This document shows, in pieces, positions 1 to 39,891 of a stretch of DNA of 39,891 bases (positions are counted from its first letter, which is position 1; each line of letters opens with the position of its first letter). The notes below the pieces were generated by a model. The model was given only the letters and a program-made list of their open reading frames with translations. It ran no database searches and was not told the origin of the DNA. Both the position numbers and the translations under genes were made by a program. This DNA is from Candidatus Ventricola sp. (GTDB lineage: Bacteria; Bacillota; Clostridia; Christensenellales; Aristaeellaceae), in assembly GCA_051886775.1 (NCBI GenBank), contig JBJEYK010000043.1, positions 1 through 39,891 of the forward strand, read 5' to 3'.

Positions 1-548
1 GACACGCTGCCCAGCCCCATCAGCAGCAGCGGCAGCATCACAATCGGGTTGAGCACGGTGCGGATCATGCTCACCAGCCGCTGGAAGAGGAAGCGCTCCC
101 GGGCGGTGATGTAGCTGGTGAACACGCTGCACGGGAAGGATACCGCGATGTTGACCACCAGCAGCGCCATCAGCACGCGCGCCGTCTCGATCTCCCCGGG
201 CGTAAGCTTGGCTGCGAAGATGCGGTGCACGTTGGCCACCAGCACGCCGCCCACCAGCAGCGACAGCAGGCCAATCACCAGGAAGATCGTCATGAACATG
301 CCGTTGATCCTCGCCACGCCGTCCTCGCCGTCGCTGGCCTCGGCGCGAGTATAGTAGCGCACATAGGCGCTGCCCAGGCCGAAGCTCATCAGGCTGAGAT
401 TGGAGATAAAGCCGTTGACCAGCGTATAGGTGCCGTATTCGCTCTGGCCCAGCAGCCGAAGCATGACCGGCGTGTAGACGAGGGAAATCGCCGTGGAGAG
501 CACCGTCTGCCCGTAGGAGAGCAGCACGCCCGCCTTTTTCTGATCCAT
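1..548 (-). CDS. Polysaccharide/oligosaccharide flippase (MOP/Wzx-like), N-terminal part; the gene runs off the left edge
   Basis: Absent from the ORF track because it has no stop in the window. The minus-strand ATG at 548-546 was placed by frame arithmetic from track ORF 389..628. It opens a frame that stays open to nt 1: MDQKKAGVLLSYGQTVLSTAISLVYTPVMLRLLGQSEYGTYTLVNGFISNLSLMSFGLGSAYVRYYTR... Consecutive hydrophobic helices and an N-terminal pattern typical of Wzx/PST flippases. Confidence 0.6.
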   Translation of the reverse strand, partial: MDQKKAGVLLSYGQTVLSTAISLVYTPVMLRLLGQSEYGTYTLVNGFISNLSLMSFGLGSAYVRYYTRAEASDGEDGVARINGMFMTIFLVIGLLSLLVGGVLVANVHRIFAAKLTPGEIETARVLMALLVVNIAVSFPCSVFTSYITARERFLFQRLVSMIRTVLNPIVMLPLLLMGLGSV

Positions 549-634
549 AGGGGTTCCTTTCGCCGGTGCGCTGCCGGCTGTCGTGAATTTGCTTTCTCCA
601 GTGTATCCGCTTTGTCCTCTTTTGGCAAGATTCA

Positions 635-663
635 TTTCCCTGACCGCCCGTTTGTGCTATAAT
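635..663 (+). promoter_or_regulatory. Extended -10 promoter (TGcTATAAT) for the serine hydrolase gene
   Basis: tttgTGcTATAAT, with TATAAT at 658-663. The -35 (tttccc) is weak. GGAGGAG RBS and ATG at 693 lie downstream. Confidence 0.45.
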
Positions 664-692
664 GCAGGCATTCCACACATACGGAGGAGCCT

Positions 693-2108
693 ATGATCGA
701 CAAAAGAGCGCTGGACGCGCACCTGACCGCCCTGGCCGAGCGCATGAACCTGGCAGGCGTATCCGCCGCCATCTGCACGGAGCAGGGCCTTCTATACACC
801 TGGAACTACGGCTTCCGCGACGCGCAGGGCCGCGTCGAGCCGGACTGCGACACGATGTACGGCATCGCCTCGATGAGCAAATCGCTCACCGCGCTGTGCG
901 CCTGCATCCTGCATGTCGAGGGCAAGCTGAACCTTGGCGACCCGGTTGCAAGGTATCTGCCGGGCTTCGCCGTGCCCGGCCAACCGCGCGAGGCGGTGAC
1001 CGTGCGCCATCTGGCGATGCACACCGCCGGCATCCCGCCGATGGAGCCGCTGGAGTGGTCCATCGCCATGAACAGCGAAAACCGCCGCGAGAGCGAGTGG
1101 CTGACGCACATGCGCAGAACCGCGCCCAACCGCATGGATCGCATCGAGCAGGTCATCGACTACGTCGCCCACTGCCCGTATCACACGCTGGGCGCGCCGG
1201 GTGAGGTGATGAGCTATTCCAACGAGGGCTACGCCATCCTGTCCTCTGTGATCGACCGGGCGGCCGGCATGCCGCTGGAGCAGTTCATGCAGGAGCGCAT
1301 TTTCGCGCCGCTGGGCATGACGCGCTCTATTCTGGACAACGGCATCGACGCCGCCCGCGCGCTCTCCGGCGGCAACCTCACCTCGCTGTTTGAGATGGAG
1401 GACGGCGCGCGCGTGTGCGACGACGCCTGGAGCATCCTGCCGCCGTTCCGCGGCTGCGCGATGGTCAAGTCCACCGCGCGGGACATGGCCGTGTACTATC
1501 GCGCGCTGGCCAATTTCGGCCTGCACGAGGGGCAGCAGCGCATCCCGCGCCAGGCGGTCGAGCTGCTCGTCGGGCGCTATCACCCGCTCTCGCCGCTCAG
1601 CGTGATGTGCATGGGGCTGAACAAGCGTGAGTTCATGGGCCACACGATCTGCGAGCACTCCGGCGGGCTGCACGGCGTGTCCACCAAGGGCGGCCTGCTG
1701 CTTAGCGAGGGCTGCGGCTTCAGCGTGCTGTGCAATCAGGGCGACGAGGACATGGACGAGCTGATGTGGGCGCTGTACAACGCCGTGCTCGGCCTGCCGC
1801 TGGGGCAGAGCCACCGCTGGTTCAACCCCGTCCATCACGCGTTTGCCAAGCCGGAGATGATCACAGGATGCTATCTCGCCCACGAGGGCGAGCCGAGTCT
1901 GATCACCATCACACAGCAGGATGATCGCCTGCTGCGCACGCGCGACGGCGAGACGACGCATCTGGTCTACTGCGGCGGCACGCGCTTCCTCGCCCTGTCG
2001 GATCCCGACGATCCCATTCAGGGCGTGCGCCATGAGTTCCTCATCCGCGACGGGCGCGCCTGGGGCGTACGCTGCGGCACGCGGGTGTTTGAGCGGGCGG
2101 ATTCGTAA
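693..2108 (+). CDS. Serine hydrolase, beta-lactamase/class C PBP-like family
   Basis: 471-aa ORF with the SxxK nucleophile motif (ASMSKSLTA) and YxN (SYSNEGY). GGAGGAG RBS 5 nt upstream. Confidence 0.8.
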   Translation: MIDKRALDAHLTALAERMNLAGVSAAICTEQGLLYTWNYGFRDAQGRVEPDCDTMYGIASMSKSLTALCACILHVEGKLNLGDPVARYLPGFAVPGQPREAVTVRHLAMHTAGIPPMEPLEWSIAMNSENRRESEWLTHMRRTAPNRMDRIEQVIDYVAHCPYHTLGAPGEVMSYSNEGYAILSSVIDRAAGMPLEQFMQERIFAPLGMTRSILDNGIDAARALSGGNLTSLFEMEDGARVCDDAWSILPPFRGCAMVKSTARDMAVYYRALANFGLHEGQQRIPRQAVELLVGRYHPLSPLSVMCMGLNKREFMGHTICEHSGGLHGVSTKGGLLLSEGCGFSVLCNQGDEDMDELMWALYNAVLGLPLGQSHRWFNPVHHAFAKPEMITGCYLAHEGEPSLITITQQDDRLLRTRDGETTHLVYCGGTRFLALSDPDDPIQGVRHEFLIRDGRAWGVRCGTRVFERADS

Positions 2109-2129
2109 CGCCCTGCCCTCGGGGGACGC

Positions 2130-2801
2130 TCAGCCCAGCGAGCGGAGCGTCTCCCTGTTCTCGGTGAGGTGGCGGCGCATGGCCTCGCCCGCCGCTTCCC
2201 CGTCGCGCGCGCGGATGGCGTCGACCACGGCCTGATGCGTCGCTGCCGCCGTGCCGGCGCAGGTGTGATGCGTCAGGCCCACATAGAGCGAAATGCCCTG
2301 CGCGATCAGCGGGATCAGCTGCGGAATGACCGTATTGCCGGTCATCTGCGCGATTTTCACATGGAAGTCGATATCCGCCTGGCCGTAGTCCTCGCCGGCG
2401 AGGATGTGCCGCTCCACCCGCGCGCAGAGAGCCTGCAGCGTCTGCACGTCCTCCGGGCCGGCCATCGTCGCCGAGCGCGCGGCGATCTGCGGCTCGAGCA
2501 TCAGGCGCAGCTCGCACAGATCCAGTGCGAGCTTTCTCTTGTCCTGCGCGAAGCGGAAGCCAAGCGGATCGTCCGCGTGGCCCACGTCCGAGCAGACGAA
2601 GGTACCCCGGCCCCGGCGAATCTCCACCACCCCGCGGGATTCAAGCACCTTCACGGCCTCGCGAATGGTGCCGCGGCCCACGCCGATCTGCCCGGCCAGC
2701 GCCTGCTCGTTGGGCAGCTTGTCGCCCGGGCGGAGACTGTTGCCGATGATCATCTCCTCCAGCGCGTGAGCGGCCTGCTCCACCAGGGAATGAACCTCCA
2801 T
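2130..2801 (-). CDS. GntR-family transcriptional regulator (FadR/FCD subfamily)
   Basis: N-terminal winged HTH (LPNEQALAGQIGVGRGTIREAVKVLESRGVVEIRRGRGTFV) followed by an all-helical FCD-like domain. I start at MEVHSL (M13 of track ORF 2130..2837) because of the upstream AAGGAG. Confidence 0.85.
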   Translation of the reverse strand: MEVHSLVEQAAHALEEMIIGNSLRPGDKLPNEQALAGQIGVGRGTIREAVKVLESRGVVEIRRGRGTFVCSDVGHADDPLGFRFAQDKRKLALDLCELRLMLEPQIAARSATMAGPEDVQTLQALCARVERHILAGEDYGQADIDFHVKIAQMTGNTVIPQLIPLIAQGISLYVGLTHHTCAGTAAATHQAVVDAIRARDGEAAGEAMRRHLTENRETLRSLG

Positions 2802-2851
2802 CCTCCGACACTCCTTCCGCAGCGCAGTTCTGCGCAATTGCTGATCCTATG

Positions 2852-2880
2852 AAAAAAGAATCCCGGGATCGCTCCCGGGA
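2852..2880 (-). terminator. Rho-independent terminator after hup
   Basis: Minus strand reads TCCCGGGAgcgaTCCCGGGA followed by TTCTTTTTTCA, immediately after the hup stop. Confidence 0.7.
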
Positions 2881-2891
2881 AATCCGTGCTA

Positions 2892-3167
2892 TTAGCCCTC
2901 AACAGCCTCTTTCAGGCTCTTGCCCGGCTTGAACATCGGAGAGCGGCGCGCGCCGATCTGGATCTCCTCGCCGGTCTTGGGATTGCGAGCCTTGCGAGCC
3001 GGACGCTCCTTCACCTCGAACGCGCCAAAGCCCACGATCTGAACCTTTTCACCGTTCTTGAGGCTCTCGGCGATGATATCGCTCATTGCGCACAGGGCAG
3101 CCTCGGCATCCTTGCGGGTCAGGCCCGCCTTCGCGGCGATCGCCGCGCTCAGTTCATTCTTATTCAT
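2892..3167 (-). CDS. hup: DNA-binding protein HU
   Basis: 91 aa: MNKNELSAAIAAKAGLTRKDAEAALCAMSDIIAESLKNGEKVQIVGFGAFEVKERPARKARNPKTGEEIQIGARRSPMFKPGKSLKEAV. AGGAGG RBS. The rest of track ORF 2892..3716 is a false extension. Confidence 0.95.
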   Translation of the reverse strand: MNKNELSAAIAAKAGLTRKDAEAALCAMSDIIAESLKNGEKVQIVGFGAFEVKERPARKARNPKTGEEIQIGARRSPMFKPGKSLKEAVEG

Positions 3168-3249
3168 GGTCAATATATCCTCCTTACAACAAGCCGCCGC
3201 GCTCTGCCGGCACCAGGCAGCCAGCCGCGCGGAAAGGCGACTATGACAT

Positions 3250-3278
3250 ATTCTACATGCTTTCCCGCATTCCTGCAA
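3250..3278 (-). promoter_or_regulatory. Sigma-A type promoter for hup (TTGCAG-17-TAGAAT)
   Basis: Minus strand reads ttgcaggaatgcgggaaagcatgtagaat. An ~80-nt GC-rich leader precedes the hup RBS. Confidence 0.5.
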
Positions 3279-3324
3279 GAGGCTACGTGCAAATCGCAAA
3301 ATTTTCTTGTCCGTTCGGCCTTTG

Positions 3325-4692
3325 TCAGCCCTTTTCCCCGGCGCGCTGGCGCTCGATGCGCCGGGCGGTGGCGCTGCGCAGCGCAATCTCCGCATCCAGC
3401 CCCATGGCCTGTGCAAGCGCGCACAGCGCCTCGAGCGCCTCGCCCAGCTGCGCTTCGCCCGCGCCCGGCTGCAGGATCGCCTGCACGACCTGGGCTGCCC
3501 GGGCGCGCGCCGCGGCTGCGTCCGGCTCCGCGCCGGCGGATTGCGCCTGGCGGCGGATGACCTTCTGCGCGCGCATGAGCGCCGGCAGCGAGGCGGGCAC
3601 CTCCTCCATGCGTTCGAGCGCGGACTGTTCGCCGCGCTCCTTCTTCTTGGCGCGCTCCCAGACGGAGACGACCGCCTGCGCGTCCTTGGCCGTCGCCCTG
3701 CCGAAGACGTGCTCATGCCGGGTGATCATCTTGCGGGCGGCCAGGCTGGTCACGTCGCGGTCGGTGAAGGCGCGGTGCTCCGCGCCGATGCAGCTGTTGA
3801 GCACGACCTGCAGCAGCACGTCGCCCAGCTCGTCGGCGATCTTCATCGGATCATCGCCGTCCATCGCCTCAGCGGCCTCGCAGGCCTCCTCGATCATGTA
3901 CTGGCGCAGTGTGTGATGCGTCTGCGCCCGATCCCACGGGCAGCCGCCCGGCGCGCGCAGGCGGGCGACGACCTCCAGGAAGTCCTCATACGTCGCACGC
4001 CGGCGCTCGTACACGCTCACCCGCGGCACCAGCACCGCCGTGCGGTGATCGTAGCGGGGCTGCCTGTCCAGCTCGCACAGCGGGATGGGCCGCGCCTGGG
4101 CGCCCGGCTCCGCCGCGTTCTCCAGGAAATAGACGGTCATCTCGTCGTCGAACAGGTCGCCAAGCCAGAGCTTCACGTCCGAGGCGAGATAGCGGTTGTC
4201 CAGCTCCGTGATCACCTGCGGGCAGTCCGCCTGTACGCGCAGCCCCTGCGTGGACAGCGCCGTGACGACGCGCAGGTTCTCCGTGTCCACGCCAAAGGGG
4301 ATCGCCGCGCAGGCTGCGCCGTCCGCCAGCGTCACCCCGCCGAGCACGCGCAGGCCGACATCCTCCGGCAGCGCGCGCGCCAGCGCGCGGACGGTGGCGT
4401 CGCTCACCGGGTCGCCGACGGCATAGCACAGCGCGCGCACGCCGCGCGCACGGCTGATGAGCGCCTGCGCCGCGCGCGCACACAGCTCGTCGAAGTCCTC
4501 GCAGTCCTCGTAGAGCGGATCGAGCGTGTCGTACGCGATGCCCTCGCGCGTGAGCACGTCCGCCGCGCCGTGGCGCGCCGTGCGCAGCACCAACGCGTCC
4601 GCCCCGCGCATCTGCGTAAGCGCGCCCAGCGTGAGCAGCTCGCCGCTGTCCGGCCCCAGCGCCGCTATGGTTATGATGTGCGATTTGTCCAT
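3325..4692 (-). CDS. mazG: YabN/MazG-type fusion: tetrapyrrole-methylase-like domain + MazG NTP pyrophosphohydrolase
   Basis: 455 aa. The N-terminal half resembles the TP-methylase fold (IITIAALGPDSGELLTLGAL...). The C-terminal half has MazG EExxE/ELGDxL motifs (IEEACEAAEAMD, ELGDVLLQVV). Position upstream of hup matches the common Firmicute arrangement. Confidence 0.85.
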   Translation of the reverse strand: MDKSHIITIAALGPDSGELLTLGALTQMRGADALVLRTARHGAADVLTREGIAYDTLDPLYEDCEDFDELCARAAQALISRARGVRALCYAVGDPVSDATVRALARALPEDVGLRVLGGVTLADGAACAAIPFGVDTENLRVVTALSTQGLRVQADCPQVITELDNRYLASDVKLWLGDLFDDEMTVYFLENAAEPGAQARPIPLCELDRQPRYDHRTAVLVPRVSVYERRRATYEDFLEVVARLRAPGGCPWDRAQTHHTLRQYMIEEACEAAEAMDGDDPMKIADELGDVLLQVVLNSCIGAEHRAFTDRDVTSLAARKMITRHEHVFGRATAKDAQAVVSVWERAKKKERGEQSALERMEEVPASLPALMRAQKVIRRQAQSAGAEPDAAAARARAAQVVQAILQPGAGEAQLGEALEALCALAQAMGLDAEIALRSATARRIERQRAGEKG

Positions 4693-4725
4693 GATGATTC
4701 ACCCTTTGGCATCCTGACATGATGA

Positions 4726-4745
4726 ACGGGAGCCGAAGCTCCCGT
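4726..4745 (-). other. Stable GC hairpin with UUCG tetraloop between GT2 and mazG (possible weak terminator or mRNA stabiliser)
   Basis: Minus strand reads ACGGGAGC-TTCG-GCTCCCGT followed by tcatcat. There is no clean U-tract. Confidence 0.35.
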
Positions 4746-4780
4746 GTGTTCCGCCTGCAAAGCGGCCATGCCTCGCTTCG

Positions 4781-5743
4781 TCAGTCCTGCTTGTTGAGCA
4801 CGCTCTCGATGATAAAGCGCGGGCGGCGCTTGGTCTCGTTGTAGATCTTACCGATATACTCGCCCACGACGCCCAGCCCCAGCAGCTGAATGCCGCCGAT
4901 CAGCCAGATGGAGCCCATCAGCGACGTCCAGCCGGCGGAGGTGTGCCCGGCCAGCTTGGAGATGAGGGCGTAGAGCAGCATCAGCAGGCTCACCAGGAAG
5001 ACGATCACGCCGGTGGAGAACACCAGGCGAATCGGCTTGACGGAGAAGGACGTGATGCCGTCCGCGGCGAAGGCGAGCATCTTCTTGAGGGGATACTTGC
5101 TCTCGCCGGCGAAGCGCTCGGCACGCTCGTAGGTGACGGTCGTCCACCTGTATCCGATCTGCGGCACGATGCCGCGCAGGAAGAGGTTGACCTCCGTGAA
5201 CTGCGAAAGCCCCTCGACGGCGCGGCGGCTCATCAGGCGGTAGTCCGCGTGATTGAACACGATGTCCACGCCCAGCGCCTTCATGACCTTGTAGAAGCCC
5301 TCGGCGGTGAAGCGCTTGAAGAAGGTGTCCGTCTCGCGCTTGGAGCGCACGCCGTAGACGACCTCATAGCCCTCGTGATAGCGGTCGACCATCTCGTCCA
5401 CGGCGTTCACGTCGTCCTGCAGGTCGGCGTCCATGGAGATGATCATGTCGGCGTAGTTGACTGCGGTGAGCAGCCCGGCCAGCAGCGCGTTCTGATGGCC
5501 GCGGTTGCGCGAGAGGTTCACGCCGGAGAAGAACTCCGGCTCCCTCTCGTGCAGCTCGCATATGATCGGCCAGGTGTTGTCGCTGGAGCCGTCGTTGACG
5601 AACATGACGCGGCTTTTGTCGCTGATCTTCCCCTGCTCCCGCAGGGCAATCAGCTTTTCGCGCAGGCGCTTGCTGGTCTCCGGCAGCACCTCCTGCTCCT
5701 TGTAGCAGGGCACCACGATGTAGAGCGTATTGTTTGGATTCAT
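4781..5743 (-). CDS. Family-2 glycosyltransferase, GtrB/CsbB-like (polyprenol-phosphate sugar transferase) with C-terminal TM helices
   Basis: LYIVVPCYKEQE, VNDGSSDNT and a DxD motif (SMDADLQD). Two C-terminal hydrophobic helices. GGGAGGA RBS. Confidence 0.85.
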   Translation of the reverse strand: MNPNNTLYIVVPCYKEQEVLPETSKRLREKLIALREQGKISDKSRVMFVNDGSSDNTWPIICELHEREPEFFSGVNLSRNRGHQNALLAGLLTAVNYADMIISMDADLQDDVNAVDEMVDRYHEGYEVVYGVRSKRETDTFFKRFTAEGFYKVMKALGVDIVFNHADYRLMSRRAVEGLSQFTEVNLFLRGIVPQIGYRWTTVTYERAERFAGESKYPLKKMLAFAADGITSFSVKPIRLVFSTGVIVFLVSLLMLLYALISKLAGHTSAGWTSLMGSIWLIGGIQLLGLGVVGEYIGKIYNETKRRPRFIIESVLNKQD

Positions 5744-5794
5744 CGGTATTCCTCCCGCGCAGGTCCGCGCGTCGTCGTTTCACAATCAGATGGC

Positions 5795-6523
5795 TTATCG
5801 ATCCTGGGGCTGGCCCGAGCCGAGCAGGCTGTCGCGCAGGTCGGTCAGCTCACCCGCGCTCCGCGAGAGCGCCGCGGCCGCACCGCACAGCAGCTTGTCG
5901 GCATGCACGCAGGCCTGGCTGTAAATGCTGTCGGCGTCCTTCTCCGCGCGCTCGCGGGTCTCCATGGCGTAGGCCTGGGCGCGGCGGGTGATCTCGTTTT
6001 CGTCCACCATCTTCTGCGCTTGCTGCTGCGCGCCGAAGATGATCTGCTCGGCGCGGGTCTGCGCGTCGGCCAGGATAGCCTGCGCGTCCTCCTGCGCCTT
6101 CTGGCGGGTGGCCTTGTCGTAAGCGTCGGCCTCGGCCTCCACCTCGTCCTTGAACTGCTTGGCCTTGCCCACCGTCTCATTGTAGATGCGGTCGGCATCG
6201 TCGGCGATCTGATCTGCACGGGCCTTCGCCTCGCCGAGCAGGCGTTCGCTGTCGGCGAGCACGCCCTGCGCCTGCGCCACCGCCTTGGGCAGCGCCATGC
6301 GCAGCTGCCCGAGCAGATCCTCCACCTCGCTGGCATCCAGCACGCACTTGCTCTTGCTCAGCGGGATGCGGTACGCGTCGGCAAGCATGTGGCTGATCGC
6401 GTCGATCACGCGGATGGTCTGCCCGATGGCCTCGCCCTGCTCCCGGCGCATGGGCCGCTCCTGCTGCTCCGGCGGGCGCTGCTGCGTGCCCTGGGCGCTC
6501 TGTTCGCTCTCTCTTGGCTCCAT
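5795..6523 (-). CDS. Coiled-coil protein (ATP-synthase-b/V-ATPase-G-like helical repeat), function unknown
   Basis: 242 aa, very rich in A/E/Q/K/D heptad-like sequence (AEADAYDKATRQKAQEDAQAILADAQTRAEQII...). AAGGAGG RBS. Placed between coaD and GT2 in the same operon. Confidence 0.6.
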   Translation of the reverse strand: MEPRESEQSAQGTQQRPPEQQERPMRREQGEAIGQTIRVIDAISHMLADAYRIPLSKSKCVLDASEVEDLLGQLRMALPKAVAQAQGVLADSERLLGEAKARADQIADDADRIYNETVGKAKQFKDEVEAEADAYDKATRQKAQEDAQAILADAQTRAEQIIFGAQQQAQKMVDENEITRRAQAYAMETRERAEKDADSIYSQACVHADKLLCGAAAALSRSAGELTDLRDSLLGSGQPQDR

Positions 6524-6534
6524 GTGATCCTCCT

Positions 6535-7020
6535 TTATCCTTCCCCGCGCCGCAGCGCTTGCTTGATGATCCCGCAGGTTCCCGGCGGGACGAGCGACTC
6601 AATCTCGCCGCCAAACGCCGCAATCTGCCGGACGATACTCGATGATATGCTGGCCAGCTCCTCCGAAGTCGTCATCAGCAGCGTTTCCACGCCGCCGAGC
6701 ATGCGGTTGACCTGCGCCATCTGGTATTCCGCCTCGAAGTCGCCCAGCGGGCGCACGCCGCGGACGACCGCCGTGACCCCGCAGTCGCGGGCGCACTCGA
6801 CGAGCAGCCCGCCGTGCGTCACGACGCGCACGTTGGCATAGGGCGCGCAGGCCGTTTCCAGCACGCGCACGCGTGTGGGCACGTCCAGCGCGCCGCGCTT
6901 GTCCGGATTGTGCATCACGGCGACAATCAGCTCGTCGCACAGCGCCGAGGCGCGGCGGATGATGTCCAGATGGCCGCGGGTTGCCGGGTCAAAGCTGCCC
7001 GGATAGAGCAATCTACGCAT
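6535..7020 (-). CDS. coaD: Phosphopantetheine adenylyltransferase
   Basis: LYPGSFDPATRGHLDIIRRA carries the (T/H)xGH nucleotidyltransferase motif. Start chosen at M14 of track ORF 6535..7059 (GGGAGGAGG 6 nt upstream). It overlaps the rsmD stop. Confidence 0.9.
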   Translation of the reverse strand: MRRLLYPGSFDPATRGHLDIIRRASALCDELIVAVMHNPDKRGALDVPTRVRVLETACAPYANVRVVTHGGLLVECARDCGVTAVVRGVRPLGDFEAEYQMAQVNRMLGGVETLLMTTSEELASISSSIVRQIAAFGGEIESLVPPGTCGIIKQALRRGEG

Positions 7021-7591
7021 GGGCATCCTCCTCCCGCGGCGCCTTCGCGCGGCGCACAAAGGTCATCTCCGTGTCGCCGTAGCGGCGCAGGTCGCTGGCC
7101 GCAAAGCGCTCGTCCAGCAGCGGCGCCATGCCGCGCCGGTGCTCCACCACGATCAGAAAATGCTCGCCCAGCAGCCCCCGGTCATAGAGTGCCGCGCACA
7201 TTTCGCCGGTATTCTCCATCCGGTACGGCGGATCGATAAACACCACGTCAAACGCCTCGCCCGCGCGCGCCAGCTCGTCCATCGCCGCGCGGTAATCCCG
7301 CGCGATCAGGCGGCACTGCCCGTCCAGTCGCGTGGACGTCATGTTCCTGCGGATGCAGTCGCAGGCCGCGCGATCCTGATCGATCAGCACCGCCCGGTCC
7401 GCGCCGCGGCTGACGGCCTCCAGCGCCAGCGCGCCCGTCCCGGCGAACAGATCCAGCACGCGCGCGCCGTCCAGCTCCCAGCGGATGATGTTGAACAGCG
7501 ACTCGCGCACATAGTCCTGCGTGGGGCGGGTCTTCATGCCCGCCGGCGCGACCAGCGTGCGCCCGCGCGCCTGGCCGCCGATGATCCTCAT
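7013..7591 (-). CDS. rsmD: 16S rRNA (guanine966-N2)-methyltransferase
   Basis: MRIIGGQARGRTL..., TRPTQDYVRESLFNII, LDLFAGTGALALEAVSRGA, VVFIDPPY. Confidence 0.9.
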   Translation of the reverse strand: MRIIGGQARGRTLVAPAGMKTRPTQDYVRESLFNIIRWELDGARVLDLFAGTGALALEAVSRGADRAVLIDQDRAACDCIRRNMTSTRLDGQCRLIARDYRAAMDELARAGEAFDVVFIDPPYRMENTGEMCAALYDRGLLGEHFLIVVEHRRGMAPLLDERFAASDLRRYGDTEMTFVRRAKAPREEDAHA

Positions 7592-7651
7592 GGCCGCTCC
7601 GCTCCTTCCCTGCGTAGGCTGTACGCCCTGATTATATCAGACGTATCCGGC

Positions 7652-8497
7652 TCAGACAAGCTCCTTCTTTTTCGGCTGGTCGCTCTGCGCGCGCTGGCCG
7701 TAGTGCACCTGCGGCTGCGCGCCGGTCAGCTCCTGGGCCAGCGTGCTCTTTTCGGCCTTGCGCACGGCCACCTTCTTGGCACGGCGGTTCATGCGCTCGC
7801 GCTTGCGGTTGAGACGCGGGCCGCACAGATAGCCGATCACATAGGCCAGCGGGAAGGTGGCGAGCATCAGCGGCGAGAGCCGGTCGATCAGCGCGCTCAT
7901 CCTCTGCGGATCGGGGAAGACGTTGATGTAGATCATCTCCGGCAGGCGCACGATCAGGCGCACCCAGTCCGCCGCCGCCAGGCTCGTCTGCCGCGCGTAG
8001 GCCCCAAGCGGAGCCATCACGTCGCCGCGCGCGCCGTAGCTGTCGGTCAGCCACACGGGCAGATCCTGAAGCGTGTAGGTGTACGGCTTCGCCGTCACGG
8101 CGACAAAGACCGACAGCGCCAGCGGCACGCCGAACACCAGCAGCGCCGCGCACACCGCCTTGAGCGGCTGATAGCACTGGGCGTCGTCGCGCGCGTCCAG
8201 GGCCGTGCCCTTTTCCAGCGCGGCGGCGTACGACCGGCTGTTCGCGGCGTCGGCCGTGCCGCGGGTCATGCCCTCGTTCACGCACAGCAGCAGCAGGCCG
8301 GAGGCGATCAGCAGCGACAGCGCGCCGCGCAGCACCGTGGACTCAATCGCCTGCAGCGCGCTGAACATCATGCCCATCACCACAATGGCCACCAGCGCCG
8401 CCGCCAGCTTAGCCGCCATGGGCGGCACCTGGCCGAGCCAGTGCTGCGCGCGGCGCAGCGGCTTGCGCTTTTTTTGATTTCCGGGGGTCTTCGTCAT
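7652..8497 (-). CDS. Integral membrane protein, unknown function
   Basis: Start at MTKTPGNQKKRK (M70 of track ORF 7652..8704). Several hydrophobic helices and a basic C-terminal tail. It starts 1 nt after the upstream gene's stop. Confidence 0.55.
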   Translation of the reverse strand: MTKTPGNQKKRKPLRRAQHWLGQVPPMAAKLAAALVAIVVMGMMFSALQAIESTVLRGALSLLIASGLLLLCVNEGMTRGTADAANSRSYAAALEKGTALDARDDAQCYQPLKAVCAALLVFGVPLALSVFVAVTAKPYTYTLQDLPVWLTDSYGARGDVMAPLGAYARQTSLAAADWVRLIVRLPEMIYINVFPDPQRMSALIDRLSPLMLATFPLAYVIGYLCGPRLNRKRERMNRRAKKVAVRKAEKSTLAQELTGAQPQVHYGQRAQSDQPKKKELV

Positions 8498-8498
8498 G

Positions 8499-9092
8499 TC
8501 ATGCCCTCCTGTCTTCTTCCTGCCGGCAATCGATCCAGGCGCCGGGCGTGAGGATCGCGTCCATGCGCGCGTCGTGCGCCTGCACCGGCACGCGCTCCAG
8601 CAGCGCAAAATCGTGGCAGACGCCCACGCGCAGCGCGCTCGTCTGCGGCAGAAACCGGTCGTAATAGCCGCCGCCCTGCCCCAGCCTGCCGCCGCGCCTG
8701 TCAAACGCGGCGCCCGGCACGAGGATCAGGTCGATATCCTGCGTGTTGGCTGCCGGGCAGTCCTCCCCCGGCTCCGGCAGGCCATACGCGCCCGGGCGCA
8801 GCTGCCAAAGCGCCGTCACCCGCCGGGCGGTCATCTCCCCCGGCGCGCCGCAGCGCGGCAGCAGCAGCGCCCTGCCCGAGGAAAGCACGTCCCGCAGCAC
8901 CGCATCAAGCGGCAGCTCGCCCCGGGCGGCGGCATACGCCATCACGCAGCGCGCATCCCGGTACAGAGCAAGCCCTTGCAGCCGCTCCAGCACCGCCCGC
9001 GCGCAGCACGCCTGCTCCGCCTCGGGCAGTGCCCGCCGCAGCGCGCGCATCCGCGCGCGCAGGGCGTCCTTCCCGCACTCCGGCGCGCTCAT
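8499..9092 (-). CDS. 5-formyltetrahydrofolate cyclo-ligase
   Basis: 197 aa ending ...LILVPGAAFDRRGGRLGQGGGYYDRFL..., which contains the family hallmark GxGGGYYDR. The ATG overlaps the alr stop (ATGA). Confidence 0.85.
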   Translation of the reverse strand: MSAPECGKDALRARMRALRRALPEAEQACCARAVLERLQGLALYRDARCVMAYAAARGELPLDAVLRDVLSSGRALLLPRCGAPGEMTARRVTALWQLRPGAYGLPEPGEDCPAANTQDIDLILVPGAAFDRRGGRLGQGGGYYDRFLPQTSALRVGVCHDFALLERVPVQAHDARMDAILTPGAWIDCRQEEDRRA

Positions 9093-10201
9093 GCGCCCAG
9101 GTATACGCGCGGCACGCGCGCGGACGGCCCACAGAGCACCTCGTAGCTGATGGTGCCGAGCCAGTCGGCCATCTCCTGCGCGTCGATGCAGTCCTCGCCC
9201 TGCTCGCCCAGCAGCACGACCTCGTCGCCCGCCTGCGCGCCCGGGATGCCGGTCACGTCCACCATGATCTGATCCATGCACACGCGCCCGAGGATCGGCG
9301 CGCGCTGCCCGCGCACGAGCACGCAGCCCCTGCCCGACAGCCCCCGGCGATAGCCGTCCGCATAGCCGACCGGCACGGTCATCACGCGCGTCTCCCGCTG
9401 CGCCGTGAACAGCCCGCCGTAGCTGACCCGCTCGCCCGGGGCGATCGTCTTGACGAACACCGCGCGCGCCACCCAGCGCATTGCCGGGCGCAGCCCCGCA
9501 GCCTCGAGCACCGGCGGATAGCCGTAGAGCGCGATGCCGCCGCGCACCATGTCCGCGTGCGCCTGCGGATAGCGGAAGATCGAGGCGGTGTTGGCCGCGT
9601 GGCGGGTGATTTTCCCGGGATGCACGGCGGCAATCGCCGCGCACATCGCCTCAAAGCGCGCAAGCTGGCGCAGCGTGCCGGTGCTGTCGTCCTCGTCCGC
9701 CGTGGCCATGTGCGTAAAGCACCCGTCCAGCGCCACGCCCGGCAGGCTGTCGATCAGCCGCGCCAGCGACGCAGCCTCCTGCGGCGTACGCACGCCGATG
9801 CGGTTCATGCCCGTGTCGAGCTTGATGTGCAGCTTCACCGGGCGGCCGCAGCGCCTGCCCGCAGCGTCCAGCGCGCGCACGCGCGCCTCGTCAAAGACGG
9901 CCTGCGTCAGGCTCCACTGCGCGACGCCGTCCGCCGCGGCCTCGTCGATGCCGCCCAGCACCAGGATGGGCGCGGAGAGGCCCGCCCGGCGCAGCGTCTC
10001 CCCCTCCTCCGGGATGGCGACGGCCAGCATGTCCGCGCCGGCCTCCAGCGCGGCGTTGGCCACCGGCACCGCGCCGTGGCCGTAGGCATCCGCCTTCACC
10101 ACCGCCAGAAACCGCACGCCCGGCGCAAGGCAGGCCCGCATGACCCGCACGTTGTGCCGGATGGCGTCCAGATCGATCTCACAAACCGTATAGCGATACA
10201 T
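9089..10201 (-). CDS. alr: Alanine racemase
   Basis: MYRYTVCEIDLDAIRHNVRVM...FLAVVKADAYGHGAV carries the PLP-lysine motif (VKAxAYGHG). 370 aa. Upstream residues of track ORF 9089..10504 are a false extension. Confidence 0.9.
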   Translation of the reverse strand: MYRYTVCEIDLDAIRHNVRVMRACLAPGVRFLAVVKADAYGHGAVPVANAALEAGADMLAVAIPEEGETLRRAGLSAPILVLGGIDEAAADGVAQWSLTQAVFDEARVRALDAAGRRCGRPVKLHIKLDTGMNRIGVRTPQEAASLARLIDSLPGVALDGCFTHMATADEDDSTGTLRQLARFEAMCAAIAAVHPGKITRHAANTASIFRYPQAHADMVRGGIALYGYPPVLEAAGLRPAMRWVARAVFVKTIAPGERVSYGGLFTAQRETRVMTVPVGYADGYRRGLSGRGCVLVRGQRAPILGRVCMDQIMVDVTGIPGAQAGDEVVLLGEQGEDCIDAQEMADWLGTISYEVLCGPSARVPRVYLGA

Positions 10202-10258
10202 GTTCAGTCCAGCTTTCTGCAGAAAATGGTTTCGTGTACAGTATAGCGCGAAACGGGC

Positions 10259-10290
10259 CAAAAGAAAAGATGCGGCGTCTTTTTCGCCGC
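10259..10290 (-). terminator. Orphan terminator-like hairpin in the alr/ykvI-like divergent region
   Basis: Minus strand reads GCGGCG-aaaaaga-CGCCGC followed by ATCTTTTCTTTT. No minus-strand gene ends just upstream of it. Confidence 0.35.
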
Positions 10291-10335
10291 GCCCGGTCAT
10301 ACCGATAGGCATCACCATTCGGAGGGGGCGAGGGG

Positions 10336-11361
10336 ATGACGGGCGGATCGGTAGCGCTGGCGCTGCTGGGCGGCGTGATCGGGGCGGGCTTTGCGTCCGG
10401 GCGCGAGATCGTGCGCTTCTTTGCGGGGCACGGCGCGATGACCGGCGCGGCGGTGCTGTGCGCCGTCGGGACGCTGTGCTGCCTGTTCCTGCGGCTGCCT
10501 GCACAGATGGAGCGCGCCGGGTGCGATACGCTGGGCGCGCTGTGCGTGCGCCGCTTCGGCGCGCGTCTGGGCGGGCTGTGCGCGGGGCTGTTCACGCTGC
10601 TGTGCGCCGTCACCGGCGGGGCGATGCTCGCCGCCTGCGCGGAGCTTGCCGCGCTGACGCTGCCCATCCGGCCCGCCTACGCGCTGGGGCTGCTGCTCAC
10701 GCTGGCGCTGGGCGCGGCGCTGTCGTGGCTGGGCGTGCGCGCGCTGGCGCTGCCGGGGCTGTGCCTGTGCGTGCTGCTGCCGGCGCTGCTGGTGCGGCTG
10801 CTCCGGCTGCCCGTGGGCGAGGCGTGCTTTCTGGCGGAGCTGGCCCCGCCCGTGCGCGCCTGCGCGGACGGCGCGATCTACGGCGCGCTCAACGCCGCCA
10901 TGCTGGCCGGGGCGATGCCGCTGCTGCTGCCGCTCTCCCGTGCGCGGCGCAGGCGGTCGGTCGCGCTGTTCGCGCTGCTCTTCGGCGCGCTGCTGACGCT
11001 GGGCGCGCTGGTGTGCCGGCGGCACCTGGCCGCGGTACTCCATCAGCCGCTGCCCTTCGTCTGGCTCAGCCGGTCGCTGGGCGGCGGGTATTATCTCGTG
11101 GCCGCATGCCTGTATGCCGCCGCGCTCTCCACGCTCTGCGCGATGCTGACATCGCTGTCGCTGCTGCTGCCGCTTTCCCGCCGCGCGGGCGCCATTGCAT
11201 CTGCGCTTGGCTGCCTGGCTGCGGCGCTCATCGGCTTTGGCGCGCTGGTGCAAAGCGCCTATCCCGTGCTGGGCGCGCTGTGCGCCGGGCTGATGCTGCT
11301 GCTGTGCGTGGGCGCGCCGCCCGGGGCGGGGAATCAATCCCCCAATCCGTCGGCCAGATAG
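10336..11361 (+). CDS. YkvI-like membrane transporter family protein
   Basis: 341 aa, polytopic. N-terminal LLGGVIGAGFASGREIVRFF is typical of the YkvI family. GGAGGGGG RBS. Confidence 0.6.
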   Translation: MTGGSVALALLGGVIGAGFASGREIVRFFAGHGAMTGAAVLCAVGTLCCLFLRLPAQMERAGCDTLGALCVRRFGARLGGLCAGLFTLLCAVTGGAMLAACAELAALTLPIRPAYALGLLLTLALGAALSWLGVRALALPGLCLCVLLPALLVRLLRLPVGEACFLAELAPPVRACADGAIYGALNAAMLAGAMPLLLPLSRARRRRSVALFALLFGALLTLGALVCRRHLAAVLHQPLPFVWLSRSLGGGYYLVAACLYAAALSTLCAMLTSLSLLLPLSRRAGAIASALGCLAAALIGFGALVQSAYPVLGALCAGLMLLLCVGAPPGAGNQSPNPSAR

Positions 11362-12707
11362 CCGCCCCAGGCGCTGCCGGTGACCTCCTGCAGCGCGCGC
11401 TCCAGCGCGGCCTGGCTGGCCAGCTGCCCGGCGTTCTCCTGCGCATAACGGCACAGCGCGTCGGCCAGCGCCTCCTCGCCCGCGGCCATGCCGATGCCCA
11501 GCAGCATCGCCGCGCCCTGATCGCGCAGCACCTGCGTCATCTCCGCGTCGTCGCCAAAGCGATCGACCCCCGCGCCGACGCGCACGCCATGCGGCCTGGT
11601 CAGCCGTGTGGCCGGCTCGAGCTCCTCAAAAAAGCGCGTCTCATACGCCGCCGCGCCCTTGCGCGCGCGGTAGGCCAGCAGCTCCGATGCCGAAGCCAGC
11701 GTCTCACTCAGCCACGGCGCGCGAAAGGGATCGACGCCCACCTGCACGCCGAAGCTCTCCCGCGCGATGAGCCGGGTGAGCCGGCGCAGCAGCGCCTCGT
11801 CGTCTCCCTGCGCGTCCAGCGCAAGCAGGCCGGAATACGCCACGCCGTCCGCGCGCGCCGTCTGCGCCTTGGCGACCGTGAGCGAGGCAAACGGATAGCG
11901 CAGCCCGATTTTTTCCAGCGATGCAAGCGCCTCCCGCGTGCGCGCGAGCAGCCGCGCGGCGTCACGCCCGCTTGGCGCCATGGCCGTAATCAGCACGCCC
12001 TGCGCTTTCCCCTGGCGGACGCAGCCATCCTCCAGCATCGCGAAGGTCGCGTCCCGCGCGCCCCGCAGCTGTGCCGTGTAGCGGACGATGCCGTCCGCCT
12101 GTGCAACCGCCGTCAGGTCGCCGCCGGGAGCGACCTGCGTGCCCCGCTGCACGTCCAGCGTGATCGCGCAGTCAAACGCCTGCGAAACGCCCGGCGCGGC
12201 CAGCGCGTCCCAGGCGTCAGTGCGCCACGCGCCGTCCTCCCACACATCCAGCGCCGGCAGGGTGATCAGCGTCGCGCCGTCCGCCTTTGCGCAGCGGATC
12301 ATCAGCGTAAACGTCAGGGTGACCGTCTGCCCCGGCTGCCAGCCGCAGTCCACGCGCAGGAGGGTCGGGTCGTCCGCGTCCTGCCGGGCGGACACGCTCC
12401 GCCCGTCGATCGCCGCGCCGCTGACGGCGACCGCGCCCGGGTCGTCGCCGTTCATGCCCAGGCGCAGGACAAGCTCCTCCAGCGCGCTGCCGGTGCGGTT
12501 GGTGAGCGTCATCGTCTGCGTGCCGCGCAGGGTGCGCGTGCCAGTGTCATAGCTGCCGGAGAAATCGACGAAATCGCGCTCCGCCGTGGGCGCAAGGGCC
12601 TCTGCCGCGACGACGCGCCGCCCCGCCGTCATGTGACGGATCCCCAGCGCGCCCGCGCACACGGCGATCAGCGCCGCCAGCGCCAGCAGTCCTCTCGCTC
12701 TTTTCAT
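11334..12707 (-). CDS. Secreted M1-aminopeptidase-like protein with degenerate zinc motif (pseudo-peptidase?)
   Basis: Start at MKRARGLLALAALIAVCAGA (signal peptide or anchor; M35 of the track ORF). The N-terminal beta-domain-like region is followed by LIARESFGVQVG...PWLSETLASASE, where M1 enzymes have HExxHxW...WLxEG. Confidence 0.5.
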   Translation of the reverse strand: MKRARGLLALAALIAVCAGALGIRHMTAGRRVVAAEALAPTAERDFVDFSGSYDTGTRTLRGTQTMTLTNRTGSALEELVLRLGMNGDDPGAVAVSGAAIDGRSVSARQDADDPTLLRVDCGWQPGQTVTLTFTLMIRCAKADGATLITLPALDVWEDGAWRTDAWDALAAPGVSQAFDCAITLDVQRGTQVAPGGDLTAVAQADGIVRYTAQLRGARDATFAMLEDGCVRQGKAQGVLITAMAPSGRDAARLLARTREALASLEKIGLRYPFASLTVAKAQTARADGVAYSGLLALDAQGDDEALLRRLTRLIARESFGVQVGVDPFRAPWLSETLASASELLAYRARKGAAAYETRFFEELEPATRLTRPHGVRVGAGVDRFGDDAEMTQVLRDQGAAMLLGIGMAAGEEALADALCRYAQENAGQLASQAALERALQEVTGSAWGGYLADGLGD

Positions 12708-12756
12708 GCTCGTCCCCCAAAGAAAGCGGGCAGCGCTTCCGCCGTCCGCTTTCGTG

Positions 12757-13170
12757 TCATGCCTTCTTGTCGAATTTGTTGCCGCAGCCCTTGCAGGTGA
12801 TCGTGACATTGCCCACGCCGCGCGGCACGCGCAGGCGCTTTTTGCACTGCGGGCAGGTGAAGTAGCGATACTTCTTGGAATTCTTCACGCGGTTGACCCA
12901 CTCGCTCACAGCGCGGCGAAGCCCCAGCGTCTTCTCCAGATACACCTGGTTCTCGTGCTGGCGGGCATAGCGATCCTTGCTGAGCATGCGGAAGAACATC
13001 AGAATCAGCAGCGCGTCGGCCAGCAGCGCCACCAGCGGCACCCGCCCGAGCGAGCCGAGCAGCGAGAGAATCAGCGCCGTCCAGAGCATCGCCATGTTCA
13101 GCTGATCCGTGCCGTAGCGGCCGGACATGAAGCGCGCAAAGCCCTGACGGATTTTATCAAAGAAACCCAT
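12757..13170 (-). CDS. Small membrane protein with C-terminal zinc ribbon
   Basis: 137 aa: MGFFDKIRQGFARFMSGRYG..., two TM helices, then CPQCKKRLRVPRGVGNVTITCKGCGNKF (CxxC-x16-CxxC). AAGGAGGAAA RBS. Confidence 0.6.
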   Translation of the reverse strand: MGFFDKIRQGFARFMSGRYGTDQLNMAMLWTALILSLLGSLGRVPLVALLADALLILMFFRMLSKDRYARQHENQVYLEKTLGLRRAVSEWVNRVKNSKKYRYFTCPQCKKRLRVPRGVGNVTITCKGCGNKFDKKA

Positions 13171-13200
13171 GGTGTTTCCTCCTTGTGATGGGATATGCTC

Positions 13201-13230
13201 AGCATACGCCGCCGGAACGGGACTTGTCAA
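13201..13230 (-). promoter_or_regulatory. Promoter for the zinc-ribbon gene (TTGACA-18-TATGCT)
   Basis: Minus strand reads ttgacaagtcccgttccggcggcgtatgct. Confidence 0.45.
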
Positions 13231-13247
13231 TCCCTTTTGCGCGCCGG

Positions 13248-14033
13248 TCACTTGAGCGCGAGATGGTGAAGCCGCAGCGCGCCAAAGGGCGCAAGCTCCT
13301 GCTCGGCCAGCTGCCACTGCGTGGGATCGGCGATTTCGTCCGGCTCGTGGGCGTCCAGCCCGATGAGCACGCGCACGCCCGCCTCCCGCGCGATGTCGAA
13401 GAACTCGGGATGCGGATAGCTGACGCGGTGGGTATAGCGGGCGATGAAGCGGTCGTGCACGTTGTACTCCATCGGCAGCTCGTACGCCCGGCAGGCCTGG
13501 CACAGCTCGCGCGCGGCGGCGCGGCAGTTGTCGTCGAAGGGGCGATAGCTGCGCAGGAACAGATCCGGGTGCGCCAGATACGCAAACAGCCCCGTCTCCA
13601 TGCCCTTCACCGTGCTGTCCACATAGGCGCGCAGCTGTGCGGCGGTCCTGGTGGAGCCGAAGTAGAAGCCGCCCTCGTCGGTGCGGTCGTAGTGGTTGCC
13701 GAAGATCAGGTAGTCCAGCTGCTTTTCCTGCTTCATGTCGGAGAGCCAGCCCATGTACTCCGGGAAGTACTCGCACTCGAAGCCCGCGAGGATCTCCACC
13801 TGCCCGGCGTACCTTGCCTTCAGCGCGCGCACGGAGGCGAGGTATTCGTCCAGCCGGTCGATGGTCATGCGCACGTGCGTGTGCGTGTAGCCCGAGGCAT
13901 ACGGCCACGGCACATGATCCGAAAAGCCCAGCGTGTCAAAGCCCTGCGCGATGGCGGCGAGGACATACGCTTCGTCCGTGCCCTCCGCGTGGCCGCAGCG
14001 GGCGGTGTGGGTGTGATAGTTTGCCTTGCTCAC
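13248..14033 (-). CDS. PHP-family phosphoesterase, histidinol-phosphatase (HisJ/HisK)-like
   Basis: VSKANYHTHTARCGHAEG...GFSDHVP...GFECEY...AHPDL...GLDAH are the PHP metal-binding motifs. GTG start with AGGAGG 7 nt upstream. An alternative ATG at 14099 overlaps the upstream stop (TAATG). Confidence 0.8.
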   Translation of the reverse strand: MSKANYHTHTARCGHAEGTDEAYVLAAIAQGFDTLGFSDHVPWPYASGYTHTHVRMTIDRLDEYLASVRALKARYAGQVEILAGFECEYFPEYMGWLSDMKQEKQLDYLIFGNHYDRTDEGGFYFGSTRTAAQLRAYVDSTVKGMETGLFAYLAHPDLFLRSYRPFDDNCRAAARELCQACRAYELPMEYNVHDRFIARYTHRVSYPHPEFFDIAREAGVRVLIGLDAHEPDEIADPTQWQLAEQELAPFGALRLHHLALK

Positions 14034-14098
14034 AGCGGTTCCTCCTGCTAGAAACGATTCTGGTAACGGCGCAGGCCAGTGCGGCGGTTGAATGTGCA

Positions 14099-14923
14099 TT
14101 ACGCAATGCCGATGCGCGTGCAGGGCACGCGGCCCTCTGTCAGATCGCTGATGCGGTGGCGGCCATGGCCGATGATGACGGTCGTGCCGCGCAGCGCCGG
14201 GCCGAGGGCGTACTCCAGCTTGGCGTGCGCGCCGTTCGCGCCCGCGCGGGAGCTGCCCACGCAATGCTGCTGCAGCGCGCGCACCTTCTGCTCCAGGCGT
14301 TCGGCGTCCGGGGCCAGCACGTCGCGCACCAGCGTCTCCGGGCGGCCCGGCTCGGCGTAGATGCCCTCGGTGGAGGTCATGATCAGCAGCACGCGGGTGG
14401 ACACCAGCCCTGCGATCACCGCCGCCGTCTCGTCGTTGTCCACGCACTCGTGCACCTCGCGGCCCTCGCGCCGCAGCGCAGACAGCTCCCACTTGCGGTT
14501 CTCCTCGTCGGAGACGGGGTCGTTGTAATTGACGATCGGGATCGCGCCCTGCGCCTTCGCCCGCAGGAACAGGCGGCGGATATGCTCGCGCTTTTCGTCG
14601 TCGTTGAAGTGCTGATGCTCCACCAGCACCTGGCGCACGGAGTACTCCGGGCGGATGAAGCGGCGGTACTGCTCCATCAGGATGGCCTGACCCTGGGCGG
14701 CGTAGTCGGTCTTCGCGTCCACGGTGTCGGCGTCCAGCTCGTGCCCGGCGCGCTTGATGTAGTCCAGCCGGCCGATTTCCGCCGCGCCGGAGGTCACCCA
14801 AATCATGCCCGGGCGCAGCTCGCGCCCCAGCCGGGCGAAGATGTTGTAGTCGATGTCGGCGTCCTCGCGGCTGATGAGCGCCATCGAGCCGATCTTGCCA
14901 ACCAGATCAAAGTCGTATTGCAT
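14099..14923 (-). CDS. Amino-acid-kinase family protein, glutamate-5-kinase (ProB)-like without PUA domain
   Basis: 274 aa: VGKIGSMALI, WVTSGAAEIGR, PIVNYNDPVS, DNDETAAVIAGLV, LIMTSTEGIY, GANGAHAKLEYA. The blocks are collinear with the ProB kinase domain as I recall it. Confidence 0.7.
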   Translation of the reverse strand: MQYDFDLVGKIGSMALISREDADIDYNIFARLGRELRPGMIWVTSGAAEIGRLDYIKRAGHELDADTVDAKTDYAAQGQAILMEQYRRFIRPEYSVRQVLVEHQHFNDDEKREHIRRLFLRAKAQGAIPIVNYNDPVSDEENRKWELSALRREGREVHECVDNDETAAVIAGLVSTRVLLIMTSTEGIYAEPGRPETLVRDVLAPDAERLEQKVRALQQHCVGSSRAGANGAHAKLEYALGPALRGTTVIIGHGRHRISDLTEGRVPCTRIGIA

Positions 14924-14962
14924 GCCGATTGTCCTCTTTTGGGCGTTGCATTTCGGATCCAG

Positions 14963-14995
14963 CCCCGTCAGCCTTCCCCAAAGGGGAAGGCGGGG
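14963..14995 (-). other. Long GC hairpin in the 113-nt spacer between rlmH and the kinase gene
   Basis: Minus strand reads CCCCG-CCTTCCCC-tttg-GGGAAGG-ctga-CGGGG with no U-tract after it. It could be a U-tract-less rlmH terminator or a leader structure. Confidence 0.35.
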
Positions 14996-15036
14996 ATGCT
15001 CCTTCAAGAATCCATATTTGAGTCCAGGGGCCTTCT

Positions 15037-15513
15037 CTACTTGTGATACCGCTCCCCCGCGGCGATCTTCATCGCGCGATAGACCTGCTCCAGCAGCATG
15101 ACGCGCGCCAGCTGGTGCGGGAAGGTCATCGGCGAGAACGAAAGCTTCATCTGCGCGCGGGCGACGACCGCGTCCGCCAGCCCCAGCGACCCGCCGATGA
15201 CGAACACCACGCGCCGCCCGGTATCTGCCAGCTCGGTCAGCCTGCGCGAAAGGCGCACGGAATCCATCTGCTGCCCGTCGATGCACAGGCAGACGACGAT
15301 GTCTCCCTCGCGGAGCCTGGCGAGGATGGCCTCGCCCTCCTTCTTTTTGATCTGCTCCTCGATGGCGGGCGAGCTGTTGGCCGGCTCAGGCAGGTCGGGC
15401 AGCTCGATCGTCTCCCATTTTCCAAAGCGCGTGAGACGCTTTTCGTATTCCGCCGCCGCGTCGCGCCAGTATTTTTCCTTCAGCCTGCCCATGCAGACGA
15501 GCGCCATGTTCAC
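15037..15513 (-). CDS. rlmH: 23S rRNA (pseudouridine1915-N3)-methyltransferase
   Basis: SPOUT-family pattern: GRLKEKYWRDAAAEYEKRL...VFVIGGSLGL...LSFSPMTFPHQLARVMLLEQVYRA. GTG start with GGAGG 7 nt upstream. Confidence 0.9.
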   Translation of the reverse strand: MNMALVCMGRLKEKYWRDAAAEYEKRLTRFGKWETIELPDLPEPANSSPAIEEQIKKKEGEAILARLREGDIVVCLCIDGQQMDSVRLSRRLTELADTGRRVVFVIGGSLGLADAVVARAQMKLSFSPMTFPHQLARVMLLEQVYRAMKIAAGERYHK

Positions 15514-15532
15514 GTTGGTTCCTCCGTTCCCG

Positions 15533-16423
15533 TCATGAAAGCAGGGCCGCGACCAGCGCCAGCACGGCTGCCGCGATCAAAAGCGCCCAGTCCCTGCGGC
15601 TGAGCCTGCCCAGGGGCTTCACCTGCGCGTGCGCGCCGCGCGATGCCAGCGCCCTGCGCAGGGCGTAGACGAAGGCCAGGCACAGCCCCAGCCGCAACGC
15701 GCACGAGGGCAGCGTCAGCCCGGCAAACAGGCCGCCCAGCCCGGCGTACTCCAGCACGATCAGCGTAAGGTTGTAGACGCCGTGCACCAGCACGGGCGCA
15801 AGCAGTGAGCCGGTCCTCAGCGTGAGCGCCGAAAGCAGCAGCCCCATCGCCGTGTACAGCAGCCAGACATGGGGCACGCCGCCCATGTGCGCCAGCGCGA
15901 AGCACAGCGCGCTGACCCACGCGGCGCGCCCGCGCCCATAGCGCTCCAGCGCGTGCAGCAGATAGCCGCGGAAGAACAGCTCCTCCAGCACCGGTACGAG
16001 CAGCGCGCTCTTGAGCAGGGCCAGGATGAACGCCCCCGGCGCGCGCACCGCGAAGGTCACGCCCGCCGTGCCCCCGCCATAGGCCAGGCTGCGCAGCACG
16101 TCCGCGCCAAGCGTCATCGGGGCGACGGCCAGCGCGCCCAGCAGCGACAGCCACAGCGCCTGCGCCCGGCTGAGCGCGGCGCGCGGCAGGATTTTGCGCT
16201 GGTCGCCGTCCAGCACGCGCAGCCCCAGATGCGACGCGCCGCCGAAGACGAGCGCCGTCGCCGCCAGCTCAAGCACCAGGCCGAAAGGCTGCGTACGAAA
16301 GCCCGTGCCGTTCAGCGTGGCCGGCAGCCGATACAGCGCCATCGCCAGGCAGGCCCCGGCGGACAGAAGAAGCGCGGAGCGCGTCCTCACACGCCGCCGC
16401 GCTCCGGTCGATCGCAGCCTCAT
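15533..16423 (-). CDS. CPBP-family intramembrane glutamic protease (CAAX protease-like)
   Basis: Polytopic, with EELFFRGYLL (EExxxR), FALAHM (FxxxH) and HGVYN (HxxxN/D). The ATG overlaps the upstream stop (ATGA). Confidence 0.8.
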   Translation of the reverse strand: MRLRSTGARRRVRTRSALLLSAGACLAMALYRLPATLNGTGFRTQPFGLVLELAATALVFGGASHLGLRVLDGDQRKILPRAALSRAQALWLSLLGALAVAPMTLGADVLRSLAYGGGTAGVTFAVRAPGAFILALLKSALLVPVLEELFFRGYLLHALERYGRGRAAWVSALCFALAHMGGVPHVWLLYTAMGLLLSALTLRTGSLLAPVLVHGVYNLTLIVLEYAGLGGLFAGLTLPSCALRLGLCLAFVYALRRALASRGAHAQVKPLGRLSRRDWALLIAAAVLALVAALLS

Positions 16424-17463
16424 TTGTCAAACACGATGTCGCGCTGGATCGCATAGCTGATCATGAACAGCACCACGTCCACCGGAATCTTGAGCACATC
16501 GCCGGAGACGGGCAGCACACGCGGCAGGAATTCCACAAGCCCCGCGCCGATCGCGCCCTGAATTACGCACAGTGCGTAATACTTCACCACGGCGTACTTG
16601 CCGCCGCGCTTACCGAAGACGGCATGCTTGTTGATGTGGTAGTTCACCTGCGAGGAGACCACGCGCGCCAGCGCGTACCTGAGCCAGTACATCAGCCCGA
16701 ATTGCCGCAGCAGGTAGAACAGCGCCAAATCCACCACGGTGGAAAAGCCCGAGGAGAACAGGTACGCAAACAGATGCCGGAAGATGACGCCGTAGATGCG
16801 CAGCGCGTCGCGCACGGGATTGAAGTGGCTGCCCGCGTTGTCGTCGATGTAGATCGTCTCGATGGGCACCTCGCAGACGCCCAGATGCATGTCGCGTAGC
16901 TTGAGCAGCACGTTCATCTCGTACTCGTAGCGCTCGCCGCCGATGCGCACCATCGCCTCCAGCGAGGCGCGCGGCAGGGCGCGCAGGCCGGTCTGCGTGT
17001 CGCCCACATGCGTGCCGCTGACCATCGTGTATACCGCGCGGGTGATGCGGTTGCCCCAGCGGCTCTTGAAGGGCACGTCGCCCGTGAAGCAGCGGGAGCC
17101 GAGCACCAGGCAGTCGGGATGTGCGCGCAGCGCGTCGATCAGGCGCAGGATGTCCTCCAGGGTGTGCTGCCCGTCGGCGTCGGCGGTCACGATGCCGGCC
17201 ATGTCCGGCCAGCGGAGCATGGCCTCGTTGATGCCGGTCTTCAGTGCGCGGCCCTTGCCCAGGTTCACCGCGTGCGTGGCCACCTGCGCGCCCAGCGCGC
17301 GGCAGCTTTCAAAGATATGTGCAAAGGCCTCGCCGCCGCCGTCGTCCACCAGCAGCACGTCAAGCTCCTTCCCGCGCAGCGCGCGGGTCAGCTCGGTCAG
17401 GCGGTCGTCCGGCTTGTAGGCCGGGATCAGCACCACCACGCGCGAATCGGTCTTATCGCCCAT
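16420..17463 (-). CDS. Family-2 glycosyltransferase fused to a C-terminal GtrA-like membrane domain
   Basis: 347 aa: VVVLIPAYKPDD, LLVDDGGG, VTADADGQH (DxD), then four TM helices with the GtrA pattern (FSSGFSTVVDLALFYLL...VNYHINKHAVF). Only the C-terminal part of track ORF 16420..18687 is real. Confidence 0.8.
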   Translation of the reverse strand: MGDKTDSRVVVLIPAYKPDDRLTELTRALRGKELDVLLVDDGGGEAFAHIFESCRALGAQVATHAVNLGKGRALKTGINEAMLRWPDMAGIVTADADGQHTLEDILRLIDALRAHPDCLVLGSRCFTGDVPFKSRWGNRITRAVYTMVSGTHVGDTQTGLRALPRASLEAMVRIGGERYEYEMNVLLKLRDMHLGVCEVPIETIYIDDNAGSHFNPVRDALRIYGVIFRHLFAYLFSSGFSTVVDLALFYLLRQFGLMYWLRYALARVVSSQVNYHINKHAVFGKRGGKYAVVKYYALCVIQGAIGAGLVEFLPRVLPVSGDVLKIPVDVVLFMISYAIQRDIVFDK

Positions 17464-17575
17464 AGGTACTCCTTTGTTGCTTGCATTCATTCTCGCCGCC
17501 GGCAGCAGCCGACAGCCATCGACAGTATACCCCTGCCCCCGGAAAAAGTCAAGCGCGGCCTGCATTGCGCGCGTC

Positions 17576-17604
17576 TTGTGCCGGGCGGCGCTTTGTGCTA
17601 TAAT
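17576..17604 (+). promoter_or_regulatory. trpS promoter (TTGTGC-17-TATAAT with TG extension)
   Basis: cTTGTGCcgggcggcgctttgTGcTATAAT. That leaves a leader of only ~50 nt to the AAGGAGG RBS. Confidence 0.55.
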
Positions 17605-17661
17605 GGGGCAACGGTTTCGCGCCCCGCGGCGCGCATCATCATCATAAGGAGGTTCCTCCGT

Positions 17662-18669
17662 ATGGAACAGAACCAAGCGCGCAGGCAGCGCATCCTCTCC
17701 GGCATCCAGCCCTCCGGCACGCCGACGCTGGGCAACTACATCGGAGCCATGCGCAATTGGAAGCTGCTCGAGGATCAGTACGACTGCCTGTACATGATCG
17801 CCGACCTTCACGCCATCACCGTGCGCCAGGAGCCGGCGAAGCTGCGCCAGCAGTCCATGCAGCTGCTGGGGCTTCTGCTGGCCATCGGGCTTGATCCGGA
17901 AAAGAACGTGCTTTTCTTCCAGAGCCATGTGCCCCAGCACGCGGAGATCGCCTGGCTGCTCAACTGCTACACCTACATGGGCGAGATGAGCCGCATGACC
18001 CAGTTCAAGGACAAGAGCGCCAAGCACGCCGACAACATCAACTGCGGCCTGTTCACCTACCCCATCCTCATGGCGGGCGACATCCTGCTGTATCAGGCCA
18101 ACCTGGTGCCCGTGGGCAAGGATCAGACCCAGCACCTGGAGATCTGCCGCGACATCGCCGCGCGCGTCAACGGCCTGTACGGCAGCGTGTTCACCATCCC
18201 CGAGGGGTACTATCCCAAGGTCGGCGCGCGCGTGATGAGCCTGCAGGAGCCCACGCGCAAGATGAGCAAATCCGACCCGGACGACTGCTTCATCTCCATC
18301 CTCGACACGCCCGATGTCATCCGCCGCAAATACCGCCGCGCCGTCACCGATTCCGACGCGTGCATCCGCTTCGACCCTGAGCAGAAGCCCGGCGTAAGCA
18401 ACCTGCTGAGCATCCTGTGCGCGCTGACGGGCGAGAGCATCGACTCCCTGTGCGCCTCCTTCGAGGGCAAGGGCTACGGCGAGCTGAAGGCCGCCGTGAC
18501 CGACGCCACCATCGAAACCCTCGCGCCCATCCAGGCCGAGTTTACCCGCCTGATGGGGGACAAGGCGTATCTGGAGTCGGTCTACCGCACGGGCGCACAG
18601 CGCGCCGGCTCCCTGGCCGAGCGCACGCTGCAAAAGCTGATGAAGAAGATCGGCTACGTCGCCAAGTGA
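17662..18669 (+). CDS. trpS: Tryptophan--tRNA ligase
   Basis: 335 aa. SGIQPSGTPTLGNYIGA (HIGH-region equivalent), GKDQTQHLE and KMSKSD (KMSKS loop). Confidence 0.95.
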   Translation: MEQNQARRQRILSGIQPSGTPTLGNYIGAMRNWKLLEDQYDCLYMIADLHAITVRQEPAKLRQQSMQLLGLLLAIGLDPEKNVLFFQSHVPQHAEIAWLLNCYTYMGEMSRMTQFKDKSAKHADNINCGLFTYPILMAGDILLYQANLVPVGKDQTQHLEICRDIAARVNGLYGSVFTIPEGYYPKVGARVMSLQEPTRKMSKSDPDDCFISILDTPDVIRRKYRRAVTDSDACIRFDPEQKPGVSNLLSILCALTGESIDSLCASFEGKGYGELKAAVTDATIETLAPIQAEFTRLMGDKAYLESVYRTGAQRAGSLAERTLQKLMKKIGYVAK

Positions 18670-18675
18670 TCCGAG

Positions 18676-18712
18676 CCCGCGCCGCACTGCGCCGCGCGGG
18701 TTTTGTCTTTTT
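18676..18712 (+). terminator. Rho-independent terminator after trpS
   Basis: CCCGCGC...GCGCGGG stem followed by TTTTGTCTTTTT. Confidence 0.75.
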
Positions 18713-18724
18713 CCTCCGCGCGTC

Positions 18725-18752
18725 TTTACATCTCCATATTTTGTGGTATAAT
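18725..18752 (+). promoter_or_regulatory. Promoter of the small NrdD-like gene (TTTACA-16-TATAAT, TG-extended)
   Basis: cTTTACAtctccatattttgTGgTATAAT. Confidence 0.6.
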
Positions 18753-18794
18753 TGACGCATAAGCACCAGATATAGTTTTTCGGAGGTCATACCC

Positions 18795-19064
18795 ATGTGC
18801 ACTGTGAACATCACCGGCGGCGCCTGCCCTCAGCAGGAGATCGACGCCTATATCGCCCGCGGCGCAGAGCTGTACGGCCGCGAGCCGGACGCCATCGACG
18901 TGCGCCTGGACGGCGAATACGTCGAGCTGGCCTATCACTATCAGAACCAGCCCTTCCACCGCATCCGCCGCATCACCGGCTATCTCGTCGGCACGCTCGA
19001 CCGCTTCAACAACGCCAAGCGCGCTGAGGAGCGCGACCGCGTCAAGCACGGGATCGAGATGTAA
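18795..19064 (+). CDS. Stand-alone small protein carrying an NrdD-type C-terminal glycyl-radical motif
   Basis: 89 aa. The C-terminus HRIRRITGYLVGTLDRFNNAKRAEERDRVKH matches, block for block, the C-terminal glycyl-radical segment of class III ribonucleotide reductase as I recall it for E. coli NrdD (RRVCGYLG..RPFNAGKQEEVKRRVKH). It has its own promoter, a GGAGG RBS and a downstream hairpin. Confidence 0.6.
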   Translation: MCTVNITGGACPQQEIDAYIARGAELYGREPDAIDVRLDGEYVELAYHYQNQPFHRIRRITGYLVGTLDRFNNAKRAEERDRVKHGIEM

Positions 19065-19091
19065 GCCTGTTTCCGGAAGCCAGACAATCGC

Positions 19092-19127
19092 ATACACAAA
19101 CCGGGCGGCTGCATACGCAGCCGCCCG
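19092..19127. terminator. Shared hairpin between the convergent small gene and the hybrid kinase gene
   Basis: CGGGCGGCTGC-atac-GCAGCCGCCCG. On the minus strand it is followed by GTTTGTGT. There is no U-tract on the plus side. Confidence 0.6.
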
Positions 19128-19166
19128 AAAGCATATGTCCTCATTCCCTGCGCCGGGCGTTTCACC

Positions 19167-21887
19167 CTACGCCTTCTGCCCGAGCTGCGCGATGGTGCGC
19201 AGCATCTGCCCGACATCCAGCGGCTTGGCCAGGTGGGCGTTCATGCCCGCGCCCAGGCACTGCTGCACGTCCTCCGAAAAGGCGTTGGCGGTCATCGCCA
19301 CAATCGGCAGCGTCGCGGTGTCGGATCTGCCCAGCCGGCGGATCTGGCGCGTCGCCTCGCACCCGTCCATGACCGGCATCATCACGTCCATCAGCACCAG
19401 GTCGAAGGCGCCGGGCGCCCGGCTGCGCACGGCCTCCACCGCCTCCAGGCCGTTGGCCGCAACGGTGATCTCGGCCCCCTCCTCGCTCAGGATGGTCTCG
19501 GCGATCTCGCGGTTCAGCTCGTTGTCCTCCACCAGCAGGATCCGCATGCCGCCGATGGAGGCGGACGCCTGCGGCTCGGCCTGCTGGATTCTCGGCCCGT
19601 CGGCCAGCTCGAAGGGAACGGTCACCACAAACGTGCTTCCCACGCCCAGTGTGCTGGAGACCTCCAGCGTGCCGCCCATCTGCTCGATGAGCGCCTTGGC
19701 GATGCTCATGCCCAGGCCGGTGCCCTGGTTCACGCTCTGCTCGTCGGTATTCTCCTGGACGAACGGCTCGAAGATGCGCCCCAGGAATTCCTCGCTCATG
19801 CCGATCCCCGTGTCGGTGATCGTCCAGCGATAGGTGACGCTGCGCTCGTCGTGCGCCGGAAGCTCGATCTGCGTCGTAATCCGCCCGCCCTCGTGGTTGA
19901 ACTTGATGCAGTTGCTGTAAATGTTCATCAGCGCCCGGCGCAGATGCAGCGGGCTGCCATAGACCCAGGCGAAGCGCTCGTCCGGCCTTTCAAAATGCAC
20001 CGTGGAGGCAACGCCCTTTTCCTGCGCCTGCAGGTTGATGATCGTCTGCGCCTCGCGTCCCTCCTGGAAGATGTCGAACGGCTCATGGGCGAGCACCATG
20101 CTGCCGTCCTCTATCTTGGCCATGTCCAGCACGTCGTTGATCAGCGAGGCCAGATGCTTGGCCACGATGCCGGCCTTGCGGCGGCTCTCGCGCAGATAGT
20201 CGATGTCGTCGGCGTGCTTTCTGTCGATTTCCAGCAGGCCGATGATGCCATTGAGCGGCGTGCGCATGTCGTGGGACATCCGGGCCAGGAAGCGGGACTT
20301 CTCGGCGTCGGCGCGCCGGGTGTCCTCCAGCGCCTTCTGCAGGCGCTGCTGCTGCTCCACCTCCGCCGCGACGATATCGTCCACGTTGAGAAGCCCCAGC
20401 ACGACGATGCCGTATTCCTCGTTCTTGATGAAGCGGAACTGATAGTGATGGGTTCTCCCCTGATCGATCACCCGGAAATTGCCCGCGTATTCCTGCCTGC
20501 TGGCCAGCGCGTCCAGCACGCTGCTCAGCCGCGTCGCCGCCGTCATCATCATGCGGTCGTCGGGATGCACATGCGCGTCGATGTAGGCCGCCATCATCTC
20601 GTCATACGGGCATACGTCCTTCTGCCAGAGGTCCTCCGGCAGGAAATCCTCGTGCTTGATCAGCGTCGCCGTGCCGGCCCGGGTGTTGAGCAGGAACACG
20701 TCCAGATAATTGCTGCTCAGCGTCTGCACGATGCTGACCTGCGTCTCGTAGGCCTCGCGGTCCTGGGTCACGTCCATGCCATAGAAGACGCCCTCCAGGT
20801 GGTTGTTGGCGGGGTTGACAAACAGGCGCAGCGTGTAGCGCGACCAGCGGGCGACGTGATCGTCATAATAGCAGCGGGATTCGCGGATGATCTCCACCTT
20901 GCCCGCCTCATAGTCCCGCTTCATGGCCTCCAGGCTGTACGCGCTCAGGAATTCCTGGCGGTCGCGCTCCGAGAGGATGTACACCGCCATGCTTTGCATC
21001 AATGCGTCGATGGTTCGGTCCCGGTCAAGCTCGTCCACGATGGCGGAGGTGCCGCCGACCCGGAGGATCCGGTTCCCGGTGATGTCCAGATGGAAATAGC
21101 CCGCCGCGTCGGACAGCGAGGACACCAGGGCGTCGAGCTGCTTTTCGTAGATGCGCTTGGTGGCGATGTCGTCGTCCTCGCAGGCGACGGCGACCACGAT
21201 GTCCTCAAAGCTGTCGGCCTCGCCGTTGCGCGCGATGAGCAGATAGTAGTAGTGCACCGCTTCGCCCAGCAGCACGCGCAGGTGCACCTTGAAGGAGGCG
21301 GCGCTGTCCAGCCGCCGGCGCACGCTCTCCAGCGAGAGCTGCTCCCGGACGGCGGCGCGCTCCTCCGGGTGAATGTAGCGCGTCACAATCAGCTCGAGCA
21401 CTTCGTCATAGCCCATGCTGTCGCGAAGGCCGTCGTCGCTGCTGCCGAACAGCTCGTCGTCGCGGAAGACGGAGATCCTGCGGCTCTGCATGCTCACGCC
21501 GAACACCGTGCGATACTTGACCGATAGCAGGTTGAGCGCGCCCAGCAGCCGCAGCGAGCCCTCGCCCGTGGGGATGGCGCTGGACAGGCGCGCGCCCTCG
21601 GCCACGGTGCTGAACACCAGCGCATGCCCCCTGCTGCCGTCGGGATGCACCGTGTCCACCGCGTCCACCGTCTCATAGATGTGGCGGATGGGATCGAGGT
21701 ACGTCTTCGGGCCGTGAATGCCGCCTGCGACGGGGCAGGGCGGGCAGGGCGCATCCAGCCCCATCAGCGCGCGGTAGCACTTCTCCCCCAGCTTCAGGTT
21801 CGGATAAATCTGCCGGGCCGTGTCGTTGAAGCCAATGATCGTGTATTCCGCGTCGATGCTGTAATACCCGGACGAATGCTCGCTCAT
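19167..21887 (-). CDS. Soluble hybrid sensor histidine kinase / response regulator with a long multi-domain N-terminal sensor region
   Basis: Start at MSEHSSGYY (M10 of the track ORF, GGGAGG RBS). I see no TM helices. A Cys-rich N-terminus (C-x9-CPPC) and ~550 aa of PAS-like sensor sequence are followed by the H-box RMSHDMRTPLNGIIG, an N box, G1 TDTGIGM and G2 GTGLGMSI. A REC domain follows (ILLVEDNELN...VLMDVMMPVMDG...AKPL). No HPt domain. Confidence 0.85.
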   Translation of the reverse strand: MSEHSSGYYSIDAEYTIIGFNDTARQIYPNLKLGEKCYRALMGLDAPCPPCPVAGGIHGPKTYLDPIRHIYETVDAVDTVHPDGSRGHALVFSTVAEGARLSSAIPTGEGSLRLLGALNLLSVKYRTVFGVSMQSRRISVFRDDELFGSSDDGLRDSMGYDEVLELIVTRYIHPEERAAVREQLSLESVRRRLDSAASFKVHLRVLLGEAVHYYYLLIARNGEADSFEDIVVAVACEDDDIATKRIYEKQLDALVSSLSDAAGYFHLDITGNRILRVGGTSAIVDELDRDRTIDALMQSMAVYILSERDRQEFLSAYSLEAMKRDYEAGKVEIIRESRCYYDDHVARWSRYTLRLFVNPANNHLEGVFYGMDVTQDREAYETQVSIVQTLSSNYLDVFLLNTRAGTATLIKHEDFLPEDLWQKDVCPYDEMMAAYIDAHVHPDDRMMMTAATRLSSVLDALASRQEYAGNFRVIDQGRTHHYQFRFIKNEEYGIVVLGLLNVDDIVAAEVEQQQRLQKALEDTRRADAEKSRFLARMSHDMRTPLNGIIGLLEIDRKHADDIDYLRESRRKAGIVAKHLASLINDVLDMAKIEDGSMVLAHEPFDIFQEGREAQTIINLQAQEKGVASTVHFERPDERFAWVYGSPLHLRRALMNIYSNCIKFNHEGGRITTQIELPAHDERSVTYRWTITDTGIGMSEEFLGRIFEPFVQENTDEQSVNQGTGLGMSIAKALIEQMGGTLEVSSTLGVGSTFVVTVPFELADGPRIQQAEPQASASIGGMRILLVEDNELNREIAETILSEEGAEITVAANGLEAVEAVRSRAPGAFDLVLMDVMMPVMDGCEATRQIRRLGRSDTATLPIVAMTANAFSEDVQQCLGAGMNAHLAKPLDVGQMLRTIAQLGQKA

Positions 21888-21950
21888 CTTTCGTACGCCT
21901 CCCGCCGATATCACGGACGAAACCGCTACAATTGCATTCTCTTTTTTGTT

Positions 21951-21979
21951 AATCTACCATGTTTCTGTCCGTTTGTCAA
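21951..21979 (-). promoter_or_regulatory. Promoter of the hybrid kinase gene (TTGACA-17-TAGATT)
   Basis: Minus strand reads ttgacaaacggacagaaacatggtagatt, in an A/T-rich patch. Confidence 0.55.
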
Positions 21980-21997
21980 TCCGCCCGGCGGCCGCAG

Positions 21998-22047
21998 CTC
22001 AAAAGGAGCGCCCCCGCGCGGCCTGCCTGCCGCATAGGGACGCTCCT
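21998..22047 (-). terminator. Terminator after the diguanylate cyclase gene
   Basis: Minus strand reads AGGAGCG...(structured loop)...CGCTCCT followed by TTTGAGC. Confidence 0.45.
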
Positions 22048-22056
22048 GCAAAATGA

Positions 22057-23151
22057 TCAGCTTCTGCTGCGCCGGTCAATCCCGCGCTGCTGATAGAACG
22101 CGCGCTTATCCTCGTACATGCGCTGCTCCGCGCACCGGACCAGCCCGTTCATGTCGCATGCGTCAGCCGGCTGCCGCGCGCAGCCCACCGAGATATGATC
22201 GCCCGCCTGCTCGACGGCGCGGCGGAGCCGGTCAATCCGACCGTTCAGCGCATCCTCCGGGCAATCCGGCACGAAGGCCAGCATCTCATCGCCGCCGACG
22301 CGATAGCTGTGCTCCGTGCCAAAGGCGCGCTGCAGCTCGCCGGCGACGCGCCGCAGCATTTCGTCCCCGGCCTCGTGCCCGCGCGCATTGTTCAGCTCGT
22401 GCAGGCCGTTCACGTCGACATAGACGCACGCGAGCGAATCCCGGCACTGCCCGGGCGCCCGGCTCAGGCTCTGCTCGAAGGCGTTGCGGTTGAGCAGCCC
22501 GGTGAGCAGGTCGGTCCGGCTGAGCATGATCACCTGCTGCTCGTACAGGTAGCGCTTGCATTTGACGCCCATCATGTAGGTGCTGATGATGGCGCTGATG
22601 GCGCCGAAGACCACTGCGTTCATGATGTCGACAAAGCGCTGCTTGGGCTCCTTGGTCGCCATCACGATGATCGAGAACCCCAGCACCGCCAGGCAGATCG
22701 TCAGCACCATGCGGCAGGGGCGATCCACAAACAGCATCGGCGCGGTGAGCAGAATGGCAATGAAGCTGACGGACAGCTCCTCCGGATCCAGCACGGTGCC
22801 CGTGAGGATGCTCATGGCAAACAGACCGCCCAGGAACACATACAGCACCAGCAGCATCCGCCCGCGCGTCCAGGGCAGGCGCGACGCCCCGAACGCCAGC
22901 GCGGACACCGCCATGCCGCCGAAATAGACCCAGCGGTTGTCCGCCACCGGGGTATAGAAAAACGTACCCGCAAACATCGCCAGCAGGAACGCGCCGGAGA
23001 CGAGCGAAAATATGCGCATGCTCTGGCGGTTGCTGCGGATGATTTCCTCATCCAGCTGCCGGAATTCATCCAGCGTCAGACCGGCAGAGCACAGGTATCG
23101 TTTGATCCATTTCAAGGCCCGCTTCACGTCTTTTCCCCCTTCTGAATCCAT
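22057..23151 (-). CDS. Membrane-anchored diguanylate cyclase (GGDEF domain; motif reads GGDEM)
   Basis: The 364-aa version starts at MDSEGG. An alternative GTG at 23127 has GGGGGA 6 nt upstream. Five or six TM helices, then LTGLLNRNAFE...GDEMLRRVAGEL...YRVGGDEMLAF. I see no RxxD I-site just upstream of the motif. Confidence 0.8.
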   Translation of the reverse strand: MDSEGGKDVKRALKWIKRYLCSAGLTLDEFRQLDEEIIRSNRQSMRIFSLVSGAFLLAMFAGTFFYTPVADNRWVYFGGMAVSALAFGASRLPWTRGRMLLVLYVFLGGLFAMSILTGTVLDPEELSVSFIAILLTAPMLFVDRPCRMVLTICLAVLGFSIIVMATKEPKQRFVDIMNAVVFGAISAIISTYMMGVKCKRYLYEQQVIMLSRTDLLTGLLNRNAFEQSLSRAPGQCRDSLACVYVDVNGLHELNNARGHEAGDEMLRRVAGELQRAFGTEHSYRVGGDEMLAFVPDCPEDALNGRIDRLRRAVEQAGDHISVGCARQPADACDMNGLVRCAEQRMYEDKRAFYQQRGIDRRSRS

Positions 23152-23164
23152 GATAGCATGCGTT

Positions 23165-23252
23165 CGGCAAGAAAAGCAATCCCCTTGCGGCAGATTGCTT
23201 TCGTTTCTTTTTTCGCAAAAGGCCATGCCCCCGTGCTCGCGGGGACATGGCC
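23165..23252 (-). terminator. Tandem rho-independent terminators after hydA
   Basis: Minus strand reads GGCCATGTCCCCG-cgagca-CGGGGGCATGGCC + TTTTGCGAAAAAAG, then AAGCAATC-...-GATTGCTT + TTCTTG. Confidence 0.75.
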
Positions 23253-23270
23253 TTTGTGGTGGGTGCCGGA

Positions 23271-25010
23271 TTACTTCCTGCTGCGGTCGGTGTAGGTGGT
23301 GTGCAGCAGCTCGTGCGCCCGGTGGCCGTTCGGCTCGCCGAGGTACTCGGCGTAGAGCTTCTGGATGTCCGGGTTCTCGTGGGACTTGCGGATGACCTTC
23401 GCCTCGTCCTCGGCATACAGGCCGGCGGCGCGCACCTTGCGCGGATCGAGATCCATGCGCTTGGTGGCGTTGACGATGGGCTGGCCGCCGCCGTTGACGC
23501 AGCCGCCCGGGCAGGCCATGACCTCGACGAACGCGTAGCTGGCGTCGCCCGCCTGGATGCGGCGGATCAGCTTCTTCGCCGCGCCGGTGGAGCTGGCGAT
23601 GGCGACCTTGAGCTCCTTGCCGCCGAGGGTGAAGGTCGCTTCCTTCACGCCCTCGATGCCGCGGACGGCCTGATACTCGACGTTCTCCACGGAGCGGTTC
23701 TCCAGCACGTCGGCTGCGGTGCGCAGCGCGGCCTCCATGACGCCGCCGGTCACGCCGAAGATCGCCGCCGCGCCGGTGGACTCGGCCACCAGCTCGTCGA
23801 AGCACTCCTCGTCGGGCAGGCTGGCGAAGTCGATGCGGGCGTCGCGGATCATGCGGGCCAGCTCACGGGTGGTGATGGTGATATCCACGGAGCGCAGCTC
23901 CTCGACCTCCATCTCCGGGCGGGCCGTCTCGAACTTCTTGGCCGTACACGGCATCACGGCGACGACCACGATGCTGCGCGGGTCGATGCCGGCCTTCTCG
24001 GCGTAGTAGCTCTTGATGATCGCGCCCTCCATCTCCATAGGAGACTTGCAGGTGGACAGGTTCGGGATCAGCTCCGGGAAATTGTGCTCGACGTACTTGA
24101 TCCAGCCCGGCGAGCAGGAGGTGAACATCGGCAGCACGCCGCCGTTCTTGATGCGGGAGATCAGCTCGGCGGCCTCCTCCATGATGGTGAGGTCGGCGCC
24201 GAAGTCGGTGTCAAACACCTTGTCAAAGCCGAGGCGGCGCAGCGCCTGGGACAGCTTGCCGGTGACGCGGGTGCCCATGGGCAGGCCGAACTCCTCGCCC
24301 AGCGCCACGCGCACAGCCGGGGCCGGCTGCACGACGACGAACTTCTCCGGATCGGAGATGGCGTCCCACACGCGGTCGGTATCGTCCTTCTCGCGCAGCG
24401 CGCCGACCGGGCAGACGTTGATGCACTGGCCGCAGTTGATGCAGTCGGTCTCGCCCAGCTTCTTGCCGAAGGCCGGGGAGATCACCGTCTTGAAGCCGCG
24501 GTTGATCGCGCCGATCGCGCCGATGCCCTGCACGTTGCGGCACGCGGCCACGCAGCGGCGGCACAGGATGCACTTGTTCGGATCGCGCACGACGGACGGG
24601 GAGAACATGTCCAGCGGATACTCGATGTTCGCGCCCTCGTACTTGGTCTCGTCCGCGCCCAGCTCCTTTGCCAGCGTCTGCAATTCGCAGGTCTGGCTGC
24701 GCACGCAGGAGAGGCACTTGCGCTCGTGGTTGGAGAGGATCAGCTCCAGCACGGCCTTGCGCGCCGCGCGGACGTTCGGGGTGTTGGTCTTGACGACCAT
24801 GCCCTCGGACACCGGCATCACGCAGGCCGCGGCCAGCGCGCGCGCGCCCACGTCCACCACGCACATGCGGCACGCGCCGATGGCGTTGACGTCCTTGAGG
24901 TGGCAGAGGGTCGGGATGTGGATATTCGCCTGATGGGCGGCCTCCAGCACGGTGGTGCCGGCGGGCACCTGCACCGCGACGCCGTCAATCGTTACATTCA
25001 CCATTGCCAT
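23271..25010 (-). CDS. hydA: [FeFe]-hydrogenase catalytic subunit, HydABC (NADH/ferredoxin-dependent, bifurcating-type) family
   Basis: 579 aa. N-terminal [2Fe-2S] domain (CHLKDVNAIGACRMC), accessory 4Fe-4S motifs (CILCRRCVAAC, CINCGQCINVC) and H-cluster motifs FTSCSPGW, VMPCTAKKFE and EVMACPGGCVNGGGQP. A C-terminal small-subunit-like tail (RKSHENPDIQKLYAEYLG). Confidence 0.93.
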   Translation of the reverse strand: MAMVNVTIDGVAVQVPAGTTVLEAAHQANIHIPTLCHLKDVNAIGACRMCVVDVGARALAAACVMPVSEGMVVKTNTPNVRAARKAVLELILSNHERKCLSCVRSQTCELQTLAKELGADETKYEGANIEYPLDMFSPSVVRDPNKCILCRRCVAACRNVQGIGAIGAINRGFKTVISPAFGKKLGETDCINCGQCINVCPVGALREKDDTDRVWDAISDPEKFVVVQPAPAVRVALGEEFGLPMGTRVTGKLSQALRRLGFDKVFDTDFGADLTIMEEAAELISRIKNGGVLPMFTSCSPGWIKYVEHNFPELIPNLSTCKSPMEMEGAIIKSYYAEKAGIDPRSIVVVAVMPCTAKKFETARPEMEVEELRSVDITITTRELARMIRDARIDFASLPDEECFDELVAESTGAAAIFGVTGGVMEAALRTAADVLENRSVENVEYQAVRGIEGVKEATFTLGGKELKVAIASSTGAAKKLIRRIQAGDASYAFVEVMACPGGCVNGGGQPIVNATKRMDLDPRKVRAAGLYAEDEAKVIRKSHENPDIQKLYAEYLGEPNGHRAHELLHTTYTDRSRK

Positions 25011-25033
25011 GTTTATCTCTCGCTCCTTCCGAC

Positions 25034-26827
<1,794 letters not shown>

Positions 26828-26853
26828 GATATGTTCCTCCTGCTGCTTTCGGT

Positions 26854-27222
26854 TCAGCCCTGATGGCCGATGGTGTATTCCTCAACGGGTCTGCCGTTGA
26901 CGATGTGGTCGTTGACGATGCGGGCGACCTTCTCCGGCGTCATGTGGACGTAGGTCACCTTCTCCTGATCCTTGACGTACACCTCGACGATCGGCTCCAG
27001 CCGGCACATGCCCACGCAGCCGGTCTGGGCGACGGTCACATTCTCCAGGCCGCGGCGCTTGAGCTCCTCGACGAACTCCAGCATCACCGGGCGCGCGCCG
27101 GCGGCAATGCCGCAGGTCGCCATGCCCACGACGACGCGGGTGTCGATGTTGTCATCCTTGCGCATGTTGACCTGCTCGATCATCCTGGCGCGAATGGCGG
27201 CCAGCTCTGCAAGCGATTTCAT
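26854..27222 (-). CDS. Small thioredoxin-like ferredoxin-domain protein (HydD/HndB-like)
   Basis: 122 aa from MKSLAEL (M16 of the track ORF): VVVGMATCGIAAGA...VAQTGCVGMCRLEPIV. Only three Cys in total. Its ATG overlaps the upstream ATPase gene's stop (ATGA). Confidence 0.75.
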   Translation of the reverse strand: MKSLAELAAIRARMIEQVNMRKDDNIDTRVVVGMATCGIAAGARPVMLEFVEELKRRGLENVTVAQTGCVGMCRLEPIVEVYVKDQEKVTYVHMTPEKVARIVNDHIVNGRPVEEYTIGHQG

Positions 27223-27776
27223 GAAAAGTACCCCCCATGCAATTCTGTCAAGTCGTTGTAAAGACAATCCCTGATCCAGGCGGAAATGTCGGGATGGGAA
27301 ATCGGAAGCGGCGCGATCGTCTCGCGCACGGCGCGCGTGTCAAAGGTGAACACGCTGCCGTCGAAATCGTCGGTGAACAGGAAATCCGTGTCCGGGTTGG
27401 TGAGCAAAAGCGTGTAAAGCGCGCCGGGGATATCGCCCATCGGCGGCCGGTCGATGTGATCCAGCCCAAAGCTGGCGCGCACGGTCGTGCCCTCGCCCAG
27501 CTTCGATTCGATGGAGAAGCTGCCGCCGGTCATGCTCGCCGTCATCTGCAAAAGCGGCAGCCCCAGCCCGACCTTGCGCGTTTTGCGCGTGGTGGTGAAG
27601 GGCTGGGCGACGGCCTGAAGCAGCTCCTCGCTCATGCCGCGCCCGTTGTCGCGGAACTGAAGCGAAATGCGGTTGTCCGCGTGGCTGACGGTGATGGCGA
27701 TCTCCACCAGGCTCGCCTGAGCGGCAATCGAATTCTGGGCGATGTCCAGGATGTTGTCTGCAAGCTCGCGCATCAT
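27219..27776 (-). CDS. Stand-alone GHKL (histidine-kinase-like) ATPase domain protein embedded in the hyd operon
   Basis: 185 aa from MMRELAD. N box ILDIAQNSIAA, G1 RDNGRGM, G2 KVGLGLPLL. No HisKA/DHp, sensor or TM region. Confidence 0.75.
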   Translation of the reverse strand: MMRELADNILDIAQNSIAAQASLVEIAITVSHADNRISLQFRDNGRGMSEELLQAVAQPFTTTRKTRKVGLGLPLLQMTASMTGGSFSIESKLGEGTTVRASFGLDHIDRPPMGDIPGALYTLLLTNPDTDFLFTDDFDGSVFTFDTRAVRETIAPLPISHPDISAWIRDCLYNDLTELHGGYFS

Positions 27777-27926
27777 GGCGATGCCCCCCGTTCCCGATGA
27801 CTCCCGTTCTTTTCTGCTTATGGATACCCGCATTCCCTGCCGCGGCAGGGCTGCCCCGGCGGCGGCCAAAGGGCTTTCCGATCGCCTATGGGCTTGTCTG
27901 CCCAGGCGTGCGGGCATTTTCCTGAG

Positions 27927-28400
27927 TTACTGGCGATACTTGGCGATGATGTCCGGCACCTGATCCGGCGTGAGACGGCCGTAGACATCGTCGTTGACCA
28001 TCATCACCGGCGCGAGGCCGCAGGCGCCCAGGCAGCGGGTGGCGTTCAGGGTGAACAGGCCGTCCTTCGTGGTGCGACCGGCGGACACCTCCAGCACCTC
28101 CTCGAGCTTGTCGAGCACCTGCTGGCTGCCCTTGACATAGCAGGCGGTGCCCATGCACACGCTGATGATGTACTTGCCCTTCGGCTCCAGATTGAACTGC
28201 GCGTAGAATGTGGCCACGCCGTACACATCGCTCACCGGGATATCCAGCTCCTTGGCGATGTGATACTGCACATCCTCCGGCAGGTAGCCGAAGATGTCCT
28301 GCGCACGCTGCATAATGGGCATGAGCGCGCCCGGCTCGTCCTTCAGCTCGTCGATCACCTGCTGAAGCGCCGCAAACTTCTCCTTATTTTCCAGAGACAT
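27927..28400 (-). CDS. hydC: HydC, NuoE-like [2Fe-2S] subunit
   Basis: 157 aa from MSLENK (GAGGAGG RBS): SVCMGTACYVKG...RCLGACGLAPVMMVND (Cx4C...Cx3C). Confidence 0.9.
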   Translation of the reverse strand: MSLENKEKFAALQQVIDELKDEPGALMPIMQRAQDIFGYLPEDVQYHIAKELDIPVSDVYGVATFYAQFNLEPKGKYIISVCMGTACYVKGSQQVLDKLEEVLEVSAGRTTKDGLFTLNATRCLGACGLAPVMMVNDDVYGRLTPDQVPDIIAKYRQ

Positions 28401-28470
28401 GTCGAAACCAACCTCCTCGAACCGCACTATTTGATAGAATCCTGTCAATCTCTGTCGGTTTATCCGATTT

Positions 28471-28479
28471 ATTATAGCA
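28471..28479 (-). promoter_or_regulatory. Extended -10 (TGcTATAAT) internal promoter in front of hydC
   Basis: Minus strand reads gggctaTGcTATAATaaatcgg, 70 nt upstream of the hydC ATG in the only A/T-rich stretch of the locus. The -35 is weak. Confidence 0.5.
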
Positions 28480-28546
28480 TAGCCCTCGTCTGTTAGACCA
28501 TGCTAATCGTCAAATTTTGTCATTTCGCACACAATCCCTGCCGCGC

Positions 28547-29254
28547 TCAGTGCCATAATCCGGCAATTGTATCGAAGATCGCCTGCGCCGTCTTCTCCCG
28601 GGCCGCGAGGGAAACCTCCGGCTCCAGGATACATTCCAGGCGGTGCGCGTCGGAGGAGTGCAGGATGCGCCGCCCCTCGAGCGGCGTGCCCGGGGGGACG
28701 GGCAGCTCCCGCGCGACCTCCAGCGCGTCATAGGGCACGCCCTCGGGCAGAAAGCCCAGCGCGCCCAGCACGCCGTTGGCCCCGCGGTTGATGTGCGCGG
28801 GCACGCACAGCCCGCCGGCCTCGTGGATCAGCCGGGCGCAGTCCTCAAAGCCCAGGTCGAGCGCGCTGATGAGCAGGCGCTCCTCCACGGCGATTTCCTC
28901 GTCCTGGTCGTTCATCACCTGCTGCCGCCCGAAGAAGGCCTCGCGGTTTCGGATGGGCGGCAGGTGCGCGTAGATCACTTCGCCAAAGGCCACGCACGTC
29001 TCCACATCCCGGAAGTAGCACAGCATGTGCGCCTCCTCGCGGGTGGTCAGCTCCATGCCCGGCAGCAGCACCACGCCCATCGTGTCCGCCACAGCCTTGA
29101 CGGCAGGCAGATTGCGCGCGCTGTTGTGGTCGCACACGGCGATGGCGTCCAGCTGCTTGATGAAGGCCATGCCGACGATGTTGTTGGGCGTCATCAGCGC
29201 GTCGCCGCAGGGCGACAGGCAGGAGTGGATGTGCAGGTCGCAAAAGAGCTTCAT
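28547..29254 (-). CDS. PHP-domain phosphoesterase
   Basis: MKLFCDLHIHSCLSPCGD...AVCDHNSARN...VPAHINR...LHSSDAH are the PHP His/Asp metal motifs. 235 aa. Confidence 0.8.
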   Translation of the reverse strand: MKLFCDLHIHSCLSPCGDALMTPNNIVGMAFIKQLDAIAVCDHNSARNLPAVKAVADTMGVVLLPGMELTTREEAHMLCYFRDVETCVAFGEVIYAHLPPIRNREAFFGRQQVMNDQDEEIAVEERLLISALDLGFEDCARLIHEAGGLCVPAHINRGANGVLGALGFLPEGVPYDALEVARELPVPPGTPLEGRRILHSSDAHRLECILEPEVSLAAREKTAQAIFDTIAGLWH

Positions 29255-29604
29255 CCCTTTTTGGCCGAGGGCACGCCCTGCCCGGCCAGCAGCGCCACCA
29301 GCTCATAGGCCGTCTTCTCGCTGGAGAAGAGCACGATGCCCTCCTCCTTCGCCTTCTCGATGATCGCGGCCTCCACCGGCAGCTTTTCGGGGATGATCAC
29401 GCAGGCAAAGTCCAGCAGCGCCGCCACAGCGATCACATTCATGTGCGCCTGCACGGTGATCCAGGCCATGTCCGGCTGGCCGCGCCCCATGACGTGGCTG
29501 AGCAGATCGCAGGTGTATCCGCAGGCAATCTCGCGGTCCTCGTATTCGCCGGTCAGGCACCGGGCGCCGGAGAGCCGCTCCAAATCAGACAGAAGCATGG
29601 TCAT
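29251..29604 (-). CDS. DRTGG-domain protein (paralogue 2)
   Basis: 117 aa, collinear with the 31439..31789 product (REI..G/A..SDLLSHVM / SDMMSDVL; central hydrophobic beta-alpha pattern; C-terminal LL.A.G.P). Overlaps both neighbours. Confidence 0.65.
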   Translation of the reverse strand: MTMLLSDLERLSGARCLTGEYEDREIACGYTCDLLSHVMGRGQPDMAWITVQAHMNVIAVAALLDFACVIIPEKLPVEAAIIEKAKEEGIVLFSSEKTAYELVALLAGQGVPSAKKG

Positions 29605-31015
29605 CCTTCCTTTCGTCGTCCGTCTCGTTGTCGTCCTCGCGGCCCAGCGTCTTCTGCATCTGTGCCAGGCGGGCCGTCTCCTGCAGGGTATTGAAGCGCG
29701 TGGACGCGCCCAGCGTCACCATCTCCGCGGCCAGCGCGCCGATGCGGTCGTTGAGCTTGAACACGCAGTTCAGCTCGTTGGCGAAGCCATGCTCGATGTC
29801 CCAGGCCAGCGCGCGGCAGGTCGGCGAGCCGCAGGAGCCGCAGTCGTAGCCCGGCAGGCTGGCCGTCAGCCGGTCGATGCGCTCGGCGCGCTCGATGCGT
29901 TCCTGCATGGTGCCCTCCAGCTGCAGGCTGTTGTTCGGCTCAATCTCGCAGGTCAGGCGCAGGGTGTCGCAGGCGGTGTCGAAGACCTCGCGGTGGCGCA
30001 CGGTCTTCTGCTGCGTCCTGTTCATGACGCTGCGCAGGCGGTTCTTGGCCACGAAGCTGTTCTCCACCGTCAGCGGGCCGCCCAGGCAGCCGTTGACGCA
30101 GGCCAGCCCCTCGAAGTACGTCAGGTCGCGGAAGCGCTCGTTCTCGATCGCCTCCAGCACGCACATCACGTTGTCGATGCCGTCCACGCACAGCGAGCTC
30201 TTGATGCCCACGGCCTCGACCTCGCCGCCCGGCACGGCCCACTTGATGCCCACCACGCTGGCGCGGTCGATCTCCGGCTCGGTGAAGCCCTCGCTGAGCA
30301 GCGCGCGGATCTGGGGATACAAATCCTTGATGGCGATCACGCCGTCCACATAGGACTTCTCCTGCCCGATGGGCGACTTGACCGCCGTCATCTTCGCCGC
30401 GCAGGGCGTGATGAAGAACGCGCCAACCTCCTCCAGGGGCACGCCATGCCTTTGGGCGAACTCCTCCTTGGCGATCTTGGCGGCGGCCTCCATGGGCGAG
30501 ACGAAGTCGACCACATTGTCGATCAGGCCGGGATAGTTGACCTGGATCAGCCGCACGATCGCCGGGCAGGCCGAGGAGATCACCGGGCGCGGCCTGTCGT
30601 CGTGCTCGAGCGCCCTGGCGATGGCGTAGGAGACGATCTCCGCCGCGCGCGCCACCTCGAACACGTCGGTAAAGCCGAGCTTAAACAGCGCCGCGATGAT
30701 CGGCTCCGGCCTGTGCGTGCCCTGGAACTGGGCGTAGAGCGTGGGCGCGGGCAGCGCGATGCTGTACTTGTAGCGATGGATGATGTCGATAGGGTCGGTC
30801 ACGGCGATCTTCGCGTGACTGTCGCATACCTTGATGCACTCGCCGCAGTCGATGCAGCGCTCGTGCAGGATGGATGCGCGGTTGTTGCGGATGCGAATGG
30901 CCTCGGTGGGACAGCGCTTGAGGCAGGTCGTGCAGCCCTTGCACTTCTCCTTGTCCAGTCGCACGGAATGATAATAGGCCAACAAATTCGCCCCCTGTCT
31001 GCCGCTGTTCGGCAC
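29585..31015 (-). CDS. HydS-like sensory [FeFe]-hydrogenase homologue: 2x[4Fe-4S] + short H-domain + C-terminal RnfB-type Fe-S domain
   Basis: CKGCTTCLKRCP...CIDCGECIKVC. H-cluster-like motifs SSACPAI, FITPCAAKMTA and EGLACVNGCLGGP. C-terminal YDCGSCGSPTCRALAWD...NC. The GTG start at 31015 is 1 nt after the upstream stop. An alternative TTG about 10 codons in has GGGGG upstream. Confidence 0.8.
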   Translation of the reverse strand: MPNSGRQGANLLAYYHSVRLDKEKCKGCTTCLKRCPTEAIRIRNNRASILHERCIDCGECIKVCDSHAKIAVTDPIDIIHRYKYSIALPAPTLYAQFQGTHRPEPIIAALFKLGFTDVFEVARAAEIVSYAIARALEHDDRPRPVISSACPAIVRLIQVNYPGLIDNVVDFVSPMEAAAKIAKEEFAQRHGVPLEEVGAFFITPCAAKMTAVKSPIGQEKSYVDGVIAIKDLYPQIRALLSEGFTEPEIDRASVVGIKWAVPGGEVEAVGIKSSLCVDGIDNVMCVLEAIENERFRDLTYFEGLACVNGCLGGPLTVENSFVAKNRLRSVMNRTQQKTVRHREVFDTACDTLRLTCEIEPNNSLQLEGTMQERIERAERIDRLTASLPGYDCGSCGSPTCRALAWDIEHGFANELNCVFKLNDRIGALAAEMVTLGASTRFNTLQETARLAQMQKTLGREDDNETDDERKDDHASV

Positions 31016-31016
31016 A

Positions 31017-31433
31017 TTATATGTGGAAGATCATGGAAATGTCGGTGCCCACGCCGACGGCGGAGGTGATGGCAAACTCGTCGGCGTTGCGCTTCATGTT
31101 GGGCAGGCCCATGCCTGCGCCAAAGCCCATGTTGCGCACCTCGTTGGAGGCGGTGGACCAGCCCTCGGTCATGGCCTTTTCCAGATCCGGGATGCCCGGG
31201 CCGCAGTCGCGCACATGCACCAGGATGCTGTCGGAGGCGATCTCAAAGTCAATCTCCCCGCCCAGGGAGTGGATCACCAGGTTGATCTCCGCCTCGTAGG
31301 TGCACACGGACACGCGGCGCATGATCGTGCTGGGAATGCCCAGGCGCTTCATCTGCCGCTTGATGCGGGCGGACACGTCGCCCGCGGCGGTCATGTCCCC
31401 GGCGACGACCGGGTACGTCTCCTTGATCATCAT
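31017..31433 (-). CDS. RsbW/SpoIIAB-like GHKL serine-protein-kinase (anti-sigma-factor-type) protein
   Basis: 138 aa from MMIKETY. N box YEAEINLVIHS, G1 VRDCGPGIPD, G2 GFGAGMGLPNM. Confidence 0.75.
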   Translation of the reverse strand: MMIKETYPVVAGDMTAAGDVSARIKRQMKRLGIPSTIMRRVSVCTYEAEINLVIHSLGGEIDFEIASDSILVHVRDCGPGIPDLEKAMTEGWSTASNEVRNMGFGAGMGLPNMKRNADEFAITSAVGVGTDISMIFHI

Positions 31434-31438
31434 ACGGC

Positions 31439-31789
31439 TCACCCCAGCTTCACGGGCGGCAGACCGGCCGCGTAGAGCAGCCCGCACGCCTCAAACATCG
31501 AGTAGGGCGTGCGCAGCGCGGGCAGGCCCATCTCTCGGGCCATCTCCACCGCGTCGGGCTGCGGCTCCTTGCCGCGCACGAACACGACGCAGGGCACGTC
31601 CAGCATTTCGCATGTGCGCACCGACTGGCTGTTGACCAGCCCGGTGAGCAGCAGCGTATCCTCCGTCACATAAGCAAGCACGTCGCTCATCATATCCGAG
31701 GCAAAGGCGGCGTGGATTTCGCGTTCGCCCTCCTCCTCACAGCATAGCCAGGCTGCGCGAAGCAGTCTGGCGATCTCCCGTACGGTCAT
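31439..31789 (-). CDS. DRTGG-domain protein (paralogue 1), first gene of the cassette
   Basis: 116 aa: MTVREIARLL...EREIHAAFASDMMSDVLAYVTEDTLLLTGLVNSQSVRTCEMLDVPCVVFVRGKEP... GGGAGGA RBS. Confidence 0.65.
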   Translation of the reverse strand: MTVREIARLLRAAWLCCEEEGEREIHAAFASDMMSDVLAYVTEDTLLLTGLVNSQSVRTCEMLDVPCVVFVRGKEPQPDAVEMAREMGLPALRTPYSMFEACGLLYAAGLPPVKLG

Positions 31790-31924
31790 CGCGATTCCTC
31801 CCGATCATCCCTGTATAATCTGCACAATTTGGTGCCATGATTGTATTATACTTTATCGGGCGCGTCCCTGTCTACGGCTTGGCGGCGATTTCTTGACCGC
31901 GGGGCAAAAGAATCCGCCGCCTCC

Positions 31925-31953
31925 TTGCAGCCGGGGCGGCAGCTTGCTATAAT
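31925..31953 (+). promoter_or_regulatory. Promoter of the M20 amidohydrolase gene (TTGCAG-17-TATAAT, TG-extended)
   Basis: ccTTGCAGccggggcggcagctTGcTATAAT. Confidence 0.55.
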
Positions 31954-31989
31954 ACAGGGTATCAGTCTGATTATCAGGAGGCAATCATC

Positions 31990-33165
31990 ATGACCATATA
32001 TGAACGCGCGCTGGCGCTGCGGGAGGAAACCGTCGCTCACCGCCGCTATTTCCATCGCAATGCCGAGGTCGGGCTGGACATGCCCAAGGCACAGGCCTAT
32101 GTCCTCGAGCAATTGAAGGCCGCCGGTCTCTCGCCGGAGCCGTGCGGGCATGGCGTTCGCGCCGAGGTCGGGCACGGCCAGCCGGTGCTGCTGCTGCGCG
32201 CCGACATGGACGCGCTGCCCATGCCGGAAATGAGCGGCGAGCCGTTTGCCTGCCCCACCGGCGACAGGGCGCACGCCTGCGGGCACGACTTCCACGCCGC
32301 CATGCTGCTCAGCGCCGCGAAGCTGCTCAAGCAGGACGAGGCGTCGCTGAGGGGCACGGTGCGCTTCATGTTCCAGCCGGCGGAGGAGACGTTCGAGGGC
32401 GCGCGCGACATGATTGCCAACGGCATTCTGGACAATCCGCCGGTCGACGCCGCGCTGAGCTACCATGTGGCGGCGGGCCGCATGCCCATCGGCGTGTACA
32501 TGTACAACAACACCGGCGCGATGATGTTCTCTGTGGACGGCTTCCGCATCACCGTGCACGGCAAGGGTGCGCACGGCGCGTATCCGCACAGCGCGATCGA
32601 CCCGATCCACATCGCCGTGCAGATCTACCTGGGGCTGGAGGGCCTCATCGCGCGCGAGGCCGACCCGGGCAAGTCCTGCGTGCTGACGGTCGGCCACTTT
32701 GAGGCCGGCTCCGCCGCGAACATCATCCCGGACACCGCCGTGCTCGAGGGCACGCTGCGCACGGACGACAAGGCCAGCCGCGACAAGCTGGTGCGCCGCA
32801 TCCGCGAGGTGGCCGAGCGCACGGCTGCGGTCTACGGCGGCACGGCGGATATCGAGGCGCTCTCTCAGGTGCCGCCGCTGGTGTGCGATCCCGCGCTGAC
32901 CAACGAAATTGCCGGCTACATGGCCGAGCTGGACATCCCCGGCGCGACGCCCGCGCCCGGCATCCGCGCCAGCGCGTCGGAGGACTTTGCCACCGTCGCC
33001 GAGCGCGTGCCCGCAACGTTCATGTACCTGTCCGCCGGCTATCTGGACGAGCGCGGCGAGATCCCCGCGCACAATCCGAAGGTGCAGTTCAACGAGGACG
33101 TGTGCCCCATCGGCGTGGCCTATCTGACACACTGCGCCGAGCGGTGGCTGGAAGCGCACGCGTAG
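31990..33165 (+). CDS. M20-family amidohydrolase (N-acyl-L-amino-acid amidohydrolase / hippurate hydrolase type)
   Basis: 391 aa: LREETVAHRRYFHRNAEVG..., LLLRADMDALP, DRAHACGHDFH, FMFQPAEE. Confidence 0.85.
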   Translation: MTIYERALALREETVAHRRYFHRNAEVGLDMPKAQAYVLEQLKAAGLSPEPCGHGVRAEVGHGQPVLLLRADMDALPMPEMSGEPFACPTGDRAHACGHDFHAAMLLSAAKLLKQDEASLRGTVRFMFQPAEETFEGARDMIANGILDNPPVDAALSYHVAAGRMPIGVYMYNNTGAMMFSVDGFRITVHGKGAHGAYPHSAIDPIHIAVQIYLGLEGLIAREADPGKSCVLTVGHFEAGSAANIIPDTAVLEGTLRTDDKASRDKLVRRIREVAERTAAVYGGTADIEALSQVPPLVCDPALTNEIAGYMAELDIPGATPAPGIRASASEDFATVAERVPATFMYLSAGYLDERGEIPAHNPKVQFNEDVCPIGVAYLTHCAERWLEAHA

Positions 33166-33182
33166 TATTGCATCTGCCCATG

Positions 33183-33231
33183 ATAAAACGGAAGCCCGCG
33201 GTACAACCGTGAGCTTCCGTTCTTATTATAT
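33183..33231. terminator. Bidirectional terminator between the convergent M20 and nfnB genes
   Basis: AACGGAAGC...GCTTCCGTT flanked by A-rich and T-rich runs (followed by CTTATTATATT on the plus strand). Confidence 0.65.
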
Positions 33232-33246
33232 TGGCGTTTGAATGGA

Positions 33247-34641
33247 TTACTGCTTACCCTTCACATAGGCGTCGATGGCCTTGGCCGCCTGCTTGCCGGC
33301 GCCCATGGCCAAGATCACCGTGGCCGCGCCGGTCACGGCGTCGCCGCCGGCGTATACGCCCTCGCGGCTGGTGAGGCCGTCCTCACCGTCTGTGACGATG
33401 CAGCCGTGGCGGTTCGTCTCCAGGCCGGGGGTGGTGGTGCGGATCAGCGGGTTCGGGCTGGTGCCGATGGACATGATCATCGTGTCCACGTCGAGCGTGA
33501 ACTCGCTGCCCTCCTTGACCACCGGGCGGCGGCGGCCGGAGGCGTCCGGCTCGCCCAGCTCCATCTCCACGCAGCGCATGCCGCGCACGAAGCCGTTCTC
33601 GTCGCCGAGCACCTCGACCGGGTTGGTCAGCGTGCGGAAAAGGATGCCCTCCTCCTGCGCGTGCTCAACCTCCTCGCGGCGGGCGGGCAGCTCGGCCATG
33701 CCGCGGCGATAGACGATGGTGACCTCCTCCGCGCCCAGGCGCTTGGCGCTGCGGGCCGCATCCATCGCGACATTGCCGCCGCCGACGACCGCCACGCGGC
33801 GGCTCTTCATGATGGGGGTCTTGCTGCCGTCCTGGTAGGCCTTCATCAGGTTAATGCGGGTCAGGTACTCGTTGGCGGAATACACGCCCTTCAAGCTCTC
33901 GCCGGGGATGCCCATGAAGCGCGGCAGGCCTGCGCCGGAGGCGATGTACACCGCCTCATAGCCCATGTCGAACAGCTCGTCGATGGTGAGCACCTTGCCG
34001 ATGACCATGTTGGTGAGGATCTCCACGCCCATGGCCTTCAGGCCGTCGATCTCCTTGCGGACGATCGCCTTGGGCAGGCGGAACTCCGGAATGCCGTAGA
34101 CCAGCACGCCGCCGGCGACGTGCAGCGCCTCGAACACCGTGACGGCGTAGCCCAGCTTCGCCAGGTCGCCCGCCGCCGTCAGGCCGGACGGGCCTGCGCC
34201 GATGATGGCGACCCTGTGGCCGTTCGGCTCGGGCCTTTCCGGGGTTTCCTGCACGTGCTCGCGGTGCCAGTCGGCCACGAAGCGCTCCAGCCGGCCGATG
34301 GCCACGCTTTCACCCTTCACGCCGCGCACGCACTTGCCCTCGCACTGGTTCTCCTGCGGGCAGACGCGGCCGCACACCGCCGGCAGCGCGGAGGACGCAT
34401 GCAGCACCTGATAGGCGCCCTCCATGTCTTCCTCCGCCATGCGGGCGATGAACGCCGGGATGTCGATCTGCACCGGGCAGGCGCTGACGCAGGGCTTCTT
34501 CGGGCAGCTCAGGCAGCGGCGCGCCTCATTCACCGCCATGTCCCAGGTGTAGCCCAGGGCGACCTCGTCGAAATTGCGGTTGCGGACGCCCGGCTCCTGC
34601 GCGGGCATCGGGCACTTCTTCATGTCCATATTGCGAGCCAT
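33247..34641 (-). CDS. nfnB: NfnB / GltD-like NADPH-dependent FAD oxidoreductase with 2x[4Fe-4S]
   Basis: 464 aa: RCLSCPKKPCVSACPVQIDIP, CGRVCPQENQCEGKC, VAIIGAGPSGLTAAGDL, VAVVGGGNVAMDAAR. Confidence 0.8.
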   Translation of the reverse strand: MARNMDMKKCPMPAQEPGVRNRNFDEVALGYTWDMAVNEARRCLSCPKKPCVSACPVQIDIPAFIARMAEEDMEGAYQVLHASSALPAVCGRVCPQENQCEGKCVRGVKGESVAIGRLERFVADWHREHVQETPERPEPNGHRVAIIGAGPSGLTAAGDLAKLGYAVTVFEALHVAGGVLVYGIPEFRLPKAIVRKEIDGLKAMGVEILTNMVIGKVLTIDELFDMGYEAVYIASGAGLPRFMGIPGESLKGVYSANEYLTRINLMKAYQDGSKTPIMKSRRVAVVGGGNVAMDAARSAKRLGAEEVTIVYRRGMAELPARREEVEHAQEEGILFRTLTNPVEVLGDENGFVRGMRCVEMELGEPDASGRRRPVVKEGSEFTLDVDTMIMSIGTSPNPLIRTTTPGLETNRHGCIVTDGEDGLTSREGVYAGGDAVTGAATVILAMGAGKQAAKAIDAYVKGKQ

Positions 34642-34642
34642 A

Positions 34643-35485
34643 TCAGCGCACCTCCTGATGAAGCAGATTGCAGGCCGCCTCGCGGGCGTGCTGCTCGAAT
34701 TCGCGGTACATGCTGCCGCGCTTCATCGCCTCGTCGAAATCGACGAGATGGCCGTCGAAGTCCGGGCCGTCCACGCAGGCGAACTTGGTCTCGCCGCCCA
34801 CGGTCAGGCGGCAGCCGCCGCACATGCCCGTGCCGTCGATCATGATCGGGTTCATGGAGACGACGGTCTTCACGCCGTACTTCTTCGTCGTCAGGCAGAC
34901 GAACTTCATCATGACCAGCGGGCCGATGGCGATGACCTCGTCGTACTGGTTGCCCGCCTGGATGAGCTGCTCCAGCGCGGCGGTGACCAGGCCCTTTTCG
35001 CCCCAGCTGCCGTCGTCGCTCATCTTCACGAAGCGATCCGACGCAGCCTCGAACTCCTTTTCCAGGATCACCAGGTCGCGGCTGCGGAAGCCGGCCACGG
35101 TGTGCACCTCGCAGCCCAGCTCATGCAGCTTCTTGGCGACGGGATAGGCGATGGCGCAGCCCACGCCGCCGCCCACGACGCAGACCTTCTTCAGCCCCTC
35201 GGTGTGCGTGGGCTTGCCCAGCGGGCCGACGAAATCGCACAGGCTCTGCCCGGCCTCCATCGCGTCCAGCTCCATCGTGGAGCCGCCGACGATCTGATAG
35301 ATGATCGTCACGGTGCCGGCCTCGCGGTCGTAATCGGCGATGGTCAGCGGCACGCGCTCGCTGTCCTCATGCGTGCGGAAGATGATGAACTGGCCCGGCT
35401 CCGCCTTGCGGGCGATAAACGGCGCCTTCACGACCATCTTGGTCACGGTCGGGTTCAGGCGCTCCTTGCTGATGATGGGATACAT
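34643..35485 (-). CDS. nfnA: NfnA-like FAD/NAD(P)-binding subunit with C-terminal [2Fe-2S] (sulfide/dihydroorotate dehydrogenase-like)
   Basis: 280 aa from MYPIISKERL (M53 of the track ORF, AGGAGGA RBS): RVPLTIADYD, VVGGGVGCAIAYP, CGGCRLTVGGETKFACVDGPDFDGH. Confidence 0.8.
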   Translation of the reverse strand: MYPIISKERLNPTVTKMVVKAPFIARKAEPGQFIIFRTHEDSERVPLTIADYDREAGTVTIIYQIVGGSTMELDAMEAGQSLCDFVGPLGKPTHTEGLKKVCVVGGGVGCAIAYPVAKKLHELGCEVHTVAGFRSRDLVILEKEFEAASDRFVKMSDDGSWGEKGLVTAALEQLIQAGNQYDEVIAIGPLVMMKFVCLTTKKYGVKTVVSMNPIMIDGTGMCGGCRLTVGGETKFACVDGPDFDGHLVDFDEAMKRGSMYREFEQHAREAACNLLHQEVR

Positions 35486-35603
35486 GCTGTGTCCTCCTGC
35501 TTCATGCCGCCCGGCGCACCGGGCGCGTATACGCAAAAACATATTCGACGAAAAGCAGGCCCTCCCTGCATGGACGCCGTTTTTTTCAATAATTCGTTGA
35601 ATA

Positions 35604-35636
35604 ATACATAAAACAGACGCCCTGTTCGGCGTCTGA
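35604..35636 (-). terminator. Terminator after the response regulator gene
   Basis: Minus strand reads CAGACGCC-gaacag-GGCGTCTG followed by TTTTATGTATTATT. Confidence 0.7.
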
Positions 35637-35661
35637 TTCATATAGGGTGCGCATTCCTGCG

Positions 35662-36369
35662 TCAGTCCCCCTCGATCATCCGGTAGCCCACGCCCACCTC
35701 AGTGAAGATATACTGCGGCTCGGCGGGGTTTTTCTCGATCTTGCGGCGGATGTTGGCCATGTTGACGCGCAGAATCTGGTTGTCGCAGGCCTTGTTCGGG
35801 CCCCAGATCTCGCGGATGAGGTAGTCGTATGTCAGCACGCGGCCCGCGTAGCGGCCCAGCAGCGCCACGAGCTTGAACTCGTTCTGCGTCAGGCACGCGT
35901 CCTCGCCGCGGATATAGACGCGGTACTTGTCGTAGTCGATGACCAGCTCCCTGGCCTGGAAGCGGTTGCTCCGGGCGATGGAGGCATTGCCGCCAGTGGT
36001 GCGCGTGTGGCGGATCGCTGTGCGGATGCGCGCCAGCAGCTCGGAGGTGCCAAACGGCTTGGTGATGTAGTCGTCGGCGCCGGCGTCCAGCGCGCGCACC
36101 TTTTCGTGCTCGTCCGTGCGGGCGGAGACGACGACCACCGGCATCAGCGACCAGGTGCGCAGCTCGCGCAGCACGGCCATGCCGTCCATGTCCGGCAGCC
36201 CCAGATCCAGAATGACCACGTCCGGGCAATGGGAGGCCAGCAGGCTGGTCGCCTCACGCCCCGTGTTGACCACCAGCGTCTCGTAGCCGTTGGCCTCCAG
36301 CACGCGCCGGATAAAGCTGCAAATTGCGCGATCGTCCTCGACGATCATCACCCTGCCTTTAACCGCCAT
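35662..36369 (-). CDS. OmpR-family response regulator, KdpE-like
   Basis: 235 aa from MAVKGRVMIVEDD: ILDLGLPDMDG, SARTDEHEKVRALDAGADDYITKPF, then a winged-helix output domain (LTQNEFKLVALL...VNMANIRRKIE...IFTEVGVGYRM). Confidence 0.9.
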   Translation of the reverse strand: MAVKGRVMIVEDDRAICSFIRRVLEANGYETLVVNTGREATSLLASHCPDVVILDLGLPDMDGMAVLRELRTWSLMPVVVVSARTDEHEKVRALDAGADDYITKPFGTSELLARIRTAIRHTRTTGGNASIARSNRFQARELVIDYDKYRVYIRGEDACLTQNEFKLVALLGRYAGRVLTYDYLIREIWGPNKACDNQILRVNMANIRRKIEKNPAEPQYIFTEVGVGYRMIEGD

Positions 36370-37465
36370 CGCTCTTTTCCTCCTCCATCGGCAGCACGAA
36401 GCAGACCTGCGCGCCGCCCTCCTTTTGGTTCTGCGCGCGCATGGTGCCGCCGTGCGCACGCACAATGCTCATGCAGGCCGACAGCCCGATGCCCAGGCTT
36501 CGCCGCCCGTCGCCCTCCTTCTCGTGAGGGAACAGCTCGTCAAACAGCTTGGGCAGCACCGCCTTGTCGATGCCCGCGCCGTCGTCCTGCACGCAAAAGC
36601 ACGCCCCTTCGCCCTCCCGGGAGACGACGATCTCGATGCCCGTCGCGCCGCGGGCGTGCACCACTGCGTTTTCCATCAGGTTGATGAGCACCTGCTCGAT
36701 CAGCGTCGCGTCCATCGGCACGATCAGCAGCTCGTCGGGCACATGCACCCGCACAGGCATGCTGCGGCTCTTGCGGAACTTATCCACCGCCTCTGCCACG
36801 ATCTCCTCAGCGGCCTCCGGCGTCTTTCGGATGCGCACCACGCCGTCCTTGATGCGGGTGATGGACAGGATGTTCTCCACCAGGCGCACCAGCCACTGCG
36901 CGTCGTCGCGCACGTGGGCGAGCAGATCGCGCTTCACCTCGTCGGAGAACACGTCGTAATTCTCCAGCACCGCCGTAGCCGACCCGATAATCGAGGTCAG
37001 CGGCGTGCGCAGATCGTGCGACACGCTGCGCAGCAGGTTGGCCTTGACCTTCTCCTGCTCGGCCTCGGCCTGGATGCGCCCCTGGCGCTTGACCTGCTCG
37101 GTCAGTGTGCTGACGACCATGGACACGGTGAACATCGTCAGGAAGGTGATGGGATAGCCGGTGAGCGTGAAGTTGAACTCGAAATACGGATAGGTAAACG
37201 CGTAATTGACGCTGAACACCGACACCACCGAGGCGAACATGCCGTAGAAATAGCCCTCGGTGCACCGTGCCGTCAGCAGCACGGCCAGCACAAACACCAG
37301 CGGCACGGCGCTGTCGTTGTGGCCGAGCCGGTTGATCCCGGCGCAGAAGATCGCCGCAGCCGCCAGCAGCGCCAGCGTCACAGCCAGATTCCGGGCGATC
37401 TGCCTGCCGCTCTGCTGGCGCGGGATGAGCAGCTCCCGCAGCCAGGCCATTCTCCCGGGCTTCAT
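36359..37465 (-). CDS. Sensor histidine kinase, KdpD C-terminal-half type (TM bundle + HisKA + HATPase, no N-terminal KdpD/Usp domain)
   Basis: 368 aa from MKPGRMAWL (GGGGGGA RBS). Four TM helices, H-box LLRSVSHDLRTPLTSI, G1 VQDDGAGI, G2 GIGLSAC. It overlaps the RR gene by 11 nt. Confidence 0.85.
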   Translation of the reverse strand: MKPGRMAWLRELLIPRQQSGRQIARNLAVTLALLAAAAIFCAGINRLGHNDSAVPLVFVLAVLLTARCTEGYFYGMFASVVSVFSVNYAFTYPYFEFNFTLTGYPITFLTMFTVSMVVSTLTEQVKRQGRIQAEAEQEKVKANLLRSVSHDLRTPLTSIIGSATAVLENYDVFSDEVKRDLLAHVRDDAQWLVRLVENILSITRIKDGVVRIRKTPEAAEEIVAEAVDKFRKSRSMPVRVHVPDELLIVPMDATLIEQVLINLMENAVVHARGATGIEIVVSREGEGACFCVQDDGAGIDKAVLPKLFDELFPHEKEGDGRRSLGIGLSACMSIVRAHGGTMRAQNQKEGGAQVCFVLPMEEEKSDGG

Positions 37466-37553
37466 CGCGTGGTTTTCCCCCCTTGCCCCATTCTTCCGCC
37501 TGCGCGCATCGGGCACAAACGGCGAAATGGCGGCGGTACGTCGGTTCTGTTTC

Positions 37554-37562
37554 ATTATATCA
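37554..37562 (-). promoter_or_regulatory. Extended -10 (TGaTATAAT) promoter for the HK/RR operon
   Basis: Minus strand reads ctgTGaTATAATgaaac, ~90 nt upstream of the HK start. Confidence 0.45.
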
Positions 37563-37646
37563 CAGCATGGCGTCAAGCCTGCGTTAAGATTGAACGTCAT
37601 GTTACAAAAATGTAAAAAACAATTGCTTTCCTTTTCAGCAATGCCA

Positions 37647-37655
37647 TGCTATAAT
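37647..37655 (+). promoter_or_regulatory. Extended -10 (TGcTATAAT) promoter reading towards the small ORF and tRNA
   Basis: ccaTGcTATAATggcgc. The predicted TSS lies downstream of the track ORF's ATG at 37654. Confidence 0.45.
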
Positions 37656-37701
37656 GGCGCTCGTTTGTTTGAAGAATGATTCTGTAAGGAGGCGTGCAAT
37701 C

Positions 37702-37866
37702 GTGCCGCTTGTCATCTGCACCCTGTTTTTCATCGCGCTGTTTTGCTGCGAGGGCTTCTGGCATCTGGCCTGCATAGCCGAGCGCGAAAGCGAGCTGCGC
37801 CGCTATCAGGCCGTCGAGCATCCGCGCCGCGCAACCAGCGACCGCTACCTCGACCTGCTGGGATAA
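37702..37866 (+). CDS. Hypothetical 54-aa single-TM peptide
   Basis: GTG start with AGGAGG 8-9 nt upstream: VPLVICTLFFIALFCCEGFWHLACIAERESELRRYQAVEHPRRATSDRYLDLLG. I recognise no homology. Confidence 0.3.
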   Translation: MPLVICTLFFIALFCCEGFWHLACIAERESELRRYQAVEHPRRATSDRYLDLLG

Positions 37867-37915
37867 TGCCTTGGCCCGGATAATCTCTCCCCCCGGATAA
37901 TTTCTCTGCCATCCC

Positions 37916-37945
37916 TTGACTTTCCTGCCCCTGTTGGGCTATACT
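37916..37945 (+). promoter_or_regulatory. tRNA-Leu promoter (TTGACT-18-TATACT)
   Basis: ccTTGACTttcctgcccctgttgggcTATACT, ending 13 nt before the mature tRNA 5' end. Confidence 0.6.
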
Positions 37946-37958
37946 GATATACGCATTT

Positions 37959-38042
37959 GCCGGTGTGATGGAATGGCAGACGTGACGGACTCAAAATCCG
38001 TTGGGGCGACCCGTGTGGGTTCGAGTCCCACCACCGGCACCA
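37959..38042 (+). tRNA. tRNA-Leu (anticodon CAA), type II with long variable arm and encoded CCA
   Basis: The acceptor stem GCCGGTG pairs with CACCGGC. The anticodon stem ACGGA/TCCGT carries the loop CTCAAAA. Variable arm TGGGGCGACCCGTG, T-arm GTGGG-TTCGAGT-CCCAC, discriminator A, then CCA. Confidence 0.9.
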
Positions 38043-38050
38043 TCATAAAG

Positions 38051-38081
38051 CGCTGATCCTGATCGAGGGTCAGCGTTTTTT
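38051..38081 (+). terminator. Rho-independent terminator after tRNA-Leu
   Basis: CGCTGA...TCAGCG followed by TTTTTT. Confidence 0.75.
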
Positions 38082-38116
38082 CTTGGTATTTGGGCGGAAA
38101 ACCGCGACGGCCTCTC

Positions 38117-38145
38117 TTGAAAAGCGAAATGGGATGGAGTATAAT
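38117..38145 (+). promoter_or_regulatory. Near-consensus promoter (TTGAAA-17-TATAAT) of the surface-protein gene
   Basis: tcTTGAAAagcgaaatgggatggagTATAAT, ~100 nt upstream of the ATG at 38247. Confidence 0.65.
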
Positions 38146-38246
38146 GAATCATCCTGATGACACATGGGCTGCGCCCCGGTGCGCGGCAGGAACAGGCGGG
38201 CACAGGGTGACCGCAAGCAACACAAGGACAAAGCGAGGACGAAGCC

Positions 38247-39891
38247 ATGAAGAAAACCATTCTGTGCCTCCTGCTGACGCTGGGCCTGCTGCTGCTGAGC
38301 GCGGCGGCGATGGCGGTCAGCAGGCCGGAAGATTATAGCTTTGATATTACCGAGGGCGATATCACCATCGAGGATGCCGGCACGTCGGAAATGGTCAAGG
38401 TCACCTACGGCAACGGCAACCCGCAGTCAACAACGGATGCATTTGACCCGCAGGAGCAGGAAATCGCTGTGGTGGGAGGTTATCACAGCAATTCCCCTCA
38501 ACTCTCCATCCAGACAACAGAGCCGGTGAAGATCCGTTATGGAGTTATGTGCGAGGACATAATCGTGACAAACATCATCATTGCCGACAATGCTGATGTT
38601 ACACTTATCCCGGACAGTGATCCTTGTGATGTAAGTGGCGCATATGATTTTCCTGGCATCGAGCTTGGCAGCGGCAGCAAGCTGACAATCCAAGCTGAAT
38701 ACCCAAACAGGGATTTACGGGTTCAAGGCGTACAGAGCGCCATCCTTGGCCTGGGCAGTGACGAAACCCCAGCTACAGTCATCCTCAATTCCGGTAAAGT
38801 GTGGTTTAACCGACTATCCGGTTCCGGCATCAGCGGAAACGTCAACCTCGTCATCAACGGCGGCAGGCTCGAGGCCTACGACAAAAACATCAACGTCCAG
38901 AACCTCATCGTCACCGGCGGCGAGCTGTGGGCGGGGTCGGACAGCAGCACGAAGGTCACCTATCAAAACCTGAGAAACTATTCAAACCAAATCACATGCA
39001 CCGCGGGCATTCTGCCCTATGATGAAGAGAACTACGATAGCAAGTTGGTTGTTTTCGGCGATCTGACGCTCCCGGATGACCTGACCATCCCCACGGGCAA
39101 GACGCTGACCGTCCCCGAGGGCAAAACGCTGACCATTCCCGAGGGCAGAACGCTGACCGTCCCCGAGGGCGCGACGCTGACCATCCCCGAGGGCGCGACG
39201 CTGGATGTTCGGGGCTGCCTGACCGTCAACGGCGACCTGATCCTGAACGGCGATCTGAAGGTCGGTCAAAAGGGCACTGTCCGGTTTTCCGTCAAGCTGG
39301 ACGCGGGCATGGGCACGATTGCCAGCGGCAAGGATGTGGGCTACTACACCTACGGCGTGGGCGCGACGCTGCCGGGGGAGGGCGACGTGACCCGCACCGG
39401 CTACAAATTCGCGGGCTGGTATGACAACGCAGACTGCACCGGCGACGCGGTGAGTGAAATCGACAAAAAGGCAATCGGCGTCAAGAAATACTGGGCGAAG
39501 TGGAATGCCAGATACAATGTGAAGCTGCACCCGAACGGCGGCACGATCATCAGCGGCGACGTGGACTCCTACACCCACGGCGAGGGCGCGACGCTGCCCT
39601 CCGAAGTGACCCGCTCGGGCTACACCTTCGCGGGCTGGTTCGCCGACAAGGGTCTCACCGATGGCCCCGTTTGGGCCATCGACCCGACGGAAACCGGCGA
39701 TAAGACCTTCTGGGCGGGCTGGATCGCCGCGCCCGTGATCACCTCCCCGACGGAGAACCGCACCGTCAGCGTATACGAGGGCGATCAGGCGACGATGACC
39801 GTCTCGGCAGAACACGCGGCGGCCTATCAGTGGTACATGAGCACCGACGGCGGCAAGAGCTGGGCCGAGTGCGGCGGGAACAGCCCCACCT
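38247..39891 (+). CDS. Large secreted/cell-surface repeat protein (signal peptide, beta-helix-like region, PEGxTLT heptad repeats, Listeria-Bacteroides 'Flg_new' repeats, Ig-like repeats); runs off the right edge
   Basis: Absent from the track because it has no stop. I translated the frame by hand from the ATG at 38247 and it stays open to the window end. Signal peptide MKKTILCLLLTLGLLLLSAAAMA, then ...TIPTGKTLTVPEGKTLTIPEGRTLTVPEGATLTIPEGATL... Two TR(T/S)GY(K/T)FAGW(Y/F)...(Y/F)WA(K/G)W modules follow. GAGGA RBS. Confidence 0.8.
   Translation, partial: MKKTILCLLLTLGLLLLSAAAMAVSRPEDYSFDITEGDITIEDAGTSEMVKVTYGNGNPQSTTDAFDPQEQEIAVVGGYHSNSPQLSIQTTEPVKIRYGVMCEDIIVTNIIIADNADVTLIPDSDPCDVSGAYDFPGIELGSGSKLTIQAEYPNRDLRVQGVQSAILGLGSDETPATVILNSGKVWFNRLSGSGISGNVNLVINGGRLEAYDKNINVQNLIVTGGELWAGSDSSTKVTYQNLRNYSNQITCTAGILPYDEENYDSKLVVFGDLTLPDDLTIPTGKTLTVPEGKTLTIPEGRTLTVPEGATLTIPEGATLDVRGCLTVNGDLILNGDLKVGQKGTVRFSVKLDAGMGTIASGKDVGYYTYGVGATLPGEGDVTRTGYKFAGWYDNADCTGDAVSEIDKKAIGVKKYWAKWNARYNVKLHPNGGTIISGDVDSYTHGEGATLPSEVTRSGYTFAGWFADKGLTDGPVWAIDPTETGDKTFWAGWIAAPVITSPTENRTVSVYEGDQATMTVSAEHAAAYQWYMSTDGGKSWAECGGNSPT
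39081..39203 (+). repeat. In-frame 21-bp tandem repeat, about 5.8 copies (coding heptad [LT][IV]P[ET]G.T)
   Basis: ctgaccatccccacgggcaag / acgctgaccgtccccgagggcaaa / acgctgaccattcccgagggcaga / acgctgaccgtccccgagggcgcg / acgctgaccatccccgagggcgcg / acgctg. Confidence 0.9.

Follow-up and report, generated by a model that had tools for sequence, protein, structure and literature searches.

The small gene and its surroundings

Analysis of the 39.9-kb stretch of DNA studied here (hereafter the window) revealed an ORF at 18795..19064 on the plus strand, which starts with ATG and, with the stop codon included, gives a protein of 89 amino acids. The gene is monocistronic, with a trpS-like gene on one side, whose ORF ends at 18669, and a convergent histidine-kinase gene (19167..21914, minus strand) on the other. 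The features identified at the locus are as follows.

18687..18709, plus strand: intrinsic terminator of the upstream trpS-like gene (stem 18687-18699 and T-run), from a terminator scan
18725..18752, plus strand: sigma-70-type promoter, -35 TTTACA at 18725-18730, 16-nt spacer, TG at 18744-18745, -10 TATAAT at 18747-18752
18731..18746, no strand assigned: candidate NrdR box 1, TCTCCATATTTTGTGG, with C4 A6 A8 T9 T11 G13, in the promoter spacer and reaching the TG element
18763..18778, no strand assigned: candidate NrdR box 2, GCACCAGATATAGTTT, 16 bp after box 1, covering the first part of the 5' leader, immediately 3' of the -10 element
18782..18786, plus strand: GGAGG ribosome-binding site 8 nt ahead of the start codon, taken directly from the sequence
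18795..19064, plus strand: CDS of the 89-amino-acid protein, from the ORF list, relatives and the family alignment
18795..18944, plus strand: N-terminal domain, amino acids 1-50, from alignment A1 and AlphaFold2
18945..19061, plus strand: NrdD-type glycyl-radical tail, amino acids 51-89, PFHRIRRITGYLVGTLDRFNNAKRAEERDRVKH, from profile and structure-sequence matches
19101..19128, minus strand: G+C-rich hairpin of 12 pairs with a T-run on the minus strand, from the terminator scan

Because the trpS-like gene has its own terminator, the small gene is a separate transcription unit. Its promoter shows 11 of 12 consensus matches together with the TG element and is the sole such site between 18300 and 19500, where 0.2 would be expected in shuffles. 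The near-consensus TG-extended promoter and the GGAGG ribosome-binding site given in the initial annotation were thereby both recovered. The downstream hairpin of that annotation also exists, and its T-run on the minus strand gives it the orientation of the neighbour's terminator: the scan scores it as terminating the convergent histidine-kinase gene, not as a canonical plus-strand terminator. The transcript of the small gene may also be stopped there.

Consistent with the earlier statement that the window holds neither nrdD nor nrdG, a tblastn search of the window with NrdD, NrdG and NrdR from a related locus (L041) found no nrdD, nrdG or nrdR. The feature expected of a split two-gene class III ribonucleotide reductase (RNR), an adjacent NrdD that ends after the zinc ribbon and is without R-x-x-G-Y, is absent, there being no nrdD within the window. 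Analysis with Rfam found no riboswitch and no T-box near the small gene. Pig-gut metatranscriptome contigs contain the small gene at a contig depth above that of the neighbouring trpS, a weak comparison of assembled contigs with cross-mapping in the conserved tail.

A NrdD-type tail on a separate N-terminal domain

The initial annotation had read the last ~35 residues as the extreme C-terminus of the class III enzyme NrdD, radical glycine included, and had proposed that a match to the NRDD profile should be confined to the C-terminal radical loop; profile and structure-sequence comparisons agree on both points. Amino acids 52-85 matched positions 532-562 of the 562 in the Pfam NRDD profile PF13597 (E 2.9e-7, 30 bits, cut-off 26.2), and amino acids 50-86 matched positions 708-744 of 746 in the NCBIfam NrdD equivalogs TIGR02487/PRK07111 (E 3.6e-12), where the scores of 28-45 bits lie below the whole-protein cut-offs of 326-764. 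Comparison with Prevotella copri NrdD (PDB 8p23) placed amino acids 53-85 on residues 706-738 of 743, with RITGYLVGT identical. Alignment of the family profile with full NrdD by hhalign was confined to the tail, at NrdD residues 738-777 (probability 99.2, E 1e-19). The presumed radical glycine is G62 (codon 18978-18980), within R-I-T-G-Y.

What the small protein shares with the NrdDs of P. copri and phage T4 is these last ~35 residues, comprising the loop R-I-T-G-Y-L-V-G and a surface tail ending in DRVKH. Unlike NrdD, it is without the ATP cone, the 10-stranded barrel, the finger-loop cysteine and the zinc ribbon, and it has 89 amino acids compared with ~610-860; therefore it cannot be a reductase by itself. 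Among the tail residues in alignment A1, R59, T61, Y63, N72, K75, E78 and H85 were found to be invariant, while G62 is among the residues kept in >=90% of the sequences, and the pattern R-x-[TSA]-G-[YF] is kept in 253 of 258 family members. In AlphaFold2 the isolated tail has a pLDDT of 51-64.

The N-terminal domain is predicted to fold as beta(3-7)-alpha(13-27)-beta(33-39)-beta(42-48), with an AlphaFold2 pLDDT of 87-90 over amino acids 1-50; E15 is invariant and Y19 nearly so in alignment A1. The zinc ribbon (CxxC...CxxC or variant) that precedes the radical loop in NrdD is absent, as had been noted before. Cys2 and Cys11 are the sole cysteines, neither of them conserved in the family. In Escherichia coli NrdD, the zinc-ribbon cysteines matter for radical generation, and their absence here counts against activation of the small protein by NrdG. 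No match for the N-terminal domain was found in Pfam, NCBIfam or PHROG, and a Foldseek search of PDB and BFVD with the AlphaFold2 model returned nothing at E<=0.001. Dodecins were returned by phmmer as weak, non-significant matches to the protein (E~1). Homology of the N-terminal domain to the NrdD segment before the zinc ribbon was considered and rejected, since hhalign and BLASTP were significant for the tail only and the gapped BLASTP alignment was tail-driven.

The small gene is one member of a large family, undescribed until now, of small NrdD-tail proteins ~85-100 amino acids long, which have in common the beta-alpha-beta-beta N-terminal domain and an almost invariant tail. More than 120 close relatives are of equal length. 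A total of 518 clusters at 50% identity were found with E<=1e-10, of which the best 150 are all small proteins matching over amino acids ~4-87, and full-length matches occur in 80 species-level genomes of Oscillospiraceae, Ruminococcus, Christensenellales and others. Among the PHROGs no family contains the small protein; in INPHARED no annotated cultured phage has the small gene, which is carried there by only two unannotated faecal 'Bacteriophage sp.' fragments. Comparison of the whole CDS with an orthologue (L005) revealed 31 synonymous and 14 non-synonymous codon differences, of which the tail holds 14 synonymous and 2 non-synonymous. Both the N-terminal domain and the tail appear to evolve under purifying selection.

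Candidate NrdR boxes and NrdD partners

Members of the NrdR regulon are recognized by two partially palindromic 16-bp boxes with C4 A6 A8 T9 T11 G13, placed 15-16 bp apart in the promoter region (PMC13584703). The two candidate boxes before the small gene match 12 of 12 key positions, are separated by a 16-bp linker and overlap the promoter, and they form the sole pair with at least 10/12 in the window. A 12/12 pair appeared in none of 300 dinucleotide shuffles of the window and in 0.02% of shuffles of the 125-nt intergenic region. Pairs with at least 11/12 were present in 35 of 84 orthologue upstream regions compared with 0.32% of 1244 control upstream regions. In the 1.27 Mb of fetched loci, ~38 of the 44 pairs of at least 11/12 lie directly upstream of the small gene; the few NrdR-like pairs at other places stand before unrelated genes, namely an EF-G-like gene, an HTH gene and ParE, and were taken as background. 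The nrdD operons are preceded by the same type of NrdR box. The small gene appears, from this sequence match, to be under NrdR control; it is unlike the usual NrdR regulon in that the target is a stand-alone small gene and not an operon for a complete RNR subunit.

The initial annotation had asked how widespread such genes are and whether they co-occur with nrdD and nrdG, and the answer is hundreds of clusters, with nrdD-small-nrdG-nrdR operons in several lineages. In the operons at L041, L085/86 and L089 the NrdD has its own tail. Within each of these genomes the NrdD tail and the small-protein tail are identical at 31-32 of 33 positions and have lineage-specific residues in common (EEH, EVR, EVN); the two copies of the shared tail at L041 differ by roughly eight silent changes and by no amino acid. 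In an isolate-size assembly of Ruminococcus flavefaciens, one 87-kb contig carries the NrdD core with its own tail, preceded by ...CGRKEHSNNV, and the stand-alone small gene is on another contig. A small stand-alone copy beside an intact large enzyme in the same genome, the arrangement of GrcA, was found in these relatives (L041, L085/86, L089 and the R. flavefaciens isolate).

Other systems contain a NrdD without a tail. In bacteria (L170, L172) a tail-less NrdD is followed directly by the small gene and nrdG, and a tail-less NrdD with small gene and nrdG was also found in many IMG/VR phage contigs (L093, L105 and L155; 23 of 110 sampled contigs). Among the 120 NrdDs most similar to that of L041, 24 are without the tail. 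The C-terminus of the tail-less NrdDs (...ERIRRI-) falls close to the point at which O2 would cleave a tailed one. In every tail-less case seen, the small gene follows nrdD at a short distance, mostly immediately and at most ~1.3 kb away, and stop and start codons often overlap. Since the adjacent NrdD is tail-less, these systems have no carrier of the radical other than the small protein, which has to act in trans. In the tree of the small proteins, tailed systems appear as sisters of tail-less ones; therefore the NrdD tail was lost repeatedly.

Proposed role of the small protein

A detached NrdD glycyl-radical tail that would serve class III RNR in trans is strongly supported by these comparisons. 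With modest confidence, we regard the 89-amino-acid protein as a trans-acting glycyl-radical module that most likely is a spare or alternative radical domain in the window's organism. NrdR would repress the small gene along with the other RNR genes until the dATP/ATP ratio drops, as it might after a loss of RNR activity. NrdG, the activase, would then use S-adenosylmethionine to take a hydrogen from G62. In NrdD the radical domain is mobile and moves out of the barrel (PMC11226230). By the model of the natural split systems, the radical loop of the small protein would enter the NrdD barrel in place of the mobile C-terminal domain, and catalysis would start via the active-site cysteine. By analogy with R. 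flavefaciens and the operon cases, NrdD in the window's organism probably keeps its own tail. The small protein would be most useful as a spare or alternative domain for NrdD cut at its glycyl radical by O2, as GrcA/YfiD is for pyruvate formate-lyase. Of the spare part for class III RNR proposed in the initial annotation, the detached tail acting in trans is borne out by the candidate NrdR boxes, the operons and the tail-less NrdDs. For the O2-cleaved NrdD we infer the spare-part role: the coexistence of tailed NrdD and small gene fits it, but the family is also an obligate subunit of tail-less NrdDs.

This last property raises an alternative, which we consider rather unlikely for the window's organism: its NrdD might be tail-less and the 89-amino-acid protein its sole glycyl-radical source, giving a two-piece class III RNR in which the small-subunit gene has moved away from nrdD yet remained NrdR-controlled. 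Tail-less NrdDs are paired with this family in bacteria and phage contigs, and they make up the 24 of 120 nearest the L041 NrdD given above; predicted NrdR control would suit an essential RNR subunit equally well. In addition, no tailed NrdD was assignable to the window's genome from pig-gut metagenome runs, in whose assemblies the tail region collapses across many organisms, and an isolate of another organism (organism C, locus L078) yielded no second tail at >=80% nucleotide identity. However, the small gene is near nrdD in every tail-less case seen and is unlinked in the window, and the sole testable stand-alone case, R. flavefaciens, has a tailed NrdD. The same pig-gut samples hold high-GC NrdDs with their own tail, at least 88% identical in DNA to the window's tail, and NrdD C-terminal fragments with the same tail sequence exist (P0412, P0413, P0452).

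A spare or alternative radical domain was also weighed against explanations without a catalytic role in RNR. It is improbable that the protein is a regulator or decoy, a mimic of the NrdD tail that would titrate NrdG or fill the NrdD barrel and so adjust activation without taking part in catalysis. The tail copies the NrdG substrate almost perfectly and the predicted co-regulation with RNR genes is consistent with such a role, but the repeated loss of the NrdD tail where the small gene is kept suggests a catalytically competent protein and not merely an inhibitory one, and strict purifying selection acts on the radical glycine and on every residue of the tail. Service to another glycyl-radical enzyme or another process, the resemblance to NrdD being shared ancestry only, is very improbable: the N-terminal domain without known relatives would allow it, but the tail is specific to NrdD and changes together with the NrdD encoded in its own genome, searches gave no match to Pfam Gly_radical (PF01228) or to GrcA, nrdD, nrdG and nrdR are the only operon partners, and candidate NrdR boxes are present. 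Least credible of all is the remnant of a broken nrdD in decay, or an artefact of gene calling; such decay was one of the outcomes that the initial annotation had named as refuting its proposal. Assemblies do contain short NrdD C-terminal pieces with an internal Met as their start (MKESGIGYGS...), which arise from contig ends or frameshifts; they were the only sequences returned by a protein search with a chimeric query of zinc-ribbon motif and window's tail. The small gene differs from them in its conserved N-terminal domain and in having a separate promoter with candidate NrdR boxes, it occurs in varied genomic contexts with no nrdD remnant nearby, and hundreds of clusters are under purifying selection; this reading was rejected.

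Comparison with known systems places the small protein beside GrcA/YfiD of E. coli and Y06I of phage T4, which are likewise small and stand-alone, with a C-terminal part that duplicates a large glycyl-radical enzyme's radical domain. The activase of that large enzyme also activates GrcA, which replaces the domain lost by O2 cleavage at the glycyl radical (PMC13450708, PMC8683613); activation by the partner's activase is presumed for the small protein too, with indirect support from the natural gene sets of tail-less NrdD, small protein and NrdG. In both, the copy overlaps the strand retained by the cut enzyme, and phage-encoded versions exist of the GrcA type (Y06I; PMC13450708, PMC8683613) and of the NrdD-tail type. 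Unlike GrcA, the small protein has a NrdD-type tail and gave no PF01228 or GrcA match at E<=10 in Pfam and NCBIfam, which places it outside the GrcA/YfiD family by sequence (IPR011140). Its N-terminal half is predicted to be confidently folded, whereas that of YfiD is disordered, and its control is apparently by NrdR boxes. Furthermore, in some lineages NrdD has lost its own tail entirely, which makes the small protein obligatory there, unlike GrcA; we know of no pair of pyruvate formate-lyase and GrcA with a tail-less large enzyme. Among RNRs, the split class II enzyme NrdJa/NrdJb of Pseudomonas aeruginosa is a precedent for a C-terminal functional module in a separate gene beside the barrel gene, although in another RNR class and with another cofactor (PMC9669993). 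In the literature searched, class III RNRs are described only with the radical domain in the same polypeptide.

Oxygen destroys all glycyl-radical enzymes through backbone cleavage at the radical glycine, and many strict anaerobes depend wholly or mainly on class III RNR for their dNTPs. To our knowledge, a protein for repair by replacement is known for pyruvate formate-lyase only. A review of June 2026 (PMC13450708) and a YfiD study of 2021 (PMC8683613) treat the existence of spare parts for other glycyl-radical enzymes as undetermined. We put at about an even chance the wider proposal that a detachable radical subunit of class III RNR is widespread and has gone unrecognised: many Clostridia of gut and rumen would use it as an NrdR-induced spare that re-arms O2-cut NrdD, the first such repair outside pyruvate formate-lyase, and in other bacteria and phages it would have replaced the NrdD tail in full, giving a two-subunit anaerobic RNR. 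The survival of gut and rumen Clostridia through pulses of oxygen would be easier to understand with a cheap 89-amino-acid module that restores class III RNR. The natural sets of tail-less NrdD, small protein and NrdG are ready-made for testing radical transfer in trans, and could also be used to study substrate recognition by NrdG without a zinc ribbon and to separate radical generation from catalysis. Tail-less NrdDs could pass for inactive or truncated genes in annotation, and members of the small-protein family are at present annotated as 'anaerobic ribonucleoside-triphosphate reductase' or 'hypothetical'.

The small gene and its NrdD-type tail

The small gene and the signals around it are listed below; the 89-aa protein has the same sequence as in the initial annotation.

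18725..18752, plus strand: TG-extended promoter, TTTACA-16-TATAAT, 11/12 matches
18731-18746: putative NrdR box 1, TCTCCATATTTTGTGG, in the promoter spacer
18763-18778: putative NrdR box 2, GCACCAGATATAGTTT, immediately downstream of the -10 element
8 nt 5' of the ATG, plus strand: ribosome-binding site, GGAGG
18795..19064, plus strand: open reading frame of the small protein, 89 aa
18978-18980, plus strand: codon of G62, within the R-I-T-G-Y radical motif
19101-19128: hairpin 3' of the small gene, T-run on the minus strand

Three profile and sequence searches concurred that recognisable similarity is confined to the last ~35 residues, which match the extreme C-terminus of NrdD, as first proposed. 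Residues 52-85 aligned with positions 532-562 of 562 of the Pfam NRDD profile (E 2.9e-7, barely over the gathering score), residues 50-86 with positions 708-744 of 746 of the NCBIfam NrdD equivalogs (E 3.6e-12, far under the whole-protein cut-offs), and residues 53-85 with residues 706-738 of the solved Prevotella copri NrdD (8p23), RITGYLVGT being identical. The zinc ribbon is absent from the protein, and neither of its two cysteines is conserved in the family alignment. Using tblastn with queries from a related locus, no match to NrdD, NrdG or NrdR was found anywhere in the window. Both observations agree with the initial annotation, as do the promoter and the ribosome-binding site. The small gene is monocistronic, since the upstream trpS-like gene ends in a separate terminator of its own. 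The downstream hairpin also exists, but its T-run lies on the minus strand, so that it serves chiefly to terminate the convergent hybrid histidine-kinase gene rather than the small gene.

Read by eye, the kinase (19167-21914, minus strand) appears to carry a receiver domain, and a membrane protein (22057-23805, minus strand) resembles a GGDEF diguanylate cyclase; a tRNA-Leu(CAA) lies at 37959-38042 (plus strand). No functional tie between these neighbours and the small gene is evident. At 65.7% G+C, very long opposite-strand reading frames overlap here and elsewhere, so ORF lists generated mechanically cannot be relied on in the window. For example, a 755-aa minus-strand frame (16420-18687) covers the trpS-like gene (17008-18669, plus strand), and only its glycosyltransferase/GtrA-like portion looks genuine.

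The best 120 database relatives are all 81-131 aa long (mostly 88-90), with full-length identity of 69-99%. When 1.84 billion cluster representatives were searched exhaustively, 518 clusters scored E<=1e-10, and the 150 at the top of this list were without exception small proteins (52-305 aa, mostly 85-120) matched over residues ~4-87. A scan of one genome per species gave 80 loci with full-length matches in Oscillospiraceae, Ruminococcus (including cultured R. flavefaciens FD-1 and ATCC 19208), Christensenellales and other Clostridia. In an alignment of 34 diverse members the tail is nearly invariant (PFERIRRITGYLVGTLDRFNDAKRAEExDRVKH); the N-terminal half is conserved at the level of a pattern (xVxVxGG-x5-EIxAY...DGDxVDLxY), with E15 invariant. 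AlphaFold2 predicted a beta-alpha-beta-beta fold for residues 1-50 (pLDDT 87-90) and gave the isolated tail a low pLDDT (51-64). No significant structural relative of the N-domain was found by Foldseek in PDB and BFVD, and no model of it in Pfam, NCBIfam or PHROGs. Comparison with the nearest genome relative, the Ca. Ventricola intestinavium MAG (84% identity), revealed 31 synonymous and 14 non-synonymous codon differences, of which 14 and 2, respectively, fall in the tail. The motif R-x-[TSA]-G-[YF] is kept in 253 of 258 family members. In one family member, P0223 (88 aa), RATDY replaces RITGY, the radical glycine becoming Asp, and the rest of the tail is degraded; it may be an inactivated copy.

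A decaying nrdD fragment, the alternative raised with the initial annotation, was rejected, because contexts vary from locus to locus with no nrdD remnant seen near the small gene, and the family is large and conserved.

NrdR boxes and operons with tailed NrdD

By the published definition, an NrdR site is a pair of partially palindromic 16-bp boxes with a spacing of 15-16 bp, in which C4, A6, A8, T9, T11 and G13 are highly conserved (PMC13584703). The pair in the small-gene promoter has 12 of 12 key bases and a 16-bp linker, and is the only pair of at least 10/12 in the 39.9-kb window. Dinucleotide shuffling of the window (300 times) never gave a 12/12 pair, and shuffling of the 125-nt intergenic region gave one in 0.02% of cases. 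Pairs of at least 11/12 were found in 35 of 84 family-member upstream regions, against 0.32% of 1244 control upstream regions drawn from the same loci. The 1.27 Mb of fetched sequence contained 44 pairs scoring at least 11/12, about 38 of them within 200 bp upstream of a small gene; the others, where checked, preceded unrelated genes. Four nrdD operons have a like pair (ACACAATATATTGTGT, 16 bp, ATACAAGGGATGGTGT) ~52 nt before nrdD. Judged by its bases, the promoter pair is an NrdR-box signature conserved across the small-protein family.

Some relatives have three phased NrdR-like boxes, 15-16 bp apart, upstream of the small gene, resembling the triple boxes reported for Thermotoga maritima nrdJ.

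L005 (locus of Ca. Ventricola intestinavium), 6762-6857: three-box array
L006, 9914-9992: three-box array
L025/L026, 9898-9976: three-box array
L077, 3987-4065: three-box array

The gene order nrdD - small gene - nrdG - nrdR was found in several low-GC Clostridia (loci L041, L085/L086 and L089), in which NrdD is full length and retains its own tail. Within each of these genomes the NrdD and small-protein tails are identical at 31-32 of 33 positions and have lineage-specific residues in common (EEH, EVR, EVN); at L041 the two DNA copies of the shared tail differ by roughly eight silent changes and no amino-acid change. The copies are therefore kept alike by selection or gene conversion, as would be expected if both must fit one barrel and one activase. 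The Clostridium sp. CAG:1219-like operon has an additional ORF without a Pfam match between nrdD and the small gene.

L085, 6333-6986: intervening ORF, 217 aa
L086, 6333-7067: intervening ORF, 244 aa

Past the final KH, a short extension with a cysteine pair (CxC or CxxC) occurs in many NrdDs and in many small proteins, for example L041 NrdD (…KHFMSECNCD), the L041 small protein (…KHSLECSCAEF), P0132, P0138, P0145 and P0152; the window protein ends in KHGIEM without it. The extension is reminiscent of the C-terminal, redox-active cysteine pairs in RNRs of classes I and II.

Natural two-gene class III RNRs

The glycyl tail is missing from 24 of the 120 nearest relatives of L041 NrdD; these 24 stop soon after the zinc ribbon, typically at ...GFERIRRISC... 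or ...SERIKRIK. In the two looked up (L170, L172), a small-family gene comes directly next, followed by nrdG and nrdR. Tail-less NrdD with a small radical protein and nrdG occurs on bacterial and IMG/VR contigs and is common on the latter.

L170, 4001-7816: two-gene RNR, nrdR included, on a 295-kb contig with housekeeping genes
L172, 4001-7592: two-gene RNR, nrdR included, NCBI MAG GCA_017478805.1
L093, 6116-9144: two-gene RNR, IMG/VR; NrdD of 629 aa ending ...CPKCGRRHRF...SHAD
L105, 6166-8757: two-gene RNR, IMG/VR; NrdD of 612 aa ending ...CPCCGRTEHITITEKVRRIK, nrdD stop codon overlapping the small-gene start
L155, 5613-8252: two-gene RNR, IMG/VR

Among the matches listed, 110 viral NrdD C-termini were analysed: 76 have the tail in the same polypeptide, 23 lack it and are succeeded by a small ORF that bears one (about 20 of these belonging to the small-protein family), two are tail-less with nothing found downstream and nine are cut by the contig end. 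In the two-gene systems the small protein is the sole carrier of the radical glycine and must therefore act in trans to supply the NrdD core with its radical. In the small-protein tree, tailed systems pair as sisters with tail-less ones (L041 with L170, L089 with L172), and thus the NrdD tail was lost repeatedly, which implies that the small protein was already competent in tailed ancestors. Oxygen cleavage at the glycyl radical is established for E. coli and T4 NrdD; tail-less NrdDs end at about the site where it would cut, and such an end is the state that any spare part would need to repair.

Other arrangements were also observed. On IMG/VR contigs L178, L184 and L217, tail-less NrdDs precede 'tail-only' ORFs of 49-62 aa (e.g. 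MKQAGDGVPFERIRRITGYIVGT...) without the beta-alpha-beta-beta N-domain, and at L161 core and tail lie ~2 kb apart, possibly through a mobile insertion. Many 75-107-aa 'proteins' among P0390-P0509 (e.g. P0446, P0463 from C. difficile, P0428) begin at an internal NrdD Met (MKESGIGYGS...) and comprise zinc ribbon and tail; most resemble fragments produced by contig ends or frameshifts, and the few on long contigs might be another kind of split.

Role of the small protein

Taken together, the homology and conservation, the box signature, the operons, the natural split systems and the coexistence with tailed NrdD in relatives would best be explained if the small protein were a glycyl-radical module serving class III RNR in trans and controlled by NrdR. 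Failing dNTP supply would derepress the gene, NrdG would activate the product, and its radical loop would insert into the NrdD barrel. The mobility of the NrdD radical domain, which is disordered in several cryo-EM states (PMC11226230), makes such insertion plausible. The operons, boxes and split systems thus support a detached NrdD module acting in trans, the first half of the initial proposal; a spare-part role in the window's organism is what we infer from sequence and genome context, as is function throughout.

The main rival holds that this organism has a tail-less NrdD, with the small protein as obligate subunit, as in the two-gene systems. In every tail-less case seen, however, nrdD is followed at a short distance by the small gene, mostly as the very next gene, whereas the small gene of the window is unlinked to nrdD, as in R. 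flavefaciens, the sole stand-alone case testable within a single genome (run X25, isolate-size assembly of 3.9 Mb). There the small-gene locus is on a 53-kb contig, and a separate 87-kb contig of equal depth matches the tail region only, with all listed differences at third codon positions, the zinc-ribbon end (C)GRKEHSNNV immediately before the match and the NrdD core just upstream, so that the stand-alone gene coexists with a single detectable, tailed NrdD. In the organism C isolate (L078), in which an NrdD core is present, no second tail was seen at >=80% identity. The window sequence is held by pig-gut metagenomes only; these contain high-GC tailed NrdDs, not assignable to the window's genome, with tail DNA at least 88% identical to the window's and zinc-ribbon ends such as ...GCGRREDDGV and ...PVVGEGVGFE. 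The repeated loss of NrdD's own tail fits poorly with a role purely as decoy or regulator, and service to another glycyl-radical enzyme found no support. The small gene is covered by contigs from pig-gut metatranscriptomes, one an exact match (117 nt, depth 91) and a second of 266 nt at depth 37 against ~11 for trpS, a hint that it may be expressed there.

The functionally closest system would be GrcA/YfiD (and T4 Y06I) of pyruvate formate-lyase. The small protein is not a sequence member, having no PF01228 or GrcA match in Pfam and NCBIfam, and its N-terminal half is predicted to be folded, unlike the disordered one of GrcA/YfiD; from NrdD it differs in lacking barrel, finger loop and zinc ribbon. 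According to a June 2026 review, spare parts are known among glycyl-radical enzymes for formate lyases alone, the existence of others being yet to be determined (PMC13450708), as a 2021 YfiD paper also states (PMC8683613). In a survey of RNR extensions, class III enzymes are described only with the radical domain in the same polypeptide (PMC9669993), and no description of the small-protein family or of the two-gene class III arrangement was found in the literature searched on NrdD. A precedent for a two-gene RNR is the split class II enzyme NrdJa/NrdJb.

What the first reader, a model, noticed from the sequence alone, without database searches (positions are those of the whole stretch)
29585..31015. 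Sensor-type [FeFe]-hydrogenase homologue: all four H-cluster cysteines kept, proton relay removed, RnfB-type Fe-S domain instead of a PAS/output domain
The three H-cluster signatures in the 476-aa product read SSACPAI (canonical TSCCPxW), FITPCAAKMTA (canonical MPCxxKxxE) and EGLACVNGCLGGP (canonical ExMACxxGCxxGG).
- The cluster-ligating Cys of L1, the L2 Cys and Lys, and both L3 Cys are present.
- The proton-relay Cys (CpI C299 position) is Ala.
- The L2 Glu (CpI E361 position) is Ala.

This is the pattern described for putative H2-sensing (HydS-type) enzymes rather than catalytic ones. Unlike the HydS proteins I recall, which carry a C-terminal PAS domain, this one ends in a CxxCGxxxC...C module (YDCGSCGSPTCRALAWD...NC) resembling the N-terminal Fe-S domain of RnfB/CdhE, followed by an acidic tail. 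The H-domain is also much shorter than in CpI-type enzymes. How a signal would leave the protein is not evident from the sequence.
Basis: partly seen in the sequence, partly recalled or inferred. Interest (0 to 1): 0.7.

Follow-up and report, generated by a model that had tools for sequence, protein, structure and literature searches.

The report
Known group D sensory-type [FeFe]-hydrogenase
This gene encodes an ordinary member of an already described family of slow, probably hydrogen-sensing iron hydrogenases (group D, "M2e"), and it sits at the head of an operon for a hydrogen-producing enzyme complex that it probably helps regulate.

Summary
ORF 29585-31015 (minus strand) encodes a protein with two N-terminal [4Fe-4S] motifs, a short H-domain and a C-terminal PF04060 Fe-S module (Cx2Cx4Cx16C). 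All four H-cluster cysteines and the lysine are present; CpI C299 is Ala and E361 is Ala.

It is not new. This is the M2e subclass, group D, of putative sensory [FeFe]-hydrogenases. The class was named in 2010-2012 and characterised as TamHydS from 2020. The window protein is 49% identical to TamHydS end to end (E 4e-154). It carries the group D markers, including the alternative proton path. Thousands of relatives exist.

The Fe-S module does not replace PAS, because PAS-bearing group C enzymes have it too. The group A relay is replaced by another path, not simply removed.

The gene lies in a 10-gene operon: DRTGG, SpoIIAB-like ATPase, HydS, DRTGG, PHP phosphoesterase, then a bifurcating HydABC cluster. 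Across 80 loci the ATPase (73/74) and the upstream DRTGG gene (67/69) are nearly always present. Recurrent natural fusions of HydS to DRTGG or to the ATPase nominate them as the unidentified signalling partners. That is a lead for the whole family, not something special to this window.

The parts
31845..31874 (-). Promoter-like site (TAGACA-18-TATAAT, 11/12) about 56 nt upstream of the first gene of the operon
   Evidence: This is a consensus match only; function has not been shown.
31439..31789 (-). DRTGG-domain protein (DRTGG_a), 116 aa, first gene of the cassette
   Evidence: Pfam DRTGG E 2e-8. Found upstream of HydS in 67/69 informative loci. Homologues occur fused to the N-terminus of HydS (P0165, P0174).
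31017..31433 (-). SpoIIAB/RsbW-like GHKL ATPase or serine kinase (HATPase_c_2), about 138 aa. The listed ORF runs to 31487, but the ATG at 31433 follows the DRTGG_a stop.
   Evidence: Pfam HATPase_c_2 E 9e-9. NCBIfam match to anti-sigma F factor, below cut-off. The only PDB hits are SpoIIAB. Directly upstream of HydS in 73/74 loci. N-box, G1 and G2 motifs are invariant. A homologue is fused to HydS in P0148.
29585..31015 (-). Group D (M2e) putative sensory [FeFe]-hydrogenase, HydS. 476 aa from the GTG; the likely real start is the TTG at 30985.
   Evidence: It is 49% identical to TamHydS over 426 aa (E 4e-154).
30815..30964 (-). F-domain: two [4Fe-4S] motifs (C25/28/31/35 and C54/57/60/64)
   Evidence: Pfam Fer4_10/Fer4 at residues 18-67. 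All eight Cys are invariant in 59 homologues.
30074..30763 (-). H-domain (residues 85-314) with H-cluster ligands C150, C205, C306, C310 and K208. A149 sits at the CpI C299 position.
   Evidence: Pfam Fe_hyd_lg_C E 4e-32. CpI mapping. All top Foldseek hits of the AF2 model are [FeFe]-hydrogenases.
29759..29857 (-). C-terminal Fe-S module (PF04060), Cx2Cx4Cx16C: C392, C395, C400, C417
   Evidence: E 2e-8. Aligns to RnfB residues 36-75 (9eri_B). The Cys are invariant. In TamHydS this site binds a [4Fe-4S] cluster (PMC13104023).
29588..29653 (-). Variable acidic C-terminal tail (residues ~455-476), following a clade-conserved GASTRF motif (residues 436-441)
   Evidence: Alignment A1. pLDDT is below 50 for residues 460-476.
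29251..29604 (-). Second DRTGG-domain protein (DRTGG_b), 117 aa. Its start overlaps the HydS stop by 20 nt.
   Evidence: Pfam DRTGG E 9.5e-4 and Hpr_kinase_N E 3e-4, both below their cut-offs. Found downstream of HydS in 67/78 loci. Homologues are fused to the C-terminus of HydS in five separate 50%-identity clusters.
28547..29254 (-). PHP-family phosphoesterase, 235 aa
   Evidence: Pfam PHP. Found downstream in 61/72 loci. Metal-binding residues are invariant: DLHxH, DHN, H76, H154, DAH.
27927..28448 (-). HydC (NuoE-like thioredoxin-like [2Fe-2S] subunit)
   Evidence: Pfam 2Fe-2S_thioredx E 7e-56. NCBIfam NuoE above cut-off.
27219..27917 (-). Second GHKL ATPase (HATPase_c), embedded in the HydABC cluster. 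The N-terminal ~47 aa of the ORF are not conserved, so the start is uncertain.
   Evidence: Pfam HATPase_c E 4e-17. Conserved position between NuoE and the ferredoxin gene in 27 of the 28 loci scored with the cluster downstream (L074 has NuoE upstream instead). ATP-binding motifs are conserved.
26854..27267 (-). Small [2Fe-2S] ferredoxin-like protein (HydD-like). The likely start is the ATG at 27222.
   Evidence: Conserved in synteny.
25034..26827 (-). HydB (NuoF-like flavoprotein subunit)
   Evidence: Pfam Complex1_51K, NADH_4Fe-4S, Fer4. NCBIfam NuoF family.
23271..25010 (-). HydA, the group A catalytic subunit of a bifurcating-type HydABC hydrogenase. Its L1 motif is TSCSPGW.
   Evidence: Pfam Fe_hyd_lg_C E 4e-98 plus Fe_hyd_SSU. 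NCBIfam FeFe_hydrog_A6 at 895 bits against a cut-off of 765. Best PDB hit is 7q4v_A, HydABC HydA1, E 9e-226.

Best explanation
**Identity.** The gene encodes a group D (M2e) [FeFe]-hydrogenase, an orthologue of Thermoanaerobacter mathranii TamHydS.

**Cofactors (inferred by homology).** It should bind a complete H-cluster through C150, C205, C306 and C310, with K208 in the pocket. It should also bind two N-terminal [4Fe-4S] clusters and a third [4Fe-4S] cluster in the C-terminal PF04060 module.

**Activity (shown for TamHydS only).** The group A proton pathway is absent. A group D-specific glutamate path (E265/E302/D278 here) takes its place. TamHydS therefore reacts with H2 with high affinity but turns over slowly.

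**Role (inferred).** The protein most likely reports the H2 or redox level rather than carrying metabolic flux.

**Context (shown here).** It is the third gene of a 10-gene operon that ends in a bifurcating-type HydABC hydrogenase.

**How the signal leaves (inferred).** The signal does not leave through a fused output domain. It probably passes by protein contact to the co-encoded partners:
- a SpoIIAB-like GHKL ATPase/serine kinase;
- two small DRTGG-domain proteins;
- a PHP phosphoesterase that would reset any phosphorylation.

The final target (HydABC activity, the second GHKL ATPase inside the HydABC cluster, or a sigma factor) is unknown.
For: **Identity**
- 49% identity to TamHydS over 426 aa, E 4e-154. 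I rebuilt the TamHydS protein from the published coding sequence; all 17 residue numbers cited in the paper match.
- Domain order is Fer4 x2, H-domain, PF04060, with no PAS.
- Group D markers: A at C299, T at M353 (S/T is typical of M2e), L at M497, and E265/E302/D278 matching TamHydS E252/E289/D265.
- Only 28% identity to a PAS-bearing group C-type paralogue. E about 1e-10 to CpI.
- The AF2 model (pLDDT 78) matches only [FeFe]-hydrogenases.

**Properties of the family (literature)**
- TamHydS binds [2Fe]adt and shows low turnover, high H2 affinity and CO tolerance (PMC8163306).
- The alternative proton path was tested by mutagenesis (PMC10407848).
- The C-terminal cluster is a [4Fe-4S] that is not reduced by H2 (PMC13104023).

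**Context**
- Operon anatomy.
- Synteny in 80 loci:

| Neighbour | Loci with it / informative loci |
|---|---|
| HATPase_c_2 upstream | 73/74 |
| DRTGG_a upstream | 67/69 |
| DRTGG_b downstream | 67/78 |
| PHP downstream | 61/72 |
| HydABC downstream | 28/56 |

- Natural fusions: HydS::DRTGG in five clusters, DRTGG::HydS in two, HATPase_c_2::HydS in one. They recur at the same length in independent assemblies, and the fused parts are homologous to the window's partner proteins.
- Catalytic motifs of the partner proteins are conserved.
Against: - A sensory role has not been demonstrated physiologically for any group D enzyme. The literature calls it putative.
- The operon has no DNA-binding protein or sigma factor. 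In half of the loci the cassette is not followed by HydABC, so the regulated target is not defined.
- The C-terminal cluster of TamHydS does not change redox state under H2. The Fe-S module is therefore unlikely to be the switch.
- One proposed proton-path residue is not kept: TamHydS S249 is P262 here.
- Two charged residues near the C-terminal cluster that are conserved in group D differ here: E392 -> W405 and D403 -> N416.
- No interaction, phosphorylation or activity was measured here.
- The conserved Ser of the DRTGG proteins may be structural rather than a phosphorylation site.
Confidence: 0.75

Rival explanations
1. It is a slow but real metabolic hydrogenase or redox module rather than a sensor. 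For example, it could use H2 to keep a partner protein or a cluster reduced, or act as an accessory electron entry point for HydABC.
For: [quoted passage not shown] The N-terminal clusters are reduced by H2. A dedicated proton path is conserved. The sensory role is only putative.
Against: Rates are low in TamHydS. The near-invariant neighbours are signalling-type proteins (a GHKL ATPase and a PHP phosphoesterase), not redox partners. In half of the loci the cassette occurs without an adjacent HydABC.
Confidence: 0.15
2. It is a Nar1/CIA-like Fe-S scaffold that keeps the cysteines but cannot hold a [2Fe] subcluster.
For: The H-domain is shortened and lacks the small-subunit region. No HydE/F/G genes were found in the window.
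Against: The 49%-identical TamHydS takes up [2Fe]adt and is active. The pocket residues K208, A90-P91 and P174 are kept here, and E265 and E302 align with TamHydS E252 and E289. Maturase genes are often elsewhere in the genome.
Confidence: 0.03
3. It is a group C (PAS-type) HydS that has lost or split off its PAS domain, or a new kind of sensor hydrogenase.
For: The Fer4, H-domain and PF04060 core is shared with group C.
Against: Only 28% identity to a group C-type paralogue against 49% to TamHydS. No PAS-encoding gene in the operon. The architecture is shared by at least 7,994 relatives and 444 clusters at 50% identity, and it was named M2e / group D years ago.
Confidence: 0.03

Closest known systems
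TamHydS, Thermoanaerobacter mathranii (group D, subclass M2e [FeFe]-hydrogenase)
   Same: Same domain order and length class. 49% identity end to end. Matching or near-identical L1, L2 and L3 motifs (SSACPA, (S/T)PCAAK, EGLACxxGCxGGP). Same Cx2Cx4Cx16C module. Ala at C299, hydroxyl residue at M353, Leu at M497. E252/E289/D265 equivalents are kept. Encoded upstream of a trimeric bifurcating hydrogenase with a kinase-like ATPase nearby.
   Different: TamHydS S249 is P262 here, E392 is W405 and D403 is N416. The window protein has an extra ~40-residue C-terminal extension with a GASTRF motif and an acidic tail. It comes from a high-GC uncultured gut-type Clostridia lineage, not a thermophile.
TmHydS / group C (M2f) putative sensory [FeFe]-hydrogenases
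   Same: Two N-terminal [4Fe-4S] motifs, a short H-domain without the group A proton path, the same C-terminal PF04060 cluster module, and genomic linkage to bifurcating hydrogenases and to kinases or phosphatases.
   Different: Group C has a PAS domain after the Fe-S module and is linked to PP2C/SpoIIE phosphatases. Here there is no PAS. The neighbours are DRTGG, HATPase_c_2 and PHP proteins. Identity to a group C-type paralogue is only 28%.
CpI / DdH prototypical group A [FeFe]-hydrogenases
   Same: Same fold (Foldseek E about 1e-15, TM 0.52-0.58). The four H-cluster cysteines and K358 are present.
   Different: The group A proton pathway (C299, E279, S319, E282, R286) is absent. M353 and M497 are replaced. 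There is no small-subunit region, and the H-domain is about 56 residues shorter on the Pfam profile.
N-terminal Fe-S domain of RnfB (PF04060)
   Same: The C-terminal module matches PF04060 above cut-off and aligns to RnfB residues 36-75 of 9eri_B.
   Different: Here it is at the C-terminus of a hydrogenase. In TamHydS this cluster is not reduced by H2 and has little effect on catalysis.
SpoIIAB-SpoIIAA / RsbW-RsbV partner-switching modules (comparison for the flanking cassette only)
   Same: A small GHKL serine-kinase-like ATPase whose only PDB matches are SpoIIAB. It is co-encoded with small alpha/beta proteins and a phosphatase.
   Different: There is no STAS-domain protein, no PP2C phosphatase and no sigma factor in the operon. 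DRTGG and PHP proteins stand in those positions. Phosphorylation is untested.

Membership tests
Group D (M2e) [FeFe]-hydrogenase | H-domain with the four H-cluster cysteines and the L2 lysine | tested here: met
   C150, C205, C306, C310 and K208 map to CpI C300, C355, C499, C503 and K358. All are invariant in 59 homologues.
Group D (M2e) [FeFe]-hydrogenase | [quoted passage not shown] | tested here: met
   Fer4 dicluster at residues 18-67. All eight Cys are invariant.
Group D (M2e) [FeFe]-hydrogenase | C-terminal four-cysteine motif Cx2Cx4Cx16C | tested here: met
   C392-x2-C395-x4-C400-x16-C417, read directly. PF04060 E 2e-8. The motif is as defined in PMC8163306.
Group D (M2e) [FeFe]-hydrogenase | No PAS domain (this distinguishes it from group C/M2f) | tested here: met
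   No PAS hit at E <= 0.01. Only 57 residues follow the Fe-S module. The same scan finds PAS in the group C-type paralogue of L002.
Group D (M2e) [FeFe]-hydrogenase | Group A proton pathway absent (no Cys at C299); hydroxyl residue at M353 | tested here: met
   A149, I132, A135 and V169 stand at C299, E279, E282 and S319, and R286 aligns to a gap. T203 is at M353 and L304 at M497. Alignment outside the motifs is at about 20% identity, so the E279, E282 and S319 columns are less certain.
Group D (M2e) [FeFe]-hydrogenase | Group D alternative proton path (TamHydS E252, E289, S249, D265) | tested here: inconclusive
   E265, E302 and D278 are kept. S249 is P262 here, and Pro is near-invariant in this subclade. 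The literature describes S249 as only moderately conserved.
Group D (M2e) [FeFe]-hydrogenase | Full-length sequence relationship to the characterised member | tested here: met
   BLASTP against the rebuilt TamHydS: 49% identity over 426 aa, E 4e-154. Against a group C-type paralogue: 28%. No formal tree was built.
Group D (M2e) [FeFe]-hydrogenase | Encoded upstream of a trimeric bifurcating group A hydrogenase, with a kinase-like gene between them | tested here: met
   Operon anatomy. As described in PMC3561251 and PMC8163306.
Group D (M2e) [FeFe]-hydrogenase | Binds a [2Fe] subcluster; low turnover and high H2 affinity | not testable with these tools
   Shown only for TamHydS. Needs maturation plus FTIR/EPR and activity assays.
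Group C (M2f) sensory [FeFe]-hydrogenase (HydS with PAS) | PAS domain C-terminal to the Fe-S module | tested here: not met
Prototypical group A [FeFe]-hydrogenase | TSCCPxW with the proton-relay Cys; MPCxxKxxE; small-subunit region | tested here: not met
   The motifs here read SSACPA and TPCAAKMTA. There is no Fe_hyd_SSU domain.
Partner-switching module (SpoIIAB/RsbW type), considered for the flanking cassette | GHKL serine kinase plus STAS-domain substrate plus PP2C phosphatase plus sigma factor | tested here: not met
   Only the GHKL component is present. No STAS, PP2C or sigma factor is in the operon. The cassette may work in a similar way but is not a member.

The most novel reading that the evidence does not exclude
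The conserved cassette DRTGG / SpoIIAB-like GHKL ATPase / HydS / DRTGG / PHP phosphoesterase could be the still-unidentified signalling apparatus of group D hydrogenases.

In this reading the DRTGG domain takes the place that PAS has in group C. In several lineages it is fused at the same C-terminal position. The ATPase and the PHP enzyme would then convert the H2-dependent conformational state of HydS into a phosphorylation or partner-binding signal that controls HydABC.

I found no paper in the searchable library that links DRTGG to hydrogenases. A 2026 paper from the TamHydS group states that the interaction partners still have to be identified.
Probability: 0.35. Interest if true: 0.6.

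Novelty: already known. Interest (0 to 1): 0.3.

Why it matters
The protein itself is an ordinary member of a described family, so it changes nothing by its presence.

The family does have an open question that the TamHydS group states explicitly: what the hydrogenase interacts with and how an H2 signal leaves it. This window shows the complete context in one operon. The comparison across 80 loci, together with the natural fusions, names concrete candidate partners: two DRTGG proteins, a SpoIIAB-like ATPase and a PHP phosphoesterase. These could be tested directly by co-purification and by phosphorylation assays with and without H2.

Control of bifurcating hydrogenases by H2 partial pressure matters for fermentation balances in gut and rumen Clostridia and in biofuel strains.

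Tried and rejected
- **Solved structures.** No group C or D structure exists in the PDB copy. The best hits are group A and CbA5H enzymes, so no direct structural reference was available.
- **NCBIfam.** There is no model specific to this family; the top hit, TIGR04105, is far below its cut-off. This explains the generic database names such as "4Fe-4S binding protein".
- **Rex operator.** A search for TTGTKAANNNNTTMACAA with up to 3 mismatches gave no match in the window.
- **HydE/F/G maturases.** None were found among the window genes scanned with Pfam, so the maturation capacity of the organism cannot be judged from this window.
- **P0040.** This 566-aa HydS-DRTGG "fusion" at 80% identity was rejected as evidence. 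It is a singleton, and its Arg-rich linker looks like a frameshifted reading of the acidic tail. The fusions I do use have natural linkers and recur in independent assemblies.
- **Genes downstream of cassettes that lack HydABC.** They are unrelated housekeeping genes (EF-G, PfkB, ABC transporter and others), so no alternative regulated target emerged.
- **Conserved Ser in the DRTGG proteins.** The D-[LM]-[LM]-S-[DH]-V motif was considered as a phospho-acceptor. I could not tell this apart from a structural role, so it remains only a suggestion.
- **Literature.** Searches for DRTGG, anti-sigma factors or locus tags together with M2e hydrogenases found nothing on the partner proteins.
- **Not attempted.** A formal phylogeny with curated group A-G references, and multimer structure prediction, were not possible with the tools and sequences allowed.
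Full report
**1. The observation**

ORF 29585-31015 on the minus strand encodes 476 aa from a GTG.
- SSACPAI at residues 147-153;
- FITPCAAKMTA at 201-211;
- EGLACVNGCLGGP at 302-314;
- YDCGSCGSPTCRALAWD...NC at 390-417.

Pfam finds a 4Fe-4S dicluster domain (18-67), Fe_hyd_lg_C (85-314, E 4e-32) and the RnfB-type "FeS" domain PF04060 (387-419, E 2e-8, above cut-off). It finds no PAS domain.

The PDB sequence search hits only [FeFe]-hydrogenases with the H-domain. RnfB is hit through the ferredoxin motifs and, in 9eri_B, through residues 378-417.

To use CpI numbering I rebuilt the CpI sequence from the HMMER alignment of the window's own HydA to chain 9rj9_A. I checked 21 known wild-type positions; position 160 reads L because the chain is the N160L variant.

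| CpI residue | Residue here |
|---|---|
| C299 | A149 |
| C300 | C150 |
| M353 | T203 |
| C355 | C205 |
| K358 | K208 |
| E361 | A211 |
| M497 | L304 |
| C499 | C306 |
| C503 | C310 |

E279, E282 and S319 align with I132, A135 and V169, and R286 aligns with a gap. The alignment is less certain in those columns.

The H-domain is shorter than in group A. The Pfam profile covers 230 residues here against 286 in the neighbouring HydA, and there is no small-subunit domain.

The likely real start is the TTG at 30985. It has an AGGGGG Shine-Dalgarno sequence, and the 96%-identical P0001 starts there.

**2. What it is**

The literature describes this architecture as subclass M2e, or group D. It has two N-terminal [4Fe-4S] motifs, an H-domain lacking C299 and the rest of the group A proton pathway, a C-terminal Cx2Cx4Cx16C motif and no PAS domain. 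It is usually encoded upstream of a trimeric bifurcating hydrogenase (PMC8163306).

Carere et al. listed "D M2e" enzymes as monomeric sensory hydrogenases in 2012. They noted their position upstream of bifurcating hydrogenases, often separated by a histidine or serine kinase (PMC3561251).

I rebuilt the characterised member, TamHydS, from the OCR-damaged coding sequence in the supplement of PMC13104023. Its length (435 aa) and all 17 residue numbers cited in the papers match. The window protein is 49% identical to it over 426 residues, end to end, E 4e-154.

A group C-type paralogue found in related locus L002 has Fer4, H-domain, PF04060 and PAS, and lies next to a SpoIIE phosphatase. It is only 28% identical to the window protein.

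The family is large:
- at least 7,994 relatives, all with PF02906 + PF04060 + Fer4;
- 444 clusters at 50% identity with E <= 1e-30;
- more than 541 hits among GTDB species genomes, mostly uncultured Clostridia (Christensenellales-like, Oscillospiraceae, Aristaeellaceae) and some Spirochaetes.

The nearest genomes are UMGS1056 (76%) and Candidatus Ventricola gallistercoris (71%).

In 59 homologues the SSACP, PCAAK and LACxNGCLGGP motifs and all twelve accessory-cluster cysteines are invariant. An AlphaFold2 model (pLDDT 78, pTM 0.74) matches only [FeFe]-hydrogenases in the PDB. NCBIfam has no model for this family, which explains the vague database names.

**3.

The Fe-S module is not a substitute for PAS. 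Group C has both, and group D simply ends after the module.

The proton relay is not simply removed. Group D has its own path, E252 -> E289 -> S249 -> D265 in TamHydS, supported by mutagenesis (PMC10407848). Here E265, E302 and D278 are kept, while S249 is P262. Pro is near-invariant in this subclade.

Two charged residues near the C-terminal cluster are reported as conserved in group D but differ here: E392 is W405 and D403 is N416.

**4. Context**

The gene is the third in a co-directional series with overlapping or short gaps:
1. DRTGG protein (31439-31789)
2. SpoIIAB-like HATPase_c_2 protein (31017-31433)
3. HydS
4. a second DRTGG protein (29251-29604, overlapping the HydS stop)
5. PHP phosphoesterase (28547-29254)
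6. NuoE-like HydC
7. a second GHKL ATPase
8. a small [2Fe-2S] ferredoxin
9. NuoF-like HydB
10. HydA

HydA is most similar to the HydA1 subunit of the bifurcating HydABC complex (7q4v_A, E 9e-226). A strong promoter-like site precedes the first gene, and no convincing terminator separates the cassette from hydABC. No Rex box was found.

**5. How the signal might leave (inference)**

As of April 2026 the TamHydS group reports two things. The C-terminal cluster does not respond to H2. The interaction partners still need to be identified.

Synteny in the 80 loci:

| Neighbour of HydS | Loci with it / informative loci |
|---|---|
| HATPase_c_2, directly upstream | 73/74 |
| DRTGG, upstream | 67/69 |
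| Second DRTGG, downstream | 67/78 |
| PHP, downstream | 61/72 |
| HydABC, downstream | 28/56 |

Where HydABC is missing, unrelated genes follow or HydABC is divergent. The cassette is therefore a unit of its own.

Among the 150 best cluster representatives, eight are natural fusions:
- HydS::DRTGG at the C-terminus: P0125, P0149, P0225, P0242, P0226;
- DRTGG::HydS at the N-terminus: P0165, P0174;
- HATPase_c_2::HydS: P0148.

The linkers look natural. Several fusion clusters recur at the same length in independent assemblies, including an isolate genome; three are singletons seen on one or two contigs. The fused parts are homologous to the window's partner proteins at 26-46% identity.

The partner proteins keep their catalytic motifs across loci:
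- the N-box, G1 and G2 motifs of the ATPase;
- the full metal-binding set of the PHP enzyme;
- a shared D-[LM]-[LM]-S-[DH]-V motif in both DRTGG paralogues.

The only PDB relatives of the ATPase are SpoIIAB anti-sigma F factors.

From this I infer that HydS signals by contact with the DRTGG proteins and the GHKL ATPase, and that PHP acts as the reset enzyme. Nothing about binding or phosphorylation was tested, and the output target is unknown.

**6. Novelty and verdict**

The protein is an ordinary member of a described and experimentally characterised family.

The value beyond that is a lead for the whole family, not something particular to this window. The conserved cassette and the fusions nominate interaction partners. 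I found no paper linking DRTGG proteins to hydrogenases.

I rate the finding as already known, with interest 0.3. The partner hypothesis is the most novel reading that the evidence does not exclude.

Noticed in passing
window 23271-25010 (-), HydA residues 297-303; also HydA genes in L001-L075: The catalytic HydA of the operon has L1 = TSCSPGW, with Ser at the CpI C300 position, which is a [4Fe-4S]H ligand. L2 and L3 are canonical. All 36 HydA genes found in the 80 loci share this motif, as does the structurally solved HydA1 of 7q4v. NCBIfam calls this class group A6. An eLife 2013 paper noted the motif in passing. I did not establish how the cubane is ligated.
   Followed up: partly
L002 2205-5043 (-): In Candidatus Ventricola gallistercoris a group C-type hydrogenase lies just upstream of the group D cassette, on the opposite strand. 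It has Fer4, H-domain, PF04060 and PAS, with L1 = SSCCH, and it sits next to a SpoIIE/PP2C phosphatase. One genome region therefore carries both putative sensor types. The window has an M20 peptidase at that position instead.
   Followed up: partly
window 33247-35641 (-): Two genes look like NfnAB (NADH-dependent ferredoxin:NADP oxidoreductase). One is a GltD-like Fer4_20 + Pyr_redox_2 protein of 464 aa. The other is a 332-aa protein with a DHODB_Fe-S_bind domain. They lie just upstream of the hydrogenase operon, separated from it by a divergent M20 peptidase gene.
   Followed up: no
window 27219-27917 (-): A second GHKL ATPase (HATPase_c, no HisKA domain) is embedded between hydC and the small ferredoxin gene. 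It holds that position in 27 of the 28 loci scored with HydABC downstream. Its ATP-binding motifs and a C-terminal region of unknown function are conserved. Its role in HydABC is unknown to me.
   Followed up: partly
window 29588-29710 (-), HydS residues 436-476: A clade-specific GASTRF motif (S438, T439 and R440 invariant, G436 and F441 near-invariant, in 59 homologues) follows the C-terminal helix. A low-complexity acidic tail of variable length comes after it. Both are absent from TamHydS. This might be a docking element.
   Followed up: no
window 31016-31045 (-): A second promoter-like match (CCGACA-18-TATAAT, 10/12) lies inside the 3' end of the ATPase gene, immediately upstream of hydS. 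It could be chance: 1.5 such sites are expected in the scanned region.
   Followed up: no
window 19167-23805 (-) and 35662-37600 (-): Signalling genes flank the operon. Downstream are a GGDEF protein and a hybrid histidine kinase with a receiver domain. Upstream is an OmpR-type response regulator with a DUF4118 histidine kinase. I found no evidence linking them to the hydrogenase.
   Followed up: no
P0040 (homologue, 566 aa): This looks like a HydS-DRTGG fusion at 80% identity, but its Arg-rich linker resembles a frameshifted reading of the acidic tail. It is a singleton and probably an assembly artefact.
   Followed up: yes
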